Below are positions 1-64,000 of a stretch of DNA of 64,000 nucleotides, in pieces; the first letter of the stretch is position 1, and each line of letters begins with the position of its first letter. A program made the position numbers and the translations under genes. The notes beneath the pieces are model-generated. The model did not search any database, was not told where the DNA came from, and saw only the letters and a program-made list of their open reading frames with translations. Source of the DNA: Spirochaetia bacterium. GTDB lineage: Bacteria; Spirochaetota; Spirochaetia; JAFGXN01. The stretch is taken from positions 118,963 through 182,962 of the forward strand of contig JAXEIF010000029.1 of assembly GCA_034120015.1 (NCBI GenBank), read 5' to 3'.

Positions 1-1418
1 AAGTCGGGAGAAAATTCACGGCCGGTCCGTTCGCACCAGAGACGGAAAAGCTCGGGACGGGTCAGAAGTTTCATCAGCGCTCCGACCGTGTTCAGCGGAT
101 CGCGGACGGTGGCCGGATCGGTGATGTTGCCTCCGTTGGAACCTTCGCCGAGAATGCGGACCAGGTAACCCTGCTGCCGCAGTTTACGTGCCAGATTAAC
201 GACGTTGGCTTCGCCCACTTCCGCACGGAAGACTTTCGCTCCGAATACGGCTGCGACAGCTTCTGTACGATCCGAGGTGCAGCAGTTCACGGCGACGGCA
301 AGCGGCTGCCGGCAACCGTCGACAGTCAAAGCAGCCAGTTCGCTCAGAACGCATAACGCAAACAGCTGCTGGGCTTCCGGAACGGCTGCCGTTTTACGGT
401 TGTTCTGCATATAAACAATATTACCGCGGTCACCGTCGTTATCGGGTGTAAAGCCGATCGGAAAACAGATGCCGTTTTCTTTAAAAGATTCCATCCGGTT
501 GCAGTCTTCGAGAAAACGTCGGCACGGTTCAAGAGAGATCCCCTCCGGAACAATGCGGTGAACAATTTGTCCCGGACGGTTGTTCATGGTCCGTACCGTC
601 AGACCGCAGGAGGTGAAAAAATCGGTGTCGATTGATAGAGTTCGAGCGCTGCCGTTATAATCAATGACGATGCCGAGACGACGCGGGGCAACCGTTTCGG
701 CAAACCGCTGTATCGATTCGCCGGCGAGCCGGGTATCACTGATACCGGAAAAGACGACGGAACTGAAGTCGGTATAGGCTTTAAGAGCTTCTTCCTTGTT
801 CTTTATCCGGCTTTCGTTTACGGATTTGATGCGGTCTCCGCCGATTGTGGTTGCTGCCGTAACGGCGCTCTGAATTTCTTCAAAGACGGGTACTTTTTCC
901 CGTATTCTTTCAATAAAAAGATTGGCCGTGTCGGGATCCAAAACGGCTCCGTCGCCCCAACCGAATTTAAATCCGTTGTGGCCGATCGGGTTGTGGCTGG
1001 CCGAAACGTACGCGAATGCATCCGCAGACGGGTCTGTTTTGACATAAGCCATAATTTCCGGTGCTGCCGCTACCCCGATTGTGCGAACACCGATCCCCTC
1101 GGACAGAAAAGATCTGATGAGAAGCTGTTCCAATGCGGGGCCTGTAGGGCGTGTGTCGGTTCCCGTAACGATAACGGGAGATTCCTTTCCGGTATGTTCT
1201 TTCAGAAAAGACGCAAATTCGCGGCCGATAAAAACCGTCAGAGCGGCATCGGCAGAAGAGATTGCGGGTGTGGCGCTTTCTTCGATTCCGTCAATAGCGA
1301 AAACTTTACGGAATCCGGAGGGCGACAAAATAAACGAGTCAAAAGCGTCTTTTAAGACAGATTGCTGAGGGCAAATGGGTATCTGCCGGTCTTGTTCAAA
1401 TCCGAAATCAGTTATCAT
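1..1418 (-). CDS. phosphoglucomutase/phosphomannomutase-family protein (alpha-D-phosphohexomutase). Start at 1418; C-terminus runs off the left edge of the window.
   Basis: Manual minus-strand translation gives [12 protein letters not shown]... and contains the phosphohexomutase active-site serine loop ...[22 protein letters not shown]. Not in the ORF track because there is no in-window stop. The start overlaps the dapL stop by about 11 nt. Confidence 0.6.
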
Positions 1419-2646
1419 AAGATTTACCCAAAACAGCGGCTATGCGATCCATAGCTTCAAGTACATTTTCTCGTGAGTTAAAAGCGCTGATGCGGATAAA
1501 ACCTTCTCCACAGGATCCGAATCCCGAACCGGGAGTAGTGACAACGGCGGCGCCGTTCAGCAGTTTGTCGAAAAAGTTCCAACTGTCTTCTCCTGTTTCC
1601 ACCCATATATAAGGAGAATTTTCGCCTCCCGTGCATCGGAAACCCAGCGAAGTCATTTTTTCGCGAATAATTTTGGCATTTTCGAGGTAAAAATCGATTG
1701 TCGCTTTGACCTGAGCTTTGCCTTCGGGGGTGTAAACGGCTGCGGCCGCTTTCTGAACCGGGTAGGAAACGCCGTTAAATTTGGTCGATTGCCGCCGGTT
1801 CCACAGCGGGTTAAGTGCGACAGCCTCTCCGTCGGCTGTATAGGCTTTGACTTTTTTCGGAACAACGGTAAAGGCACACCGGGTTCCGGTAAAACCGGCG
1901 GTTTTGGAAAAGCTGCGGAATTCGATGGCGACTTCATCGGCACCGTCGATTTCGTAAATCGAGTGGGGTAATGATTCGTCGCGGATAAAAGCTTCGTAAG
2001 CGGCATCGTAAAGAATCAGAGCTTTGTTGGCCCTGGCGTAGTCAACCCATTTTTTTAAATCTTCTTTGCCGATTGTCGCACCGGTCGGGTTGTTCGGAAA
2101 GCAGAGGTAAATCAAATCGACTTTTTCATTCGGCAGTTCCGGTACGAAGTTGTTGGCGGCGGTTGAATTCAGATAAACAAATCCTTTGTAGCGGCCGTTT
2201 TCGTTGTCGCCGGTCCGGCCAGCCATGACATTGGTATCGACATAAACCGGATAGACCGGGTCGGGAACGGCAATTTTGATATCTTCGGAAAAAAGTTCCT
2301 GAATATTGGCTGTGTCGCATTTGGCACCGTCGGAAATAAAAATTTCGTCGGCTTCGATTTGGCAGCCTCGGGATCGGTAATCGTTTTCGGCAATCGCTTC
2401 ACGTAAAAACGCATATCCCGCTTCGGGACCGTAACCTTTAAAGGAAGCTTCACTGCCCATTTCGTCGGCTGCCTCGTGAAGCGCTTTGACGCATACGGGA
2501 GGAAGAGGACAGGTGACATCGCCGATGCCCATTCGGATCACCTTTTTGTCGGGGTTTGCTTCCGTAAAGGCAGAGACTCGTTTTGCAATATCGACAAACA
2601 GGTAGGATGCTTTCAGTTTCAAATAGTTTTCATTGACTCGAATCAT
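1408..2646 (-). CDS. dapL: LL-diaminopimelate aminotransferase (DapL-type lysine biosynthesis)
   Basis: 412-aa ORF with aminotransferase class I/II architecture and the PLP-lysine region [15 protein letters not shown]. It resembles DapL of spirochetes and Chlamydia along its whole length. Confidence 0.75.
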
Positions 2647-2790
2647 GGTTCACCTCTTAGCCCCATTATATCGAAAAACAGAAGGTGTTTCAAGATCACT
2701 GCTGTTGCCGGGAGAAAATGAAAAATAAATTTTTTATTTGTAAAATTGGAAATAATATTGTTTAATATATAGGTAATAGGAGGCAGTTAT

Positions 2791-3684
2791 ATGACGAAAA
2801 GGTTGATGTTATCGTTTTTATGTGTTTTGGCGGTAAGTTGTTCCCGTGGCGGTGATATGCTCTCACCGGGGGAGCTTCGTATAGAAAACCGCTCCGATGC
2901 CCGGATTGAATCGGTGAAAGTGTCCGTGAACGGGGAAGTGAAAGCCGAAGTTTCCGGCGAGGCAACGTCCGGCGTGATTTGGCGTCCCCAATATCCTTTC
3001 CCGGGAAGAGGTTCTCAATACCGTATCGAGATACAGCTTTCCGGCAGTACCAACTATTTTATTGATCGGACATTTGTTTACGATTCTGCCGATGATTTGG
3101 TATTTGTTTTGAACGGGGATTATTCTTTAACAAGTACGATGGATGAGGTCTCCGGTCTGTCTTCCGGAATAAAAATCAGCCTTTCGGCCGATCAGAAACG
3201 GAAACAGGAAGAAATCGAAGCCGGATTTCAAGCCTATAAAAACTGGCTTAACGACCGTACCGAAAGAATGGTAACGGTTCTTTCCTCTATGGCGAAAGAA
3301 AATAAAGTTGTCCTGACAATGGACGGCAACCGGCTGACGGAATTTTCAACAACGCAGGATATTATAGATTTTTTCGGGTTGGAGACGACTGACGGATATC
3401 TGGGGACTGTTTTTACCCAAGTGACAACGGAATTTAGCGGTGATGCCGAAACAGCGGAATTTCAACCCGCATTGGCACAAATTGAAGCGGAAACGGCGTC
3501 TCTTTTGCCGAAAGCCCCGCAGAACCTGCTGCTTCCGGCATTGAGAGAAAGTGCGGTTGAAGATGAACGTTACATCACACCTTCCGGCGGCGCTCCCATA
3601 GATAAGCTTAATGAAGGCTATCGCGAGTCTGTTTACTGGTACAGCGGCATTTTGGAAGCCGCCTCCGGCGTCAAAGGAAATTAA
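2791..3684 (+). CDS. hypothetical lipoprotein
   Basis: Signal peptide plus lipobox (MTKRLMLSFLCVLAVSC). AGGAGG ribosome-binding site upstream. No recognisable domain. Confidence 0.5.
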   Translation: MTKRLMLSFLCVLAVSCSRGGDMLSPGELRIENRSDARIESVKVSVNGEVKAEVSGEATSGVIWRPQYPFPGRGSQYRIEIQLSGSTNYFIDRTFVYDSADDLVFVLNGDYSLTSTMDEVSGLSSGIKISLSADQKRKQEEIEAGFQAYKNWLNDRTERMVTVLSSMAKENKVVLTMDGNRLTEFSTTQDIIDFFGLETTDGYLGTVFTQVTTEFSGDAETAEFQPALAQIEAETASLLPKAPQNLLLPALRESAVEDERYITPSGGAPIDKLNEGYRESVYWYSGILEAASGVKGN

Positions 3685-3694
3685 GGAGGATTTT

Positions 3695-4132
3695 ATGAAA
3701 AAATTACTGCCGCTTATTTTTTTACTGCCGGTGTTGGTAGCCTGTCCGCCTTTGGAAGAGTGGGAGGAGCTGCGGGGAATCGAATTTTATGTGGAAAACC
3801 AGACCGGGGAGCCCGTGTACATCCAATATGACGAACGGGCAAAGACGATTGAACCGACCGAAAGTTTCCATGCCCGTGCCCGGGACAGCCGTTCGGCGTC
3901 CGAACTCTATTTTGGCCGCGAAAACTTAAAAAGGTTTAACGGTTTTTCTATTCCTAACGATTCCTGTTTTTTTACGATCCCGATTCAGAAACTCAGAGAG
4001 AATTGGGAATCCAATAAGGGCCGCTTCAGCGACGAACTGCTGGGGGGATTTTTACGGCCTATCCGGTGCGAATCGATTCGGAGTATGACGAACGGGACGG
4101 ACGTCAGATTTATAAATGGATTTTTGAGGTGA
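3695..4132 (+). CDS. lipoprotein N-terminal module. Probably the frameshifted 5' part of the downstream C11 peptidase gene.
   Basis: MKKLLPLIFLLPVLVAC lipobox with an AAGGAGG ribosome-binding site 7 nt upstream. The ORF ends at 4132 inside the next ORF, which lacks its own signal peptide. Confidence 0.45.
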   Translation: MKKLLPLIFLLPVLVACPPLEEWEELRGIEFYVENQTGEPVYIQYDERAKTIEPTESFHARARDSRSASELYFGRENLKRFNGFSIPNDSCFFTIPIQKLRENWESNKGRFSDELLGGFLRPIRCESIRSMTNGTDVRFINGFLR

Positions 4133-5274
4133 AAGACAGTTGGCTGGCCGCCGGAAAGGCTTCGGAAGACCGGAAATCAATGCCGACTGAAATGTATGGT
4201 AATGTGCTTGTTTATATGGCTGCCGATAACGATTTGTACACGGCCGCGCTCAATGATATCAATGAGATGGAAGCCGGCTGGAATGCATCCGTTCCGCTTT
4301 ATGTCTTTCTTGATCCGCCCCAAAATTCACCGTTTAACCAGCCGCTGATTTTCCGGATTGTCCATGATGAGACGGATGAAATTGTCAGTCCGGTCGTTAA
4401 GGTGTTTTTACAGGAAATTGATTCGGCTTCCAAAAACGGAATGGTGTCGGTTTTATCGGAGGCGGGTTTTTATTTTGACAAACTGATTCTCTGGTCCCAT
4501 TCAACCGGATGGCTGCCGGAAAATATTGATTACAACCGGATTCCGCTGCAGGATACCCCGGCCGGTACGGCAGATACCGGTGCGGACACGGCTTCCCGTA
4601 TTGCTTCCCGCACCTTTGCCGTTGATGATACGGCAGGAAGCCGCATGTCGATCCGGGATTTGGCGTCGGTATTTGAATCGTCTTTTCAGGTCGGGACGCT
4701 GGTTTTTGACTCGTGCCGGATGGGAACGGTGGAAGTTTTTGCCGAATTTTCCGCTGCCCAAATTCGGCGCATCATTGCCCCGGCGACAGATATTGATGTC
4801 GGAGGGCTTTACTACACGACATTGGCAGGAATGTCCCGATGGGAAGAGATTGACCTGAACAAAGCTGTTGCGGAATACAAATCCGCCGGCGGCGGAGAGC
4901 TGATGCTGATTGCCTGCGATCCGAAGGATTTCGGCAGTACCGGTCCTTTTTCGCGGCAGCTGACATTCGATCCCGTTCAGCGGTCGGATATGAAACCGAT
5001 GCAGACTCCCGAAAACGGATACGCGGTTGTCTTTTATGATTTTTTCCATTTTCTTGATCAGGCGGTATCCGCGGAAACCGCCGCAAAGTTAAAAGAAGTC
5101 TTTGAAACGGCTCCGGAAGGGGCGTCTCCCGGATTTTACCTGCCGTATACAGCAGCGGAAAACCCTTCGGTCGTTCTGAAAGAAATCAACGCCGCCTTTC
5201 TGAACACTGTGTGGGGGAAAGCCGTTTCTTTTTCCGATAATATCGCACTTCCGTCCGGAACCGGTCTTGACTGA
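4066..5274 (+). CDS. clostripain-like cysteine peptidase, family C11. Reading frame is open from 4018 and is probably fused to the upstream lipoprotein ORF.
   Basis: Hallmark VLVYMAADNDL motif. His/Cys dyad context WSHSTGW ... FDSCRMG. No ATG start or signal peptide; the track start is a GTG. Confidence 0.6.
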   Translation: MRIDSEYDERDGRQIYKWIFEVKDSWLAAGKASEDRKSMPTEMYGNVLVYMAADNDLYTAALNDINEMEAGWNASVPLYVFLDPPQNSPFNQPLIFRIVHDETDEIVSPVVKVFLQEIDSASKNGMVSVLSEAGFYFDKLILWSHSTGWLPENIDYNRIPLQDTPAGTADTGADTASRIASRTFAVDDTAGSRMSIRDLASVFESSFQVGTLVFDSCRMGTVEVFAEFSAAQIRRIIAPATDIDVGGLYYTTLAGMSRWEEIDLNKAVAEYKSAGGGELMLIACDPKDFGSTGPFSRQLTFDPVQRSDMKPMQTPENGYAVVFYDFFHFLDQAVSAETAAKLKEVFETAPEGASPGFYLPYTAAENPSVVLKEINAAFLNTVWGKAVSFSDNIALPSGTGLD

Positions 5275-5284
5275 AAAGAAAAAA

Positions 5285-5392
5285 GGAGAATCAAATGAGA
5301 AAGGAGAACCAAATGAGAAAGGAGAACCAAATGAGAAAGGAGAATCAAATGAGAAAGGAGAATCAAATGAGAAAGGAGAATCAAATGAGAAG
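5285..5392 (+). repeat. Six tandem 18-bp repeats (GGAGAAYCAAATGAGAAA), each containing a Shine-Dalgarno-like GGAGA and an in-frame ATG
   Basis: Read directly: ATGs at 5295, 5313, 5331, 5349, 5367 and 5385. Copies occur as T/C variants in the order T,C,C,T,T,T. Translates as MRKENQ repeated five times and then MRRIG.... Confidence 0.9.
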
Positions 5393-6481
5393 AATCGGAA
5401 TGATTATACAGGCGGTTTTGATACTTATCCTGTCTTCCTGCTACAGGGGAGAAGGGGGCACTTTTGGCTACGGAAGCGACGGCGAAGGCGGAGTCATCAT
5501 TAAAAATGCGATTGTGACAGGCGACTCGCTGGTGATTCCGTCGGAAATCAACGGTAAACCGGTGACAGGTATCGGGTACGAATGTTTTTCAAAGAGGCCG
5601 GGATAAAAAGTATTGTCATTCCCGGTTCCGTAAAAGTGATCGGGGAGAGGGCTTTTGGGTCGTGTACCTCTGTGGAGTCGCTGACCATTGAGGACGGGGT
5701 AGAAAAAATCGAAAGTTGGGCTTTCCATAGAGTGCCCATTAAAGAATTGGTCATTCCCGGATCCGTTTCCGAAATCGGAAAGTGGGCCTTTGATGAATGT
5801 GAGAATTTGGAAAAAATAACCATATTGCCCGGAAAGTTAAAGGAATTTCCCATGGCTTTCTTGGGATTGACTTTCAAAGAGGTCATTTTTCCCGAAAATA
5901 TTGAAAGCGTCGACCTGGTCTGGTCTTCCGACGCCCGGGTTGTTTATAATCCGGTGAATATAAGAGCTCCGCTCTTCTCGGGGGCCATCCGGTCGGACGG
6001 GCCTGTCGTTGTCGATCCGCGCTACCCATTCGCCTATACCGGAAGGCTGTACTATTCCGACGAGGTTTATTTACAGTGGGAGCATGAGAATCCGTGGGAT
6101 TTGTATGAACGCACTGTTGAAAATGTATTTTTTGAGCCTCGGACCTCGTCGATGCCGGGGGAGAAGGAGTATGAAGGTTTTCTGGAGTACGGAGGCGGAA
6201 ATGCTTTGACGGATATATACCGCGATAACCTGACCTATTCTCAGTATATAAGAGAGCAGCAAGACAGTACGCAGAACAGATTTTATTTACAACTGGCGGA
6301 AACAGGCGCGCCGCTCACTTTTTATGTTCCGAATGAGACTGCCAAAATGGTGATGGATAATAGAAAGAAGGAAATTCTTCAGTTTACTCCGGAGCAGGCT
6401 CGTGCGCTTTGCGGTGATCCTACTCTGGATTTTGCCAAGACTCTTAATCTTCAGGTGGTTGTCAGGAAATACGGTGAGTGA
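5295..6481 (+). pseudogene. BspA-type leucine-rich-repeat surface lipoprotein, frameshifted at a T5 run (5585-5589). Two ORFs: 5295..5606 and 5582..6481.
   Basis: The N-terminus MRRIGMIIQAVLILILSSC is a lipoprotein signal. IPxSVxxIGxxAF(G/E)xC repeats (LRR_5/BspA type) occur on both sides of the frame break. The final repeat ...GIGYECFSK continues as ...EAGIKSIVIPGSVKVIGERAFGSC in the +1 frame. Confidence 0.55.
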
Positions 6482-6508
6482 CGCTGTCTGTCCGCCGGAA
6501 AACAAAAA

Positions 6509-6533
6509 GGTCTCCTTTTCGGAGACCTTTTTT
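6509..6533. terminator. bidirectional rho-independent terminator
   Basis: GGTCTCC-TTTTC-GGAGACC followed by TTTTTT. Preceded by an A-run on the opposite strand. Lies between the LRR gene end and tRNA-Leu. Confidence 0.7.
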
Positions 6534-6616
6534 GCCGGTGAACGGACTTGAACCGTTACAGGCGTGAACCCGGCAGATTTTGAGTCTGCTGTGTCTACCA
6601 ATTTCACCACACCGGC
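6533..6616 (-). tRNA. tRNA-Leu (anticodon CAA), about 84 nt with a long variable arm
   Basis: The reverse complement reads GCCGGTGTGGTGAAATTGGTAGACACAGCAGACTCAAAATCTGC...GGTTCAAGTCCGTTCACCGGCA. Cloverleaf with anticodon loop CTCAAAA and a T-arm of GGTTCAAGTCC. Confidence 0.8.
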
Positions 6617-6652
6617 TTTCTCTGCTGATAGTAGCGGAAAATCGATGAAATG

Positions 6653-7663
6653 TCAAGCTTGCGGATCATTTTTTGCCGCATCGAATGCAAATTCGAACAC
6701 GCTTTTTTCCGGAATAAACGGTTTGCAGCGGTTCAGGTTCAGTCGGCGTGCCGTCAATTCAATCGCACTTTCGCTGTTGCCGGCGGCTGTCGGACAGCCG
6801 TAAAAGGCGGCGGTCTCTTCAAAAGCTTTCAGCGGTATCATGCCGACCGGTTCGCAGCCGTCGACGGACAAACCTTCTTTGGCGCATTCTTCTTTGACGG
6901 CTTCATAAAAACGGCCCATGCCGGTTTGGCGGTAATCGAAGAGGTTGGCGGTCATCTGGCACATGCCGAAGTCGCTGCTGAACCACGGTTTGGCCTGAAC
7001 GGCGGGCAGCCGTCCGGGAGTTTTTCCGTCGCCGGAACTGCGTAACCGTTTGGCTATGGCGTTCAGCCGCGGCAGCAGATCCTCTCCTCCGGGGATGTTG
7101 ACGTTAAACGCCAGCATAAACGCCCGCGCCCCGACCGCGCAGGCTCCGAAGCGGGGATTAAAAACCGCCGGGCCGCTGTCGGGCAAAAAACCGGAAGCAA
7201 TGCGGGCGGCCAATCCTTCGTATTCGCCGCGGCGGAGAAACGGCAGCCGCCGTCTTTCGCTGCAGGCGGCCGATTCGGCGTACAGGTAAACCGGCAGCCG
7301 CAGTTGCGTGCCGATGCGGTCGGCCAGCTGACGGGAAAGGGTAACGGCTTCTGCCATGGAAATTCCCCGAACGGGAATCAGCGGAATCACATCAGCGGCA
7401 CCGATTCGCGCATGGGTGCCGCTGTGGCGGCTCATGTCGATGAGTGAGGCGGCGGTTTCGGTGACACGGAATGCGGCTTCGCAGACGGCCGCCGGTTTGC
7501 CGGCAAAAGTGAGCACCGTGCGGTTGGCGTCGCGGTGACTGTCGCGGTGAAGGACCCGAACGCCGGGAAGGGCAGCGGCGCGGGTGACGGCATCGATAAC
7601 GGAAAAATTCCGGCCTTCGCTGAAGTTGGGAACGCATTCCAAAATTTCGGGAAAATAATTCAT
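6653..7663 (-). CDS. ftcD: glutamate formimidoyltransferase (stand-alone FtcD N-domain type)
   Basis: Starts MNYFPEILECVPNFSEGR..., the typical formiminotransferase N-terminus. The ATG at 7663 has upstream AT-rich non-coding sequence. The longer track ORF (to 7906) adds an implausible hydrophobic leader. Confidence 0.65.
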   Translation of the reverse strand: MNYFPEILECVPNFSEGRNFSVIDAVTRAAALPGVRVLHRDSHRDANRTVLTFAGKPAAVCEAAFRVTETAASLIDMSRHSGTHARIGAADVIPLIPVRGISMAEAVTLSRQLADRIGTQLRLPVYLYAESAACSERRRLPFLRRGEYEGLAARIASGFLPDSGPAVFNPRFGACAVGARAFMLAFNVNIPGGEDLLPRLNAIAKRLRSSGDGKTPGRLPAVQAKPWFSSDFGMCQMTANLFDYRQTGMGRFYEAVKEECAKEGLSVDGCEPVGMIPLKAFEETAAFYGCPTAAGNSESAIELTARRLNLNRCKPFIPEKSVFEFAFDAAKNDPQA

Positions 7664-7769
7664 ATCCGATTGTAACATTAATCCCGAAAATGGAAAAGAA
7701 CTCTTGATTTTATTCTTCGGATTGTGTATACTGCCTAAGATAAATTTTAATATATTAAGGAGATCGGAT

Positions 7770-7940
7770 ATGGCGCAGGCTTCGAAAAACTCTCGTGTCG
7801 GTTCCAATACCCATAAATTTGCCTGTCCTTGCGGCGGCGAAGTCAAAATGAGAACATTGTTCAGAAACGGGAAAGCCCAAAACGTGGCTGTTTGTGAAAA
7901 GTGCAACCGTCAGGAACGGCGGCCGAAAGATTTCAAATAA
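7770..7940 (+). CDS. small zinc-ribbon protein (CPCGG...CEKC), 56 aa
   Basis: Ribosome-binding site AAGGAGA, 7 nt before ATG 7770. Putative promoter TTGATT-17-TATACT at about 7699-7727. Sits immediately upstream of rpsT. Confidence 0.45.
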   Translation: MAQASKNSRVGSNTHKFACPCGGEVKMRTLFRNGKAQNVAVCEKCNRQERRPKDFK

Positions 7941-7963
7941 AATTTTAAGCGGAGGACAGATCT

Positions 7964-8227
7964 TTGGCTAACAATAAATCTTCAAAAAAAAGAATCAGAC
8001 AAATCGAACGGAGAACGCTTCGGAACCGTATGACAAAAAGTGCCGTTCGTACTGCAATGAAAAAAGTGACGGCTGCGATTGCCGCACGTGATAAAGACGG
8101 CGCTTTGGCTCAGTTCAAGGTTTTTGAAAAAATGATTGATACTGCCGAAGGAAAAGGGGTTTTCCACTCCAATATGGCAGCCCGAAAGAAATCGCGCCTG
8201 TTGGGTCAGATTTCCAAGATTCAGTAA
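7964..8227 (+). CDS. rpsT: 30S ribosomal protein S20
   Basis: MANNKSSKKRIRQIERRTLRNR... is a classic S20 N-terminus. TTG start with a GGAGGA ribosome-binding site. Confidence 0.85.
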   Translation: MANNKSSKKRIRQIERRTLRNRMTKSAVRTAMKKVTAAIAARDKDGALAQFKVFEKMIDTAEGKGVFHSNMAARKKSRLLGQISKIQ

Positions 8228-8232
8228 CGTTC

Positions 8233-8263
8233 AAAAATATCCGATTCGTCGGATATTTTTTTT
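8233..8263 (+). terminator. rho-independent terminator after rpsT
   Basis: AAAATATCCGA-TTCG-TCGGATATTTT followed by a T-run. Confidence 0.7.
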
Positions 8264-8277
8264 CATAGGGGGCCGTT

Positions 8278-8601
8278 TTGGGCGATCAGGAAAAAAAATC
8301 TGTTGAGAAAGTGACCAAAGCGGATCTTGTCGATCGTATTTGGAACAGCGGGACATTTCCCGGAAAAAAGTCGGAACTTTTGCGCGTTGTCGATTCGTTC
8401 TTAAACGAGCTGAAAGAAGCCGTTGCCGCCGGTTCGGTGATTGAGTTACGCGGATTGGGGACTTTTGAGGTCAAGTGCCGCAAAGGCCGCGATCGGGCGC
8501 GAAATCCGAAAACCGGAGAAACGGTCAGTGTCGAAAATCACGGTGTGGCTGTTTTTCGTCCGGGAAAAGAGCTGAAAGCCCGTGTCTGGGATATAAAATA
8601 A
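8278..8601 (+). CDS. HU/IHF-family DNA-binding protein
   Basis: ...TKADLVDRIWNSG...LRGLGTFEVKCRKGRDRARNPKTGETVSVENHGVAVFRPGKELKARV matches the HU/IHF arm and beta-ribbon consensus. The start may instead be the GTG at 8311 (MTKADLV...). Confidence 0.7.
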   Translation: MGDQEKKSVEKVTKADLVDRIWNSGTFPGKKSELLRVVDSFLNELKEAVAAGSVIELRGLGTFEVKCRKGRDRARNPKTGETVSVENHGVAVFRPGKELKARVWDIK

Positions 8602-10293
8602 ATGAATGCGGTCCGGCAGGGGCGGAATGCGGCGGCGGCAGCGGTATCGCCGCTGTTGCTTTTTTTGGCGTTTCCCAATCCGCTGTTCGAACGCGGACTG
8701 CCGTTTTTTACCGTTTTCGGTCTTTTCCCGCTTTTTTATCTTTTACTGAATGCGGGCAAATCCCGCTATTTCTGGGTGCCTGTTGCGGGCGTTTTTACCT
8801 ATCTTTTTGTTCATTTCTGGCTTTATACTTTTAATCCTCTGGCAATGATTTTTGTCTGTACCGTTATGGGGATTGCTTATCTGCTGTTTGCGGTCTACGT
8901 ATCGGTTGTCCGCCGCTGTTTCGGTGAAAACGCCTATCTTCCCGCCGCTGCCGGGTTTACGGTATTTGAATATTTGAAAACCGTCGGTTTTCTGGCATTT
9001 CCCTACGGGATTTCGGGTTATTCCCAGTATTCGGTACCGGGGATGCGGGATATTGCTTCCGTTTTCGGGGTTTTCGGAGTTTCGTTTTGTCTGATTTTTC
9101 CGGCGGCATTTTTTGCGGCGGTGGCAGGAATGCCGGGGCGGGCAGAAGCGGCGGCCTTTATTTACCGTCAACGGCGACGGCTGACTGCGTTCGTGCTGTT
9201 GTTTTCTTTTATGATAATAGCAGGAACCGTTCATACGTCGACGATCAAGCCTCTTTCCGGGAAAATGCCGTCGGAGGATTGTCCGGCATCTGTCCGGATT
9301 TTGGCTGTGCAGCATTCGGGAGATACATGGACCGGCGGTTTGCCTGCTTACCGGCGCAATTACGAAATTCTGAAACATCTGACAGACCGGGCTCTGGCGG
9401 AAAACGAAACGGCCGGTCGGGCACCGTATGATATGGTGATCTGGCCGGAAACGGCTTTCGTTCCCGGTATCGAATGGCACAGCCGTTACAACACGTCTTA
9501 CGAGTCAAAGGAGCTCACGGAACAGTTTTTGGCGTGGGCCGAAACGGTTCCCGGAATTCTGATTACCGGTAACAGCGAGAGTTGTCTGGCCGATCCGCAG
9601 AAACCGCCGGTTGTCTACGATGCCGACGGAAACGGCTTCCTGAACCGTTATTCGTATAATGCGGCAGTCGTGCTTGAGCGCGGGCACATCAAAGGAACTT
9701 ACAGAAAGCGGCATCTGGTTCCGGTTGTCGAAGATTTTCCGTGGAAGGAGACTTTTCCGGGAATTGTCCGGTTTTTGGAAGCGCATGGTTGCCAGTTATG
9801 GACACCGGGTGAGGAAGCGGTTCTATTTAAAAGTATTTCGGGAGTTCCTTTTTCGGTAAATATCTGCTATGAGGATGTTTTTTCGGAAATCGCAAGGCAG
9901 GATGTTCGCAACGGACCGCGTCTGATGATTAATCTGACCAACGATTCGTGGTCGGGAACCAATGCCGCCCAAATGCAGCATCTGGCGATTGCCGTTTTTC
10001 GTTCGCTGGAAACGGGAATTCCGACGGTTCGGGCGACCAATTCCGGAATAACGGCTGTCATACTGCCGAACGGAACGGTTGCGGCGGAAGCTGATCCGTT
10101 TGTTAAAACAGTATTGAGTGCCGATGTCCCGCTTTACGCACCGGCGCCTGCGGCGAATGCCTTTGTTCTGCGCGATACTTTTCCGATTTTGCTGGCTGTA
10201 TTGTCGGCTGCGGCATTGGTGTTTCAAATTTTAAGAATAAGGAAATTTTCCGCGGAGAGCAGGCGGAACGGAAAACTTGTCAAAAAAAGATAA
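8602..10293 (+). CDS. lnt: apolipoprotein N-acyltransferase
   Basis: Polytopic N-terminal membrane region, then a carbon-nitrogen hydrolase domain (ILAVQH...VIWPETAF...ICYEDVF). Confidence 0.7.
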   Translation: MNAVRQGRNAAAAAVSPLLLFLAFPNPLFERGLPFFTVFGLFPLFYLLLNAGKSRYFWVPVAGVFTYLFVHFWLYTFNPLAMIFVCTVMGIAYLLFAVYVSVVRRCFGENAYLPAAAGFTVFEYLKTVGFLAFPYGISGYSQYSVPGMRDIASVFGVFGVSFCLIFPAAFFAAVAGMPGRAEAAAFIYRQRRRLTAFVLLFSFMIIAGTVHTSTIKPLSGKMPSEDCPASVRILAVQHSGDTWTGGLPAYRRNYEILKHLTDRALAENETAGRAPYDMVIWPETAFVPGIEWHSRYNTSYESKELTEQFLAWAETVPGILITGNSESCLADPQKPPVVYDADGNGFLNRYSYNAAVVLERGHIKGTYRKRHLVPVVEDFPWKETFPGIVRFLEAHGCQLWTPGEEAVLFKSISGVPFSVNICYEDVFSEIARQDVRNGPRLMINLTNDSWSGTNAAQMQHLAIAVFRSLETGIPTVRATNSGITAVILPNGTVAAEADPFVKTVLSADVPLYAPAPAANAFVLRDTFPILLAVLSAAALVFQILRIRKFSAESRRNGKLVKKR

Positions 10294-10321
10294 GTGTGAT
10301 AAATTGGAAAGAGAGGTAATT

Positions 10322-10726
10322 ATGTCCGCATCGATTCGTAATACAAAAATCGTAACAACATTGGCGGAGGGAACATTCTTTGACGGTGATTTTCGATTTT
10401 CTTCCGCAATGAAAATCAAAGGCAAAGTCAGAGGTTCGATTTCCTGCGACGGATTTTTATATATTGACGAGGGAGCCGAAGTGACAGCCGATATTTCCGC
10501 AAAGTCGATGGTTGTTGCCGGTAAGGTAAACGGTAATATTAATGTTTCCGATTCTCTGGACTTAATGCCGACGGCGCGAATTAAAGGTGATATCAGAACA
10601 TCGAGATTGAGAATCGATGACGGCGTCGAATTAATCGGGAATTGCGAGATGCTGAAGCCGAGCGCCGTCGATATCGATATTTTTTCGGCTCCCGCCGATA
10701 AAATTAAAGCGGCACTCAGATCGTAA
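10322..10726 (+). CDS. bactofilin-family cytoskeletal protein
   Basis: Repetitive beta-helical pattern (KGKVRGSISCDGFLYIDEGAEVTADISAKSMVVAGKVNGNINV...), as in DUF583/CcmA. ATG 10322 with ribosome-binding site GAGAGG. The track start 10277 is a TTG inside lnt. Confidence 0.6.
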   Translation: MSASIRNTKIVTTLAEGTFFDGDFRFSSAMKIKGKVRGSISCDGFLYIDEGAEVTADISAKSMVVAGKVNGNINVSDSLDLMPTARIKGDIRTSRLRIDDGVELIGNCEMLKPSAVDIDIFSAPADKIKAALRS

Positions 10727-11223
10727 TGTTTTCTTTTAATATACCGGAAGAAATTATGAATGAGGCCCAAACGGTACTGGGGCTTTTTCGTGAGAGAGGT
10801 ATAACGGCCGCTTTGGCCGAATCGTGTACCGGCGGATTGTGTGCAGCTGCCCTTACCGAGATTCCGGGGGCGTCTTCGGTTCTCCTGTGCGGGTACACGG
10901 TTTATTCAAACGAAGCCAAGCAGCGGGATTTGGATGTTTCTGCGGAAACGCTGATGCGCTGCGGTGCCGTTTCTGAGGAAACCGTTGCGGAAATGCTGCA
11001 GGGTTTATTGAACAAAACGGGGTGTGCTGTTGCCGGCGCCGTTTCCGGCATTGCGGGACCGGACGGCGGGACACCCGAAAAGCCGGTCGGGACGGTTTAT
11101 ATCGGTACGGCATCGGCGGGCGGATGTTGTATCGAAAGATACTGTTTTGAGGGAGACCGAAGTGCGGTTCGGCGGCTGTCTGCGAAAGCGCTCTTTCGTA
11201 TGCTGGTCAAACAGATCTATTGA
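10726..11223 (+). CDS. CinA C-terminal domain / nicotinamide-nucleotide amidohydrolase PncC-like
   Basis: LAESCTGGLCAAALTEIPGASSVLLCGYTVYSNEAK...GAVSEETVAEM is the CinA_C signature. TAATG overlap with the bactofilin stop. Confidence 0.65.
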   Translation: MFSFNIPEEIMNEAQTVLGLFRERGITAALAESCTGGLCAAALTEIPGASSVLLCGYTVYSNEAKQRDLDVSAETLMRCGAVSEETVAEMLQGLLNKTGCAVAGAVSGIAGPDGGTPEKPVGTVYIGTASAGGCCIERYCFEGDRSAVRRLSAKALFRMLVKQIY

Positions 11224-11338
11224 CAGAGTTGCGGGTTTCACTTATAATAAAACCGTCAGTCGATTCATTCATTAAAATAAAATAATTTTCAGATTACCGT
11301 TCATACAGAATTCAACAGAATACGAGGAATTTTTTATT

Positions 11339-12970
11339 ATGGAAGAAAACCGGTCCGAATCGGAACAGGGAAATTTGTTTTCGGAACAGGAGTCTCAACC
11401 CGAAGTCAAAAAGAAAGTCACAGTAAAAACGCGACCTGTTAAGGTCAAGACCGCGGAAACCGTTGCGGAAAGCCCGTCCGTAGCGTCGGCCGCCGCCGAA
11501 TCGGAAGTGCAGCCGGGTGAAGCAGCCGACAAGCCGCGACATTCGATTGCCGTTAAGAAAAAAAAGCCGGTCAAATTTACCGTTTCGACCGAAACCGCAC
11601 CTGTCAAAGAAAAACGGGAAATCAAAGAGCCGGTAGAAACAGCGGATTTGCGCGAACAGGAAGATGCCGAATTTTCACCCGAAGATATGGCCGATCGGCC
11701 TTCCATCATTATCAACGAGCTGACGACAAAAGATTATTCCGAATTGAGAGAGATGGCCGAGTCGATGGGGGTTTCCCGTGAATCGCTGGCAAATATGAAA
11801 ATTCAGGAAGTGATTTCCGAAATCCTGAAACAGCATACGCTGAAAGGCGGTGTCATTCACGGCTACGGTTCACTGGAAATTCTTCCCGATAATTTCGGAT
11901 TTTTGCGTCTGCCGCAAAACAGCTATCTGCCGGGGCCGGATGATATCTATGTTTCTCCCCATCAGATTCGTAAAATGAATCTGAGAACCGGGGATGTTGT
12001 CGGCGGTCTGGTCCGTTCACCGCGGCCGGGTGAAAAATATTTTGCTCTGCTTCAGGTAGAACATGTCAATTTCGGAAGTCCGGCGGCTGCCAAAACACGA
12101 ATTCCGTTCGATAATCTGGTTCCGCTTTATCCGAATGAACGGATTAATCTGGAGACGAAAAACGGCGATATATCGATGCGTGTTATTAATCTCTTTGCAC
12201 CGATCGGAAAGGGACAGCGCAGTCTGATTGTGGCCCCGCCGAGAACGGGAAAAACCGTTCTTCTTCAGAAGATTGCAAATGCGATTACGGAAAATCATCC
12301 GGAAATCGATCTGATTGTCCTGCTGATTGACGAGCGACCGGAAGAGGTAACCGATATGCGTCAGAATGTAAAGGGAGAAGTCATTGCTTCGACTTTTGAC
12401 GAACAGGCGACGCGTCATTGTCAGGTTGCCGAAATGGTCATTGAAAAAGCCAAACGGCTTGTCGAGAACAACCGTGATGTGGTGATTCTTCTCGATTCGA
12501 TTACGCGGTTGGCACGCGCCTATAACCAGACAGTGCCGGCTTCCGGTAAGATTCTTTCCGGCGGTGTCGATTCCAATGCGCTGCATAAACCGAAAAAGTT
12601 TTTCGGGGCGGCACGGAATGTTAAAAACGGCGGCAGTTTGACCATTATCGGGTCGGCTTTGATCGAAACGGGCAGCCGTATGGACGAAGTCATCTTTGAA
12701 GAGTTTAAAGGAACCGGTAATTCGGAAATCGTTCTCGACAGACGGATGAGTGAACGGCGGATTTTCCCGGCTATCAGTGTTAAAAAATCGGGAACCCGGA
12801 AAGAAGATTTGCTGCTGACGGAAGAAGAGATGGCCAAAATCTGGCTGCTGCGAAAAGTGCTCAATCCGATGGAAGATCTGGAAATCATGGAACTTCTGAT
12901 CGAAAAAATGTCGAAAACAAAAGATAATGAGGCATTTTTACGCTCGATGAACGATGCGGCAGTTGATTAA
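11339..12970 (+). CDS. rho: transcription termination factor Rho, with an N-terminal disordered extension of about 120 aa
   Basis: Walker A region [20 protein letters not shown]. Rho RNA-binding and ATPase regions are present. A 115-nt leader precedes the gene. Confidence 0.85.
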
Positions 12971-13026
12971 TAATCGAAAAAAAGATATACTTAAAAAGAC
13001 AGAGATTCTATTCGGAGGAAATAAGT

Positions 13027-13236
13027 ATGAAAAAGGGCATTCATCCCACATATAAAACCGCCAAGTTTACATGTGCTTGCGGAAATGTGATTGAAACCAA
13101 ATCAACTTTAGGCGATACTTCCATTGAAATTTGTTCCCAGTGTCACCCCTTTTACACCGGCAAACAGAAGCTGGTTGACACGGCGGGACGGATTGAACGG
13201 TTCAATAAAAAGTACAACGTCAAGACCGATAAATAA
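13027..13236 (+). CDS. rpmE: 50S ribosomal protein L31
   Basis: [29 protein letters not shown]...[13 protein letters not shown] is the L31 C4 zinc form. Confidence 0.85.
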
Positions 13237-13245
13237 TCGGCGAAC

Positions 13246-13275
13246 AGGCTGTCCGGTAAGGACAGCTTTTTTTTG
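13246..13275 (+). terminator. rho-independent terminator after rpmE
   Basis: GCTGTCC-GGTAAG-GACAGC followed by T8. Confidence 0.7.
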
Positions 13276-13285
13276 AGGTACGGGT

Positions 13286-13996
13286 TTGAGAATTTTATTT
13301 ACCAACGATGACGGTTACGGAGCACCCGGGCTGGAGGCTCTCCTGAAAGTATTTTCTTCTTATGAATGCGAAACGGTTGCGCCCGACCGCGAACGCAGCG
13401 GGACATCCCAATCGCTGACGCTGGTCCATCCGGTCCGTGTGGTCAGAAAAGGTGAAAACCGGTACAGCTGTTCCGGTTTTCCGGCCGACTGCGTTATGTA
13501 TTCGCTGCTCGGAGTGTCGGATCGCTGGCCCGACTGGGTAATTTCCGGCATTAACGCGGGCCCGAACCTCGGTACCGATTTGATTTATTCGGGAACGGCG
13601 GCCGCGGCCCGTCAGGCCGCTTTGTGGGGCGTGCCCGCCGTTGCCGTTTCGTTATGCGGTGCTCACAAAGGAACGGTCGCCGATTATGAGGCGGCCGCAC
13701 AATGGCTGCTGGCTCATTTCGACGAAATCCGGACACTTCACCGTCCGGAGACCTTCATCAATATTAACATACCGTGCGGCATTTCCGTCAACGACCCGTT
13801 TGTCAAAGCGGTGCCGGCGCGCCGTTTTTATTCGGATAAAATCGAAAAAATGACGGCTGCCGATAAAAGCGAATATTATTTTCTGATGGGCGGTCCTCCG
13901 AAACCGCCGACCGATCCGCAAAGCGACAGCTACCTTGTCGCGGAAGGAAAAATTGCGCTTTCGGTTGTTAAAATCCACCCCGAAACGGTCGACTGA
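13286..13996 (+). CDS. surE: 5'/3'-nucleotidase SurE
   Basis: MRILFTNDDGYGAPGLEAL... is the canonical SurE N-terminus. TTG start. Confidence 0.8.
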   Translation: MRILFTNDDGYGAPGLEALLKVFSSYECETVAPDRERSGTSQSLTLVHPVRVVRKGENRYSCSGFPADCVMYSLLGVSDRWPDWVISGINAGPNLGTDLIYSGTAAAARQAALWGVPAVAVSLCGAHKGTVADYEAAAQWLLAHFDEIRTLHRPETFININIPCGISVNDPFVKAVPARRFYSDKIEKMTAADKSEYYFLMGGPPKPPTDPQSDSYLVAEGKIALSVVKIHPETVD

Positions 13997-14060
13997 TTTT
14001 TACAATTCTTTTTTCTATCTACTTGTCGTTTCATGCCGATTTTTTTATACTGAAACTGAC

Positions 14061-15233
14061 ATGGACAGCAGAATTTATTTTGATAATAATGCGACAACTC
14101 AGGTTGACGAACGCGTATCCGAAGCGATGCACCCGTTTGAAGGGAAAATGTACGGAAATCCCAATTCGCTGCATTCGTTCGGAATGGAGGTTCGTTCGCA
14201 TCTGGGGACGGCTTTGGATCGTCTTTACGCCGGTATTTCCGCAGACGACGAAGATACGGTTCTGATAAACGGATGTGCCACCGAGGGCAATAACACCATT
14301 TTAAAAAGTGCATGGATATCGCAAATCCTTAACGGGAGCAGGAAACAGATCATTATCAGCAAAGTCGAACACCACAGTGTATCGCATACAGCCGCTTTTC
14401 TGGCGGAACAGGGGGTTGAAGTTGTCGAACTGCCGGTCGATAAACACGGCGTTGCCGATGCCGGGGCGCTGCGTGAGGCGATCGATCCCGATAAAACGGC
14501 ACTGGTTTCCGTCGTTTGGGCCAACAGTGAAACAGGTTTGATTAACCCGATTCGGGAACTGTGCGCGGTTGCCCGCGAAAACGGTGTTTTGTTCCATACC
14601 GATGCGGTACAGGCTGTCGGAAAAATTCCGGTTTCGGTTCGCGATATTCCGGTTGATTATCTGACGTTTACGGCGCATAAATTTCACGGGCCGAAAGGTG
14701 TCGGCGGACTTTACATTCGCAAAGGCGCTCCGTTTGTACCGCTGCTTCACGGCGGTGATCAGATGGGCGGTTTACGCAGCGGAACGGTTAATATTGCCGG
14801 AGCTGTCGGAATGGGGTTGGCGATGGAACTGGCGACCGAATCGCTTCCTTACGAAAACACGGTTGTCAGAAAATTAAGAGATACTTTCGAGGATAAAATT
14901 CTGGCTTTGAGCGGAACATTTGCTGTCGGAGAGCGGTCTCTGCGGACGCCGAACACTTCGTTTATCGGTTTTAAGGGGATTGAAGGTGAAGCCATGCTGT
15001 GGGATTTGAATCGGGCCGGGTTGGCTGCTTCGACGGGAAGTGCCTGTGCCTCGGAATCGCTGGAGGCAAATCCTCTTTTTGAGGCAATGAATTTGAGCCG
15101 GGATTTGTCCCATACCGGAATCCGTTTCAGCCTTTCACGGATGACGACGGAAGACGAAGTGGAAAAAGCGGCCGAAATTGTCAGGCGGGCAACCGTTCGT
15201 TTGAGAGCCATCTCGACGGCGGATCGGATATAG
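14061..15233 (+). CDS. nifS: cysteine desulfurase (NifS/IscS class)
   Basis: MDSRIYFDNNATTQVD..., with the PLP lysine in FTAHKFHGPKGVGGLY and the active-site Cys loop STGSACASE. The ATG at 14061 is preferred over the track start 13935. Confidence 0.8.
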   Translation: MDSRIYFDNNATTQVDERVSEAMHPFEGKMYGNPNSLHSFGMEVRSHLGTALDRLYAGISADDEDTVLINGCATEGNNTILKSAWISQILNGSRKQIIISKVEHHSVSHTAAFLAEQGVEVVELPVDKHGVADAGALREAIDPDKTALVSVVWANSETGLINPIRELCAVARENGVLFHTDAVQAVGKIPVSVRDIPVDYLTFTAHKFHGPKGVGGLYIRKGAPFVPLLHGGDQMGGLRSGTVNIAGAVGMGLAMELATESLPYENTVVRKLRDTFEDKILALSGTFAVGERSLRTPNTSFIGFKGIEGEAMLWDLNRAGLAASTGSACASESLEANPLFEAMNLSRDLSHTGIRFSLSRMTTEDEVEKAAEIVRRATVRLRAISTADRI

Positions 15234-15242
15234 GAGATTGGT

Positions 15243-16202
15243 ATGGGGAGAAAGGATTTAATCGGCGGTTCTTTATGGGAACATTATTCGCAGCAGGTGG
15301 TCGATCGGATGAATCAACCCCGTTTTCGGGGCGAATTGACCGAAGAGGATGCCGTCCGCAAGGGCGGTAAACTGATCGTTGCCGATTGGGGGGCCGAGTC
15401 CTGCGGCGATACGGTACGGTTGTATTGGATTGTTGACGAAAAAACCGGAACGATTCTCGATGCCCGCTTTAAAAGTTTCGGTTGCGGAACGGCAATTGCT
15501 TCCAGTGATGTAATGGCCGAAATGTGTATCGGGAAAACGGTTGATGAGGCGGTGAAAATTACCAATCTGGATGTCGAGTTTGCATTACGTGACGAACCGG
15601 CAAAACCGGCGGTACCGCCCCAAAAAATGCACTGTTCCGTCATGGCTTACGATGTTATCAAAAAAGCGGCTTCTCTTTATTCGGGAAAAGAGATGAAAGA
15701 TTATGACGAAGATGAAATCGTCTGCGAGTGTGCGCGTGTTTCTCTTTCTACCATAAAAGAGGTCATTCGGTTGAATGATTTGAAAACGGTCGAAGAAATC
15801 ACCGAATACACCAAAGCGGGTGCTTTCTGTAAATCCTGTATCCGTCCCGGCGGACACGAAAAGAGAAAATATTATCTGGAAGATATTCTGCGTGAAACGC
15901 GCCGTGAAATGGAAAAAGAAAAAGGTGAAAAGATCGAAATTCCTTTCGAATCTCTGACTCTTGTACAGAAGCTGAGACGGATCGAGTCGGTTCTGGATGA
16001 ATCCGTACGGCCGCTTCTGGCCCGTGACGGCGGCGGTTTGGAAATCGAAGATGTGAGAGAGGAGAACGGAGAACTGCAGCTTTATATCGGCTATCGGGGA
16101 GCCTGCCGCGGGTGCGCTGCGGGACAGGCAGGGACGATGATGATGATTCAGCAGAAACTGCGGGAGCAGTTGAGTGAAAAAATAAATGTTTACTCTCTGT
16201 AA
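15243..16202 (+). CDS. nifU: Fe-S cluster assembly scaffold NifU (three domains: IscU-like N-terminus, BFD-like [2Fe-2S], NifU C-domain)
   Basis: N-terminal scaffold cysteines (AESCGD, FGCGTAIAS, MHCS). Central CECARVS motif. C-terminal CRGCAAGQ motif. Confidence 0.75.
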   Translation: MGRKDLIGGSLWEHYSQQVVDRMNQPRFRGELTEEDAVRKGGKLIVADWGAESCGDTVRLYWIVDEKTGTILDARFKSFGCGTAIASSDVMAEMCIGKTVDEAVKITNLDVEFALRDEPAKPAVPPQKMHCSVMAYDVIKKAASLYSGKEMKDYDEDEIVCECARVSLSTIKEVIRLNDLKTVEEITEYTKAGAFCKSCIRPGGHEKRKYYLEDILRETRREMEKEKGEKIEIPFESLTLVQKLRRIESVLDESVRPLLARDGGGLEIEDVREENGELQLYIGYRGACRGCAAGQAGTMMMIQQKLREQLSEKINVYSL

Positions 16203-16208
16203 AATTTA

Positions 16209-18293
16209 TTGTATAATAATCCCGTGAAATTCAAGCTGATTACTGTTTTTTTGATGATTTTCTGTTCGGTTTTTTCCGTTTCGGCACAAACCATTGATTT
16301 GGAGGGGGTCGAAGCGGAAGATGAATTCCGTACAGGGGTGATGCTGTTTAACAGCGGTTATTACAATCAGGCACATATGCGCTTCGAAAAAGCGCTTTCC
16401 ATTAAACCCGAAAACCGTCTTTACCGGTTTTGGCTGGGGCGTTCTCTGGTTCAAAACGGGTATTATTCGGCTGCGCGTGAAGTGTGGCTGCGTTTGATTG
16501 AAGAAGGATATAAACCCGACTTTCTTCAAAGCCGTGTGGATTTTTTGGGGCGTATTTATTACAGTGAAGACGCTTCGTACAGAAAGCGTAATTTTGTCAT
16601 TTCCCATACATTGTATGATAAAACCGACCGCGGACGCAAACTTTTTTCGGCTCCGGTTTCGGTAGCGGCCGACTCTTACGGCGGTTTGCTGGTCTCCTCC
16701 TTTTTGACTTCAGAGGTTCTGCGGTTTAATGCCAACGGGCAGGAAACGGGACGAATCAAATCCGGTTATCGGGGATTTTTTAAACCGTTTGATGTGCTTC
16801 CGACCGGAAATCCGAATATTTTCTGGCTGACCGAATTCGGGGCCGATCGTGTTGTTAAGGTCAACCGGTTCGGCAGGGAATTGGCTTCTTTCGGGACGTC
16901 GGGGCGCGGCGACGATTGTTTTCTCGGTCCTCAGTTTATGGCTGCGGACGGGGACGGTTTTTTGTATGTAACCGATGCGGGTAACAGAAAAGTGTCAAAA
17001 TGGACGGCTGAAGGGCAGTTCGTTCTGGCTTTCGGAAAACAGGTTTATCCGTTTCCCGGCTTTATGATGCCGAGCGGAATTGCCGTTTCGGGAGAATCTG
17101 TTTATGTTGCGGATCAACGGGCCAAAGCGGTGTATGTGTTTGACAGAAGCGGAAACTTTATCGAAACACTGACGGATCCGCGGTTGAAGGGGCCCGAGGG
17201 GTTATTTAACTGGAATGACCGGGAGCTTCTGCTGGCTGACGGCGAAATGATTTTTTCTTTCGACTTAAGCCGTAAGACTTTTGAATTGCTGACCGATGCC
17301 GGCAGTGCGGGAACCCGGGTGACCAAAGCTGTCGGCGATATCAACGGAAATCTGATTTCCGTCGATACCGAAGAAAACCGTGTGGATTTTTTTTGTGATA
17401 TCAACAGTTTATATGCCGGTTTTGATGCGGAAATCGTTTCGATTAATTCTCTCGATTTTCCGAAGGTCGAGATGGTTGTTGCTGTGAAAAACAGTCTCGG
17501 AGAACCGTTTGTGGGACTTGATGTCTCGAATTTTACGGTATATGAAGAATCGGCTCCGATCGGTAAACAGCTTTCCGTTTATTCGGCCGATGCTTCCGAG
17601 CAGATGACCGTATCGGTTCTTGTGGACCGTAATCTGGATGAGAAAAAATATGCTTCCGTATTTGAATATCTGGCAGCCGAACTGTTTCAGCGAAGCGGCT
17701 ACAGGGACCGTTTTTATCTGATCGGAGCGGAAGAAAAGCCTGTTCGTCTGGATGAAATTGTATCGCCCGATTCCGAATCTCTGGATGATGTCAAGAAATT
17801 TGTGTCTCTGATGGCCGGAGAAAATCAGCCGGAAACAACGCCCCGAAAACTCGATGTATGTCTGCGCGAAGCGATGGCTCAACTGGAAACGGCTTCAACC
17901 CGTAAAGCGGTTATTTACATTACCAATAACCGTCACAGCGATACACAGGACTTTACACTTTATGATACACGACGGCTTGCCGAGTATGCGACGGCCAATC
18001 ATATCGGGCTTTATGTGATTACAATTGATGCCGACGGAAAAATGCCGGCAGAACCGATGAAGGAACTGGCCCGGGAGAGTGACGGTCTGGCTCTTTCTTA
18101 CGATGATCCGTCCGGAATAAAAAAGATTGTCGATCATATTAAGCAGAAGCGAACCGGATTTTATCTGCTCAAATACAGTTCTGTCATAGACGGTGATTAC
18201 GGACGCCGTTACATACCTTGTGCCGTTGAATTGAATCATTTAAGCCGAACCGGATGGGCGGAATCGGGATATTTTGCTCCTCGGGATTTTTGA
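16209..18293 (+). CDS. secreted TPR + NHL-repeat (beta-propeller) protein with a C-terminal vWA-like domain
   Basis: Signal peptide. TPR-like helices (YYNQAHMRFEKALSIKPEN). NHL-like blades (LYVTDAGNRKVSKWTAEG; VYVADQRAKAVYVFDRSG). The C-terminal block (AVIYITNNRHSD...GLYVITIDADG) resembles vWA. Confidence 0.45.
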   Translation: MYNNPVKFKLITVFLMIFCSVFSVSAQTIDLEGVEAEDEFRTGVMLFNSGYYNQAHMRFEKALSIKPENRLYRFWLGRSLVQNGYYSAAREVWLRLIEEGYKPDFLQSRVDFLGRIYYSEDASYRKRNFVISHTLYDKTDRGRKLFSAPVSVAADSYGGLLVSSFLTSEVLRFNANGQETGRIKSGYRGFFKPFDVLPTGNPNIFWLTEFGADRVVKVNRFGRELASFGTSGRGDDCFLGPQFMAADGDGFLYVTDAGNRKVSKWTAEGQFVLAFGKQVYPFPGFMMPSGIAVSGESVYVADQRAKAVYVFDRSGNFIETLTDPRLKGPEGLFNWNDRELLLADGEMIFSFDLSRKTFELLTDAGSAGTRVTKAVGDINGNLISVDTEENRVDFFCDINSLYAGFDAEIVSINSLDFPKVEMVVAVKNSLGEPFVGLDVSNFTVYEESAPIGKQLSVYSADASEQMTVSVLVDRNLDEKKYASVFEYLAAELFQRSGYRDRFYLIGAEEKPVRLDEIVSPDSESLDDVKKFVSLMAGENQPETTPRKLDVCLREAMAQLETASTRKAVIYITNNRHSDTQDFTLYDTRRLAEYATANHIGLYVITIDADGKMPAEPMKELARESDGLALSYDDPSGIKKIVDHIKQKRTGFYLLKYSSVIDGDYGRRYIPCAVELNHLSRTGWAESGYFAPRDF

Positions 18294-18391
18294 TTAAATA
18301 AACCGAAACCGCCGATTCTTAGCCGGAACTGTGATCAGGCGGCAGTGAAGAAACGGTTTCGTTGGATGGGTTGCCGGTTTCCCGTACCGGA

Positions 18392-19498
18392 TCAGCGGTA
18401 GAGAATACTCAGATTTTTGACCGGTGGCAGGTAAAACAGTGTGGACGTTTCGACGCCGATCAGGTAAATATTGGCGTCTCCGATTCGTTCTTCGATTTCT
18501 TCGGGATCTATTTTCTTACCGTTTTCGTAATATGAAAGACTCAACAGACCGCGGTAATCGATTGTCGGAAAGGCAACAGCCGTTTTGCTGTGTTCCAGCA
18601 ATGTTCTGTCTCCGTCCCATTGGGAGGGGCTGCTGTAGGAAATAAAATAGAAACGGGACGGTTCTTTTGCGGCCAGGTAGTACATAACAAACCGTAACGC
18701 CGATGTGTCGAATCCGGCTGTCTCCGTAAATCCGTAAAACGGGACGGTTTTGACTTCGATTTCATCTGTTGTCACATCGGATACGGAGAGACGGTTCAGC
18801 TTCAAGCCGATGTTTTTTATCCAGTCCATTCCGAAATACGGATTGCGTTTGAAAGTTTCTTTAATCAGCCAGTTATTATTGGGGGCTTCCTCAAAATGTT
18901 TGAGTACCAGATCGTTTAAGTTCATCAGATGTCCCGTTGCCGGTTTGTAGAAACCGTCCGCAATCCATTTAACAAAACCGAAACTGTTGACGAGAGCCCG
19001 GCTGTATTCGCTGCCGTCGGATATATCGACCCATTTTCCCTTTTCCGACATCGCCTTGTAGTCAGCCAGTTTAATATCGGGAAGGGTTTTATCGATTCGC
19101 TCCGTTATAACCTGAACGGTTCTTGTTTGGGCTTTATTTTGTGCCGCCAACAGCAAATCCCAATCGATAACCATACGTGAGGCCTCGATGATATCTTCGA
19201 AATTGAGGAGGCAAACTGTTTCCCAGGAAAGAGGAATGACTGTTCCGTTGTAAATTCGTTGTCCGTAAACAATGACATCGGTTTTGATACGGTCTTCGTA
19301 AGGAAAAATATCCATACGGACAGATTCTTCCGGTTTGAAGTAGACAGTATAAGAGACGGTTTCTTTTGTTTTTGCATCGATACGGGGTTGGTAGACAGCG
19401 TTGTAGCTGACGGAGTTGTAAAAAAAAGGTGCGGCAACAGCGCAAAAAGGAACTGCCAGTAAAAAAAGGAGAAAAAAAACAGTATTTGATTTCGGCAT
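18392..19498 (-). CDS. hypothetical secreted protein
   Basis: MPKSNTVFFLLFLLAVPFCAVAAP signal peptide. AGGAGG ribosome-binding site 5 nt upstream of ATG 19498. The longer track ORF (to 19633) adds a non-coding-looking leader. Confidence 0.45.
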   Translation of the reverse strand: MPKSNTVFFLLFLLAVPFCAVAAPFFYNSVSYNAVYQPRIDAKTKETVSYTVYFKPEESVRMDIFPYEDRIKTDVIVYGQRIYNGTVIPLSWETVCLLNFEDIIEASRMVIDWDLLLAAQNKAQTRTVQVITERIDKTLPDIKLADYKAMSEKGKWVDISDGSEYSRALVNSFGFVKWIADGFYKPATGHLMNLNDLVLKHFEEAPNNNWLIKETFKRNPYFGMDWIKNIGLKLNRLSVSDVTTDEIEVKTVPFYGFTETAGFDTSALRFVMYYLAAKEPSRFYFISYSSPSQWDGDRTLLEHSKTAVAFPTIDYRGLLSLSYYENGKKIDPEEIEERIGDANIYLIGVETSTLFYLPPVKNLSILYR

Positions 19499-19580
19499 GA
19501 AACCCTCCTGTTCATTTATCGGAAATTTATACTTGAAAAAAAAGAAAAAATTTAGCAATATATTGGAAGAGAGGCGTTTT

Positions 19581-20627
19581 ATGTCATGGCAGCGATTTAA
19601 AGAGATGTTCGGTACAAAACGGGGGAAATTCAACCGTCCCGTTTTTCAGGATGAACAGTCCGGGGGTTTCCCGGGGCGGCGTTCTTCGGGTAAACCGACA
19701 GATGTGCAGAACGGTCATCCTGTCGATACATTTATGCAGGAAAACCGGTACGCCGAGCAGATTTTGCGTGACATGAAAAAGATTATACGCCGCATTTCTC
19801 AGCAGCCGTTCCAGTCCGACTGGAATCAGCTTTCTTATCTGGCAAAAGAACTGAAGGAAATCGAAATCCATTACCGGCGAATCGAGGAGGTCTTGTTTGC
19901 TTATCTTGAGCATTCCAAAATCAGCCGTCTGGATCAGGAATTTTCGGAGCGCTACAGAGATGTCAAGAGACTGTTGCGTAATTTTTCCCAGTCGGTAAAA
20001 AGCCGCAGTGAGGATGCCGTCTTTAAACTCTTTTATGAACTTTCCGATTCGATTCGGCAGATTATCACCGACGAAGACCAGATTCTGTTCCCGACGGCTT
20101 TGAATTATCTTTCAGCCGACGACTGGAAGACGGTACGTGCAAAAGGTGCCGCCATCGGTTATCCGTGGTCGGATAAAGGCGAACGACTCGAAGAAAAGCC
20201 GGTCGAAAACGGCGTGCCGTTTCTCGACGGATTTCATCTCGAAGGCGGTTTTCTGACATTGGAAATGATAGATGCCCTTTTGAACGTCACATTGGCGGAA
20301 ATCACGGTTTTCAATAAAGAGGGGGTTGCGGTTTATTTTAATTACGGTGAAAGGCGGCTGTATCCTCGTAAATCCGATTTAATCGGAAAACCGCTGAAAG
20401 AAGCATTCTCCGGAAAAAATTATACCAATATAAAAAAGATTCTTTCTTCCCTAAAATCACGTAAAGTTCCTTTTGTCGAGTTTTGGTTCCCCGAAAACGG
20501 CAGGCAGATTTATACCCGCTATGTTCCTTTATTCGGGCGAAACGGCGATTATAACGGTGCGGTCGAATTGATCATCGATGTATCGAATCTGCAAAGAATG
20601 ACGGGAACTTATTCCAGTTTAAGCTGA
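19581..20627 (+). CDS. hypothetical protein. Possible hemerythrin-like/DUF438-type N-region plus a PAS-like C-region (weak).
   Basis: Putative promoter TTGAAA-17-CAATAT, then GGAAGAGAGG, then ATG 19581 (MSWQRFKEMF...). The track start 19497 is probably not used. Confidence 0.35.
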   Translation: MSWQRFKEMFGTKRGKFNRPVFQDEQSGGFPGRRSSGKPTDVQNGHPVDTFMQENRYAEQILRDMKKIIRRISQQPFQSDWNQLSYLAKELKEIEIHYRRIEEVLFAYLEHSKISRLDQEFSERYRDVKRLLRNFSQSVKSRSEDAVFKLFYELSDSIRQIITDEDQILFPTALNYLSADDWKTVRAKGAAIGYPWSDKGERLEEKPVENGVPFLDGFHLEGGFLTLEMIDALLNVTLAEITVFNKEGVAVYFNYGERRLYPRKSDLIGKPLKEAFSGKNYTNIKKILSSLKSRKVPFVEFWFPENGRQIYTRYVPLFGRNGDYNGAVELIIDVSNLQRMTGTYSSLS

Positions 20628-20699
20628 ACTTTTTAAAAAAATTCTTTCTTTTTTTCTCTTTTCGCAGTAAAATCAACAATACTGTATGGGGGTTAGTCT

Positions 20700-23396
20700 A
20701 TGAGAAGGTTCGGAAAGAGAGGACTGATTTTCGGATTATTTCTTTTTATGGGATGTGTCGGTGCCGGATGGGATGTCCCCGAGCTTTTTGAAAAACAGCA
20801 GACGACCGATCTTTCCTGTTTTAAAGGTGACGGCGAAAAAGCTCTTGCCGGGTGTGATACCTATTGGGTCGGCGTCGGAATCAGCGATTCGACGGAATAT
20901 CCGTCCGGACAGCTGTGCGGCGGTTATATCGAGTCCAGACAGAAAACAGAGGGTATTTTTACCCGCCAATGGGTTCGGGCATTCGTTATCGCCGAAGGAA
21001 AAAACGGTCCCCGCATAGCGATACTGATTTCCGATGATTGGGCTGTTTCACTGGAAATGCGGGCGGCTTTGATTGAAGAACTGTCAAAAAGCACGCAAAA
21101 AGGCAAAGACGGAACGGAGGTTTCTTTGTTGAATGACGGGTTGACTCCGTATTACAACGACCACAACGTTCTGCTGAATGCGACACACACACATACCGGA
21201 GTTATGGGCGATGCCCAACGTCATCAGTATAATATTTCAGCCGGCGGTTATAACGAAAATTTGATGATGATTACGGTTCGGGCGGCTGTCGAAGCGCTTG
21301 TCGAAGCACATCGGAATCTGGAACCGTGTACAATCGAATTCTCCAAAGGAAAACTGACCGATACATACAATATCTCCAAAAACAGGTCGTTTACGGCTCA
21401 CCTGAACAACGAAAGTGATATTTTCGATTACGGAATGACACCGGAAGAATTTGATGCGTTGCCCGAAGAAGAGGAGAAAGAAGCCTACCGGACGCATGAA
21501 GAGGCGACCGACAAAATGATGTATCTGCTCCGTTTTCGGACGGTCGACGGTCGTGATAAGGGCGCTTTAAACTGGTTTTCGGTTCATCCGACTTCGATCA
21601 GTGCTTCGTTCGGAATGATTTCCGGTGACAGTAAAGGGTTTGCGGCTCAGATGTTTGAAAGCATGATGGGGTCATCGGTAAATACCGATTCGGGTTTTGT
21701 CGCCGGATTTGCCCAGAGCGCTTTGGGAGATGTCGACCCGTGCCGTACCATTTATCACCGGGATAAATTCGGCTACTCGATTGATGAGGAAGCCGAAAAC
21801 GGAATTTATTCGGCACGGGCGCAGGCGGCAAAAGCAATGGAATTATATATGAAGCCGCAGTTTGCTGTTAAAGGACCTGTTGCGTATGCGACACAGTGGG
21901 TGGCAATGGATCGGGTTTTCCTGGATGATGAATTTGCGTACAAACCGGATGTTTATCCGCCCCGAACCTGGCCTCCGGCAACGGGATGGAGTATGGCAAA
22001 GGGTGCCGAGATTCATCAGGTGACGATGCCTCCCGGATTTGTCGAAGGAATGAGTCTGGAAAATGCAAAAAAACCCCGTCATGCTTTATTACCGTTGGTG
22101 CGTTGCCTGTTGGGGCCGTATAAAAATCTGGATACAAAACACGGTTTGCCTAAAATATTTTCTCCTTCCGACGAGTTGAAAGCGGCGCACTTCCCGAAAC
22201 CGATTTTAATGGCATCCGGTAATGCCAATCCGTCATGGATGGATTTGGATCTTCCGTTTCAGATTTTTCGAATCGGAAATATTGCCGTTATCGGCGCTCC
22301 TTTCGAAACGACGACTGTGTCCGGTCGCCGTATACGGGCAGAGGTTAAAAAGGCATTGGAAAAGGCCGGTCAGCCGGTTGAAGAGGTAATTTACTGCGGT
22401 AATTCGAATGCTTACGTCGGTTATATGGCAACGCCGGAAGAATACCGTTTACAGCATTACGAGGGCGGCTCGACTGCTTACGGCATTAACCAGGTTCCTG
22501 CCTGTCAGCAGGAATTTAGCCGGCTTGCCGGAAAACTGGCTGACGGTCAAAGCGGACGTGTTCCCGGTGATCCGGATTGGATTGTGACATCACCGCGTCG
22601 TGTTCCCGCCGATAAAATTGTTTATGCCAAAGAAAAAATTTACCCGGACCGTGTGCCGGCAGGGAAGGTGTTCGGAGAGCAGAAAAAACCTCTTGAAAAA
22701 AAAGAGTGGAAATCCGGAGAGGTATTTTCGGTTTCTTTTTATTCCGCACGTTTAAATACGGAAATTTTTCACAATGATTCGTATTTTTATATTCAAAGAT
22801 ACAGTCCGGAAAAGGCTGCCTGGGTGACCGAGACCGACGATGATGATTTCAACACCAATCTGTACTGGAAAAAAACAACGAACCGGTATTCGACAGCCGA
22901 TGTGATTTGGCGGATTCCTCCCGGAATCCGTGACGGTCTTTACCGCGTTGTTTATAAGGGAAGATTTCGAAAAACAGCAGATGTACGCGATGAAAACAGC
23001 ATCGGATCGTTCACCGGTGTTTCCGAAGAATTTGAAATTAAAGGGAGTGTTTATGCACCGTTATCCGGAACCGTGAGTCGGAAAGGAAACCGGATCGAAC
23101 TCTCTTTCGGGGGCGACGTTAGCGGAGACCTGTTAACATTTCGTCTGAAAGAAGGTTCCGGTGCGTTTGTCGGCAAAGCGATCGTCGATTTCGGAGACGG
23201 AACAAAGTATCCGATTTCGGCACTGATTGACGACGGAAGAACAATTCGGTTTCAGTCTCCGGATCGGAAAGTTTCGAAAATTGTTATAGAGTTTTCGGAA
23301 GCGTCGGACAACATTGCCGATTCTGTCGAAGCGTTTGAATTTTATGATACCGGAATCGAGAACCGCGTTAAGAAGTTTGAACCGTTTTGCACATAG
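20700..23396 (+). CDS. neutral/alkaline ceramidase-family lipoprotein with a long C-terminal extension
   Basis: Lipobox LFMGC. LLNATHTHTGVMGD and VHPTSISASFGMISGDSKGF resemble the neutral-ceramidase catalytic motifs (ATHTHSGP / HGTS...ISGDNKG). Confidence 0.45.
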   Translation: MRRFGKRGLIFGLFLFMGCVGAGWDVPELFEKQQTTDLSCFKGDGEKALAGCDTYWVGVGISDSTEYPSGQLCGGYIESRQKTEGIFTRQWVRAFVIAEGKNGPRIAILISDDWAVSLEMRAALIEELSKSTQKGKDGTEVSLLNDGLTPYYNDHNVLLNATHTHTGVMGDAQRHQYNISAGGYNENLMMITVRAAVEALVEAHRNLEPCTIEFSKGKLTDTYNISKNRSFTAHLNNESDIFDYGMTPEEFDALPEEEEKEAYRTHEEATDKMMYLLRFRTVDGRDKGALNWFSVHPTSISASFGMISGDSKGFAAQMFESMMGSSVNTDSGFVAGFAQSALGDVDPCRTIYHRDKFGYSIDEEAENGIYSARAQAAKAMELYMKPQFAVKGPVAYATQWVAMDRVFLDDEFAYKPDVYPPRTWPPATGWSMAKGAEIHQVTMPPGFVEGMSLENAKKPRHALLPLVRCLLGPYKNLDTKHGLPKIFSPSDELKAAHFPKPILMASGNANPSWMDLDLPFQIFRIGNIAVIGAPFETTTVSGRRIRAEVKKALEKAGQPVEEVIYCGNSNAYVGYMATPEEYRLQHYEGGSTAYGINQVPACQQEFSRLAGKLADGQSGRVPGDPDWIVTSPRRVPADKIVYAKEKIYPDRVPAGKVFGEQKKPLEKKEWKSGEVFSVSFYSARLNTEIFHNDSYFYIQRYSPEKAAWVTETDDDDFNTNLYWKKTTNRYSTADVIWRIPPGIRDGLYRVVYKGRFRKTADVRDENSIGSFTGVSEEFEIKGSVYAPLSGTVSRKGNRIELSFGGDVSGDLLTFRLKEGSGAFVGKAIVDFGDGTKYPISALIDDGRTIRFQSPDRKVSKIVIEFSEASDNIADSVEAFEFYDTGIENRVKKFEPFCT

Positions 23397-24234
23397 ATGA
23401 TAAGGTATGTGGAGCTGCTGTCGTGTCTTTGGGTTTTCGTCCCCGTTTCCGGGGGACGACGGCAGCAGGATCCGCATCCAGAATATACGGAATAATCAAA
23501 GAGCTGCTGGAAGCGCAAAGAATTGCCGACAAAGCCTTTCTTCCTCCATGCCGGACAATATGAGAAAGAAATTCTTTGATAAAAAAATAGTCCGGATGAT
23601 AAGAATTGTGGTTCTCGATATATAAGTTGATATCCTTTAACAGGAAGGCTGTTTTTTCCTCGTCGATGCGGGCCTCGCGGAAGTAGAAGAGAATTCGATC
23701 CATGTTGATGCAGTGTTCCTGCGGCAGTGAATCCGGAGTCAGAAAACGGTATGCATAATTTGGGAAAAGGATTTCCGACAGATTATCTTTTATTTCATCC
23801 CATGAAAAAGCGAACAGTTGCAGAAGACGGGCTTTGAAAAGGAGCAGCGGAGCGTGCAAAACGTGTTCGATAAAATCGCGGGTTTCATTTCCGGAGCCGT
23901 AGATTTCAAAAATCAAATCAAAAATCGAACGGGGCGGACGCTTGACGCAGTCATACATGAAATTCAGTACAAACATAATTTGGGCAACAGGTTCGCCGGG
24001 CATATCGATAGACGGGTATAAATCATCCGTCGACATCCGCAGGCGGTAGTAGGGACGTAACTTAAAAATACGCATAAATACAGGACTTAAAAAAGGGTCG
24101 TTTTCGAGAAGATTGATAAAAGATTTGATTCGGATTTTGACGGTTTCTCCGGTGGCTGTATTAACGGAATCGATAACACAGCAGATTGTTCTGACACTGT
24201 ATCGGAACATGTCTTTATCATTCATTTTGTTCAT
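23368..24234 (-). CDS. hypothetical protein with an AT-hook-like C-terminal tail (PRKRGRKPK)
   Basis: 288-aa ORF with no recognisable domain. Its 3' end overlaps the ceramidase gene end and a GC-rich hairpin. Confidence 0.35.
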   Translation of the reverse strand: MNKMNDKDMFRYSVRTICCVIDSVNTATGETVKIRIKSFINLLENDPFLSPVFMRIFKLRPYYRLRMSTDDLYPSIDMPGEPVAQIMFVLNFMYDCVKRPPRSIFDLIFEIYGSGNETRDFIEHVLHAPLLLFKARLLQLFAFSWDEIKDNLSEILFPNYAYRFLTPDSLPQEHCINMDRILFYFREARIDEEKTAFLLKDINLYIENHNSYHPDYFFIKEFLSHIVRHGGRKALSAILCASSSSLIIPYILDADPAAVVPRKRGRKPKDTTAAPHTLSSMCKTVQTS

Positions 24235-24338
24235 ATAATATTATCGATATTTTGTCTCTAAAAAAACATAAAATAAAATTCGTTATTTTTCTTTTTTTGC
24301 CGAAATAAACTATATATCGGAAATGACAAGGAGATTCT

Positions 24339-24875
24339 ATGAGATATACGGGATTTGAAGCCATCGATTCTGTCGAAGAGTACCGTGATACCGCTTTAAA
24401 GGCAATCGATTTGTTTCAGTCATCTCAACAGGAAGATGCACTTTGCTATTTCGAACGACTGCGGGAAGTGAATCCGGAGAACAGCGTTATTGCCGAGGTT
24501 CTTACTTATTTGTACACACAAATGGGGATGGCTGAGGAAGCTGACAAGGAATTTGCCCGCTACTGCGATTTAATGCGTGCACGCGGACGGTATATTATTT
24601 TCGACCAGCCGCAGACCTGGGAAGAGCTTGTCATTGAGGCTAAAAAAGATAAGAAATTAAAGTCGACTGTCAAAAATATTCTGAACCGCAAAGAAAAATC
24701 GGAAAACCCGATTGAAGATATCGAGAAAGTCTCCATGCAGGGTGTTATTTACATGAACAATGGAAAATATGCAGAGGCCGAGGCACTGTTTCTGGAGTAT
24801 CGGGAAATGTATATTCGCGATTTCGGTGGCGGTCGGCGGATTATTCCGCTTTATTCGGAGACTGTTTCCGATTAG
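24339..24875 (+). CDS. hypothetical protein (TPR-like helical)
   Basis: GGAGA ribosome-binding site. Helical repeat-like N-terminus. Convergently overlaps the pyrG 3' end. Confidence 0.35.
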   Translation: MRYTGFEAIDSVEEYRDTALKAIDLFQSSQQEDALCYFERLREVNPENSVIAEVLTYLYTQMGMAEEADKEFARYCDLMRARGRYIIFDQPQTWEELVIEAKKDKKLKSTVKNILNRKEKSENPIEDIEKVSMQGVIYMNNGKYAEAEALFLEYREMYIRDFGGGRRIIPLYSETVSD

Positions 24876-26487
24876 CCTGATTGTCGAGGGCTGCTTTCAC
24901 AAATTCACGAAATAAAGGACCGGCTTTCGTCGGGCGTGAGGTAAATTCCGGGTGGAACTGGACGCCCGTGCTCCACGGATGATCGGGCCATTCCACACTT
25001 TCAACGAGTTCGTTGTCCGGTGTTGTACCGCTGATAATAAGACCCTTTTGCTGCAGTTCCTGTTTGTAGCGGTTGGAGACTTCATAGCGGTGACGGTGGC
25101 GTTCCCAAATCGATTCCGATTTGTAAGCTTCATAAATCTTCGTGCCTTTTTGAACTTTCGACTCGCTTAATCCGAGGCGCATTGTTCCGCCGTATTGCGT
25201 GACATCGACCTGTTCTTCAAGCAGCGAGACAACACAGTGTTGCCCGTCGGGGCGGAATTCGGAGCTGTTGGCATCTTCGTAACCGAGAACGTTGCGGGCA
25301 TATTCGATAACCATAATCTGCATTCCGAGACAAATTCCCAAAAAAGGGATTCTGTTTTCACGTGCATAGCGGGCCGCTTTCACCATCCCGTTGATGCCCC
25401 GTTCTCCGAAGCCGCCGGGGATCAGTATGGCATCGATATCATCGAACAAAGCGTTGAACTCTTCGTCCGATAATTTTTCGGCTTCCTCGGAGTCGATTTT
25501 TTTAAAAGAAATTTTTGCTTTGTTTTCGAAGCCTCCGTGGCGGACAGCTTCATCGATGGATTTGTAGGCATCTTCCAGTTGAATGTATTTTCCTACCATC
25601 GCAATGCGAACCCGCCTGTCGGTGTGTTTGAGAGTATTGACAATAGTCTCCCACTTGGTTAAATCGGGAATACGCGGTATGACTCCCATTCGGGAGAGAA
25701 TGGCTTCGTTGATCCCTTCCTTCCAGTAATTAATAGGAATTTCGTATATCGTGTAAGTCGCATCATGTCCGGAAATAACAGCATCTTCGTTGATATTGGT
25801 GAAAAGAGCCAGCTTTTTTTTCTGATCCGGTTCCATCGGTTCCGTGCATCGGCAGATGAGAACCTGAGGCTGGATACCGATTTCTCTCATGGCTTTGACT
25901 GTGTGCTGAGTCGGTTTCGTTTTGACTTCTCCGCAGCTGACAACGGGCAAAAGCGACAGATGTACGGAAAGCGCATTTTGAGATGTTTTTTCATGGATAA
26001 TCTGACGAATGGCTTCCAAAAAGGGAATCGATTCGATATCGCCGACGGTTCCTCCGACTTCGACAACAGTGAAATCGACATCGGGTTTCTCTCCGATCAG
26101 ATAGATGCGGCGTTTAATTTCATCCGTAATATGGGGGACAACCTGAACGCATTTTCCGAGATATTTGCCGTGACGTTCCCGACGGATAACTTCTTCGTAA
26201 ATTTGTCCTGTTGTAATCGAGTTGTCTTTAGAGTATGATGCGGACGTAAAACGACCGTAGTTGCCGAGATCGAGATCGGTTTCGGCTCCGTCATCCGTAA
26301 CATAAACTTCTCCGTGCTGATAAGGGCTCATTGTTCCCGCATCGACATTCAGATAAGGATCGATTTTCAGCATGCGAACCGAAAAATTCTGTGCTTCGAG
26401 CAGAGCCGCAATGGAAGAAGCCGCAACACCTTTGCCCAGGCTGGAGCAGACGCCGCCTGTTACGAAAATATATTTATTCAAACTCAT
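24841..26487 (-). CDS. pyrG: CTP synthase
   Basis: MSLNKYIFVTGGVCSSLGKGVAASSIAALLEA... plus the C-terminal glutamine amidotransferase domain (GICLGMQ). Confidence 0.9.
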   Translation of the reverse strand: MSLNKYIFVTGGVCSSLGKGVAASSIAALLEAQNFSVRMLKIDPYLNVDAGTMSPYQHGEVYVTDDGAETDLDLGNYGRFTSASYSKDNSITTGQIYEEVIRRERHGKYLGKCVQVVPHITDEIKRRIYLIGEKPDVDFTVVEVGGTVGDIESIPFLEAIRQIIHEKTSQNALSVHLSLLPVVSCGEVKTKPTQHTVKAMREIGIQPQVLICRCTEPMEPDQKKKLALFTNINEDAVISGHDATYTIYEIPINYWKEGINEAILSRMGVIPRIPDLTKWETIVNTLKHTDRRVRIAMVGKYIQLEDAYKSIDEAVRHGGFENKAKISFKKIDSEEAEKLSDEEFNALFDDIDAILIPGGFGERGINGMVKAARYARENRIPFLGICLGMQIMVIEYARNVLGYEDANSSEFRPDGQHCVVSLLEEQVDVTQYGGTMRLGLSESKVQKGTKIYEAYKSESIWERHRHRYEVSNRYKQELQQKGLIISGTTPDNELVESVEWPDHPWSTGVQFHPEFTSRPTKAGPLFREFVKAALDNQANRKQSPNKAE

Positions 26488-26555
26488 ACTATAAAAATAT
26501 TAGAAATATCAAATTTTTGCAATGGAATTTTTAAATTTTTACGGTATAATGAGAC

Positions 26556-26831
26556 ATGGGTGATTGCTATCAATGCGGAATGAAATTTCCGGAAGGAAAA
26601 ATCGGCAGAACGGAAGAATGTGCTTCCTGCGGACGGCCTCTGCATGCCTGCCGCAATTGTATTTTTTATGATACAGCAGCGTCGCACCAATGCCGTGAGG
26701 ATGCGGCCGAGCCTGTAACCGATAAAGAAAGTGCCAATTTTTGCGACTATTTTCGGCCCGAAAACAGAGAGAAAGAAAAAACGGATTCGGCGGACGATGC
26801 CCGTCGACGGTTTGACTCTCTTTTTCGATAG
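26556..26831 (+). CDS. small cysteine-rich zinc-ribbon protein
   Basis: CYQCG...CASCG...CRNC...C pattern. 91 aa. Confidence 0.4.
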   Translation: MGDCYQCGMKFPEGKIGRTEECASCGRPLHACRNCIFYDTAASHQCREDAAEPVTDKESANFCDYFRPENREKEKTDSADDARRRFDSLFR

Positions 26832-26839
26832 GAGACTGC

Positions 26840-29068
26840 GTGATTTATCGTTTTTACATGACCTGTCCTGCTTACTGTGAAGAATTGCTGAGAAAAGAAA
26901 TCGAGAATGCGGGAGGAGTCGATATTAAGACCCGTATCCGATCCGTTACTTTCGGAGGGACACGGGAAGTCGGGTATCGTTTGTGCCTGTATTCGGCTTA
27001 CGGAAATGCCCTGTATCGAATTCTGACGGAAGGACATGCCGGGCGAAAAGAGGAGATTGTCCGTCTGGCGACCGAAGTGGAGTGGGAAAATATTTTTTCG
27101 GAAGATGCATCATTTTCGGTGACCTGCAAACTGGCATCCAATAACAGTACGGCAATTACCGATTCGCGTTACGGGGCTCTGCTCTTAAAAGATTGTGTTT
27201 GTGACCGCTTTCGCGATGTGTACGGGCGTCGTCCTTCAGTTAATACCGACAATCCCGATGTGAAGCTTCATTTGCAGATTGTTCATGCCCACGCTCTGAT
27301 TTGCGTCAACTGGTCCGGAGAAACGCTCAACCGCCGGGGATACCGTCCGATGGGCGTCGAAGCTCCTTTAAAAGAGAATACGGCCGCGGCTGTGATTGCC
27401 CGCTGCCGCAAACCGCTGTCGGCCGCCGAATTTGTCGTCGATCCGATGTGCGGCAGCGGGACGCTGTTAATCGAGGCGGCAATGGCCGAATCCGGTATTC
27501 CGGCCGGGCTGTTGCGAAGCCGCCGTTCCCGCGGTTTCGGTTTTCAAACGCTGAAAGATTTCGATCGCAGTTTGTGGGATCGTTTGCGCGCCGAAGCCGA
27601 AAAGGCGGTTTCCAAAGGAAACGGCGCCGCCGGACGTTCCCGGGTTCGTTATTTCGGATTTGACATCGACCGGCGGGCGGCGGAGGCGGCGCGGCAAAAC
27701 GCAGCGGCTGCCGGATTGGCCGACCGCATTGTGATTCGGCAGGCCGATTTTCATACGCTGACCGCCGATGCCTTTCCCGATGACTGGAGCCCCGAAAAGA
27801 CCTGTCTTGTGGTCAATCCGCCGTACGGAGAACGGCTGGGGGACAAAGCAACCGTACCGGATTTGTATCGCGATTTCGGTAACTGTCTGCGTGAGGTATT
27901 TCCCGGATCGGTTGCCTGCATTTTGTGCGGTGATGCATCGCTGGCGGCGGCTGTCGGGTTGAAGGCAGCAAAGACGGCGCCGTTTCGTAACGGAGCACTG
28001 GAAACCGTTTTGGCTGTCTATCCGATTTTTTCGGAATCTCAACGGAACGCTTCCCGTTTGGCGGTCGAATCGAAACTGTCGGCCGTTCATTCGGGGGAGG
28101 CGCTGTCTGACGGAAGCCTGATGTTTGTCAACCGTTTGAAGAAAAACAGCAAAGAGTGGAAAAAAACGGCCGTCTCTCGGACAACTTCCGTTTACCGTCT
28201 TTACGATGCCGATATGCCCGAATATAACGCCTCTGTCGATATTTACACTCCGGTTGAAGGCGATGACTGTTCGCCCCGCATTTATGTGAGCGAATACACC
28301 CCGCCTTCGTCGGTTTCCGAAGAATCGCGGCAAAAGCGGTTGAACGAAATGATCGACGGGCTTCTCTTCTTTTTCAAAACTGATCGCCGGCACCTTTATC
28401 TGCGAACCCGTTTCCGACAGAAAAACGGAGCGGTGTATGAAAAGCTGAGCGACGAGTCGGCGCTGTTTGTGATTGCCGAAGAAGGCCTGCGTTTTGAAGT
28501 CAATTTATCGGATTATCTCGATACCGGTATTTACCCGGATCACCGGCCGTTGCGCCGGATTCTGCGCAAAGAAGCATCGGGGAAACGATTTTTGAATCTG
28601 TTTTCATATACGGCGACCGCCAGCGTTTGCGTCGCTGCCGGCGGTGCCGTTCGGGTGGTTTCGGTCGACGCTTCTGCCCGTTATTTGGAAACGGGAAAGC
28701 GCAATTTTGAGTTAAACGGTCTTTCACCCGAAAATGCCGTTTGGATCAGGAGTGATGTCATGAAATTTCTGAGAGAAGACACTGCCGTCTTCGATCTTAT
28801 CTATCTCGATCCGCCTACTTTTTCCAATTCAAAAAGTGCCCGTGATGACTTTGATTTGCAGACGGCGCAATGCGAGCTGATTGATCTCTGCATGAAGCGG
28901 CTTGTAAAAGGAGGTGTTCTCTATTTTTCCAATCATTTTCGGAAATTTGTTCCCGATGAACGGATGACGGAAAAATGGATGCCGGAAGAAATAACCGAAG
29001 CGACTTTCGATCCGGATTTTCGGCGGAATCGAAAAATTCACAGATGCTGGAGGTTTGATAAAAAATGA
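26840..29068 (+). CDS. rlmL: bifunctional 23S rRNA methyltransferase RlmKL (m2G2445 / m7G2069)
   Basis: THUMP-like N-terminus, VVNPPYGERLG motif, and a second C-terminal SAM methyltransferase domain. 742 aa. Confidence 0.7.
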   Translation: MIYRFYMTCPAYCEELLRKEIENAGGVDIKTRIRSVTFGGTREVGYRLCLYSAYGNALYRILTEGHAGRKEEIVRLATEVEWENIFSEDASFSVTCKLASNNSTAITDSRYGALLLKDCVCDRFRDVYGRRPSVNTDNPDVKLHLQIVHAHALICVNWSGETLNRRGYRPMGVEAPLKENTAAAVIARCRKPLSAAEFVVDPMCGSGTLLIEAAMAESGIPAGLLRSRRSRGFGFQTLKDFDRSLWDRLRAEAEKAVSKGNGAAGRSRVRYFGFDIDRRAAEAARQNAAAAGLADRIVIRQADFHTLTADAFPDDWSPEKTCLVVNPPYGERLGDKATVPDLYRDFGNCLREVFPGSVACILCGDASLAAAVGLKAAKTAPFRNGALETVLAVYPIFSESQRNASRLAVESKLSAVHSGEALSDGSLMFVNRLKKNSKEWKKTAVSRTTSVYRLYDADMPEYNASVDIYTPVEGDDCSPRIYVSEYTPPSSVSEESRQKRLNEMIDGLLFFFKTDRRHLYLRTRFRQKNGAVYEKLSDESALFVIAEEGLRFEVNLSDYLDTGIYPDHRPLRRILRKEASGKRFLNLFSYTATASVCVAAGGAVRVVSVDASARYLETGKRNFELNGLSPENAVWIRSDVMKFLREDTAVFDLIYLDPPTFSNSKSARDDFDLQTAQCELIDLCMKRLVKGGVLYFSNHFRKFVPDERMTEKWMPEEITEATFDPDFRRNRKIHRCWRFDKK

Positions 29069-30759
29069 AACGGCTTCTTTTCTTTTTTCTTTATTTAACG
29101 GCGGTTATGCCGGGCTTTTCTCAAAATCCGGTTCCCGAATTGACGATAGAGCCGGGTGTGAATCAAATCAATATCATTATGACCATTCCCGAAGGATTTC
29201 AACAGGGGTGGCAGCCCCGGTTTTTCGGCGTCGATGTGGCCGGGGGAGACGGTTATACCGTGGCCGGTATCGATTTCCCCGACGGTTTTCGCGAAGGGGT
29301 TTATTTGACCGGAACTGTCACAATAACAGTGAGACTGACAGCCCTTGAATCGGGAGAGGCGGAAATCCCTTTCACGGTTCGTTATCAGTTGTGTGATCTT
29401 TCCGGAGTCTGTTTTATGCCGTCCCGGGCGGAACTGACGGCTTCCGTGCCCCTTTTGCCTTCGTCCGTAAACAGCTCAACGGTTGCGGTCGGAACCGGCA
29501 CTGTTGAGGAAGCATCGCCGGTGCAGACCGGTGCCTCTTCCGAAGCCGGGGCGCTTTCACCTGTTTTAATCCTGCTGTTTGCTTTTCTCGGCGGACTTTT
29601 GCTGAATATCATGCCGTGTGTGCTGCCGGTTCTTTCCCTGAAAGCATTCAGCCTGTTGCAGCAGGCCGGCTCGCAACGCAAGCAGATGTTTGTCAATGCC
29701 ATGCTTTACAGTGGCGGTATTATCGTATCGTTACTGCTGCTTGCGGCGGTCACGGTTGCAGTGCGGGCGGGAGGAAAAAGCGTCGGCTGGGGTTTCCAGT
29801 TCCAGAGTTTGGGATATCTGATTTTTCTGATCGTACTGCTGGTTTCGGTTTCTTTTGCCATGTTTGATGTGTTCGTGATTTCGTTGCCGGGGGGAGTTCG
29901 GGTCCGATCTCATAAAAATATGTATGCCGAAAGTTTTTTTACGGGTATTCTGGCTGTTCTTCTGGCGACGCCTTGTACGGCACCTCTGTTGGGGGCTGCC
30001 GTCGGATTCGCTCTGACAAAGTCGGCGGTGCTGATCTTTGCTGTTTTTTTTCTCATCGGGCTGGGGTTGGCCTTTCCGTTTCTGCTGATCGGAATTTTCC
30101 CCGGTGCCGTACGTTTTCTGCCGAAACCGGGGCAATGGATGAATACGGTCAAAGAAGTGACCGGTTTTATTTTGTGCGGTGTTGCTGTCTGGCTGCTTTC
30201 CGTTTTGGGCAGACAGGTCGGAACGACGGCCATATGCGGATTTTTGGGGTGGCTGCTTTTACTGGTGTTTTCGTTTCGGATTTGGAACGGGTATGTCGTT
30301 TTGGGCAAGAAACGGACGGTGCGCATAATCGCCCTCTCTGTCATTGTTCTGTTGCTGGTTCCGACCGCTTTTGCGTTGTTTCCGACTCAGCGTATTGAAA
30401 AAGAGGCGGCCGGGTCGGTTTTTTCCGGTTATGAAATTTTTTCCGAAGCAGCTGTCCGTGAGGCGGTTGAAAACGGGGACTCTGTTTTTGTCGTGTTTTC
30501 CGCAGACTGGTGTCTTACCTGTCAAACCAACGAAAAAACCGTTCTTTCCGATGACGGTATTCGTCGGCTGTTTCGGGAACGGGGCGTCCGTCTGTTTTAC
30601 GGGGATTTCACCGCAGGAGACGAAAACATCGGATCCTGGTTGCGCCGTTACGGCCGTGCCGGCGTTCCGTTCGCCCTGTTTATCGATCAGGACGGGAATG
30701 AGACCGTATTGCCGGAGCTCTTGACGAAAAATCAAATAAAAGGTTTACTGGAAAAATAA
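29065..30759 (+). CDS. dsbD: thiol:disulfide interchange protein DsbD (alpha, beta and gamma domains)
   Basis: The periplasmic alpha domain has the motif QLCDLSGVC. The transmembrane core has the motifs NIMPCVLPVL and ATPCTAPLLG. The C-terminal thioredoxin domain has the motif WCLTCQ. ATGA overlap with rlmL. Confidence 0.7.
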   Translation: MKRLLFFFLYLTAVMPGFSQNPVPELTIEPGVNQINIIMTIPEGFQQGWQPRFFGVDVAGGDGYTVAGIDFPDGFREGVYLTGTVTITVRLTALESGEAEIPFTVRYQLCDLSGVCFMPSRAELTASVPLLPSSVNSSTVAVGTGTVEEASPVQTGASSEAGALSPVLILLFAFLGGLLLNIMPCVLPVLSLKAFSLLQQAGSQRKQMFVNAMLYSGGIIVSLLLLAAVTVAVRAGGKSVGWGFQFQSLGYLIFLIVLLVSVSFAMFDVFVISLPGGVRVRSHKNMYAESFFTGILAVLLATPCTAPLLGAAVGFALTKSAVLIFAVFFLIGLGLAFPFLLIGIFPGAVRFLPKPGQWMNTVKEVTGFILCGVAVWLLSVLGRQVGTTAICGFLGWLLLLVFSFRIWNGYVVLGKKRTVRIIALSVIVLLLVPTAFALFPTQRIEKEAAGSVFSGYEIFSEAAVREAVENGDSVFVVFSADWCLTCQTNEKTVLSDDGIRRLFRERGVRLFYGDFTAGDENIGSWLRRYGRAGVPFALFIDQDGNETVLPELLTKNQIKGLLEK

Positions 30760-30771
30760 AGGAGTCTGTAT

Positions 30772-32679
30772 ATGAATGAGAAAACGGTACCCCAACGCTA
30801 TTTGACCGCCTGCCGGAATTATCCCGAGTTGCCGATTCAGATTTACCGAGAGAAAAAAGAAGTGCATACGGTATCCTATGCCGAATCGCTTTCAACGGTT
30901 GCCTGTGTCGCCGCGGGACTGAAGTCGCTCGGAATCGGTAAAGGCGAAAAAGTCACCGTTTATTCCGATAACCGTCCCGAATGGCTGATTTTTAATTTTG
31001 CGCTTTTAGGCATCGGTGCGGTTGATGTGCCGCGCGGAACGGATACTTCTTTTGACGAACTTTCCTATATCATCGGACACAGCGAAAGTACGTGGGCGGT
31101 TTTTGAGACAAAAACCTTGGCCGAAAAGTTCTTTTCCGATTTTCCGGAAAGCGCTTTAAAGGGTGTTTTCATTTTTTCCGAAAACGGGAAGGCTGACAAT
31201 ATATCCGTTCCCCAATATCTCTTTTCCGATTTAATCGGTATGGGGAAAGAGGTGCAGTCCGATCCGGTCGGATTTTTTTCGGCCGAAGCCGAAAAAGGAG
31301 AATCCGATGATCTGGCATGTCTGATTTATACTTCCGGGACAACGGGCCGTCCCAAAGGGGTCATGCTGCCGCATCGCAGTTTTATGTTTCAGCTGGAACG
31401 TATTTATACCGATTTTATTCCGTGCAAACCGGGGCATAAAGATCTGTGTGTTCTGCCGATATGGCATGCGTTCGAACGGACATGCGAATACATTGTGGCT
31501 ACCTGTGGCGCTTCACTGGTTTACGGTAAACCGATCGGACCTGCCATTTTAAGGGATTTGGCCGAATTCCGTCCTCAGTGGTTCGGTTCGGTGCCTCGTA
31601 TTTGGGAAGGTGTTTACAAGGGAATTTATAAAACTGTCCGGGAAGGCGGTCTTGTTAAACAGCTGATGTTTGATTTTTTTGTTTCCGTCAGCACGGAATT
31701 CAAACGCTTTCAGCATATTTTAAAAGGTGAGTATGCGTGGCTGAAGCGCCCCAATCGTTTTGCCGACATACTGATTTCTTTTTTCCCGCTGATTTGTCTG
31801 GCTCCGTTTCATTATCTGGGGGATATGCTGGTCTTTTCCGCAATCCGGAAAAAATTAGGCGGAGCCATGATTGCCTGCGTTTCGGGAGGAGGGTCTTTAC
31901 CGCCTTACATTGACCGTTTCTTTATGGCAGCGGGGATTACTTTGCTCGAAGGTTACGGATTGACGGAAACCGGGCCGGTTTTGGCGGTTCGCAAACTGCA
32001 CCATCAGATACCGGGAGTTGTCGGTGAATTTCTGCCCGACATCGAGTATAAAGTTGTGGATGAATTCGGAAATCCCGTTCCTACGGCTTCCAAAGGACGT
32101 CTGCTTGTCAAATCTCCGCAGGTGATGGACGGTTACTACAAAGATTCCGAAAAAACCGATGCCGTTTTGAAAGACGGGTGGTTTGATACGGAAGATTTGG
32201 TCCTTGTGACTTACAACAAAGCGTTAAAAATTATCGGACGGGCAAAAGAAACGATTGTACTCAGCGGAGGAGAAAACGTCGAGCCGAAACCGATTGAAGA
32301 TGCACTGTGCGAATCTCCGTATATCGAGTCGGTGATGCTGGTCGGGCAGGATCGACGGTATTTGGGAGCTCTGATTGTTCCCGCATTTGATATGCTGGGA
32401 GAATTTGCCAGAGAACACGGCTTTAACGAAGTTCCCGCCGAGGATTTAATTAATGTTCCCGAAATCAATGATTTTTATTCGAATCTGATTCGTGAAAAAA
32501 TTTCTCCGGCAAAAGGATTCCGCAACTGCGAGTTAATCGGCGGTTTTGTTCTGCTCTCGCAGGCTTTTCGTGTCGGAATCGAAATGACGACAACCCTGAA
32601 AATAAAACGTAATGTCGTCTCCCGGATGTACGAATCGGAAATCAACGGGATTTACAGCGATAAAACGGGAAAAAATTAA
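30772..32679 (+). CDS. long-chain fatty-acid--CoA ligase (AMP-binding family)
   Basis: LIYTSGTTGRPKGVML AMP-binding signature. 635 aa. Confidence 0.7.
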   Translation: MNEKTVPQRYLTACRNYPELPIQIYREKKEVHTVSYAESLSTVACVAAGLKSLGIGKGEKVTVYSDNRPEWLIFNFALLGIGAVDVPRGTDTSFDELSYIIGHSESTWAVFETKTLAEKFFSDFPESALKGVFIFSENGKADNISVPQYLFSDLIGMGKEVQSDPVGFFSAEAEKGESDDLACLIYTSGTTGRPKGVMLPHRSFMFQLERIYTDFIPCKPGHKDLCVLPIWHAFERTCEYIVATCGASLVYGKPIGPAILRDLAEFRPQWFGSVPRIWEGVYKGIYKTVREGGLVKQLMFDFFVSVSTEFKRFQHILKGEYAWLKRPNRFADILISFFPLICLAPFHYLGDMLVFSAIRKKLGGAMIACVSGGGSLPPYIDRFFMAAGITLLEGYGLTETGPVLAVRKLHHQIPGVVGEFLPDIEYKVVDEFGNPVPTASKGRLLVKSPQVMDGYYKDSEKTDAVLKDGWFDTEDLVLVTYNKALKIIGRAKETIVLSGGENVEPKPIEDALCESPYIESVMLVGQDRRYLGALIVPAFDMLGEFAREHGFNEVPAEDLINVPEINDFYSNLIREKISPAKGFRNCELIGGFVLLSQAFRVGIEMTTTLKIKRNVVSRMYESEINGIYSDKTGKN

Positions 32680-33038
32680 ACGGACAGACGGGTAATCCAA
32701 TACGCCAAACCGGCGATAATCCCCAACAGAACCGTAACAAGGAGAATGCGTCCCCCGACAGAGACTGATTGGGGAGACGGCAGTGAAATCGATCGGATTT
32801 TAGATTGGGCTGCCCGATTACGGTCGGCAGCCGCTTTCTTTTGTTCTTCGCTCATAAAGCCGCAGGAGGGACATCCGTTGGAAAATTCCTGTGCGTTTCC
32901 GGAATAATCGCATTGCGGACATTTAATAGAATCAAACTGTTTGCCGCAGTGGGGGCATCGGACGTCCCATTTGTCGACCTGGTTGCCGCAGGCTTCGCAA
33001 AAATAATTGGCTTTCGGTTTAGGCATTTTTTTCTCCAA
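32676..33038 (-). CDS. double zinc-ribbon protein with a C-terminal transmembrane anchor
   Basis: CEACG..CPHCG..CPQC..CPSCG, then a hydrophobic helix ILLVTVLLGIIAGLAYWI. The stop overlaps the convergent fadD-like stop. Confidence 0.45.
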   Translation of the reverse strand: MEKKMPKPKANYFCEACGNQVDKWDVRCPHCGKQFDSIKCPQCDYSGNAQEFSNGCPSCGFMSEEQKKAAADRNRAAQSKIRSISLPSPQSVSVGGRILLVTVLLGIIAGLAYWITRLSV

Positions 33039-33312
33039 GCAGACGGAATAATTTCGGAAATACGGAGTTTTCCTGTTTCAGTTCTTTCGATCCGCGTGTG
33101 ATCTTGCAGAGACTTACTCCCAAATCGGCTGCGATCGCTCTTTGCGGACGTCCTTCGTAAAGTTGCTTGACCAGTGTCCATCGTAAAGAAATTTCTTCTC
33201 TCTCTTTTTGGGTCAGAAGTGCGTGAAGCAACTTTTCTACCATGTCTTTATCATCAATTCGCGTTAATATTTCAGTCAGCTCAATCCATTCGGGGCGGTA
33301 ATCTCGTTTCAT
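33019..33312 (-). CDS. TrpR/YerC-YecD family DNA-binding protein
   Basis: LLTQKEREEISLRWTLVKQLYEGRPQRAIAADLGVSLCKITRGSKELK parallels the E. coli TrpR core ...[48 protein letters not shown]. Confidence 0.5.
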   Translation of the reverse strand: MKRDYRPEWIELTEILTRIDDKDMVEKLLHALLTQKEREEISLRWTLVKQLYEGRPQRAIAADLGVSLCKITRGSKELKQENSVFPKLFRLLGEKNA

Positions 33313-33317
33313 TTTGT

Positions 33318-33542
33318 TTAAAAACTGGCCTTCAGGCTTTCCGCAAAGTTTTTGTCGCCGATCTGACCGAGAATCTCGTCTGCTTCGGCATTATTTCCCC
33401 GGTAACGGAGAAGACAGTAAACATCTCCCAAAATTTCGTCGTCGCCGGTTCTGATTTTTTTATATTCGTCGGCACTCATTGCCTGGCCGAGAATGTCGTC
33501 CATCTCGGCATCCGTTACGGCTAAATCGAAAATAGTTTTCAT
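33318..33542 (-). CDS. small acidic protein with three internal D(D/E)ILG(Q/D) repeats
   Basis: AEMDDILGQA / GDDEILGDV / AEADEILGQI. 74 aa. First gene of a three-gene minus-strand operon. Confidence 0.35.
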   Translation of the reverse strand: MKTIFDLAVTDAEMDDILGQAMSADEYKKIRTGDDEILGDVYCLLRYRGNNAEADEILGQIGDKNFAESLKASF

Positions 33543-33748
33543 GATTTTACTCCTTTTTTTAATATCAAACCTGACGTTTGCATTTTATAATGGAAATCCT
33601 TTTTTTTCCAGTAGATTTTTTCGAAATTCCGAAAAGTTAATCCCCTCCGAAAAAATTTTCCGTCTGTACGGAAAAAAAATTTGACAAATAAGAAAAGTCA
33701 TTATACGATATTGTATCGGGATTTTATCATTTGTGAAGAGGAGTTTTC

Positions 33749-35647
33749 ATGAATAAAAAGGTTTTTATTTACGTAGCGATTGCCTGTTTGCTGGCATTGT
33801 TTGCGTTCGGCAGCATTTATACACCGAAAGCGGAAACCGTTCAGACAGTGGCTTTGCAGGGAAAAACGGTTACCGAAGAAGCATTCGCAAGTCAGCTGAT
33901 TCAGGACGGAAAAAGTCTGACAACATTGGATTATGTTCTTGTTGTTCTGTATGCCGTTTTGATTGTGGCGTTGGGATTATTTGCGTCACGGACAAAAAAA
34001 GGTCATGAAAGAGACGAGAAAGACTATTTCCTGGCCGGAAAGTCGTTGCCCTGGTGGGTTGTCGGTTCTTCTCTGATTGCCGCCAATATTTCGGCCGAGC
34101 AGTTTGTCGGTACATCCGGATCGGGATTTGCCATCGGTCTGGCCATTGCCAGTTACGAGTGGATGTCGGCCCTGACTCTGATTATTGTCGGTAAGTATTT
34201 CCTGCCGGTTTTTATAAAGGAAGGAATTTATACGATTCCCGAATTTGTGGAAAAACGGTACAACCGGACGTTGAAAACCATTCTTTCCGTTTTCTGGCTG
34301 GCTCTGTTTACGTTTGTCAATCTGACTTCGGTTCTTTATCTCGGAGCCCGTGCTATGTCGACGGTCATTCCCGGCTTGAATCTGCTGCACTGCGTTTTAA
34401 TTTTGGCTCTTTTTGCTGCCGCCTATTCACTGTGGGGCGGTCTGTCGGCCGTTGCCTGGACCGATGTTATTCAGGTTATTTGTCTGACGATCGGCGGTAT
34501 TATTACGACGATTGTTGCTGTCGAGAAAGTCGGCGGTTTGGACACTATGATTGCTCAGTTTCCCGGTCATTTCGAACTGATTCTGAGTCCCGAAAATCCC
34601 GAATTTAAAAATTTGCCCGGATTGGGTGTTTTAATCGGCGGTATGTGGGTTGCCAACCTCTACTACTGGGGATTCAATCAGTATATTATCCAGAGAACTT
34701 TTGCTGCCAAAAGTCTTGCCGAATCGCAGAAAGGAATTGCGATGGCTGCCGTTTTGAAGATGATTCTGCCTCTGATTATTGTTATTCCGGGAATTGCCGC
34801 TTATGTTCTTTTTCAGGACGGACAAATTTCGATGCCTGTCAATGAGAAAGGAGGTGTTATTAACGATTCTGCTTACCCGATTCTGCTCGGTTTTCTGAAA
34901 CCCGGTTTGCGCGGTATTGCTTTTGCGGCATTACTGGCGGCAATCGTTTCCTCTTTGGCCTCTATGCTCAATTCGATTTCCACTATTTTCACAATGGATA
35001 TCTTCAGAGTCTACATTAAAAAAGATGCTTCTTCCAGAACATTGGTAAATGTCGGTCGTCTGGCTGCCGTTGTTGCCCTGGTTATCGGTATGATTATTGC
35101 GCCTATGATGAAGAATATCGGACAGGGTATTCAGTTTATTCAGGAATATACCGGTTTGGTTTCGCCTCCGATTCTGGCTGTATTCCTGCTCGGGCTGTTC
35201 TGGAAACGGACCAGTACGACAGGTGCGATTATCGGTGCTGTTTTGGGATCGGTTTTTTCGTTGGGAATTAAATTGGTTGTTAACTTTATTCCTTCCGTAT
35301 CGATTCCGTTCATGCATCAGATGGGGATCACCTGTCTGGTTACCATGGCAATTATCTGGATTATCAGTCTGATGCAGAATCGTAATAAGGATGACAATAA
35401 AGCATTGGTTCTGGAAAGCGGAATTTTCAAAACACATGCCGCGTTTAATGTGATTGCCTTTGCCATTGTTATGATTTTGTGTGCACTGTACACTGTATTC
35501 TGGAACACCGGAATGATTCGCAAGGTATTTAAAGTCGACGACTCTCTGGTGAAAGAACAGATTATTGTCACTCCTAAAAAGACCGATGCGGCGGCTGCGG
35601 TTGCTGCCGGCGAAACCGTTGAGGTTTCCGCATCGGAAATTCAATAA
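33749..35647 (+). CDS. sodium:solute symporter family (SSS) transporter
   Basis: DYFLAGKSLPWWVVGSSLIAANISAEQFVGTSGSGF is the SSS signature region. About 13-14 transmembrane segments. Confidence 0.7.
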   Translation: MNKKVFIYVAIACLLALFAFGSIYTPKAETVQTVALQGKTVTEEAFASQLIQDGKSLTTLDYVLVVLYAVLIVALGLFASRTKKGHERDEKDYFLAGKSLPWWVVGSSLIAANISAEQFVGTSGSGFAIGLAIASYEWMSALTLIIVGKYFLPVFIKEGIYTIPEFVEKRYNRTLKTILSVFWLALFTFVNLTSVLYLGARAMSTVIPGLNLLHCVLILALFAAAYSLWGGLSAVAWTDVIQVICLTIGGIITTIVAVEKVGGLDTMIAQFPGHFELILSPENPEFKNLPGLGVLIGGMWVANLYYWGFNQYIIQRTFAAKSLAESQKGIAMAAVLKMILPLIIVIPGIAAYVLFQDGQISMPVNEKGGVINDSAYPILLGFLKPGLRGIAFAALLAAIVSSLASMLNSISTIFTMDIFRVYIKKDASSRTLVNVGRLAAVVALVIGMIIAPMMKNIGQGIQFIQEYTGLVSPPILAVFLLGLFWKRTSTTGAIIGAVLGSVFSLGIKLVVNFIPSVSIPFMHQMGITCLVTMAIIWIISLMQNRNKDDNKALVLESGIFKTHAAFNVIAFAIVMILCALYTVFWNTGMIRKVFKVDDSLVKEQIIVTPKKTDAAAAVAAGETVEVSASEIQ

Positions 35648-35707
35648 TTGCGGATTAATTATCCGCAATCTTAAAAAAAGGGTCGTTCGTTTGAACGACC
35701 CTTTTTT
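35648..35707. terminator. two hairpins between convergent genes: TTGCGGAT-TAAT-ATCCGCAA, then a bidirectional terminator AAAAAAAGGGTCGTTC-GTTT-GAACGACCCTTTTTT
   Basis: Read directly. The second hairpin has a perfect 9-bp GC-rich stem flanked by A7 and T6. Confidence 0.75.
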
Positions 35708-35737
35708 ATCAATCATCCGGTTTCGGGCATTGATTTT

Positions 35738-36079
35738 TTATCTGGCCACGATTTCTTTTATAATAAATTCTCCCCCCTCAATGACTTTACAGTTCTGTGA
35801 TTGACAGTGCGGACATCGGTCTTCGTTTCCTTTTATGGCAAAAGTTTTACCGCAGTTCCAGCAAAGAGCTTTTCCCGGAATAATATTGATTTTTAATTCC
35901 GTTTTTTCCAGTAATGTTCCCTCAATAACGGCAGGATAGCATTCTTCAACATATTCGGGAACCACTCCCGAATATTCGCCGATATTCAATACCAGTGTAC
36001 CGATTTCCGTTACGTTGTTTTCTTTTGCAACCGCTTCTATCTTATCGACGATTTCAGCCATCAATCCCAATTCGTGCAT
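35738..36079 (-). CDS. hypA: hydrogenase/urease nickel-insertion metallochaperone HypA
   Basis: MHELGLMAEIV... N-terminus. C-terminal zinc site CWNCG...CPHCQ. 113 aa. Confidence 0.75.
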   Translation of the reverse strand: MHELGLMAEIVDKIEAVAKENNVTEIGTLVLNIGEYSGVVPEYVEECYPAVIEGTLLEKTELKINIIPGKALCWNCGKTFAIKGNEDRCPHCQSQNCKVIEGGEFIIKEIVAR

Positions 36080-36126
36080 ATCGGTTCTCCTGAGAAAGCG
36101 CCCGTGCAAACGGGCGCTGTGCGGAA

Positions 36127-38823
36127 TTATTTTTTAACGAAAGCATCTTTGATGCTTTTTGCCGTAATTTTACCGGCCCGTTTTACAGCGTATCCCGCAA
36201 CGCGCATCGGTAAATCTTCCAACTTGCCGCCGAAAGCCGGATTCTGTTTTTTTACCAGCTTAATCGCATCGAACTTACATTTGGTAACACAGAGACCGCA
36301 GCCGAGGCATTTGTATGTATCGACAACCGTGGCTCCGCAACCGAGACACCGTTCCGTTTCTTTTTTTACCTGTTCTTCGGTAAAGGCCAGACGGGCGTCG
36401 CGGAAAGTCTTGTCTTTCGACTTGTCGTGTCCGGCGACCTGTCTCGGGGTATTGTCGAATCCGGCTATATCAATATTTTCTTTGTCAAGAGCATGATAGC
36501 GGCGACGGTCACGGCCGAGAATAAGGCTTTGCCCCGGCTGGACAAAGCGGTGCAGGGAAATGGCTGCCTGTTTTCCGGCGGCAATGGCGTCGATAGCAAA
36601 TTTAGGACCCGTAAAGGCATCTCCTCCGACAAAGATATCGGATTCGGCGGTCTGATAAGTGAATCCGTCGGCTTCTGCTGTCATATTCGGGTTCAGTCTG
36701 ACTTTGCTTCCCTTCAGTAAGTCTCCCCAGAGAACAGTCTGTCCGACCGTCAGAAGAATGTAATCCGCGGAAACGGTGATGACTTCAGACTCGTCGAATT
36801 TCGGAGCAAACTTCCGGTTTTCGTCGAAAACGGAAATACATTTTTTGAACTCGATACCGGTCACTTTTCCGTTTTCCGTCAGAATTCGTTTCGGCCCCCA
36901 GCCATGGTCGACCGTAACACCCTCTTCGAGAGCTTCCTCGACTTCGTCGGCGCTGGCCGGCATTTCTTTTTCGCTTTCCAGACAGAACATTCTGACCGAA
37001 TCCGTTTTTTCGCGAATGGCAGTTCTGGCTACATCGACGGCGACATTGCCGCCGCCGATAACAACGATGCGGCCTCTGATGCCGGAGTTCTTACCTGCAT
37101 TCACTGTTTTCAGGAAATCGATGCCCGAAATAACACCTTCCGCTTCTTCCCCTTCAACGCCGATCTTTCGCCCTCCCTGGGCTCCGATTGCCAGGTAAAA
37201 GCCTTTGTAACCCTGTTTGCGCAGTTCGTCGAGCGTGACATCTTTCCCGACATCGATACCGGTTTTGAATTCGACACCGAGTTCGCGCAGAACATCGATT
37301 TCCGCATTCAAAACATCTTTTTCCAAACGGAACGACGGAATTCCGAGAGCAAGCATTCCGCCCGGTTTTTCTTCTTTTTCGAAAACGGTGACCGAATAGT
37401 TGTCGATAGCCAGGTAGTATGCGCACGCCAGACCGGCCGGTCCCGAACCGATAACGGCAATTTTCTTATCGGAATAGTCATGCATTTTTTTCGGAATAAA
37501 GCGGGTTTCTTTTTTCAATTCCCGTTCCGCCAAAAAGCGCTTGATTTCGTCGATAGCAATCGGCTGGTCGATTTCACCGCGCGTACATTCGTCCTCGCAG
37601 GCGTGATTACAGATCCGTCCGCAAACCGCCGGCAGAGGGTTTTCCTTTTTAATCAGTTCGAGAGCCTCGTCGTATTTGCCCTGAGCCGCCAGTTTGATAT
37701 ATCCCTGAACCGCAATATGGGCGGGGCATTTGGTTTTACACGGAGCTGTTCCCGTGTCGACGACGTCTTCGGAATTGGTACGGTAGTCGACGTTCCATTT
37801 CTTTTGCGTCCAGACGGTGTCGGTAATTTTGTCATATTCTTTTTCCGGCTTAATCGGTGTGATTGTACAGAGCTTTTGTCCGAGTTTCAGTGCGTTCGAC
37901 GGACAGGATTCGACACATTGACCGCAGGCGACGCAGTTTTCGGGATTGATTTCCGAGTAGTAGTTACTGCCGACCGCGCTGTAAGCGCCGAAGAGGGTTG
38001 CCACGCGTAATCCGAAGCAGGAACAGCTGCAGCAGTTACAGATAGCAGCCGAACTGCCGGTTCCGTCGATGTTGGGCAGCTGATGCATCAGCCCGTTTTC
38101 TTCTGCCCGTTTCAGAATTTCATAAACCTCTTCCCGCGTAATTTGACGTGCACGGCCGGTTCGGATAAAATATTCGGCCCCTTTCCCCATCTGCAGGCAA
38201 ATGTCGTGTTCCAGGTGTCCGCATCCTTCTCCCATAATTCGTCGGGTTCTCCGGCAGGAGCACGGCGCAACGGAAAAAACATCGTATTTATTAATATAGT
38301 AGCTTAAACGTTCGGCATCGACAGTTTGGGGATTGCCGTCGATAGCCTGTTCGATGGGAATGACGCGCATCAGTCCTGTACCGTTCGGGAGGAGAGAGGC
38401 CATAGAGGCCATTCTTTCCCGTGTGTACTGTTCAAAGGCGCGGGCTATTTGCGGATACTTTTCGACGAGTTCTTTATTTCCGACCATCATCTCCAAAATT
38501 CCCGGAGCGAATGTTTGGACAAAAAAGCAATCTTCGCCCTCTTTTGTTTTATTGACTCGCAAAACACCCTTATCTGCCAGAGACAACAGAAGCTGATGCG
38601 TTTTTTCGGGACTTAAGCCCAGTTTTGTCTGTGCTTTTTTCTGAATTTCGGAAATCGGAGTTTCCGTTCTCCATTTCAGGAGCAGCGCCGCGTCGGCCTC
38701 TTCATCGGAGACACAGCATTCCAGTGAGTAATACTCGGGTGATTCGGCGGTTATCCGGTTCAGCATACCGGGTGTTCCGCCGACCAGTTTTGCCAGTTTG
38801 ACAATCTTCTTTCTTAAAGCCAT
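36127..38823 (-). CDS. multi-domain Fe-S flavoprotein (YgfK/AegA-like). N-terminal Cys-rich region, 2x[4Fe-4S], a GltD-like FAD/NAD(P)H pyridine-nucleotide-disulfide oxidoreductase domain, and a C-terminal 2x[4Fe-4S] ferredoxin.
   Basis: Dinucleotide-binding fold KKIAVIGSGPAGLACAYYL. GltD-type cluster region CPAHIAVQGY...AVCGRICNHACEDEC. C-terminal CLGCGATVVDTYKCLGCGLCVTKC. N-terminal APCSCRR...CNCCSCSCFG...CVACGQCVESCP. Confidence 0.55.
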   Translation of the reverse strand: MALRKKIVKLAKLVGGTPGMLNRITAESPEYYSLECCVSDEEADAALLLKWRTETPISEIQKKAQTKLGLSPEKTHQLLLSLADKGVLRVNKTKEGEDCFFVQTFAPGILEMMVGNKELVEKYPQIARAFEQYTRERMASMASLLPNGTGLMRVIPIEQAIDGNPQTVDAERLSYYINKYDVFSVAPCSCRRTRRIMGEGCGHLEHDICLQMGKGAEYFIRTGRARQITREEVYEILKRAEENGLMHQLPNIDGTGSSAAICNCCSCSCFGLRVATLFGAYSAVGSNYYSEINPENCVACGQCVESCPSNALKLGQKLCTITPIKPEKEYDKITDTVWTQKKWNVDYRTNSEDVVDTGTAPCKTKCPAHIAVQGYIKLAAQGKYDEALELIKKENPLPAVCGRICNHACEDECTRGEIDQPIAIDEIKRFLAERELKKETRFIPKKMHDYSDKKIAVIGSGPAGLACAYYLAIDNYSVTVFEKEEKPGGMLALGIPSFRLEKDVLNAEIDVLRELGVEFKTGIDVGKDVTLDELRKQGYKGFYLAIGAQGGRKIGVEGEEAEGVISGIDFLKTVNAGKNSGIRGRIVVIGGGNVAVDVARTAIREKTDSVRMFCLESEKEMPASADEVEEALEEGVTVDHGWGPKRILTENGKVTGIEFKKCISVFDENRKFAPKFDESEVITVSADYILLTVGQTVLWGDLLKGSKVRLNPNMTAEADGFTYQTAESDIFVGGDAFTGPKFAIDAIAAGKQAAISLHRFVQPGQSLILGRDRRRYHALDKENIDIAGFDNTPRQVAGHDKSKDKTFRDARLAFTEEQVKKETERCLGCGATVVDTYKCLGCGLCVTKCKFDAIKLVKKQNPAFGGKLEDLPMRVAGYAVKRAGKITAKSIKDAFVKK

Positions 38824-38841
38824 TTCATCCTCCGTATAAAA

Positions 38842-39552
38842 TTAATGACGGTTTTTCATTAACGCATTGGGTTGTATTATTTCGGAACTTTTCCATTCGG
38901 CGACTGCATCTTTCAGCCATTGAATCCAGGAAAGGATGCCTTCGCCCGTTTTCCCCGAAATCGTAAAAATCCGAATATTCGGATTGAGTTTTCGTACCCG
39001 TTCGATGCACAAGTCGATATTGAAATCGAAATAGGGCAGGACGTCGATTTTGTTAATCAGCAGAACATCGCAAACGGCAAACATATTCGGATATTTAAGA
39101 GGTTTGTCGTCTCCTTCTGGTACGCTGAGAATCATCGCGTTGGCTGCCGCTCCCGTATCGAATTCGGCGGGACAGATCAGATTGCCGATATTTTCAATAA
39201 CGGCCAAATCGATATTTTCGAGCCCGATGCCGTCGGTTCCCTGTCGGGTCATTCCTGCCGTCAGGTGGCACATACCTCCGGTATGAAGCTGAACAGCTTT
39301 GGCTCCGGCTTCGGCCACTGCGCGGGCATCGACATCGGAATCGATATCGGCTTCCAAAACGGCAATTTTCAAATCATTTTTCAGTTCACCGATTGTTTTT
39401 TCCAGAAAAGTAGTTTTCCCCGAACCGGGAGAGGACATCAGATTGAGAAGAAACGTTTTTCCTTTTTTCAGTTCGGCACGCAGACGGTCAGCTTCCGCAT
39501 TGTTGTCGGCATAAACACTTTGCTTAATTTCAATAACACGAAATGCATCCAT
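38842..39552 (-). CDS. hypB: hydrogenase nickel-incorporation GTPase HypB
   Basis: P-loop LMSSPGSGKTT. Metal-site residues GGMCHL and NLICPAEFD. 236 aa. Confidence 0.8.
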   Translation of the reverse strand: MDAFRVIEIKQSVYADNNAEADRLRAELKKGKTFLLNLMSSPGSGKTTFLEKTIGELKNDLKIAVLEADIDSDVDARAVAEAGAKAVQLHTGGMCHLTAGMTRQGTDGIGLENIDLAVIENIGNLICPAEFDTGAAANAMILSVPEGDDKPLKYPNMFAVCDVLLINKIDVLPYFDFNIDLCIERVRKLNPNIRIFTISGKTGEGILSWIQWLKDAVAEWKSSEIIQPNALMKNRH

Positions 39553-39573
39553 AAATTCAGTTACCTCAACAAT

Positions 39574-39602
39574 ATTATATGTTGAGAAATGCCGTTTTTC
39601 AA
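39574..39602 (-). promoter_or_regulatory. sigma70-like promoter for hypB (TTGAAA-17-TATAAT). The inverted repeat CTCAAC-N10-GTTGAG spans the -10 box.
   Basis: The reverse complement of 39560-39603 reads cTTGAAAaacggcatttctcaacaTATAATattgttGAGGTaactgaatttATG. Palindrome arms at 39565-39570 and 39581-39586. Confidence 0.55.
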
Positions 39603-39603
39603 G

Positions 39604-39630
39604 AAAAAAAACCGGAGGATTCCTCCGGTT
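39604..39630 (-). terminator. rho-independent terminator (minus strand): AACCGGAGGA/TCCTCCGGTT perfect palindrome, then T8
   Basis: Read directly. Follows the stop (39650) of the small upstream minus-strand ORF. Confidence 0.7.
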
Positions 39631-39649
39631 GACAGTCTGAAATGTTAAA

Positions 39650-39822
39650 TTATCGGAAGTTGAAATCGATACGGCCGGTCCCGCCTTCGATCGGTAAAGA
39701 TTCGGTTATCACGGAATCAATTACTGTTTCGCCGGTCTCGGGTGTCGGTTTCGGGTTTTTGAAATTATGCAGAGAAATATTCTAAAAGTAAAAAGCAAAA
39801 TCAATAATACAATTTTTTTCAT
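39650..39822 (-). pseudogene. small putative lipoprotein gene split by a frameshift at an A5 run
   Basis: AGGAG-N8-ATG(39822) gives MKKIVLLILLFTFRIFLCIISK.... This frame stops at 39721. The +1 frame continues ...NFKNPKPTPETGETVIDSVITESLPIEGGTGRIDFNFR to a stop at 39650. One extra A in the A5 run (plus-strand T5 at 39756-39760) joins the two frames. Confidence 0.3.
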
Positions 39823-39933
39823 AAACATAACTCCTAAAAAATTTTCTCTCTTTAACATATATATTGCATTTAGTCAACAAAGGAAAATCAATTTTTATTT
39901 GGATTGAATAAAAAAATATATTTATAAAAATCG

Positions 39934-39962
39934 TTGACAATTTTTTTTTTTCGCGTTATAAT
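39934..39962 (+). promoter_or_regulatory. consensus sigma70 promoter TTGACA-17-TATAAT driving rubredoxin
   Basis: TTGACA at 39934-39939, a 17-nt T-rich spacer, TATAAT at 39957-39962. The ribosome-binding site AAAGGAGA follows about 15 nt downstream. Confidence 0.7.
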
Positions 39963-39992
39963 CAGTCATCTGAATTGAAAAAGGAGAAAAAA

Positions 39993-40151
39993 ATGCAGAA
40001 ATATGTTTGTGATTTGTGCGGATATGTTTACGATCCTGCCGTAGGCGATCCCGACAGCGGTATTGCTCCGGGAACACCGTTTGAGGCAATTCCCGAAGAC
40101 TGGGTTTGTCCGGTTTGCGGAGCTGCCAAAAGCATGTTTTCCGCCCAGTAA
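39993..40151 (+). CDS. rub: rubredoxin (52 aa). Absent from the ORF track, which omits ORFs under 60 aa.
   Basis: Translation: [52 protein letters not shown]. Canonical CxxCG...CPxCG rubredoxin. Followed by terminator GAGAAAGGGG-ATGT-CCCCTTTCT + T5 at 40156-40183. Confidence 0.85.
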
Positions 40152-40234
40152 GCGGGAGAAAGGGGATGTCCCCTTTCTTTTTTAATCTTTTGTTTATACC
40201 TTTTATAAAAAAATATTTTATATAGGAGAAAAAA

Positions 40235-40972
40235 ATGAAGAAAATTTTTACTGTTATGTTTATTCTGTTTGCGTTGGGTGCGTTTGCACAGGAATCGAGT
40301 CGAATGCCGCTGATCGGCGATCCGGCTCCGGCGTTTACAGCCGTGACGACACAGGGAACCATTGATTTTCCGAAAGATTTTAAAGGAAAATGGGTGATTC
40401 TGTTCAGCCATCCCGCCGATTTTACGCCCGTCTGTACCACAGAATTTATGACGTTTGCTTCCATGATCGATGAATTTGCGGCTTTGAATACCCAGCTGGT
40501 CGGTCTTTCGATTGATTCGCTGTATGCTCACATCGCCTGGCTGCGAAAAATTCAGGAACTCAAGTGGAAAGATCTCGAAAACATCGAAGTCACTTTCCCT
40601 CTGATTGAAGACATCAAAATGGAAGTTGCCAAAAAATACGGAATGCTTCAGCCGAATGCCTCTTCGACACAGGCTGTCCGTGCCGTCTTTATTATTGATC
40701 CGAAAGGAATTATCCGCACGATTCTGTACTATCCGCTTTCGACCGGACGTAACTTCGACGAAATTAAACGGTTGGTTCAGGCACTGCAGAAAGCCGACGA
40801 AGGTGTGGCGACCCCTGCCGACTGGAGACCGGGAGATGATGTGATTGTGCCGACAGCAGGCTCCTGCGGAACCGCAAAAGAAAGAATGGAAAATCAGACA
40901 GCGGATCAGTACTGCCTTGACTGGTTTATGTGCTTCAGAAAAGATAATGCGGGTAAAAAGGGCAGAAAGTAA
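40235..40972 (+). CDS. 1-Cys peroxiredoxin (Prx6/AhpC-TSA family) with an N-terminal signal peptide
   Basis: FSHPADFTPVCTTE peroxidatic-Cys motif. MKKIFTVMFILFALGAFAQE signal-peptide-like leader. 245 aa. Confidence 0.7.
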   Translation: MKKIFTVMFILFALGAFAQESSRMPLIGDPAPAFTAVTTQGTIDFPKDFKGKWVILFSHPADFTPVCTTEFMTFASMIDEFAALNTQLVGLSIDSLYAHIAWLRKIQELKWKDLENIEVTFPLIEDIKMEVAKKYGMLQPNASSTQAVRAVFIIDPKGIIRTILYYPLSTGRNFDEIKRLVQALQKADEGVATPADWRPGDDVIVPTAGSCGTAKERMENQTADQYCLDWFMCFRKDNAGKKGRK

Positions 40973-41067
40973 ACCTTTTCCGCAACCAGATGAAAGCTGC
41001 CGGTTCTCCGGCAGCTTTTTTGTTAAAAACAGACCGGCGGGAGTCCCCGTCTGTCTGTTCGCCTGAC

Positions 41068-43602
41068 TTACTTTTCGATGATGTCCGTTACCGTATAGCC
41101 TGCGCCGGTGACGGCCTTTTTCAAAACGTCGACCGCGGTATTGTTTTCGATGCGGCAGGTGGCCTTGGCTGTTTGCAGGTCGACGGTTGCGGAAACGCCT
41201 TCCACGGCGTTCAGAGCCGATTCGACATGGGTACGGCAGTGGTTGCACATCATACCTTCGATTTTCAGTTCGACCGTTTTCATGGGAAAACCTCCTTGAT
41301 TTTTGTTTTTACCGATTATCGCATCCCGTGAAAAGCGGGATCGGAAGCGTTTTAACCGCAGTGCGTTGCCGACAACGCAAATCGAGCTGAGGCTCATGGC
41401 CGCAGCGGCAAACTCCGGTCGCAGCGGAATACCGAAAAGCGCTTCGAGCAGTCCCGACGCGGCCGGAATCCCGAGACAGTTATAAAACAGTGCCCAAAAC
41501 AAATTTTCTTTAATATTGTGCATAACTTTTCGGCTGAGTCGCAACGCCGTCACAGCATCGGAAAGACGGTTGTTCATCAGAACAATTTCGGCTGTTTCAA
41601 TCGCAATGTCGGACCCGCCGGCGGGGGCGATACCGATATCGGCGCGGGCAAGTGCCGGCGAGTCGTTGATGCCGTCTCCGGTCATACCGACGCTGTGACC
41701 TTCGTTTTGAAGGCGGCGGATTTCTGCCTCTTTGTCCTGCGGTAAAAGACCTGCCCGGACTGTTTCGATTCCAACCAGGGCGCCGACGGCCGCTGCCGTT
41801 TCCGCGCGGTCTCCCGTCAGCATGACGGGAGTGATGCCCATTTCTTTTAAACCGGCAACGGCCTCTGCCGAATCGGGTTTCGGGCGGTCGATGACGGACA
41901 GTGTGCCGAGAAAACGTCCGTTTTCGGCAAAAAAGAGCGGCGTTTCGCCGCCTGAGACGGCGTCGCCCGCCCCGGCGGGCACGGTAATGCCGTTTTCCGT
42001 CAGAAAAGAGGCATTGCCGGCGTAAACGGTGTTGCCCGAAACGGTGCCGCAGATGCCTCTGCCGGGAACTGTCTGCAGATTGTCGGCCGGCGGGTAATTT
42101 ATATTGAGAGCGGCTGCATAGGCGGTGACGGCATCCGCCAGCGGGTGAGAGGAACCCGCTTCGAGGGCGGCTGCGGTCTTTATAAGTTCGTCTTTTGTTA
42201 CTCCGGGTGACGGTCGCACCGCTGTGACGGACGGTCTGCCTTCGGTCAAAGTTCCTGTTTTATCCAGTAACAAAAAGTCGATGCGGCCGGCTTTTTCCAG
42301 CGCTTCGCCGTTTCGGATCAGAATTCCCAGTTCGGCGCCGCGTCCGATTCCGACTGTTACGGCTGTCGGTGTGGCCAGCCCCAAAGCGCACGGACAGGAA
42401 ATGACCAAAACCGCGATTGCCCGCCCGAGCGCCGTTTCGAAACCGAGTCCGAAAAATAAGGCGGCGGCAAACGTTACGAGAGCAATCGTCATCACAACGG
42501 GAACAAAAACGCGGCTGATGCGGTCGGCCAGACGCGCAATCGGGGCTTTGGAGGCGGATGCTTCTTCGACAAGAGAAATAATGCGGGCCAAAGTGTTTTC
42601 TTTACCGACACGGGTGGCCCGTACTTTGAGCAGTCCCCACCGGTTGACGGATCCGGCCAAAACAGAATCGTCCGGATTCTTTTCGACAGGGATGCTTTCG
42701 CCGGTCAACGCCGATTCATCCATTGCCGAACTGCCTTCGATCACCGTTCCGTCGGCCGCGGCTGTTTCTCCGGCTTTAATCAGGAAGATTTCATCTTTAA
42801 GCAGACTGTCGGCGGGAATTGTTTCCTCACGGCCGTTACGTATGACGGTTACCGATCGCGGCGATAAATCGATCAGTTTTTCGATGACCGAAGATGTTCT
42901 GCGTCGGGCACGGCTTTCCAGGTATTTCCCCAGAGAAACGAGCGTCAGAATCATGCCGGCCGATTCGAAATAGAGGTGAGTACCGTATTGTTTTACAAGA
43001 GTCTGATTACCTGTTTCCAGGCCGTATCCGAGCCGGTACAGGGCAAAAAGGCTGTATGCAACGGCTGCACCGGCACCGACGGCAATCAGCGAATCCATAA
43101 TCGGTTTCCCGCGAAACAGCGTTTTGAAACCGCCGGTAAAATAGGAGCGGTTTAAAAACAAAATCGGAATCAGCAGCAGAAATTGCGTTAAAGCGGAAAG
43201 AAGGGTGCCGTGAAATGCGGCAACGGTCGAGCCGGGAGCAAAGCGGTGCGCTGCCATCAACCCCATATCGAGCAGAAACAGCGGTACCAGAAAAACGGCC
43301 GAAAAAATCAGCCGCATACGCGTTTCCCGGTCGGCTGCCGCCGTTTTTCCGGTGGTCAACCCTGAATCCGAACCGCGATCGGCCGCTTCCGACGGCGTTA
43401 TGGGGCGGTAACCCGCCTTTTTGACGGCATCACAAAAATGGTGTTCGTTTGTGCGGGTTTCGTCATAAACGATTTGGGCTTTATTTGTCAGCAGGCTGAC
43501 CCGAACCGAGTCGACGCCTTCTATTTTTTTTACGGCATCTTCGACATGAACGGCGCAGGCCGAACATGTCATGCCCTCGATATTGATTTCACATTTTTTC
43601 AT
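41068..43602 (-). CDS. copA: heavy-metal (Cu+/Ag+-type) translocating P1B-type ATPase with HMA domains at both the N- and C-termini
   Basis: N-terminal GMTCSACAVHVE, CPCALGLATP, DKTGTLT, GDGINDSPAL, C-terminal GMMCNHCRTHVE. 844 aa. Confidence 0.8.
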   Translation of the reverse strand: MKKCEINIEGMTCSACAVHVEDAVKKIEGVDSVRVSLLTNKAQIVYDETRTNEHHFCDAVKKAGYRPITPSEAADRGSDSGLTTGKTAAADRETRMRLIFSAVFLVPLFLLDMGLMAAHRFAPGSTVAAFHGTLLSALTQFLLLIPILFLNRSYFTGGFKTLFRGKPIMDSLIAVGAGAAVAYSLFALYRLGYGLETGNQTLVKQYGTHLYFESAGMILTLVSLGKYLESRARRRTSSVIEKLIDLSPRSVTVIRNGREETIPADSLLKDEIFLIKAGETAAADGTVIEGSSAMDESALTGESIPVEKNPDDSVLAGSVNRWGLLKVRATRVGKENTLARIISLVEEASASKAPIARLADRISRVFVPVVMTIALVTFAAALFFGLGFETALGRAIAVLVISCPCALGLATPTAVTVGIGRGAELGILIRNGEALEKAGRIDFLLLDKTGTLTEGRPSVTAVRPSPGVTKDELIKTAAALEAGSSHPLADAVTAYAAALNINYPPADNLQTVPGRGICGTVSGNTVYAGNASFLTENGITVPAGAGDAVSGGETPLFFAENGRFLGTLSVIDRPKPDSAEAVAGLKEMGITPVMLTGDRAETAAAVGALVGIETVRAGLLPQDKEAEIRRLQNEGHSVGMTGDGINDSPALARADIGIAPAGGSDIAIETAEIVLMNNRLSDAVTALRLSRKVMHNIKENLFWALFYNCLGIPAASGLLEALFGIPLRPEFAAAAMSLSSICVVGNALRLKRFRSRFSRDAIIGKNKNQGGFPMKTVELKIEGMMCNHCRTHVESALNAVEGVSATVDLQTAKATCRIENNTAVDVLKKAVTGAGYTVTDIIEK

Positions 43603-44530
43603 GCTGACTGTTTCCCGGCCGGTTGTAAATAATTGAATGGGGCGGTACCGATTTTGTAACCCAGCAGTTGCCGCCGATAACCGATCCTTTTCCGATGACC
43701 GTATTGCCGCCTAAAATTGTGGCGTTGGCATAGATAATCACATCGTCCTCGATATCGGGATGACGTTTTTGGCCGCGGATGGGGGTGCCGTTTGTGTCGA
43801 AAGGCGAGATTGCTCCCAACGTGACTCCCTGGTAAATAATGACATTGCGTCCGATGCGGCATGTTTCGCCGATAACAACTCCGGTACCGTGGTCGATAAA
43901 GAACCCGGGTTGGATTTCCGCTCCCGGATGAATGTCGATACCGCTTTGAGAATGGGCATATTCGCTCATAATTCTCGGAATAATCGGAACACCCTGCGCG
44001 TACAGATTGTGGGCAACGCGGTAAACCGCTACCGTCTCCACAAACGGGTAACTGAGAATCACTTCGGAAAGGTTTAAAGCAGCCGGGTCGCCGTGATAGC
44101 CCGTATTGACATCTTCCATTAAATCCTGGCGGATTTGCGGCAGTGCAAACAGAAGTCTGCGAACGATTTCATCCGCTTTCTCCCGACTTTGCGCACAGTC
44201 GCTGTTATCTTTAAGACAAAGGGCATCGGCAATGTGTTTTTGAAGGAGTCTGGCAGCCTGCCGCAGATTGTCGCCGATGTAAATATTCATTTCATCGTTT
44301 TCGATTTTTTCCTCGAGATAGCGGTTGGGGAAAAAAACACCCAGAATTTTTTTGAGAGCTTCGCAGATCTCGGCCCGTCCGGCAAGCCCGAGAGTCAGCC
44401 GCCCTTCGGCAGCGGCGGCCGCACGCGTTTGCGCCTCGAGTGTTTCGATAATCGGATTCAATTCGAAATTGAGGGTATAATTCAGATTATTCATATTATA
44501 TAATATTACTGTAAATAAAGAAATTTTCAA
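43589..44530 (-). CDS. cysE: serine O-acetyltransferase
   Basis: N-terminal SATase helical domain plus hexapeptide repeats DIHPGAEIQPGFFIDHGTGVVIGETCRIGRNVIIYQGVTLG. Confidence 0.75.
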   Translation of the reverse strand: MKISLFTVILYNMNNLNYTLNFELNPIIETLEAQTRAAAAAEGRLTLGLAGRAEICEALKKILGVFFPNRYLEEKIENDEMNIYIGDNLRQAARLLQKHIADALCLKDNSDCAQSREKADEIVRRLLFALPQIRQDLMEDVNTGYHGDPAALNLSEVILSYPFVETVAVYRVAHNLYAQGVPIIPRIMSEYAHSQSGIDIHPGAEIQPGFFIDHGTGVVIGETCRIGRNVIIYQGVTLGAISPFDTNGTPIRGQKRHPDIEDDVIIYANATILGGNTVIGKGSVIGGNCWVTKSVPPHSIIYNRPGNSQHEKM

Positions 44531-44558
44531 GAGGAAACAACGGTGCCGGGTTTGAGAT

Positions 44559-45257
44559 TTACTTCCGGATGATGAGGTTCATATTGTCGAGAACCTGTTT
44601 CAGCAGATTGTCGACAGTGATTTTGCGGATAGATGCCGTCTTTTCCAGGACTTCGGTCAGGATAGAGGATGGTTCTTCGTCGGTACTGTCACTTTCTATC
44701 AGCAGCCGGTCGGACGGGCATTCGCGAATTGTCTCGGCTGTTGCCGGCGAATAAAGCGAACGGCGTGAAAATGAAAGGAATACATTTTTTTTCAGAAAAG
44801 GTTCGGCATTTCGGAGCGAACCGACGAAAGAATGGTAAATCATTTTCGGATACGGAGATTTAATCACCGACAGGATGGTGTCATCGGCATGGACGGAATG
44901 GAATGTCAGAGGGCGTTCGTAGGTTTGTGCCAGATTGTAGTGATGGCGAAAATAATCAGTCTGTATTTCGATATTCGGATGAAGACGGTCTATTCCTGTT
45001 TCTCCGAGGAAAAAACCTCTGCGGACGGCTCTTTCCAGTAAGTCAAAATAGTATCCCGTGTTTTTGTATTTCGGCTTCCGCAGGTTCCATGGGTGAATCC
45101 CGGCAAAATAGTAGCGGCTTGCCGAGAAAGAGGGGAATTTTGAAAAGTCCGATTCGTCGATGCTGTTAACAAAAAGCAGGAATTCCGGATGTCCGCACAT
45201 TTGCGCGGCTTTCGGATGAATATGGGCGTCGCAGAGAGGCCTCTCATTTAAGCTCAT
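44559..45257 (-). CDS. tatD: TatD-family metal-dependent hydrolase
   Basis: Start MSLNERPLCDAHIHP... at ATG 45257; the longer track ORF begins at 45314. Also GETGID, HSFVG, ESDS. Confidence 0.6.
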   Translation of the reverse strand: MSLNERPLCDAHIHPKAAQMCGHPEFLLFVNSIDESDFSKFPSFSASRYYFAGIHPWNLRKPKYKNTGYYFDLLERAVRRGFFLGETGIDRLHPNIEIQTDYFRHHYNLAQTYERPLTFHSVHADDTILSVIKSPYPKMIYHSFVGSLRNAEPFLKKNVFLSFSRRSLYSPATAETIRECPSDRLLIESDSTDEEPSSILTEVLEKTASIRKITVDNLLKQVLDNMNLIIRK

Positions 45258-45657
45258 AAATATATGCTCCCATATTTTGAGCCAAACGGCGGTACGACCA
45301 TTCTTTATCGGCAACCGGTATTGTTTTTGTCAGGTTTTCGGTTGAGGATTCCGACGAAACGTTCACGCTGTAGATATTGATTTCTTTAATCAGAGCAGAA
45401 GGCGTCGGACAGAGTTTTCGAAATGCTTCATCATCGAGCGAAGAGGAAACAGACTCTCCCCCCGCAATCGATTGGGAATAAATTGTGTAAGTACCCGAAG
45501 CCTGGGAAGCGACGGATTTTTTGCTCCCGTCGGTTAAGACCGCTTCAAATCGCTGCGGCGACGAAGAAGCGGTTTTAATCTGATATAACGATTCGTATGA
45601 AATCGAAAACGAACAGGAGCAAAAGATCGTCAAAAACAGGATCGCCGATTTTTTCAT
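45244..45657 (-). CDS. hypothetical lipoprotein (Ser-rich)
   Basis: MKKSAILFLTIFCSC lipobox. 137 aa. Confidence 0.45.
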   Translation of the reverse strand: MKKSAILFLTIFCSCSFSISYESLYQIKTASSSPQRFEAVLTDGSKKSVASQASGTYTIYSQSIAGGESVSSSLDDEAFRKLCPTPSALIKEINIYSVNVSSESSTENLTKTIPVADKEWSYRRLAQNMGAYIYELK

Positions 45658-47588
45658 TTGACCGAAATTTCGTTAATCGATACGGCCTGGTCTTCGTTCA
45701 GAAAATCGATTCGAACTTCGAGTATGGCGCCATTGACAGCGCAGTCGGCGATTCCCTTTTCAAATTCTCCGACTTTTACCGGTGTTGCGGATCCTTCATA
45801 CAGAACCGAAACCGGTGTTCCGTCTTCAATACGTCCGTTCGGAGTATCATGGATGAAAAAACCTCCCGAAATAATTTGTAACCGGTTGTCTTTTGCATTT
45901 TGCGGTTCATTCCAACGCACAGAGAAAAAATCGCCGTTTTTGGGTGCGGAAGCCGACACGAAAGCATCGGCATCGCGACCGTTTACCGCGTATTCGGGGT
46001 AGGTGCTGTTTTTGTGTTTCAGGGATGTTGTCACGGAGGCGTTTACGGAATTTTGCAGCCGTTCCCGTGACGGCGTTTGCGCCGGAGTAATCCCTGTTTT
46101 GAGGATGACCGGAGTCAGTGTCTGCAGCCGTTTTTCAAATCCGGAAAAGTTCTTTTTGTTTTTTGCTGTCCACATCTGTTCCGAGAAGGCAAAAAGCCGG
46201 GGAAAAAGCATTTCGTCGAGACTGCTTTCGTTTACTTCTTCCGTCCACAGAGTGCAGGCTCCGCCGACAAAAAGATTTTTATTGCGGTTGAGTGCCGAAG
46301 GACGGAAATTATAGTTGTAAACTTTTTTAAGCGACAGAACCGGCATCCAGGCCGATTTGCATGTTCCGGCGTATTGCGGATAATCGAAGTAAGCGTAGTC
46401 TCCGGCCGCGTTCAGGGTTCTGATACCCGCGTTGAGTGATTGTGTAAGATAGGATCGGCCGACATAAGCCCGCCAGACCTGGGCGATGGCATGGTCGCTG
46501 ATTTTCAGATTCGGATATTCACACCAGTAAATCGGGGTGATTCCTTTTTCTTCGAGATAGGAAGCGTACTGTTTCAGGAAAACAACCAGCAGTTCTTTTT
46601 CCGTCAGATCGTTTTTTTTCATTTTCTCCGAGCATAAAGGACATTTTGCCCAGATACCGAGAGGAACTTCATCCCCGCCCATGTGAAAATATTCGGGGTT
46701 GCGGAAGATTGTCAGAACTTCGTCTAAAATCTCCGCCAGAAACGGAAACAGGTTCGGGTTGGCAATGCAGAGAATTTCCGTCCAGTCGCGGTTGGAGATG
46801 CGTTCGGAAACGGAGACGCGATCCCGGTTGGTCGGACATAAAAATTCGGGGTATGCTTCGACAAATGCGGCGGCATGTCCCGGCATATCGATTTCCGGAT
46901 AAACCGTGATACCCAATTCGGCAGCGCGGTCCAAAACGCGGTGTATTTCCTCAACCGTGTAAAAACCGTTGCGTTCCGATTCCGGGTAGCGTCCGACGCG
47001 GGACGAAATTGTGTTCAGTTTCGGGAATTTCTTGCTTTCGATGCGCCAGCCGTCGTTGTCGGTCAGATGCCAGTGGAGACGGTTAATGCGGGCAAATGCC
47101 AGTTTGTCCAGCAGTGCCAGAATCGTATCGCTGCTTTGAAAGTGGCGGGCCGAATCAAGCATAAATCCGCGCCATTCGGTTTCCGGCCGGTCGTTAACGG
47201 TAAAAGCGTTCAGGTTTTCGGTCTGTCCCGCTGTCTGAATCAGAGTTGAAAAAGCGTAAACAAAACCGGCTGTTCCTCCGGCTGTGATTGCGATCTGTCC
47301 GTTTTCGACTGTCAGGGAAAAAGCTTCGGCTCCCAACGTCGTGTCGGCTTTCATTTGCAGAGAAGCCTGATTTCCCTGTCGGGCCGAAATCGGAATGTTT
47401 TTCCCCATTCTGTTAAAGAAAGCAACCGCACCCGCGGCTTCTTTCGGACATACGGTGTATGTTAAAACGGCCGGAACGGAAGCCGCGTCGTCGTTAACCG
47501 TCATTTCCGCCGGAACCGGAATCAGCGCAGGACCGGCCGACCATCCGTTGAGCGAACAAAAAATAAATGCCATTAATAATTTTTTCAT
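45654..47588 (-). CDS. beta-N-acetylhexosaminidase (GH20) with signal peptide
   Basis: RINRLHWHLTDNDGWR, YPEIDMPGHAAA and HMGGDEV are GH20 catalytic motifs. 644 aa. Confidence 0.75.
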   Translation of the reverse strand: MKKLLMAFIFCSLNGWSAGPALIPVPAEMTVNDDAASVPAVLTYTVCPKEAAGAVAFFNRMGKNIPISARQGNQASLQMKADTTLGAEAFSLTVENGQIAITAGGTAGFVYAFSTLIQTAGQTENLNAFTVNDRPETEWRGFMLDSARHFQSSDTILALLDKLAFARINRLHWHLTDNDGWRIESKKFPKLNTISSRVGRYPESERNGFYTVEEIHRVLDRAAELGITVYPEIDMPGHAAAFVEAYPEFLCPTNRDRVSVSERISNRDWTEILCIANPNLFPFLAEILDEVLTIFRNPEYFHMGGDEVPLGIWAKCPLCSEKMKKNDLTEKELLVVFLKQYASYLEEKGITPIYWCEYPNLKISDHAIAQVWRAYVGRSYLTQSLNAGIRTLNAAGDYAYFDYPQYAGTCKSAWMPVLSLKKVYNYNFRPSALNRNKNLFVGGACTLWTEEVNESSLDEMLFPRLFAFSEQMWTAKNKKNFSGFEKRLQTLTPVILKTGITPAQTPSRERLQNSVNASVTTSLKHKNSTYPEYAVNGRDADAFVSASAPKNGDFFSVRWNEPQNAKDNRLQIISGGFFIHDTPNGRIEDGTPVSVLYEGSATPVKVGEFEKGIADCAVNGAILEVRIDFLNEDQAVSINEISVK

Positions 47589-47755
47589 TTTTCAGAGTCT
47601 CTCCCTGGTTTTGATTTTATAACGAAAAATTGAATCTGTCAAAACAATTTTACTTTTGATAACACGAAAACAGACAGCAAATTACATAATAACTTTTTGT
47701 TTTTTTTACACGTGCCGAAAATTTGATTATAAAATGTGAAATATAGAGGTGAACA

Positions 47756-48181
47756 ATGAAGAATAAATTGGTTTTGATTTTTTCCGTTTTGTTAATTTTG
47801 TCGGTTTTGGGCGCCTGTGATATGACAACCTCCGACAGTGTGGAAGGAATGTGGGTATCGCGTGCCGTGGAGCTCTCGGTGCTGTATGAGGAAATTTACA
47901 CTCTCAACAAAGGCGGATCATATATTTATGAAAGAAAACAGGATGGAAAGAGTGTATATGAAGAGGAAGGCTCGTGGATTACCGAGAAACAGACAGTCGG
48001 AAACTACGAAGAAGAACAGAGAGTGATTGCCTTTACTCCGAAATCTCCGAAAAATACAAAAGCATATGTCCGGCTCTATGCATTGGAAAACGGCGGAAAA
48101 CAGCTGGTTTTGGGGACTTACGATTTGGAATCGGATTCCGTCAGTAAACAGAAATACTACAAACAGGAGGTTTCGAAATGA
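47756..48181 (+). CDS. hypothetical lipoprotein
   Basis: MKNKLVLIFSVLLILSVLGAC lipobox. First gene of a co-directional lipoprotein cluster. Confidence 0.5.
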   Translation: MKNKLVLIFSVLLILSVLGACDMTTSDSVEGMWVSRAVELSVLYEEIYTLNKGGSYIYERKQDGKSVYEEEGSWITEKQTVGNYEEEQRVIAFTPKSPKNTKAYVRLYALENGGKQLVLGTYDLESDSVSKQKYYKQEVSK

Positions 48182-49743
48182 AAAAAATTGCTGTCGTTTT
48201 GGCCGTTGTCGCTTTGCTGTCCGGTTGCGGATGGGGAAGTCTGATGGGAGAAGAATTGACGGGCGGTCATTCCGTTTTGAGTGAATCCCTTTCTTCTGTC
48301 GGTGTGTTGCCTCCTTCCGGTATAAAGGGAACGATTACGCCCGAAAATTCCGCTTATACGGTTCTGATTACATGGGATTCCGTAGCCAATGCGAAAGAAT
48401 ACGAAATTTCCGTTACCGGTGATTATACAAAAACCGAGAAAGTTGATGTTTCCCAATTTAAATTTCCGGTTTCCCTGACGAAAGGGGATTCGTTTACGGC
48501 TTCGGTAACATTAAAAACTGTCAATATCAACGGAAAAGTTTCCGCAAAAAGTGCTCCTCTGGTGGTGTCTTTCGGAAGCGATTCCGTATATGGTGAACAG
48601 GTTCATGATTTTTATGCTTCCAGAGGAACGGAAACCTCGGTTTTGCTGACATATACACCGGCCAGGGATGCCGACCGGTATAAACTGGAGCGTCGAATGA
48701 CGGGGGCTCCGGATGATGCCGAGTGGGAGCTGATCAGTGCCGGTATTGTCAACGCCGATTCCTCGGCATCGCTTTATTATTATTACGATCAGACGGCGAA
48801 AGGCGGTTACTGTTACGATTACCGGATTACGCCGGTTGATGCGGGCGGTATCGCCGGTATTGCATCCGTGACGGAAGCCGGTTTTGTCTGGCCGTTGGCA
48901 AATGATTTGCGGGCAGGTCAGGGCGGCGAAGGTTTCTACAAAGACAATAAAGGTGTTTTTGCCGTCGAATGGGATATCCAGTCGTCACTGTTGGGGTACG
49001 GAGATGAGCCTGTTGATCCCGTTGCCTATCCCGAGTTGGGTGAAATTATGAACGGGTTAGGGTTCCAGTTCCGCGTTGCTTCGGGTGCCAGTCAGCTTGA
49101 TGAGAAAGACGCTAATTTTTCATCCGATTGGGGGCTTTCTGCCGGTATCGATGCTTTTTCCAATTATAACGGCGATGCCTGGGAAGGTTTTACTCCCGAA
49201 CAGGACGGTTTTACGGCTGCCGAAATGAGTGCTGTCGGCGGAGCCAAGATTTACAAAAAAACGGAAGGCTATATCGATACTTACCGTCTGTATGTTATCG
49301 TTGACGGAACATCCCACTCCGAAGATAACATGATTTGGGGTAAAAAGGGATATTTTCAGGTTCGTTCAACTTATGTTAAGTATCCGGCTCTCCCGTGGTC
49401 GAATAAGGCAAACGGATATGTTGTCGGTCCGACTGAGTCCGAAATCTGGAAAGACGGAACAGTTTCCGCAGTTGCTGATGCGCCGAACGCTGTCACGGTC
49501 AGCTGGACGGGAACAGAAGGCGCCGGTTTCCAGGGGTGGTATCTTTATATGAAGAAAGAGGGCGAAGCCGAATTTACTCAAATGGAAGATATCGGAACCG
49601 TTTCCGGTGCAGCATCGATGCAGATCGGCAGTCTGGCAGCCGGCAGTTACTGGTTCGGTGTGGCCGGTGTTGACGGTTCTGGAAAGAACGGAATCATTTT
49701 TGAAAGCGGAAAAGTTACGGTGTCCGACGGGGCATCCGAATAG
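48178..49743 (+). CDS. surface lipoprotein with FN3-like repeats
   Basis: MKKIAVVLAVVALLSGC. Repeated W..S/T...Y.Y/L.R-type beta-sandwich signatures. ATGA overlap with the upstream gene. Confidence 0.5.
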   Translation: MKKIAVVLAVVALLSGCGWGSLMGEELTGGHSVLSESLSSVGVLPPSGIKGTITPENSAYTVLITWDSVANAKEYEISVTGDYTKTEKVDVSQFKFPVSLTKGDSFTASVTLKTVNINGKVSAKSAPLVVSFGSDSVYGEQVHDFYASRGTETSVLLTYTPARDADRYKLERRMTGAPDDAEWELISAGIVNADSSASLYYYYDQTAKGGYCYDYRITPVDAGGIAGIASVTEAGFVWPLANDLRAGQGGEGFYKDNKGVFAVEWDIQSSLLGYGDEPVDPVAYPELGEIMNGLGFQFRVASGASQLDEKDANFSSDWGLSAGIDAFSNYNGDAWEGFTPEQDGFTAAEMSAVGGAKIYKKTEGYIDTYRLYVIVDGTSHSEDNMIWGKKGYFQVRSTYVKYPALPWSNKANGYVVGPTESEIWKDGTVSAVADAPNAVTVSWTGTEGAGFQGWYLYMKKEGEAEFTQMEDIGTVSGAASMQIGSLAAGSYWFGVAGVDGSGKNGIIFESGKVTVSDGASE

Positions 49744-49753
49744 GGGAGTTGTT

Positions 49754-52546
49754 ATGAAAAAACGTATAGCTTTGATTTTTTTATCGGTACTGCTGGTTGC
49801 CGGTTGTGCCAATCAGTTGCGGAGCCTGAACGGACAGGTCGTCAAGACAGCCGGAGCCGTGGAAATTTCCGATCCGCAAAACGATTATGTGATTGATGCC
49901 AATATCCCGATTCCGACTTCCGTATCGGCTACACAGGGCAATTTCAGCGATCGGATTCGGATTTCCTGGCAACAGGTTTTTTACGGAGATGCGCAGATTC
50001 AGTATCATGTATACAGAGAAGATGTTAAAAAAGACGGTGAGTCAAAACTGCTTCGTCTGACCGGTTACCGTCCGATTGCCCAACTTCACTACGATGATTT
50101 GGTTTCCGGAACGGTTGTGCCGGGAGCGGTTTACAAATATTATGTACGGGCGATTAATATGAGTTCGCCGAATACGGAAGGAAGTGTTCTCAGTACGCCT
50201 GTTACCGGATATGCGCTTTCCGGTGTTTCATCGATTTCTGCCGATTTCCGTGTTTCGACGGAAAAAGTGACGGTGACATGGAAAGAAGTGGAAGGGGCTT
50301 CTTTTTATTATCTCTACAGAGCTCCCGAACCGTATGAAAACGTTGTTCCCAATGAAGAGTCATTCGAACGGCTGAGTCAGGCTTTTACAACCACATCTTA
50401 TGATGATTACAGTGTTTTGAACGGAGGTTCTCTGGAATCGGGGAAAAGTTACTATTATTATGTCGAAGCGTGTTATGACCGGGAGACGGTGAGTCAGCGA
50501 AGCGGATTCGCACGCGGAGCTCTGCTGTCAGCCGGTGCTCCCGCCGAAGGGTACATCGAATCGGTTTCACAGGGCGAAATTCTGAATGCGATTCGTGTGA
50601 CTTGGAAAGCCGATGACAGTGCAACCGAGTACCGGGTTTACCGGTTGACAAAAGATAATATCGACGGCGGTGACTTTGTCGGTACGGAAATTGTTGTTCC
50701 TATCAATGAAACAAAAAAAGACGGAGATGCCGCTGTCTGGTACGATAAATCGACATCTGTCGGCAGCGGAGAGGAGTTCTATTATCGTGTTGCCGCCGTG
50801 AATGATTACGGCGCCGGATCGTTGTCTTCTCCGACGATTGCCGAAGATGTACTGGAGAGAAGCCGTATAACAGGAAAAGCGATTCCTTCTGCGGAAGGTC
50901 TGACGCCGTATGTTATGCTGACCAGAACGGGTTTTTATGTTTCATGGCCGTCCTGTTTTACGACAATCAACGGCGATGAAGGCTATTACCTGTTTGCGGC
51001 CGACGGCAGTACCGGCAGTGAACCTGCCGACGAAAACGGTTGGACGCTGCTTACGGCGGATCCCGTTAAGGCTTTGGATATGACACTCACCGAATCCGAC
51101 TTAAACGGCGTTTTGAACGGGGTTCCTATTGCCGATGCCAAACTCTATTTCCGCGTTTTACCGGTGAATACAAAAATGGTAACTTATACTTCCGGAAGCG
51201 GTATTGCTGTCGGTTCCGATTATACGAAATACGAAACGGAACTGGGTGAAGAGGCAGCCAAAACCTGTCTGGTCGGACGATCGACTTATACAAGGTCTCT
51301 CTATTTCGAGAAAAAGGCTCCCGTTCTGGTTTCGATTAAGGCAACAGAAGGAACCGAAATCGGAACCGTGAAGGTGACGGCAGAACTCGATTTGAATTCC
51401 GAAATGGGATATCTGTATAATATCAAACTGCAGAGAACCTGTTACTACGGTGACGAGGCGGGAGTTTATCCTTTGAGTTTGCCGCCGGCGAACACTGATG
51501 CCGACAAACATTTTCCGTTAAAAAATCAGCCGAAGAAGGCCAATACATCGACTTACCCGATGCAGGAATACTTTAAATCGGGAGTGATCGAATGGTCGGA
51601 TCCGATGCCGGACTATCTTTCCAACGGGCAGGAGAAAGGGACTGTCGTCTGGGATTATGCGACATGGGACAGAGAAGGCTGGAAGTGTATTCTTCGTCAG
51701 AAAGATGTCGATATGCGGCAGTTCATGAAGATCGAATACAAACTTGTTTCCGTCGCTCTTGATCCTGTTAGCGGTGCGGAAATGGGAGATCCTGTCGTAT
51801 TGAATACGACTCCGGCTGTCGGATGGCCCGATTTGAGTGACAAGGAATTTGCCCACCTGGCCAAATGGATGACCGACTGTGCGCTGAATACGATCTGGCA
51901 GTTGAATATTCCGCGTATGATGTGGGATAAAACGGTCGGCTGGTTGCCGAGTCTCAGTTTCAGCCACAACGGAGAAAAAGGCGGTCGTATGGATTTTAAT
52001 GTCGGAAGCGTAACCAATTTGAGCGGTTCCGGCGGCACAAGCGGAACAGCTTATTCCGACTGGAACGGTTACAGTATCAAACTGTCGATGAGTATGAAGG
52101 TTTCGCTCGAGTCGAACCAGCCGCGTCAGGTGACACTGAACGGGATTCAGGTGACGACACCGCTTTATTCGGGAACCATGGATATGCAGATTACCGTTCG
52201 TGACTTCGGTCCGTTCTGGGGACTCTGGTCCGAGTCAAACGGGACATATCAGAAAGGCGGTTATGTAAAGGTAAAACTGGGAAAGCGTGCAGCTGCCGAA
52301 TTTAATCCTTCGGAAATTATTATGAAAGGAACCGGCGCATCCGATGTTTTCGATTATCAGGTGCACGGCTATGATTGGGAGCGTGATTTGGATCCGAAAG
52401 AAAAAACATCGTATCCGGCCAAAGGGGGCGGTTCATGGCATTTTACGCGGATTAATTGGCCGGCCCGTCCGTATCCCGAAAATAATTCCTATATGATGAA
52501 TAAAGGAAACAAAGCGGCGATTGATTACAAAACAACGGCATGGTAG
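49754..52546 (+). CDS. large surface lipoprotein with multiple FN3-like domains
   Basis: MKKRIALIFLSVLLVAGC at ATG 49754 (the track ORF starts earlier at 49607). Repeats such as IRISWQQV..YHVYRE, VTVTWKEVEGASFYYLYRA, IRVTWKADDSATEYRVYRL. Confidence 0.5.
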   Translation: MKKRIALIFLSVLLVAGCANQLRSLNGQVVKTAGAVEISDPQNDYVIDANIPIPTSVSATQGNFSDRIRISWQQVFYGDAQIQYHVYREDVKKDGESKLLRLTGYRPIAQLHYDDLVSGTVVPGAVYKYYVRAINMSSPNTEGSVLSTPVTGYALSGVSSISADFRVSTEKVTVTWKEVEGASFYYLYRAPEPYENVVPNEESFERLSQAFTTTSYDDYSVLNGGSLESGKSYYYYVEACYDRETVSQRSGFARGALLSAGAPAEGYIESVSQGEILNAIRVTWKADDSATEYRVYRLTKDNIDGGDFVGTEIVVPINETKKDGDAAVWYDKSTSVGSGEEFYYRVAAVNDYGAGSLSSPTIAEDVLERSRITGKAIPSAEGLTPYVMLTRTGFYVSWPSCFTTINGDEGYYLFAADGSTGSEPADENGWTLLTADPVKALDMTLTESDLNGVLNGVPIADAKLYFRVLPVNTKMVTYTSGSGIAVGSDYTKYETELGEEAAKTCLVGRSTYTRSLYFEKKAPVLVSIKATEGTEIGTVKVTAELDLNSEMGYLYNIKLQRTCYYGDEAGVYPLSLPPANTDADKHFPLKNQPKKANTSTYPMQEYFKSGVIEWSDPMPDYLSNGQEKGTVVWDYATWDREGWKCILRQKDVDMRQFMKIEYKLVSVALDPVSGAEMGDPVVLNTTPAVGWPDLSDKEFAHLAKWMTDCALNTIWQLNIPRMMWDKTVGWLPSLSFSHNGEKGGRMDFNVGSVTNLSGSGGTSGTAYSDWNGYSIKLSMSMKVSLESNQPRQVTLNGIQVTTPLYSGTMDMQITVRDFGPFWGLWSESNGTYQKGGYVKVKLGKRAAAEFNPSEIIMKGTGASDVFDYQVHGYDWERDLDPKEKTSYPAKGGGSWHFTRINWPARPYPENNSYMMNKGNKAAIDYKTTAW

Positions 52547-52557
52547 GAGAGGTGAAA

Positions 52558-52992
52558 ATGAAAAGACTGACGGTACTTTTACTGATGATATTCGGACTGA
52601 TTTCCTGTCTGCCGGAAGGGTATTATCCGGCAACAACAGCAGGAATTACCGATTACTGGATTTTGGAGTCCGGCGAAATCACGGAGACGCTGGATTTGTA
52701 TTTCGAAAAGGGACGATACTGTTTTACATGGACGCGGCAGATTCAGGGGGTTGATATTGTCGATCCCGTAAAAGGTCATTATAATGTCCGCCGTGTTAAT
52801 GACTACGGCGAAAAATGGTATGTTCTGACGCTGATGCCGGAAGGTGAGAATCAGCCGATTTACTCTTATAAGATGACATTGTCACAGGATAAACGCGTTC
52901 TGGCTCTGGAAGGAAGCGGTATTTCGTATTATTACCGGGTTGAAAAAGAGAAAAATGCCGGTAAAGACGATGGAGAAAAAAGTAGGAGGTAA
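52558..52992 (+). CDS. small lipoprotein
   Basis: MKRLTVLLLMIFGLISC with ribosome-binding site GGAGAGGTG. Confidence 0.45.
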   Translation: MKRLTVLLLMIFGLISCLPEGYYPATTAGITDYWILESGEITETLDLYFEKGRYCFTWTRQIQGVDIVDPVKGHYNVRRVNDYGEKWYVLTLMPEGENQPIYSYKMTLSQDKRVLALEGSGISYYYRVEKEKNAGKDDGEKSRR

Positions 52993-52995
52993 AGA

Positions 52996-55386
52996 ATGAA
53001 AAAATCTGTTCTGTTTTTGGCAACAGTATTGTTCCTTATCGGGTGTCCCGAAGGAGAAGGAAAAAATATCGATGTGGCTCCGCGGATTACTCTGATCGGA
53101 CCTTCCGAAGTCTTTTTTAATGTCGATGATATTTATATCGAATACGGTTATACAGCAACCGATGTCGACGGGAACGATGTTTCGTCTCTCGTGCGACGCG
53201 ACACTTCAACGCTGAATATGGGAAAAGAAGGCTCTTATCAGGTTTCCTATGTGGCAGTCGACCGTAAAGGAGTAAAATCGGATGCGGTTTATAGAACCGT
53301 TAATGTCGGTAATGCGTTTGCTCCGGAAATAACCATTTCCGGATCCAATCCCCTTCTGTTGAAGCTGAACGGAGAGTTTACGCAGCCCTCGGCAACCGCT
53401 ATGGCGTATGACGGCACCGATCTGAGTGACTCGATTCAGGTCAATGCGGAGAGTGTCGATACGACCAAAGTGGGGACTTACATTGTTTCTTATACCGTCA
53501 CCGATTCGAGCGGAGTGACCGGCACAGCTCAGCTTTACGTATATGTAATGGAATCAAGTTCACCGCGGATTATTGTGGAAGGGGTCGGTGCAATAGCAGA
53601 TAATCCGTATCCGCTTCAGGTGCAGGGAGCATCAGCAAGCGATGAGACTGTTAAATCTTATTTGAACAAAGCGTTGCCCTATTTTCAGGCCTACGATTTG
53701 GAGGACGGAGATATTTCTTACAAAGTAACGGTCAGCGAAGATGAAGTGTACAATAATCTTATTTCTGCTTTGAAGGCTGATTCGGCTTCAGACAACACTC
53801 CTAAGGCGTTGACTTTGACAGTTTCCGATTCTAGCGGTAATACTCCCAGTCCGCTTCCCGTATTTTACGTAACGGTGGTAACCGACACAACACCGCCTGT
53901 TATTACTCTTGCAGATGATCAGCCGATGTATACCATCGAAATAGATGCATGGAACGATAACACAAAAGCGTGGAATGAGCTGTTTCAAAAGTTGGGTGCA
54001 ACAATTATAGATGATTCCATGGAAGAGTATACTCCGAAGCCGTTTACACCGAATACACCGATTGATGGTATTTCAGAACACGGCATAGATGATACGGCTT
54101 TGCGTGCCGCTTTGACAATGAACGGCGATCGTGATCAATTTTTGGCCAATTATGATTACAATAATGCGACGGCTCCGCTTAACTATAAGAAGGTGACATT
54201 GTGGGCGAAGGATATGGCCGGTAATTCAGTTACAAAAGAAATTACCGTTTATTTGACCGATACGACCGCACCGGAAATTATTAAATCAAATATTACGATC
54301 CCCTTTGGAATTTCGGCTGTTTCCAGCTCTCATCAATTACGGTGGCAGGATAATTCAGGTGCGGAAGGATCTTGTTCCGGTCTTGATTTGGCGGCAATCG
54401 ATAATGCCTTGACGGAAGGTTCTTTTAACGTTACTTTTACAGCGATGCATCCAAATAATCCGAGTAAATCGTCTACTTTGACTTACCCGGTTCGGGTCGG
54501 TTCGCCCCTATTATCTCCGTCTGGCGGCAGTTGGGTAAATAACAATCTTCTGGCACAGGCGGGGGTTAATTATAATTTCTTGACAAAAGCATCTGATTAT
54601 ACCGGTAATGACGGAAAAGGTGTAGCTAAAAATCTGAAACCGATTACACCTATAGGATGGAGTTTTGCAACACCGCGAGATGGTAGTTCCGGAGAATGGT
54701 ATTGGACTTCACTGTTTTCCAGCGGACATGGGCCTATTAATGCTGTCAGTGCGGCTGATCCGAACAATGACTGTATTGTCTGTTGCGGGGTGCTTTATCC
54801 TTCTTCTGCTCCTACAATAGGTGCCTACTTGACATGCGGGAATATCGGAGTGGGTGCTGCTTCTACAATGATTAGAAATGTTAATGTTGCGATTTCGACT
54901 ACAGCCAATGTAACTTTGTATAATGGCGTAACTTATGAAATCGGCTATGATGCGGCTGATTTTAAAACATCTGGATCAGCTTTAGGAGATACAGGAGGCG
55001 CGCGCTATTTGGATGTCGCACGAACAGCTGGAACAGGTACTTTTGGAGGACAAACAATTTATAGTGTTTCTCATACGGCTGCGGTAAAAACCAATAAGGA
55101 TACCTGGGCCTATGAGCACATGGGGTTCGTCGGTAATTACAGCGGATCGGAATGGGAAAATCAGTCAGGACAGACGACGATTAGCGGTGGAAATATCACT
55201 TCTGTTAGTTTGCTTTACTCGATTCTTGACCCAGGTAATAGTGCCGATTACGGTTCGCTTGTTACTAATTTCCGTATTTGCCCCGTCAAATGGAAAGGCA
55301 AACAGGATAAAACGAAGCCCGACTCGCCGATCGGCTACTGGAATTACGATACCTCTTCCGGTGCTGTAACCTGGTCCGAAAATTAA
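52996..55386 (+). CDS. surface lipoprotein with DUF5011/Ig-like domains
   Basis: MKKSVLFLATVLFLIGC. PRITLIGPSEVFFNVDDIYIEYGYTATDVDGNDVS is a typical DUF5011 pattern, repeated (EITISGSNPLLLKLNGEFTQPSATAMAYDGTDLS). Confidence 0.5.
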   Translation: MKKSVLFLATVLFLIGCPEGEGKNIDVAPRITLIGPSEVFFNVDDIYIEYGYTATDVDGNDVSSLVRRDTSTLNMGKEGSYQVSYVAVDRKGVKSDAVYRTVNVGNAFAPEITISGSNPLLLKLNGEFTQPSATAMAYDGTDLSDSIQVNAESVDTTKVGTYIVSYTVTDSSGVTGTAQLYVYVMESSSPRIIVEGVGAIADNPYPLQVQGASASDETVKSYLNKALPYFQAYDLEDGDISYKVTVSEDEVYNNLISALKADSASDNTPKALTLTVSDSSGNTPSPLPVFYVTVVTDTTPPVITLADDQPMYTIEIDAWNDNTKAWNELFQKLGATIIDDSMEEYTPKPFTPNTPIDGISEHGIDDTALRAALTMNGDRDQFLANYDYNNATAPLNYKKVTLWAKDMAGNSVTKEITVYLTDTTAPEIIKSNITIPFGISAVSSSHQLRWQDNSGAEGSCSGLDLAAIDNALTEGSFNVTFTAMHPNNPSKSSTLTYPVRVGSPLLSPSGGSWVNNNLLAQAGVNYNFLTKASDYTGNDGKGVAKNLKPITPIGWSFATPRDGSSGEWYWTSLFSSGHGPINAVSAADPNNDCIVCCGVLYPSSAPTIGAYLTCGNIGVGAASTMIRNVNVAISTTANVTLYNGVTYEIGYDAADFKTSGSALGDTGGARYLDVARTAGTGTFGGQTIYSVSHTAAVKTNKDTWAYEHMGFVGNYSGSEWENQSGQTTISGGNITSVSLLYSILDPGNSADYGSLVTNFRICPVKWKGKQDKTKPDSPIGYWNYDTSSGAVTWSEN

Positions 55387-55393
55387 GTTTTTG

Positions 55394-55417
55394 ACCGCCC
55401 CTTTGGGGCGGGTTTTT
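55394..55417 (+). terminator. rho-independent terminator (ACCGCCCC-TTT-GGGGCGG + T5)
   Basis: Read directly after the stop at 55386. Confidence 0.75.
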
Positions 55418-55496
55418 ATATTAGAAGGAATGGGTTTACCCCGACGGAACCGACCGGGGCAGGGCCGCAGGGATCGAGAGCCCCCCCGAAAACGAC

Positions 55497-55525
55497 TTGA
55501 CAAAACCGGACGGAGAAGTTATTAT
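55497..55525 (+). promoter_or_regulatory. sigma70-like promoter for tRNA-Met (TTGACA-17-TATTAT). About 7 nt to the tRNA 5' end.
   Basis: cTTGACAaaaccggacggagaagtTATTATaaaacatGGGCC. Confidence 0.6.
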
Positions 55526-55533
55526 AAAACATC

Positions 55534-55607
55534 GGGCCTATAGCTCAGTCGGTTAGAGCACTTGACTCATAATCAAGGTGTCCCAGGTTCAAGTCCTTGT
55601 GGGCCCA
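55534..55607 (+). tRNA. tRNA with CAT anticodon. Elongator Met or lysidine-modified Ile2; the G1-C72 pair argues against an initiator.
   Basis: GGGCCTATAGCTCAGTCGGTTAGAGCACTTGACTCATAATCAAGGTGTCCCAGGTTCAAGTCCTTGTGGGCCCA. Followed by terminator AACGCGC...GCGCGTT + T7 at 55608-55637. Confidence 0.8.
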
Positions 55608-55678
55608 AACGCGCTGTTTTTCGGCGCGTTTTTTTATTTTTGCTTGTCACAGAATCCGTCGTCGTGGTATAATAAACC

Positions 55679-57160
55679 ATGCAGATATTAATGGTGGCCA
55701 GTGAGGCCGTTCCTTTTGTCAAGACAGGCGGTTTGGCGGATGTCGTTTCGGCACTTTCCAAACAGCTGAAGAAAAACGGGCACGATGTGCGCATCGTGAT
55801 GCCGCGTTATTATAAGATCGACCGTTCCCGGCTGGAACTGCTGCCGGGGGCGCTCGGCATTCCGCTCGGGTTCGGACAGGTTTGGGGCGGCGTGTACGAG
55901 GGGCGTCTGCCGGGAACCGAAGTGCCGGTTTATTTCCTCGATCACGAAGGATTTTACGGACGTGACGGCGTGTACGGCGAGTTCGGCGGCAGTTATCCCG
56001 ACAATGCGTCGCGGTTTGTGACGCTCAGCCGCGGTGCGTTTCAGCTTTGCAAAAAGTTGGGATGGTATCCGGACATTCTTCATCTGCACGACTGGCCGAC
56101 GGCGCCGGCGGCCGTTTTTCTCAATACGTGGGAGAAGAGCGGTTATTTTACCAAAACCGCTGCGGTGCTGACGATTCACAATCTCGGCTATCAGGGGTGG
56201 TTCCCGAAAGACGATTTGACGCTGTTTCAGTTGCCGTGGGAAGAGTTTTACGAAAGCGGTCTGGAAAGACACGACAGCCTTAATTTTCTGAAAGCGGGTA
56301 TTCTGAAGAGCGATTTGATTACGACGGTATCGCCGACTTATGCGCGCGAAATTCAGGGCAGCGGCTACGGTGAAGGGTTGCAGGATGTGCTGGCACAGCG
56401 CCGGTACGATCTGTACGGAGTATTAAACGGGTGCGACTACGAAGACTGGAATCCCGAGACCGATAAACTGATTCCGTTTAACTATTCGGAAGAAACGCTG
56501 CGGGAGAAGGTCCGTAATAAGGAAGCGCTGCAACGGGAACTGGGGCTGACACCCGATGCGAAAGTGCCTTTGATCGGAATGGTATCGCGGTTGGCCGAGC
56601 AGAAAGGGTTCGGTGCATTATGCGGACCGGGTTCGGGTGCGCTTTACCCGATTTGCCGCGATATGAAAGTTCAGTTTGTGATTTTGGGAACGGGAGAACA
56701 ATGGTGCGAAGGTGAGTTGCGGCAGCTGGATTCGGTATTGCCGAATCTGCGCGCGGAGATTCGTTTCAACAACGCTTTGGCGCACAAAATCGAGGCGGCG
56801 GCCGACTTTTTCCTGATGCCGAGTGCTTACGAACCGTGCGGACTGAATCAGATGTATTCTCTGCGTTACGGAACACTGCCGATTGTCCGACGTACGGGCG
56901 GTCTGGCCGATACGGTCTGGCAGTATAATGAGGCGGACGGCGGAGGAAACGGTTTTCTCTTCGATGATCTGACCCCGAATGCGCTGTATAATGTGGTCGG
57001 ATGGGCGGTGTCAACCTGGTATGACCGCCCCCGGCATATCGAGAAGATGAGAAAAACGGCAATGGCGCGTCGGTTCGATTGGGCGCAGTCGGCGGCCGAA
57101 TACGAACATCTGTATGCCGTGGCTTTCGATAAGCGAAAGCGTTTTCATAATTTGTGGTGA
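55679..57160 (+). CDS. glgA: glycogen synthase
   Basis: MQILMVASEAVPFVKTGGLADVVSALSKQL... KTGGL motif. 493 aa. Confidence 0.85.
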   Translation: MQILMVASEAVPFVKTGGLADVVSALSKQLKKNGHDVRIVMPRYYKIDRSRLELLPGALGIPLGFGQVWGGVYEGRLPGTEVPVYFLDHEGFYGRDGVYGEFGGSYPDNASRFVTLSRGAFQLCKKLGWYPDILHLHDWPTAPAAVFLNTWEKSGYFTKTAAVLTIHNLGYQGWFPKDDLTLFQLPWEEFYESGLERHDSLNFLKAGILKSDLITTVSPTYAREIQGSGYGEGLQDVLAQRRYDLYGVLNGCDYEDWNPETDKLIPFNYSEETLREKVRNKEALQRELGLTPDAKVPLIGMVSRLAEQKGFGALCGPGSGALYPICRDMKVQFVILGTGEQWCEGELRQLDSVLPNLRAEIRFNNALAHKIEAAADFFLMPSAYEPCGLNQMYSLRYGTLPIVRRTGGLADTVWQYNEADGGGNGFLFDDLTPNALYNVVGWAVSTWYDRPRHIEKMRKTAMARRFDWAQSAAEYEHLYAVAFDKRKRFHNLW

Positions 57161-57162
57161 AC

Positions 57163-57768
57163 ATGAATAAAATTATTTCTGCCTATTATAAAGATAAGAT
57201 GAAAGATTCCGAACCCGACTTCAGAGTGCACGGTTGGGAAAGCGAGGAGGCCGTTCGCGAACGCTATAACGTATTGTTTCGGGCGGTCGATTTGAACGGA
57301 AAATCTCTTCTCGATGCCGGCTGCGGAACGGGTGCGCTTCTTGATGAAATAAAGGGCAGAAAAATCCGTTGCGGTTATTTGGGAATCGATATTCTTCCGG
57401 AGATGGTTGAGATGGCGAGGAAGCGGCGACCGGACGGGACGTTTTTGTGTCTTGATTTGAGTGAAGACAATCCGTTCGACCGCAACTGTTTTGATGTTGT
57501 GTATGCTTCGGGGATGTTTAATCTGAATACAAACGATAACGAAGCGTTTTTGGCGCAGATGTTGCCGATGTTTACGGAAATAGCCTCCGAATGTGTTGTG
57601 TTTAATCTGCTGCATGAGCGGTCGCAGAACCGGGAAGAGGCTTATTTTTATTCGTCGCCGCACGCTGTGGAGCGTCTTCTGAAAAGAGTCCGCATTCGTC
57701 CGCGGTCGGTCGAATATGCTGACGGCTATCGGCAGAATGATTTTTCGGTTATCCTGAGGTTGTCATGA
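57163..57768 (+). CDS. class I SAM-dependent methyltransferase
   Basis: LLDAGCGTGAL motif I. The ATG at 57163 is just after the glgA stop; the track start 57154 is a GTG overlapping glgA. Confidence 0.55.
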   Translation: MNKIISAYYKDKMKDSEPDFRVHGWESEEAVRERYNVLFRAVDLNGKSLLDAGCGTGALLDEIKGRKIRCGYLGIDILPEMVEMARKRRPDGTFLCLDLSEDNPFDRNCFDVVYASGMFNLNTNDNEAFLAQMLPMFTEIASECVVFNLLHERSQNREEAYFYSSPHAVERLLKRVRIRPRSVEYADGYRQNDFSVILRLS

Positions 57769-58631
57769 AACTGTTGGCATTGGATGATCGGAGCAGGTTG
57801 GAGTCGATTCTCCGTTTCTCCGGGGATTTTCTGTCCGAATACTGTTTTTCGAACCTCTATCTTTTTCGAAAAAAACATCATTATTTCGTGGAAGAGGCCG
57901 GCGGCTGTCTGTTTATCCGGGGAGTCAGCTATGACGGTCTTTCTTATGTGATGCCGTGCTGTCTGAAGCAGCTGGAGTGTCCAGAATATCGGGAAGAACT
58001 GGTTGCGGCTCTTGATCATGTGGATATGATTTTTCCGGTTCCTTCGAGAGCGTTGGCCTTTTTTTCTGCGGAAGAGTTTCGGTTCGAATCGATGCAGGAG
58101 GATTTGGATTATATATATGAACGGGAAAAGATGCGTCTTTATCCGGGGCGGCGTCTTCAGAGTAAGCGCAATCTGCTGTATCAGTTTCTGAAAAACGAAC
58201 CGAATCATCGCATTGCCGAAATAGATGATCCGGAGGCCCGAAAGGGAGCGTTTACGGTCTTGGAGCGGTGGCAGGCGGAATCCGGTTTTGAAGTGACCGA
58301 AGATACCGATTACGAACCGTGCCGTGAGGCGCTGGAATTGTATGACCGGTTGGGACTTTGCGGTTTTACGGTTTTCGGGGAGAATGGTCCGGTCGGATTT
58401 CTGATAGGAGAGCCGATTCAGGATGATGTCTTTGCCTATCATTTTGCCAAAGGCGACAAATCGGTTAAGGGAATTTATCAGTTTCTCTTCAGCGCGGCAG
58501 CGTCCCGACTGGCGGAAGGGTATTCGTATATTAATATGGAGCAGGATTTGGGGAATTTGCCTTTACGTGCTTCCAAATCTTCATATTTGCCGGATATGAT
58601 GGCTCAAAAATACAGAATTTTTAAACGGTGA
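57765..58631 (+). CDS. hypothetical protein, possibly DUF2156/MprF-C-terminal-like (GNAT-fold) family
   Basis: 288 aa. Weak resemblance to DUF2156-type proteins (..LQSKRNLLYQFLK..). ATGA overlap with the methyltransferase gene. Confidence 0.3.
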   Translation: MKLLALDDRSRLESILRFSGDFLSEYCFSNLYLFRKKHHYFVEEAGGCLFIRGVSYDGLSYVMPCCLKQLECPEYREELVAALDHVDMIFPVPSRALAFFSAEEFRFESMQEDLDYIYEREKMRLYPGRRLQSKRNLLYQFLKNEPNHRIAEIDDPEARKGAFTVLERWQAESGFEVTEDTDYEPCREALELYDRLGLCGFTVFGENGPVGFLIGEPIQDDVFAYHFAKGDKSVKGIYQFLFSAAASRLAEGYSYINMEQDLGNLPLRASKSSYLPDMMAQKYRIFKR

Positions 58632-58640
58632 GGGAACGAA

Positions 58641-60005
58641 ATGGCAAAGCTGTGGCAGAAAGATTACAGTTTGAATTCTTTGATTGAGGAATTTACGGTA
58701 GGCAATGATCCGGTTTTGGATCTGGAACTGATAGCGGCGGATTGTGTGGCATCGACAGCACATGCGAAGATGCTGGCTTCAATCGGAATCCTCACGCAGG
58801 AAGAAGCAGCCGGTTTATGCGGAGAGCTCGGACAGATTATTAAAGAGGCCTCCGGGAAAAAATTTAAGATTGCCTTTTCAGATGAAGATTGTCATACGGC
58901 TATTGAAGGGCGTCTGACCGAGAGACTCGGTGATGCCGGTAAAAAAATTCATACCGGCCGTTCCCGAAATGATCAGGTTGCGACAGCTTTACGACTGTAT
59001 TCGAAAGCCTATGTATTGGAAATGATACATGTGCTTTGCGAATTTACCGAAACAGCCCTGGCACTGGCCCGCCGTGAGGAAAAAACGCCCATGCCGGGGC
59101 GCACTCATTTACAGACAGCGATGCCGTCGTCGGTCGGATTGTGGGCAGCTTCGTTTGCTGAGGAAATTATCGATCATATTCGCCACTTTTTCTCGCTTTA
59201 TGAACTGGTTGATCAGTGTCCGCTCGGTTCCGCAGCCAGCTACGGTGTGCCGTTGCCGTTAAACCGCGAAATGACAGCTTCGCTGATGGGCTTTTCCCGC
59301 GTTCAAAACAATGTTTTGTATGCCAACAATTCGCGCGGAAAGTTTGAATCGATGCTGGTTGATGCGGCCGATGCGGTTTGTCTCTGCTTTTCGAAGGCGG
59401 CACAGGATTTGATTTTGTTTTCACTGCCCGAATTCGGTTATTTTTCGTTGCCGCGGGAATTGTGTTCGGGTTCGAGCATTATGCCGCAAAAGAAGAATCC
59501 GGACGGCTTGGAGCTGATGCGGTCGAAATCCGCGGTAATCGGCGGCTGTTCAATGACCATTAAGAATATACTGCGTTCGACACCCTCGGGCTATAACCGT
59601 GACTTTCAGGATACGAAGGAGCCGTTTTTGAAAGCGGCACGGTTGTCGGTTCAGTGCGTTCGTATTATGGAGCTGACATTCCGCAAACTGGAAGTGAACC
59701 GCGACCGCCTGAGACAGTCGTTTACTCCGGATATTTTCGCGACGGATGCGGCATTGGAAAAGGTTATGTCCGGAGAAAGTTTTCGCAATGCATATAAAGA
59801 TGTCGGACTTCATTTGAACCGACTGAAACAGTATGATCCCGATAAGGCAATTGCCGACAGAACATATACGGGAACAACGGGATGTCTGAATTTGGAAAAG
59901 GCAGAACAGGAACTTCGCATGCTTACGGAGAAAGAAAGTAATGAAACCGATCGTTATCAGTCGGCTTTGGAAACTTTAACCGGATTGTCGGTACGAATTT
60001 TTTAA
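58641..60005 (+). CDS. argH: argininosuccinate lyase
   Basis: Fumarate-lyase signature GSSIMPQKKNPD. TGRSRNDQVATALRLY. 454 aa. Confidence 0.8.
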   Translation: MAKLWQKDYSLNSLIEEFTVGNDPVLDLELIAADCVASTAHAKMLASIGILTQEEAAGLCGELGQIIKEASGKKFKIAFSDEDCHTAIEGRLTERLGDAGKKIHTGRSRNDQVATALRLYSKAYVLEMIHVLCEFTETALALARREEKTPMPGRTHLQTAMPSSVGLWAASFAEEIIDHIRHFFSLYELVDQCPLGSAASYGVPLPLNREMTASLMGFSRVQNNVLYANNSRGKFESMLVDAADAVCLCFSKAAQDLILFSLPEFGYFSLPRELCSGSSIMPQKKNPDGLELMRSKSAVIGGCSMTIKNILRSTPSGYNRDFQDTKEPFLKAARLSVQCVRIMELTFRKLEVNRDRLRQSFTPDIFATDAALEKVMSGESFRNAYKDVGLHLNRLKQYDPDKAIADRTYTGTTGCLNLEKAEQELRMLTEKESNETDRYQSALETLTGLSVRIF

Positions 60006-60042
60006 AAAGTTGATATAAAAATATACATTACGGGAGAATCTT

Positions 60043-62913
60043 ATGATAAAAGATGGTTTGAATATTTTATGCAGAAAAAAGTTTCATATCAGGGGACTGA
60101 TTTTCCTTCTTGCCGTGATCGGGTTTATCGGATGTCCCAATCCGACAGATCAGGGGGGCAGTTCCGTTAAACCGAAGCCTACAGAAAAGAGAGAGGGACT
60201 TTTTAATCAGGATATAAAATTGGGAGACGATGTTAAATCCGTTGTTAACCGTTTTGGAGAACCTGTTCATGAGCGGGTGCTGACAGAAGAGGGTGCTTAT
60301 ACTGTTACTTATACGGATGAGAAAAAGGCCGTCATGATTCTCGATAAAACAGCGCCGCAGCTTAAATTTGTAAATACATCGGCCACTTTTGATTTATATC
60401 AGCAGATTCCTTTTGAGGACAGTGTTCCGGGAACAGCATACGAGGATGCAGTTTTTTCCATGTGTTCTGAGGAAATGGCTATTCTCGGGTATTCCGGAAT
60501 CGACAGCTATGTAACATATTCTGCCACATGGCAGGGTGGAAAGGTTCCGACAACGCCCGGTACCTATGTTCGGGTCTATACCGTAACCGATCAGGCCGGA
60601 AATACAGCATCACCGTTTGAATGGCCTGTAATTGTGTACGATAGTAAAGGTAATCCGCCTTTTGAGACGGGTTCCATTCTTGTGGAAGGGGGAAATCCGA
60701 TTTCGGAGCAAACAACATACTGGTTTAAAGAAATTTCTTCTCTGACTTTTTCTCTGCCGGATTGTACTGCCGGCGGGAATCCCTCTTATTCATGGAAAGT
60801 CAATCAGCAGGAGAAATCAACGGCGGCAACATTGTCGCTTTCGCAATCGGATTTGAAAGAAGGCGCCTATCTTATAACAGCAGCAGTGAAAGATGAAGGC
60901 GGACAGGTCGGGTGGACATCGGTTTCTGTGGTTATCGACCTGACAAAGCCTGTCGTGAAAAAAGGGCCGGCAGTTGTTTACGGTTACAGTATTGAAGAAC
61001 GGAAGAATTTTAATGAGACAATCGGTCTGATGCAGATCGAAGAGACCGGGTCGGGGGTAAAAGAGATAAAAGGCGAATTTCAACCGACGGTTCCGTCGGA
61101 TCAGGATGTGCAGTTAAATCAACCGTATACAAGATCGGTTGTCGTTACCGACAAAGCAGGGAATGTCAGTGATCCGTTTACCTATACGATTATTTTCAAA
61201 GGATCGATGCAGGAAGATGATGAGAAAAATATGACGGGAACCGACGCAACGCCTGTTTCCGCTGCCGGTTTTCCTACGCCGACACCGGCGCAAATTGACT
61301 GGATGGCGATGGGGCAGTATGCCTTTATTCATTGGGGCCCCAATGCTTTCGGTGCCGGACGGATCGGTAACGGAGAATGGGGTAACGGATATCCGTACGG
61401 AGCGGAAGCGTTTAAACCGACACGAAGTGCGGATGAGATCACTCAAGGATGGATAAATGATATTGTCACGGCAGGAATGACCGGTTTGGTTTTTGTGGCA
61501 AAACATCACGACGGTTTTTGTCTGTGGGATACGGTTACGACGCAGTACTCGGTTTGTAAACAGGGGAGTAATTATTCCTATTATGGTGAAGATTTTCTGA
61601 AAGCATTGATTTTAAATATGAAGCAGTATAATGAATCACATCCCGAGGCGCCTTTAAAATTGGGGGTTTATGTGTCACCTTGGGATCGTAACAACTGGAC
61701 TTACGGAGGAGTCGAGCAGGTCGCGGACGGAAAAGATTTTTATCCCTATTTGGAATATGTATTCAGAACTCAGATAACGGAAGTCATCGAATATGTGGAG
61801 ACATACGGCGACGGTAAAGTGTCGTTGTTTGAGCTCTGGCTCGACGGTGCCAATACGCCGTCCGGTTGGTACGGCGGTAAGAGTTACGCCGAACATAAGG
61901 CAGAAGGGGCAAATGTTTCGGTTGAAATTGATCCGGTAACAAATCGTTCAATAATTCAGACTTTCAACGAAGTCTATGATTGGGAATCAAAAGTCGAAAA
62001 TCCGAATGAGGCAATGCGGGAAGTTGAATTGCCGGATGACTGGAGAGACCGGATTTATGCGGTGGCGCAGGAAGTGGTTGACAGCTACAATACGGCATAT
62101 AGCACGGAAGTCATGATTTTCGGAAGTCAGATCCGGTGGGTCGGTAACGAACAGGGATGGGCAGGCCGAACAAACTGGATTACAGGATACGGTGTTTCTG
62201 GGGAAGAAAAAAACAATAAAGTCATTCCGGCAGAAGCTGATATGAAAACTCAAGACGGCTGGTTTTTTACGCCAAACGAAGATAAAGGATCGGCCAAGAT
62301 GATTGAATTTTGGTACAGATCTGTCGGTCGTAATGCCACGTTGTTATTGAATTTTTCGCCGGATACGGCAGGAAGAATTCCGTCGTATAATTTAAATTCT
62401 GCTCAAAAAATGTGGGAAACGGTATCGTCTGATTTTGCGGATAATATTGCCGTCCGCGTTTCCCGAATTACAGCGAGTAATATTCGAAACAATCATCGGA
62501 ATTTTTCCCCCTATAAGGTTATTGACGGTCAATACGATACATACTGGTCTGTAGACGATGCGGCGGGTGCCGGTTCCGATCAGTGGATTCAGTTGGAATT
62601 TGATGAAGCTGTTTCCTTTAATCGCGTTGTACTGCAGGAAAATATAGCCTTCGGACAACGTGTCCGTTCATTTACTGTAGAATACAGAAACGGTAAAAAG
62701 GATACATGGAAGATTCTGCCGTATTCGAATATGCCGACAACTATTTCCGGTGATACGGATGACCCGGACATTACAACAACGATCGGGTTTAAACGAATCC
62801 TGCGTCTCAATACGGTCAGCGCAACCGATGTACGCGTGACCCTGAAAGAGTTTCGAAACGGAGAAAAATTTCCTGTTGCGCTTTCCGAACTGGGATTGTA
62901 CTACGCGAGGTAA
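60043..62913 (+). CDS. lipoprotein alpha-L-fucosidase (GH29) with an N-terminal Ig-like/DUF5011-type module and a C-terminal F5/8 type C (discoidin) domain
   Basis: Lipobox IGFIGC. GH29 motifs HWGPNAF...FVAKHHDGFCLWDT. C-terminal YKVIDGQYDTYWSVDD...QWIQLEF is discoidin-like. Terminator AAGGCTCTC-GGAA-GAGAGCCTT + T at 62958-62984. Confidence 0.65.
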   Translation: MIKDGLNILCRKKFHIRGLIFLLAVIGFIGCPNPTDQGGSSVKPKPTEKREGLFNQDIKLGDDVKSVVNRFGEPVHERVLTEEGAYTVTYTDEKKAVMILDKTAPQLKFVNTSATFDLYQQIPFEDSVPGTAYEDAVFSMCSEEMAILGYSGIDSYVTYSATWQGGKVPTTPGTYVRVYTVTDQAGNTASPFEWPVIVYDSKGNPPFETGSILVEGGNPISEQTTYWFKEISSLTFSLPDCTAGGNPSYSWKVNQQEKSTAATLSLSQSDLKEGAYLITAAVKDEGGQVGWTSVSVVIDLTKPVVKKGPAVVYGYSIEERKNFNETIGLMQIEETGSGVKEIKGEFQPTVPSDQDVQLNQPYTRSVVVTDKAGNVSDPFTYTIIFKGSMQEDDEKNMTGTDATPVSAAGFPTPTPAQIDWMAMGQYAFIHWGPNAFGAGRIGNGEWGNGYPYGAEAFKPTRSADEITQGWINDIVTAGMTGLVFVAKHHDGFCLWDTVTTQYSVCKQGSNYSYYGEDFLKALILNMKQYNESHPEAPLKLGVYVSPWDRNNWTYGGVEQVADGKDFYPYLEYVFRTQITEVIEYVETYGDGKVSLFELWLDGANTPSGWYGGKSYAEHKAEGANVSVEIDPVTNRSIIQTFNEVYDWESKVENPNEAMREVELPDDWRDRIYAVAQEVVDSYNTAYSTEVMIFGSQIRWVGNEQGWAGRTNWITGYGVSGEEKNNKVIPAEADMKTQDGWFFTPNEDKGSAKMIEFWYRSVGRNATLLLNFSPDTAGRIPSYNLNSAQKMWETVSSDFADNIAVRVSRITASNIRNNHRNFSPYKVIDGQYDTYWSVDDAAGAGSDQWIQLEFDEAVSFNRVVLQENIAFGQRVRSFTVEYRNGKKDTWKILPYSNMPTTISGDTDDPDITTTIGFKRILRLNTVSATDVRVTLKEFRNGEKFPVALSELGLYYAR

Positions 62914-63092
62914 GTTCCGGAAACGGAGAACGCTCCGGTGTTATTCGAAATCTTTCAAAGGCTCTCGGAAGAGAGCCTTTTTTAATGATCCGTAACCCCA
63001 AAACCGCGTATTTTCTATAACATTTGATTAAAATTATATACAATATAAATTCATTATAGTAGAATTATACCAAATCAGATTAAGGAGAAGTT

Positions 63093-64000
63093 ATGCGCAG
63101 GTCTTTATTGATGATTTTTGCAGCATTTTTAATCGGCTGTCCTTCCGGTTTTGATGAATCGCAGGGAGCTTTTACGGAAACCCAAAACCCGACAAAACAA
63201 AGATCGGGCTATTTTAACAAAGATGTGACTCTGGGTGACGACGTTGTTTCGATCACAGATCAATACGGAGAGGTCGTTATTGGCTACAAGCTGACAGAAG
63301 AAGGCTCTTATACGATTCAGTATACGGACGGAAAAACCGAAACCATCGTCATTGATAAAACGGCGCCGTGGATCAGTTTCGTTAATTCTTCGGCAACGTA
63401 TGATTTATACACGAACACCCCTTTTGAAGACAGTTTGCCTGAAAACGCTGTCCGAGACGAAGGCGGAAGCGGATACGACGGAGAGTGGCATGCGGTATGG
63501 AAAGACGGAAAAGAGCCGACCGAACCGGGTGAATATGTGCGTGTTTACACGGTTTATGATAATGCCGGGAATGCTTCCGAACCGTATATGTGGTCGGTTG
63601 TCGTTTATGATAGTCAGGGCCTCGGTTCGCTTTCTGCGATTACCATTACGCCGAGCACAGGTTTTCAGAAACCCGACGATGCGGAGGTTTACTGGTATAA
63701 AGACAAAACTTCAAATATCACATTGACGGTCGGAGAGGTAACCGGCGGTACAGCTCCTTATATATATGCATGGAGAAAAGGGAATGAGGATTTCACAGCA
63801 GGGGAGCAGACATATGCCATTCCATCCGATTCATTAACGGAAGGAGTTGTCTCTTATGTGGTGAAAGTAACGGATGCGGGAGGACAAATTGCGACTAAAA
63901 CGATTAACATAGGATTTGATCAAACGGCGCCTGTTGTTCAGAGAGCTCCGAAAGTGCTGACCGGATACATGACTAACGAAGTTCGACTCGCTTTTCAGGA
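63093..64000 (+). CDS. lipoprotein paralogous to the N-terminal module of the 60043 gene. 3' end is outside the window.
   Basis: MRRSLLMIFAAFLIGC with ribosome-binding site AAGGAGAAG. TLGDDVVSITDQYGEVVIGYKLTEEGSYTIQYTDGKTETIVIDKTAPWISFVNSSATYDLYTNTPFEDSLP aligns with KLGDDVKSVVNRFGEPVHERVLTEEGAYTVTYTDEKKAVMILDKTAPQLKFVNTSATFDLYQQIPFEDSVP of the upstream gene. Confidence 0.55.
   Translation, partial: MRRSLLMIFAAFLIGCPSGFDESQGAFTETQNPTKQRSGYFNKDVTLGDDVVSITDQYGEVVIGYKLTEEGSYTIQYTDGKTETIVIDKTAPWISFVNSSATYDLYTNTPFEDSLPENAVRDEGGSGYDGEWHAVWKDGKEPTEPGEYVRVYTVYDNAGNASEPYMWSVVVYDSQGLGSLSAITITPSTGFQKPDDAEVYWYKDKTSNITLTVGEVTGGTAPYIYAWRKGNEDFTAGEQTYAIPSDSLTEGVVSYVVKVTDAGGQIATKTINIGFDQTAPVVQRAPKVLTGYMTNEVRLAFQ

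Follow-up and report, generated by a model that had tools for sequence, protein, structure and literature searches.

Five consecutive co-directional open reading frames, here called g1 to g5, occupy positions 47756–55386 of the plus strand of the window, the whole 64-kb stretch of DNA that was analysed, and are spaced by no more than 11 nt. The source is an uncultured pig-gut spirochaete MAG with the NCBI label ‘Spirochaetia bacterium’. g1 (47756–48181) encodes a small lipoprotein of 141 amino acids (aa), g2 (48178–49743) and g3 (49754–52546) encode lipoproteins of 521 and 930 aa, g4 (52558–52992) encodes a second small lipoprotein of 144 aa, and g5 (52996–55386) encodes a lipoprotein of 796 aa. 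The ATG of g1 is directly preceded by the Shine-Dalgarno sequence GAGGTG. The start of g4 (MKRL) follows the Shine-Dalgarno sequence GGAGAGG, and the gene caller used on an identical metagenome contig picks the same start. For g3, a mechanical ORF call had placed the start at GTG 49607, which we rejected as the real start.

An earlier note on this DNA had described stop/start overlaps at three of the junctions, with translational coupling as the suggested consequence. This stands for g1/g2, where the g2 start overlaps the g1 stop (ATGA); it is the sole overlap among the junctions of this cluster. At g2/g3, g3/g4 and g4/g5 the genes are separated by 10, 11 and 3 nt, with a Shine-Dalgarno sequence at every one of these junctions, which does not bear out the claim. 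The single non-coding stretch described upstream of g1 is indeed there (47589–47755, 167 nt) and is common to g1 and a divergent GH20 gene. It contains a possible sigma-70-like promoter, TTTACA (47707) and TATAAA (47735) with a 17-nt spacer; a consensus promoter scan of 47589–47755 reported no plus-strand site, because the −10 hexamer has A as its last base. An Rfam scan returned two tRNAs only, with no riboswitch or leader. We also confirmed the strong terminator noted after the cluster: an intrinsic terminator on the plus strand (55395–55417), in which CCGCCCC-TTT-GGGGCGG (55395–55411; 7 G-C pairs) is followed by a T tract. As judged from the sequence, g1–g5 would form one co-transcribed operon.

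All five proteins begin with an MK(K/R) n-region and a hydrophobic core, followed by a lipobox with its cysteine at positions 17–21 (LGAC, Cys21 in g1; LSGC, Cys17 in g2; VAGC, Cys18 in g3; LISC, Cys17 in g4; LIGC, Cys17 in g5), as the earlier note had said of five consecutive genes. Lipoprotein-type N-termini are found in 8 of the 49 gene-like ORFs of the window, and 5 of these 8 make up the g1–g5 run. The apolipoprotein N-acyltransferase Lnt (LNT_N and CN_hydrolase domains) is encoded at 8602–10293, so the lipoprotein acylation pathway is present; Lgt and Lsp genes are absent from the window. The products of g1–g5 are probably exposed on the outer surface, bearing in mind that spirochaete lipoprotein sequence cannot tell surface from periplasm.

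Plain BLASTP among the five proteins revealed no paralogy, and the relations between g1 and g4 and between g2 and g3 were visible by profile comparison only. The g1 and g4 families aligned with an hhalign Prob of 97–98.7% (97% and E 9e-11 with the signal peptides removed); by this comparison, g1 and g4 are remote paralogues. g1 had no Pfam or PDB match, and PDB profile searches with the g1 and g4 proteins were likewise empty. A weak lead came from Lipocalin_4 (PF13648), which matched a single protein in each family (E 8e-4 among 15 g1-family members, E 0.16 among 13 g4-family members), with no match to the g1 and g4 proteins of the window themselves. We asked whether the 137-aa lipoprotein downstream of GH20 (45244–45657) adds a third member to the g1/g4 family, and rejected this: its match to g1 was short (45 columns, hhalign Prob 38%), and its alignment to g4 was limited to the signal peptide (Prob 69%).

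The larger proteins g2 and g3 match FN3 (PF00041) by sequence or fold. g2 consists of two N-terminal FN3-like domains (aa ∼46–238), an unassigned central region (aa ∼239–425) and a C-terminal FN3 domain (aa ∼426–521). In the g2 family profile, the C-terminal domain matches titin FN3 at E 2e-15 and the N-terminal part matches a Clostridium Fn3-like protein. Homologues of g2 match Pfam fn3 and GH85_C, and individual ones match CBM_4_9 or CBM_35 at E about 0.02 only. g3 comprises a linker, about four FN3 domains (aa ∼53–485; 49910–51208), an Ig-like domain (aa ∼515–565) and a C-terminal domain of ∼365 aa (aa ∼566–930; 51449–52543). The N-terminal 262 columns of the g2 profile align with g3 (hhalign Prob 98.2%); on this evidence the N-terminal halves are related and a two-FN3 architecture is common to both.

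g3 is the most conserved member of the cassette, and its C-terminal domain is both highly conserved and unannotated. The residues invariant in the alignments include D616, W633, Y635, D639, R640, E641, W643, K644, R648, N712, R721, D769, R816, D817 and W825. The domain has no relative in Pfam, NCBIfam or PDB sequences, and a fold search against the PDB gave nothing above the FN3 background. It also occurs in lipoproteins of ∼600 aa and ∼1650 aa, behind PKD, Big_13 or Y_Y_Y domains; the contigs of the short relatives are too small to reveal much of their context. The g3 C-terminal domain and the small g1/g4 lipoproteins are two unannotated protein families.

g5 begins with two Ig-like PF16403 (DUF5011) domains (aa ∼28–186; 53077–53553), continues with further Ig-like domains with helical inserts (aa ∼190–525) and ends in a beta-sandwich (aa ∼526–796; 54571–55383). 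The match to PF16403 (Bact_surface_Ig-like) scored 86.1 bits over two stretches, with a gathering cut-off of 27; g1–g4 had no match. The large members had been described as built from FN3-like and DUF5011 repeats, which holds for FN3 in g2 and g3 and for PF16403 in g5 and leaves out the non-repeat globular domain found in each. The top structural matches of the C-terminal part of g5 were all carbohydrate-binding modules (CBMs), together with a Bacteroides SGBP. The head of g5 is thus, by fold, a CBM-like beta-sandwich, and glycan binding is predicted from this resemblance. Conservation is 69% in the membrane-proximal domains and about 29% in the distal head.

The gene order (small, ∼520 aa, ∼930 aa, small, ∼700–820 aa, all lipoproteins) recurs in relatives. 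Five uncultured Spirochaetes MAGs carry the module in 3–4 paralogous copies per genome, with up to four cassettes in one and the same MAG. The order is kept in loci L002–L006 and L009 and also in L008, L013, L014 and L015, which have another neighbourhood (Tex and HflX upstream, POR downstream); in deeper paralogues, g3 identity falls to about 30% (L016–L022) and about 24% (L024–L026). Lipoboxes are kept in every member of the paralogous cassettes, and a g1 orthologue or paralogue is present in each cassette. In relatives L005 and L006, three or four of the junctions are 4-nt overlaps. Type D cassettes have a g2-like protein in place of the fifth gene, and one related locus has an extra BspA-type LRR lipoprotein. 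The large members of the paralogous cassettes contain Ig, FN3, PKD and LRR domains only, with no catalytic or CBM domain. Searching for homologues a third time, from a deep alignment, brought in no further distant members. The earlier note had spoken of related Treponema; NCBI labels this MAG only ‘Spirochaetia bacterium’, and no named Treponema was among the relatives found. On its question of clustered or scattered homologues, the homologues are clustered, with the order kept in orthologues and deep paralogues in unrelated neighbourhoods. By these comparisons, g1–g5 hold together as a single dedicated, conserved unit. Since their products are predicted to be lipid-anchored, with long stalks and distal heads of which one is sugar-binding-like, and since their order recurs three to four times per genome, they probably encode one cell-surface binding apparatus.

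GH20 and GH29 had been named as adjacent enzymes. GH20 is a neighbour, divergent from this cassette across 47589–47755, but the link is loose: it is lost in L009, and therefore dispensable, and is not beside any other paralogous cassette. GH29 (60043–62913) is not adjacent; it lies 4.6 kb away, with a tRNA and four housekeeping genes in between, as a lineage-specific gene missing at the corresponding place in relatives. We rejected both as obligate partners. Elsewhere, the L020 cassette has GH2-malectin directly upstream, the L022 cassette is adjoined by a CHB_HEX_C/PI-PLC-X lipoprotein, and type B cassettes sit among housekeeping genes. The proposed role in host-glycan foraging is therefore weakened on the side of the neighbouring enzymes and rests on the fold resemblance together with GH20 here and GH2-malectin in L020.

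In design, the cassette resembles the surface glycan-binding lipoproteins of Bacteroidota (SusE/SusF, SGBP-B types and the extra surface lipoproteins of SusCD ‘utilisomes’), from which it differs in phylum and in lacking sequence homology; its ligands would most likely be glycans. The predicted design of g5 agrees with the SGBP architecture, in which a surface lipoprotein carries its CBM-like head on an Ig-like spacer. At none of the loci did SusC (TonB-dependent transporter) or SusD turn up inside the cassette or up to 10 kb from it; no transporter genes lie in or beside it, and its two small partner lipoproteins and g3 C-terminal domain are without Sus counterpart. The likeness to CBM70 (4d0q), CBM61 (2xom), CBM16 (2zew) and CBM4 is that of the beta-jelly-roll, at an identity of just 12–17%; Pfam CBM models gave no significant match for any window protein, and Pfam, NCBIfam and further sequence searches matched g1–g5 to no CBM or CAZyme family. 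PF16403 surface proteins (Leptospira OmpL47-type, LapB-repeat) share with g5 its two above-cut-off domains, but the weak g5 matches to NCBIfam LapB_rpt_80 (33.9 bits; cut-off 45) and Lepto_OmpL47 (21.6; cut-off 250) fell far below the cut-offs, and outside the PF16403 domains neither g5 nor any of g1–g4 is related to these proteins. The dentilisin locus of Treponema denticola, PrcB-PrcA-PrtP, encodes an outer-membrane lipoprotein complex with a small member in one operon. The cassette is similar in that one predicted operon brings together several lipoproteins, small ones among them, which may likewise assemble at the outer membrane, but it has no sequence relation to that locus, and no subtilisin or other peptidase domain was found in g1–g5 with Pfam or NCBIfam.

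We give an even chance to the reading that the lipid-anchored envelope proteins of this operon work jointly as a binding apparatus, directed most probably at polymeric glycans and most probably exposed on the outer surface. The binding or adhesin-type role first suggested for the cluster fits the lipid anchors, the FN3/Ig stalks, the distal globular heads and the CBM-like fold of the g5 C-terminus. Adhesins, too, typically combine such stalks with a variable distal head, and the cassettes could form an adhesin or surface-coat family with proteins or cells as its targets (the host epithelium, other microbes, particles), their paralogues providing antigenic or tropism diversity. The fastest evolution, in the distal g5 head, the 3–4 paralogous cassettes per genome and the BspA-type LRR lipoprotein added at one related locus would suit such a family. 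We nevertheless consider it unlikely: the best structural matches are all CBMs and a Bacteroides SGBP, two cassette types are flanked by glycoside hydrolases, and strong conservation of the g3 C-terminal domain is at odds with immune-driven variation.

That conservation would instead suit a surface enzyme complex in which the g3 C-terminal domain is a new catalytic domain, whether glycoside hydrolase, lyase or peptidase, with its substrate bound and presented by the remaining lipoproteins. The domain is the slowest-evolving part of the cassette, has a confident AF2 model, and keeps about 20 invariant charged or aromatic residues (acidic D616, D639, E641, D769 and D817, arginines R648, R721 and R816, plus numerous Trp and Tyr) at identities as low as about 22% and in differently headed lipoproteins. 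Such residues are equally compatible with binding or a protein-protein interface, and as searches of Pfam, NCBIfam, PDB sequences and folds all gave no similarity to a known enzyme, we find a catalytic role improbable. Also improbable, in our estimate, is that these are independent, possibly periplasmic lipoproteins whose order reflects duplication history, without a complex or common function; the single overlapping junction in the window and the substituted fifth gene of type D cassettes are what would be expected of them. Order and spacing kept at 24% paralogue identity in unrelated neighbourhoods, the 4-nt overlaps at three or four junctions in relatives, and the one terminator that ends the whole set argue against this.

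For the glycan-binding apparatus, we propose that the operon consists of two ancestrally duplicated units, g1+g2+g3 and g4+g5, each led by a lipoprotein of ∼140 aa, and that the products may physically associate. The large members would carry their globular domains off the membrane on FN3 stalks (g2, g3) or an Ig-like stalk (g5). Ligand binding, and with it specificity, would lie with the CBM-like head of g5, given its fast divergence. The g3 C-terminal domain would act as the system's conserved core, either as a scaffold or as an enzyme not yet recognised. The 3–4 diverged copies per genome would presumably serve different ligands. More speculatively, and with considerable doubt, this could be a spirochaete-specific polymer-capture machine without a TonB-dependent transporter, a lipoprotein-only analogue of the ‘utilisome’, with the g3 C-terminal domain as a new fold or enzyme family, the small lipoproteins as anchors or export chaperones for the large stalked ones, and each of the 3–4 cassettes tuned to another substrate. 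In the literature searched, no locus of this kind had been described for a spirochaete.

Pigs, ruminants and non-industrialised humans commonly harbour spirochaetes in the gut. To our knowledge, these bacteria are without the Sus-type systems of Bacteroidota, and their capture of polymers at the surface is largely undescribed. This ordered, multiply copied module of five lipoproteins is a concrete candidate for polymer capture at the gut spirochaete surface. If the glycan-binding reading is true, surface glycan capture would have been solved here independently; should it be false, the module would still be a defined surface-protein system, open to experiment, in an uncultured lineage.

Each of the five consecutive plus-strand genes g1 to g5 (together the cassette, 47756-55386) begins, as the earlier note had claimed, with a lipoprotein-type N-terminus, in which a basic n-region and a hydrophobic core precede a lipobox Cys at position 17-21. 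A simple regular expression found such N-termini in eight of the 49 gene-like ORFs of the window, and five of these eight form the run: g1 (47756-48181, 141 aa), g2 (48178-49743, 521 aa), g3 (49754-52546, 930 aa), g4 (52558-52992, 144 aa) and g5 (52996-55386, 796 aa). The longest ORF for g3 opens at GTG 49607; this start, whose extension (49607-49753) would run into g2 for 137 nt, was rejected as a mechanical ORF-calling artefact. The gene really begins at ATG 49754 (MKKR), a start that has its own GGGAG Shine-Dalgarno, gives a lipoprotein signal, and was also chosen when genes were called on an identical contig from a pig-gut metagenome; the g4 start at 52558 likewise has its own Shine-Dalgarno and agrees with the gene caller on that contig. 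Three overlaps had been counted in the run; there is one (ATGA, g1/g2), and 10, 11 and 3 nt separate g2 from g3, g3 from g4 and g4 from g5. Among orthologous loci, L005 has three 4-nt overlaps and L006 has four.

The proposed boundaries held. Upstream of g1 lies a 167-nt non-coding region, which the cassette has in common with a divergent GH20 gene, and a G+C-rich hairpin followed by a T tract (55395-55411) closes the run. An Rfam search found no leader RNA, and the G+C content of the cassette is that of its flanks. Next after the terminator is a tRNA-Met gene (55534-55607), which stands alone before glgA, with a promoter-like site (TTGACA-17-TATTAT, 55497-55525) and a terminator (55607-55631) of its own, a plus-strand unit spanning 55497-55631. 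Elsewhere in the window, a plus-strand gene (20700-23396) encodes an 898-aa protein in which a lipobox N-terminus (MRRFGKRGLIFGLFLFMGC) is combined with the N- and C-terminal domains of neutral/alkaline ceramidases (E 1e-96); it may be an enzyme, secreted or anchored, with which a gut spirochaete degrades sphingolipids. The window also encodes Lnt, the apolipoprotein N-acyltransferase (8602-10293, plus strand), consistent with triacylated lipoproteins in the source organism.

Exact and near relatives of the cassette, from pig-gut and other metagenomes and from MAGs labelled uncultured Spirochaetes, Spirochaetales or Spirochaetia, have all five genes in unchanged order; no named Treponema was among the relatives found. 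All five also occur in order at L008, in an unrelated neighbourhood (Tex and HflX upstream, an AMP-binding enzyme and POR downstream) without GH20, with identities to the window of 49% (g1), 43% (g2), 57% (g3), 55% (g4) and 36% (g5). When 185,579 species-representative genomes were scanned by motif, just five MAGs, all of them of uncultured Spirochaetes, contained g3 relatives, with three or four loci in each; the g3 copies of one MAG show 91, 58, 32 and 24% identity. The MAG from which the window comes (NCBI name “MAG: Spirochaetia bacterium”) also has a second-type g5.

ORF calling and tblastn established a common plan for the paralogous cassettes: a small lipoprotein (128-163 aa), a 514-833-aa protein, a 930-960-aa g3-like protein, a second small lipoprotein, and a 700-820-aa protein, with lipoboxes on all members. 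Cassettes with about 30% g3 identity (type C) add a sixth lipoprotein gene (L021:15512-19027; L022:15526-19038; L017:15130-17685), whose 851-1171-aa product has ASH/HYDIN/DUF1573-type Ig-like repeats and which overlaps or abuts the g5-like gene. Those with about 24% identity (type D) have a g2-like gene in fifth place, not a g5-like one. The Spirochaetales MAG ZodW_Metabat.38 has a shorter unit, tandemly repeated (L023:4341-22481), which consists of a small lipoprotein, a ~1700-aa FN3/Big_13 lipoprotein and a ~910-aa g3-like lipoprotein. Between the two units lies a gene for a 366-aa lipoprotein with leucine-rich repeats of BspA type, and the ~1684-aa protein of the second unit itself bears the g3 C-terminal domain. 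Because the order is the same in orthologues, at L008 and at the paralogous loci, the homologues are clustered rather than scattered, also in unrelated neighbourhoods, and the cluster thus withstands the scattering of homologues that the earlier note had named as a refutation.

Plain BLASTP detected no paralogy among g1-g5. Profile comparison links the g1 family to the g4 family (hhalign probability 98.7%; 97%, E 9e-11, with signal peptides removed) and shows that g2 and g3 have the signal, linker and two FN3 domains in common (98.2%, 262 columns); g2 and g5 have only the signal peptide in common. Given the g1-g4 and g2-g3 relations, the operon looks like two units, each headed by a small lipoprotein.

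The earlier note had placed GH20 and GH29 enzymes beside the cassette and read a glycan-foraging role from them. The GH20 gene (45654-47588) does adjoin the type A, window-like cassettes as a divergent neighbour; L009 lacks it, and so do the other cassette types. Between the cassette and the GH29 gene (60043-62913, plus strand), whose alpha-L-fucosidase product has an F5/8 type C domain, come tRNA-Met, glgA, a methyltransferase, an LPG_synthase_C protein and argH. In L002, L006 and L009 a Na/Pi cotransporter takes the place after argH, so GH29 appears to be a lineage-specific insertion and not a partner of the cassette. Neighbours elsewhere are a GH2-malectin enzyme (L020), a CHB_HEX_C/PI-PLC-X lipoprotein (L022), an SSF symporter (L024) and a GFO/IDH/MocA oxidoreductase (L017). 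The link to glycan metabolism is suggestive, and not consistent. A 4-nt overlap joins the GH20 stop to the start of a minus-strand gene for a 137-aa lipoprotein (45244-45657), which all type A loci conserve and which L009 retains without GH20; it has no Pfam match and was unrelated to g1/g4 by hhalign.

The best-supported account is that the genes of the cassette are transcribed together and that their products, lipid-anchored proteins of the envelope, form a modular set acting together; a rival account treats them as independent lipoproteins without a common function. That the module is real and conserved is clear, and it includes two unannotated protein families. One is the g3 C-terminal domain (aa ~566-930), which is better conserved than anything else in the system and has about 20 invariant residues, charged and aromatic. 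It was also detected, by an exhaustive profile search, in lipoproteins of ~600 and ~1650 aa, where PKD, Big_13 or Y_Y_Y domains precede it; it has no relative in Pfam, NCBIfam or PDB sequences, and a fold search with the uncut model, which weaker similarity could escape, gave no match above FN3 hits. One could instead propose a surface enzyme complex in which g3 supplies a new catalytic domain. The small g1 and g4 proteins have weak Lipocalin_4 matches, in single family members only, and no match in a PDB search.

The larger proteins suggest stalks that would hold globular heads off the membrane. FN3 domains lie at both ends of g2, whose centre matched no assigned domain, and g5 (model pLDDT 81.8; >90 for aa 300-796) comprises a pair of PF16403 (DUF5011) domains, additional Ig-like domains and, at its C-terminus, a beta-sandwich; averaged over 38 homologues, its identity is 69% for the membrane-proximal domains and drops to about 29% for the distal head. 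One head combines a CBM-like fold with fast diversification. Adhesins aimed at proteins or cells, or a surface coat, are a further rival reading. For the modular set acting together, the stalk-and-head plan is that of surface glycan-binding lipoproteins, and we infer glycan binding, surface exposure and complex formation. In comparison with the SGBPs and utilisome lipoproteins of Bacteroidota (PMC13450635), the cassette is analogous, not homologous, and comes without SusC/D or another transporter. A literature search found no description of a spirochaete locus of this kind. The function proposed here rests on resemblance of folds, and the cassette is best filed among operon-encoded surface binding lipoproteins.
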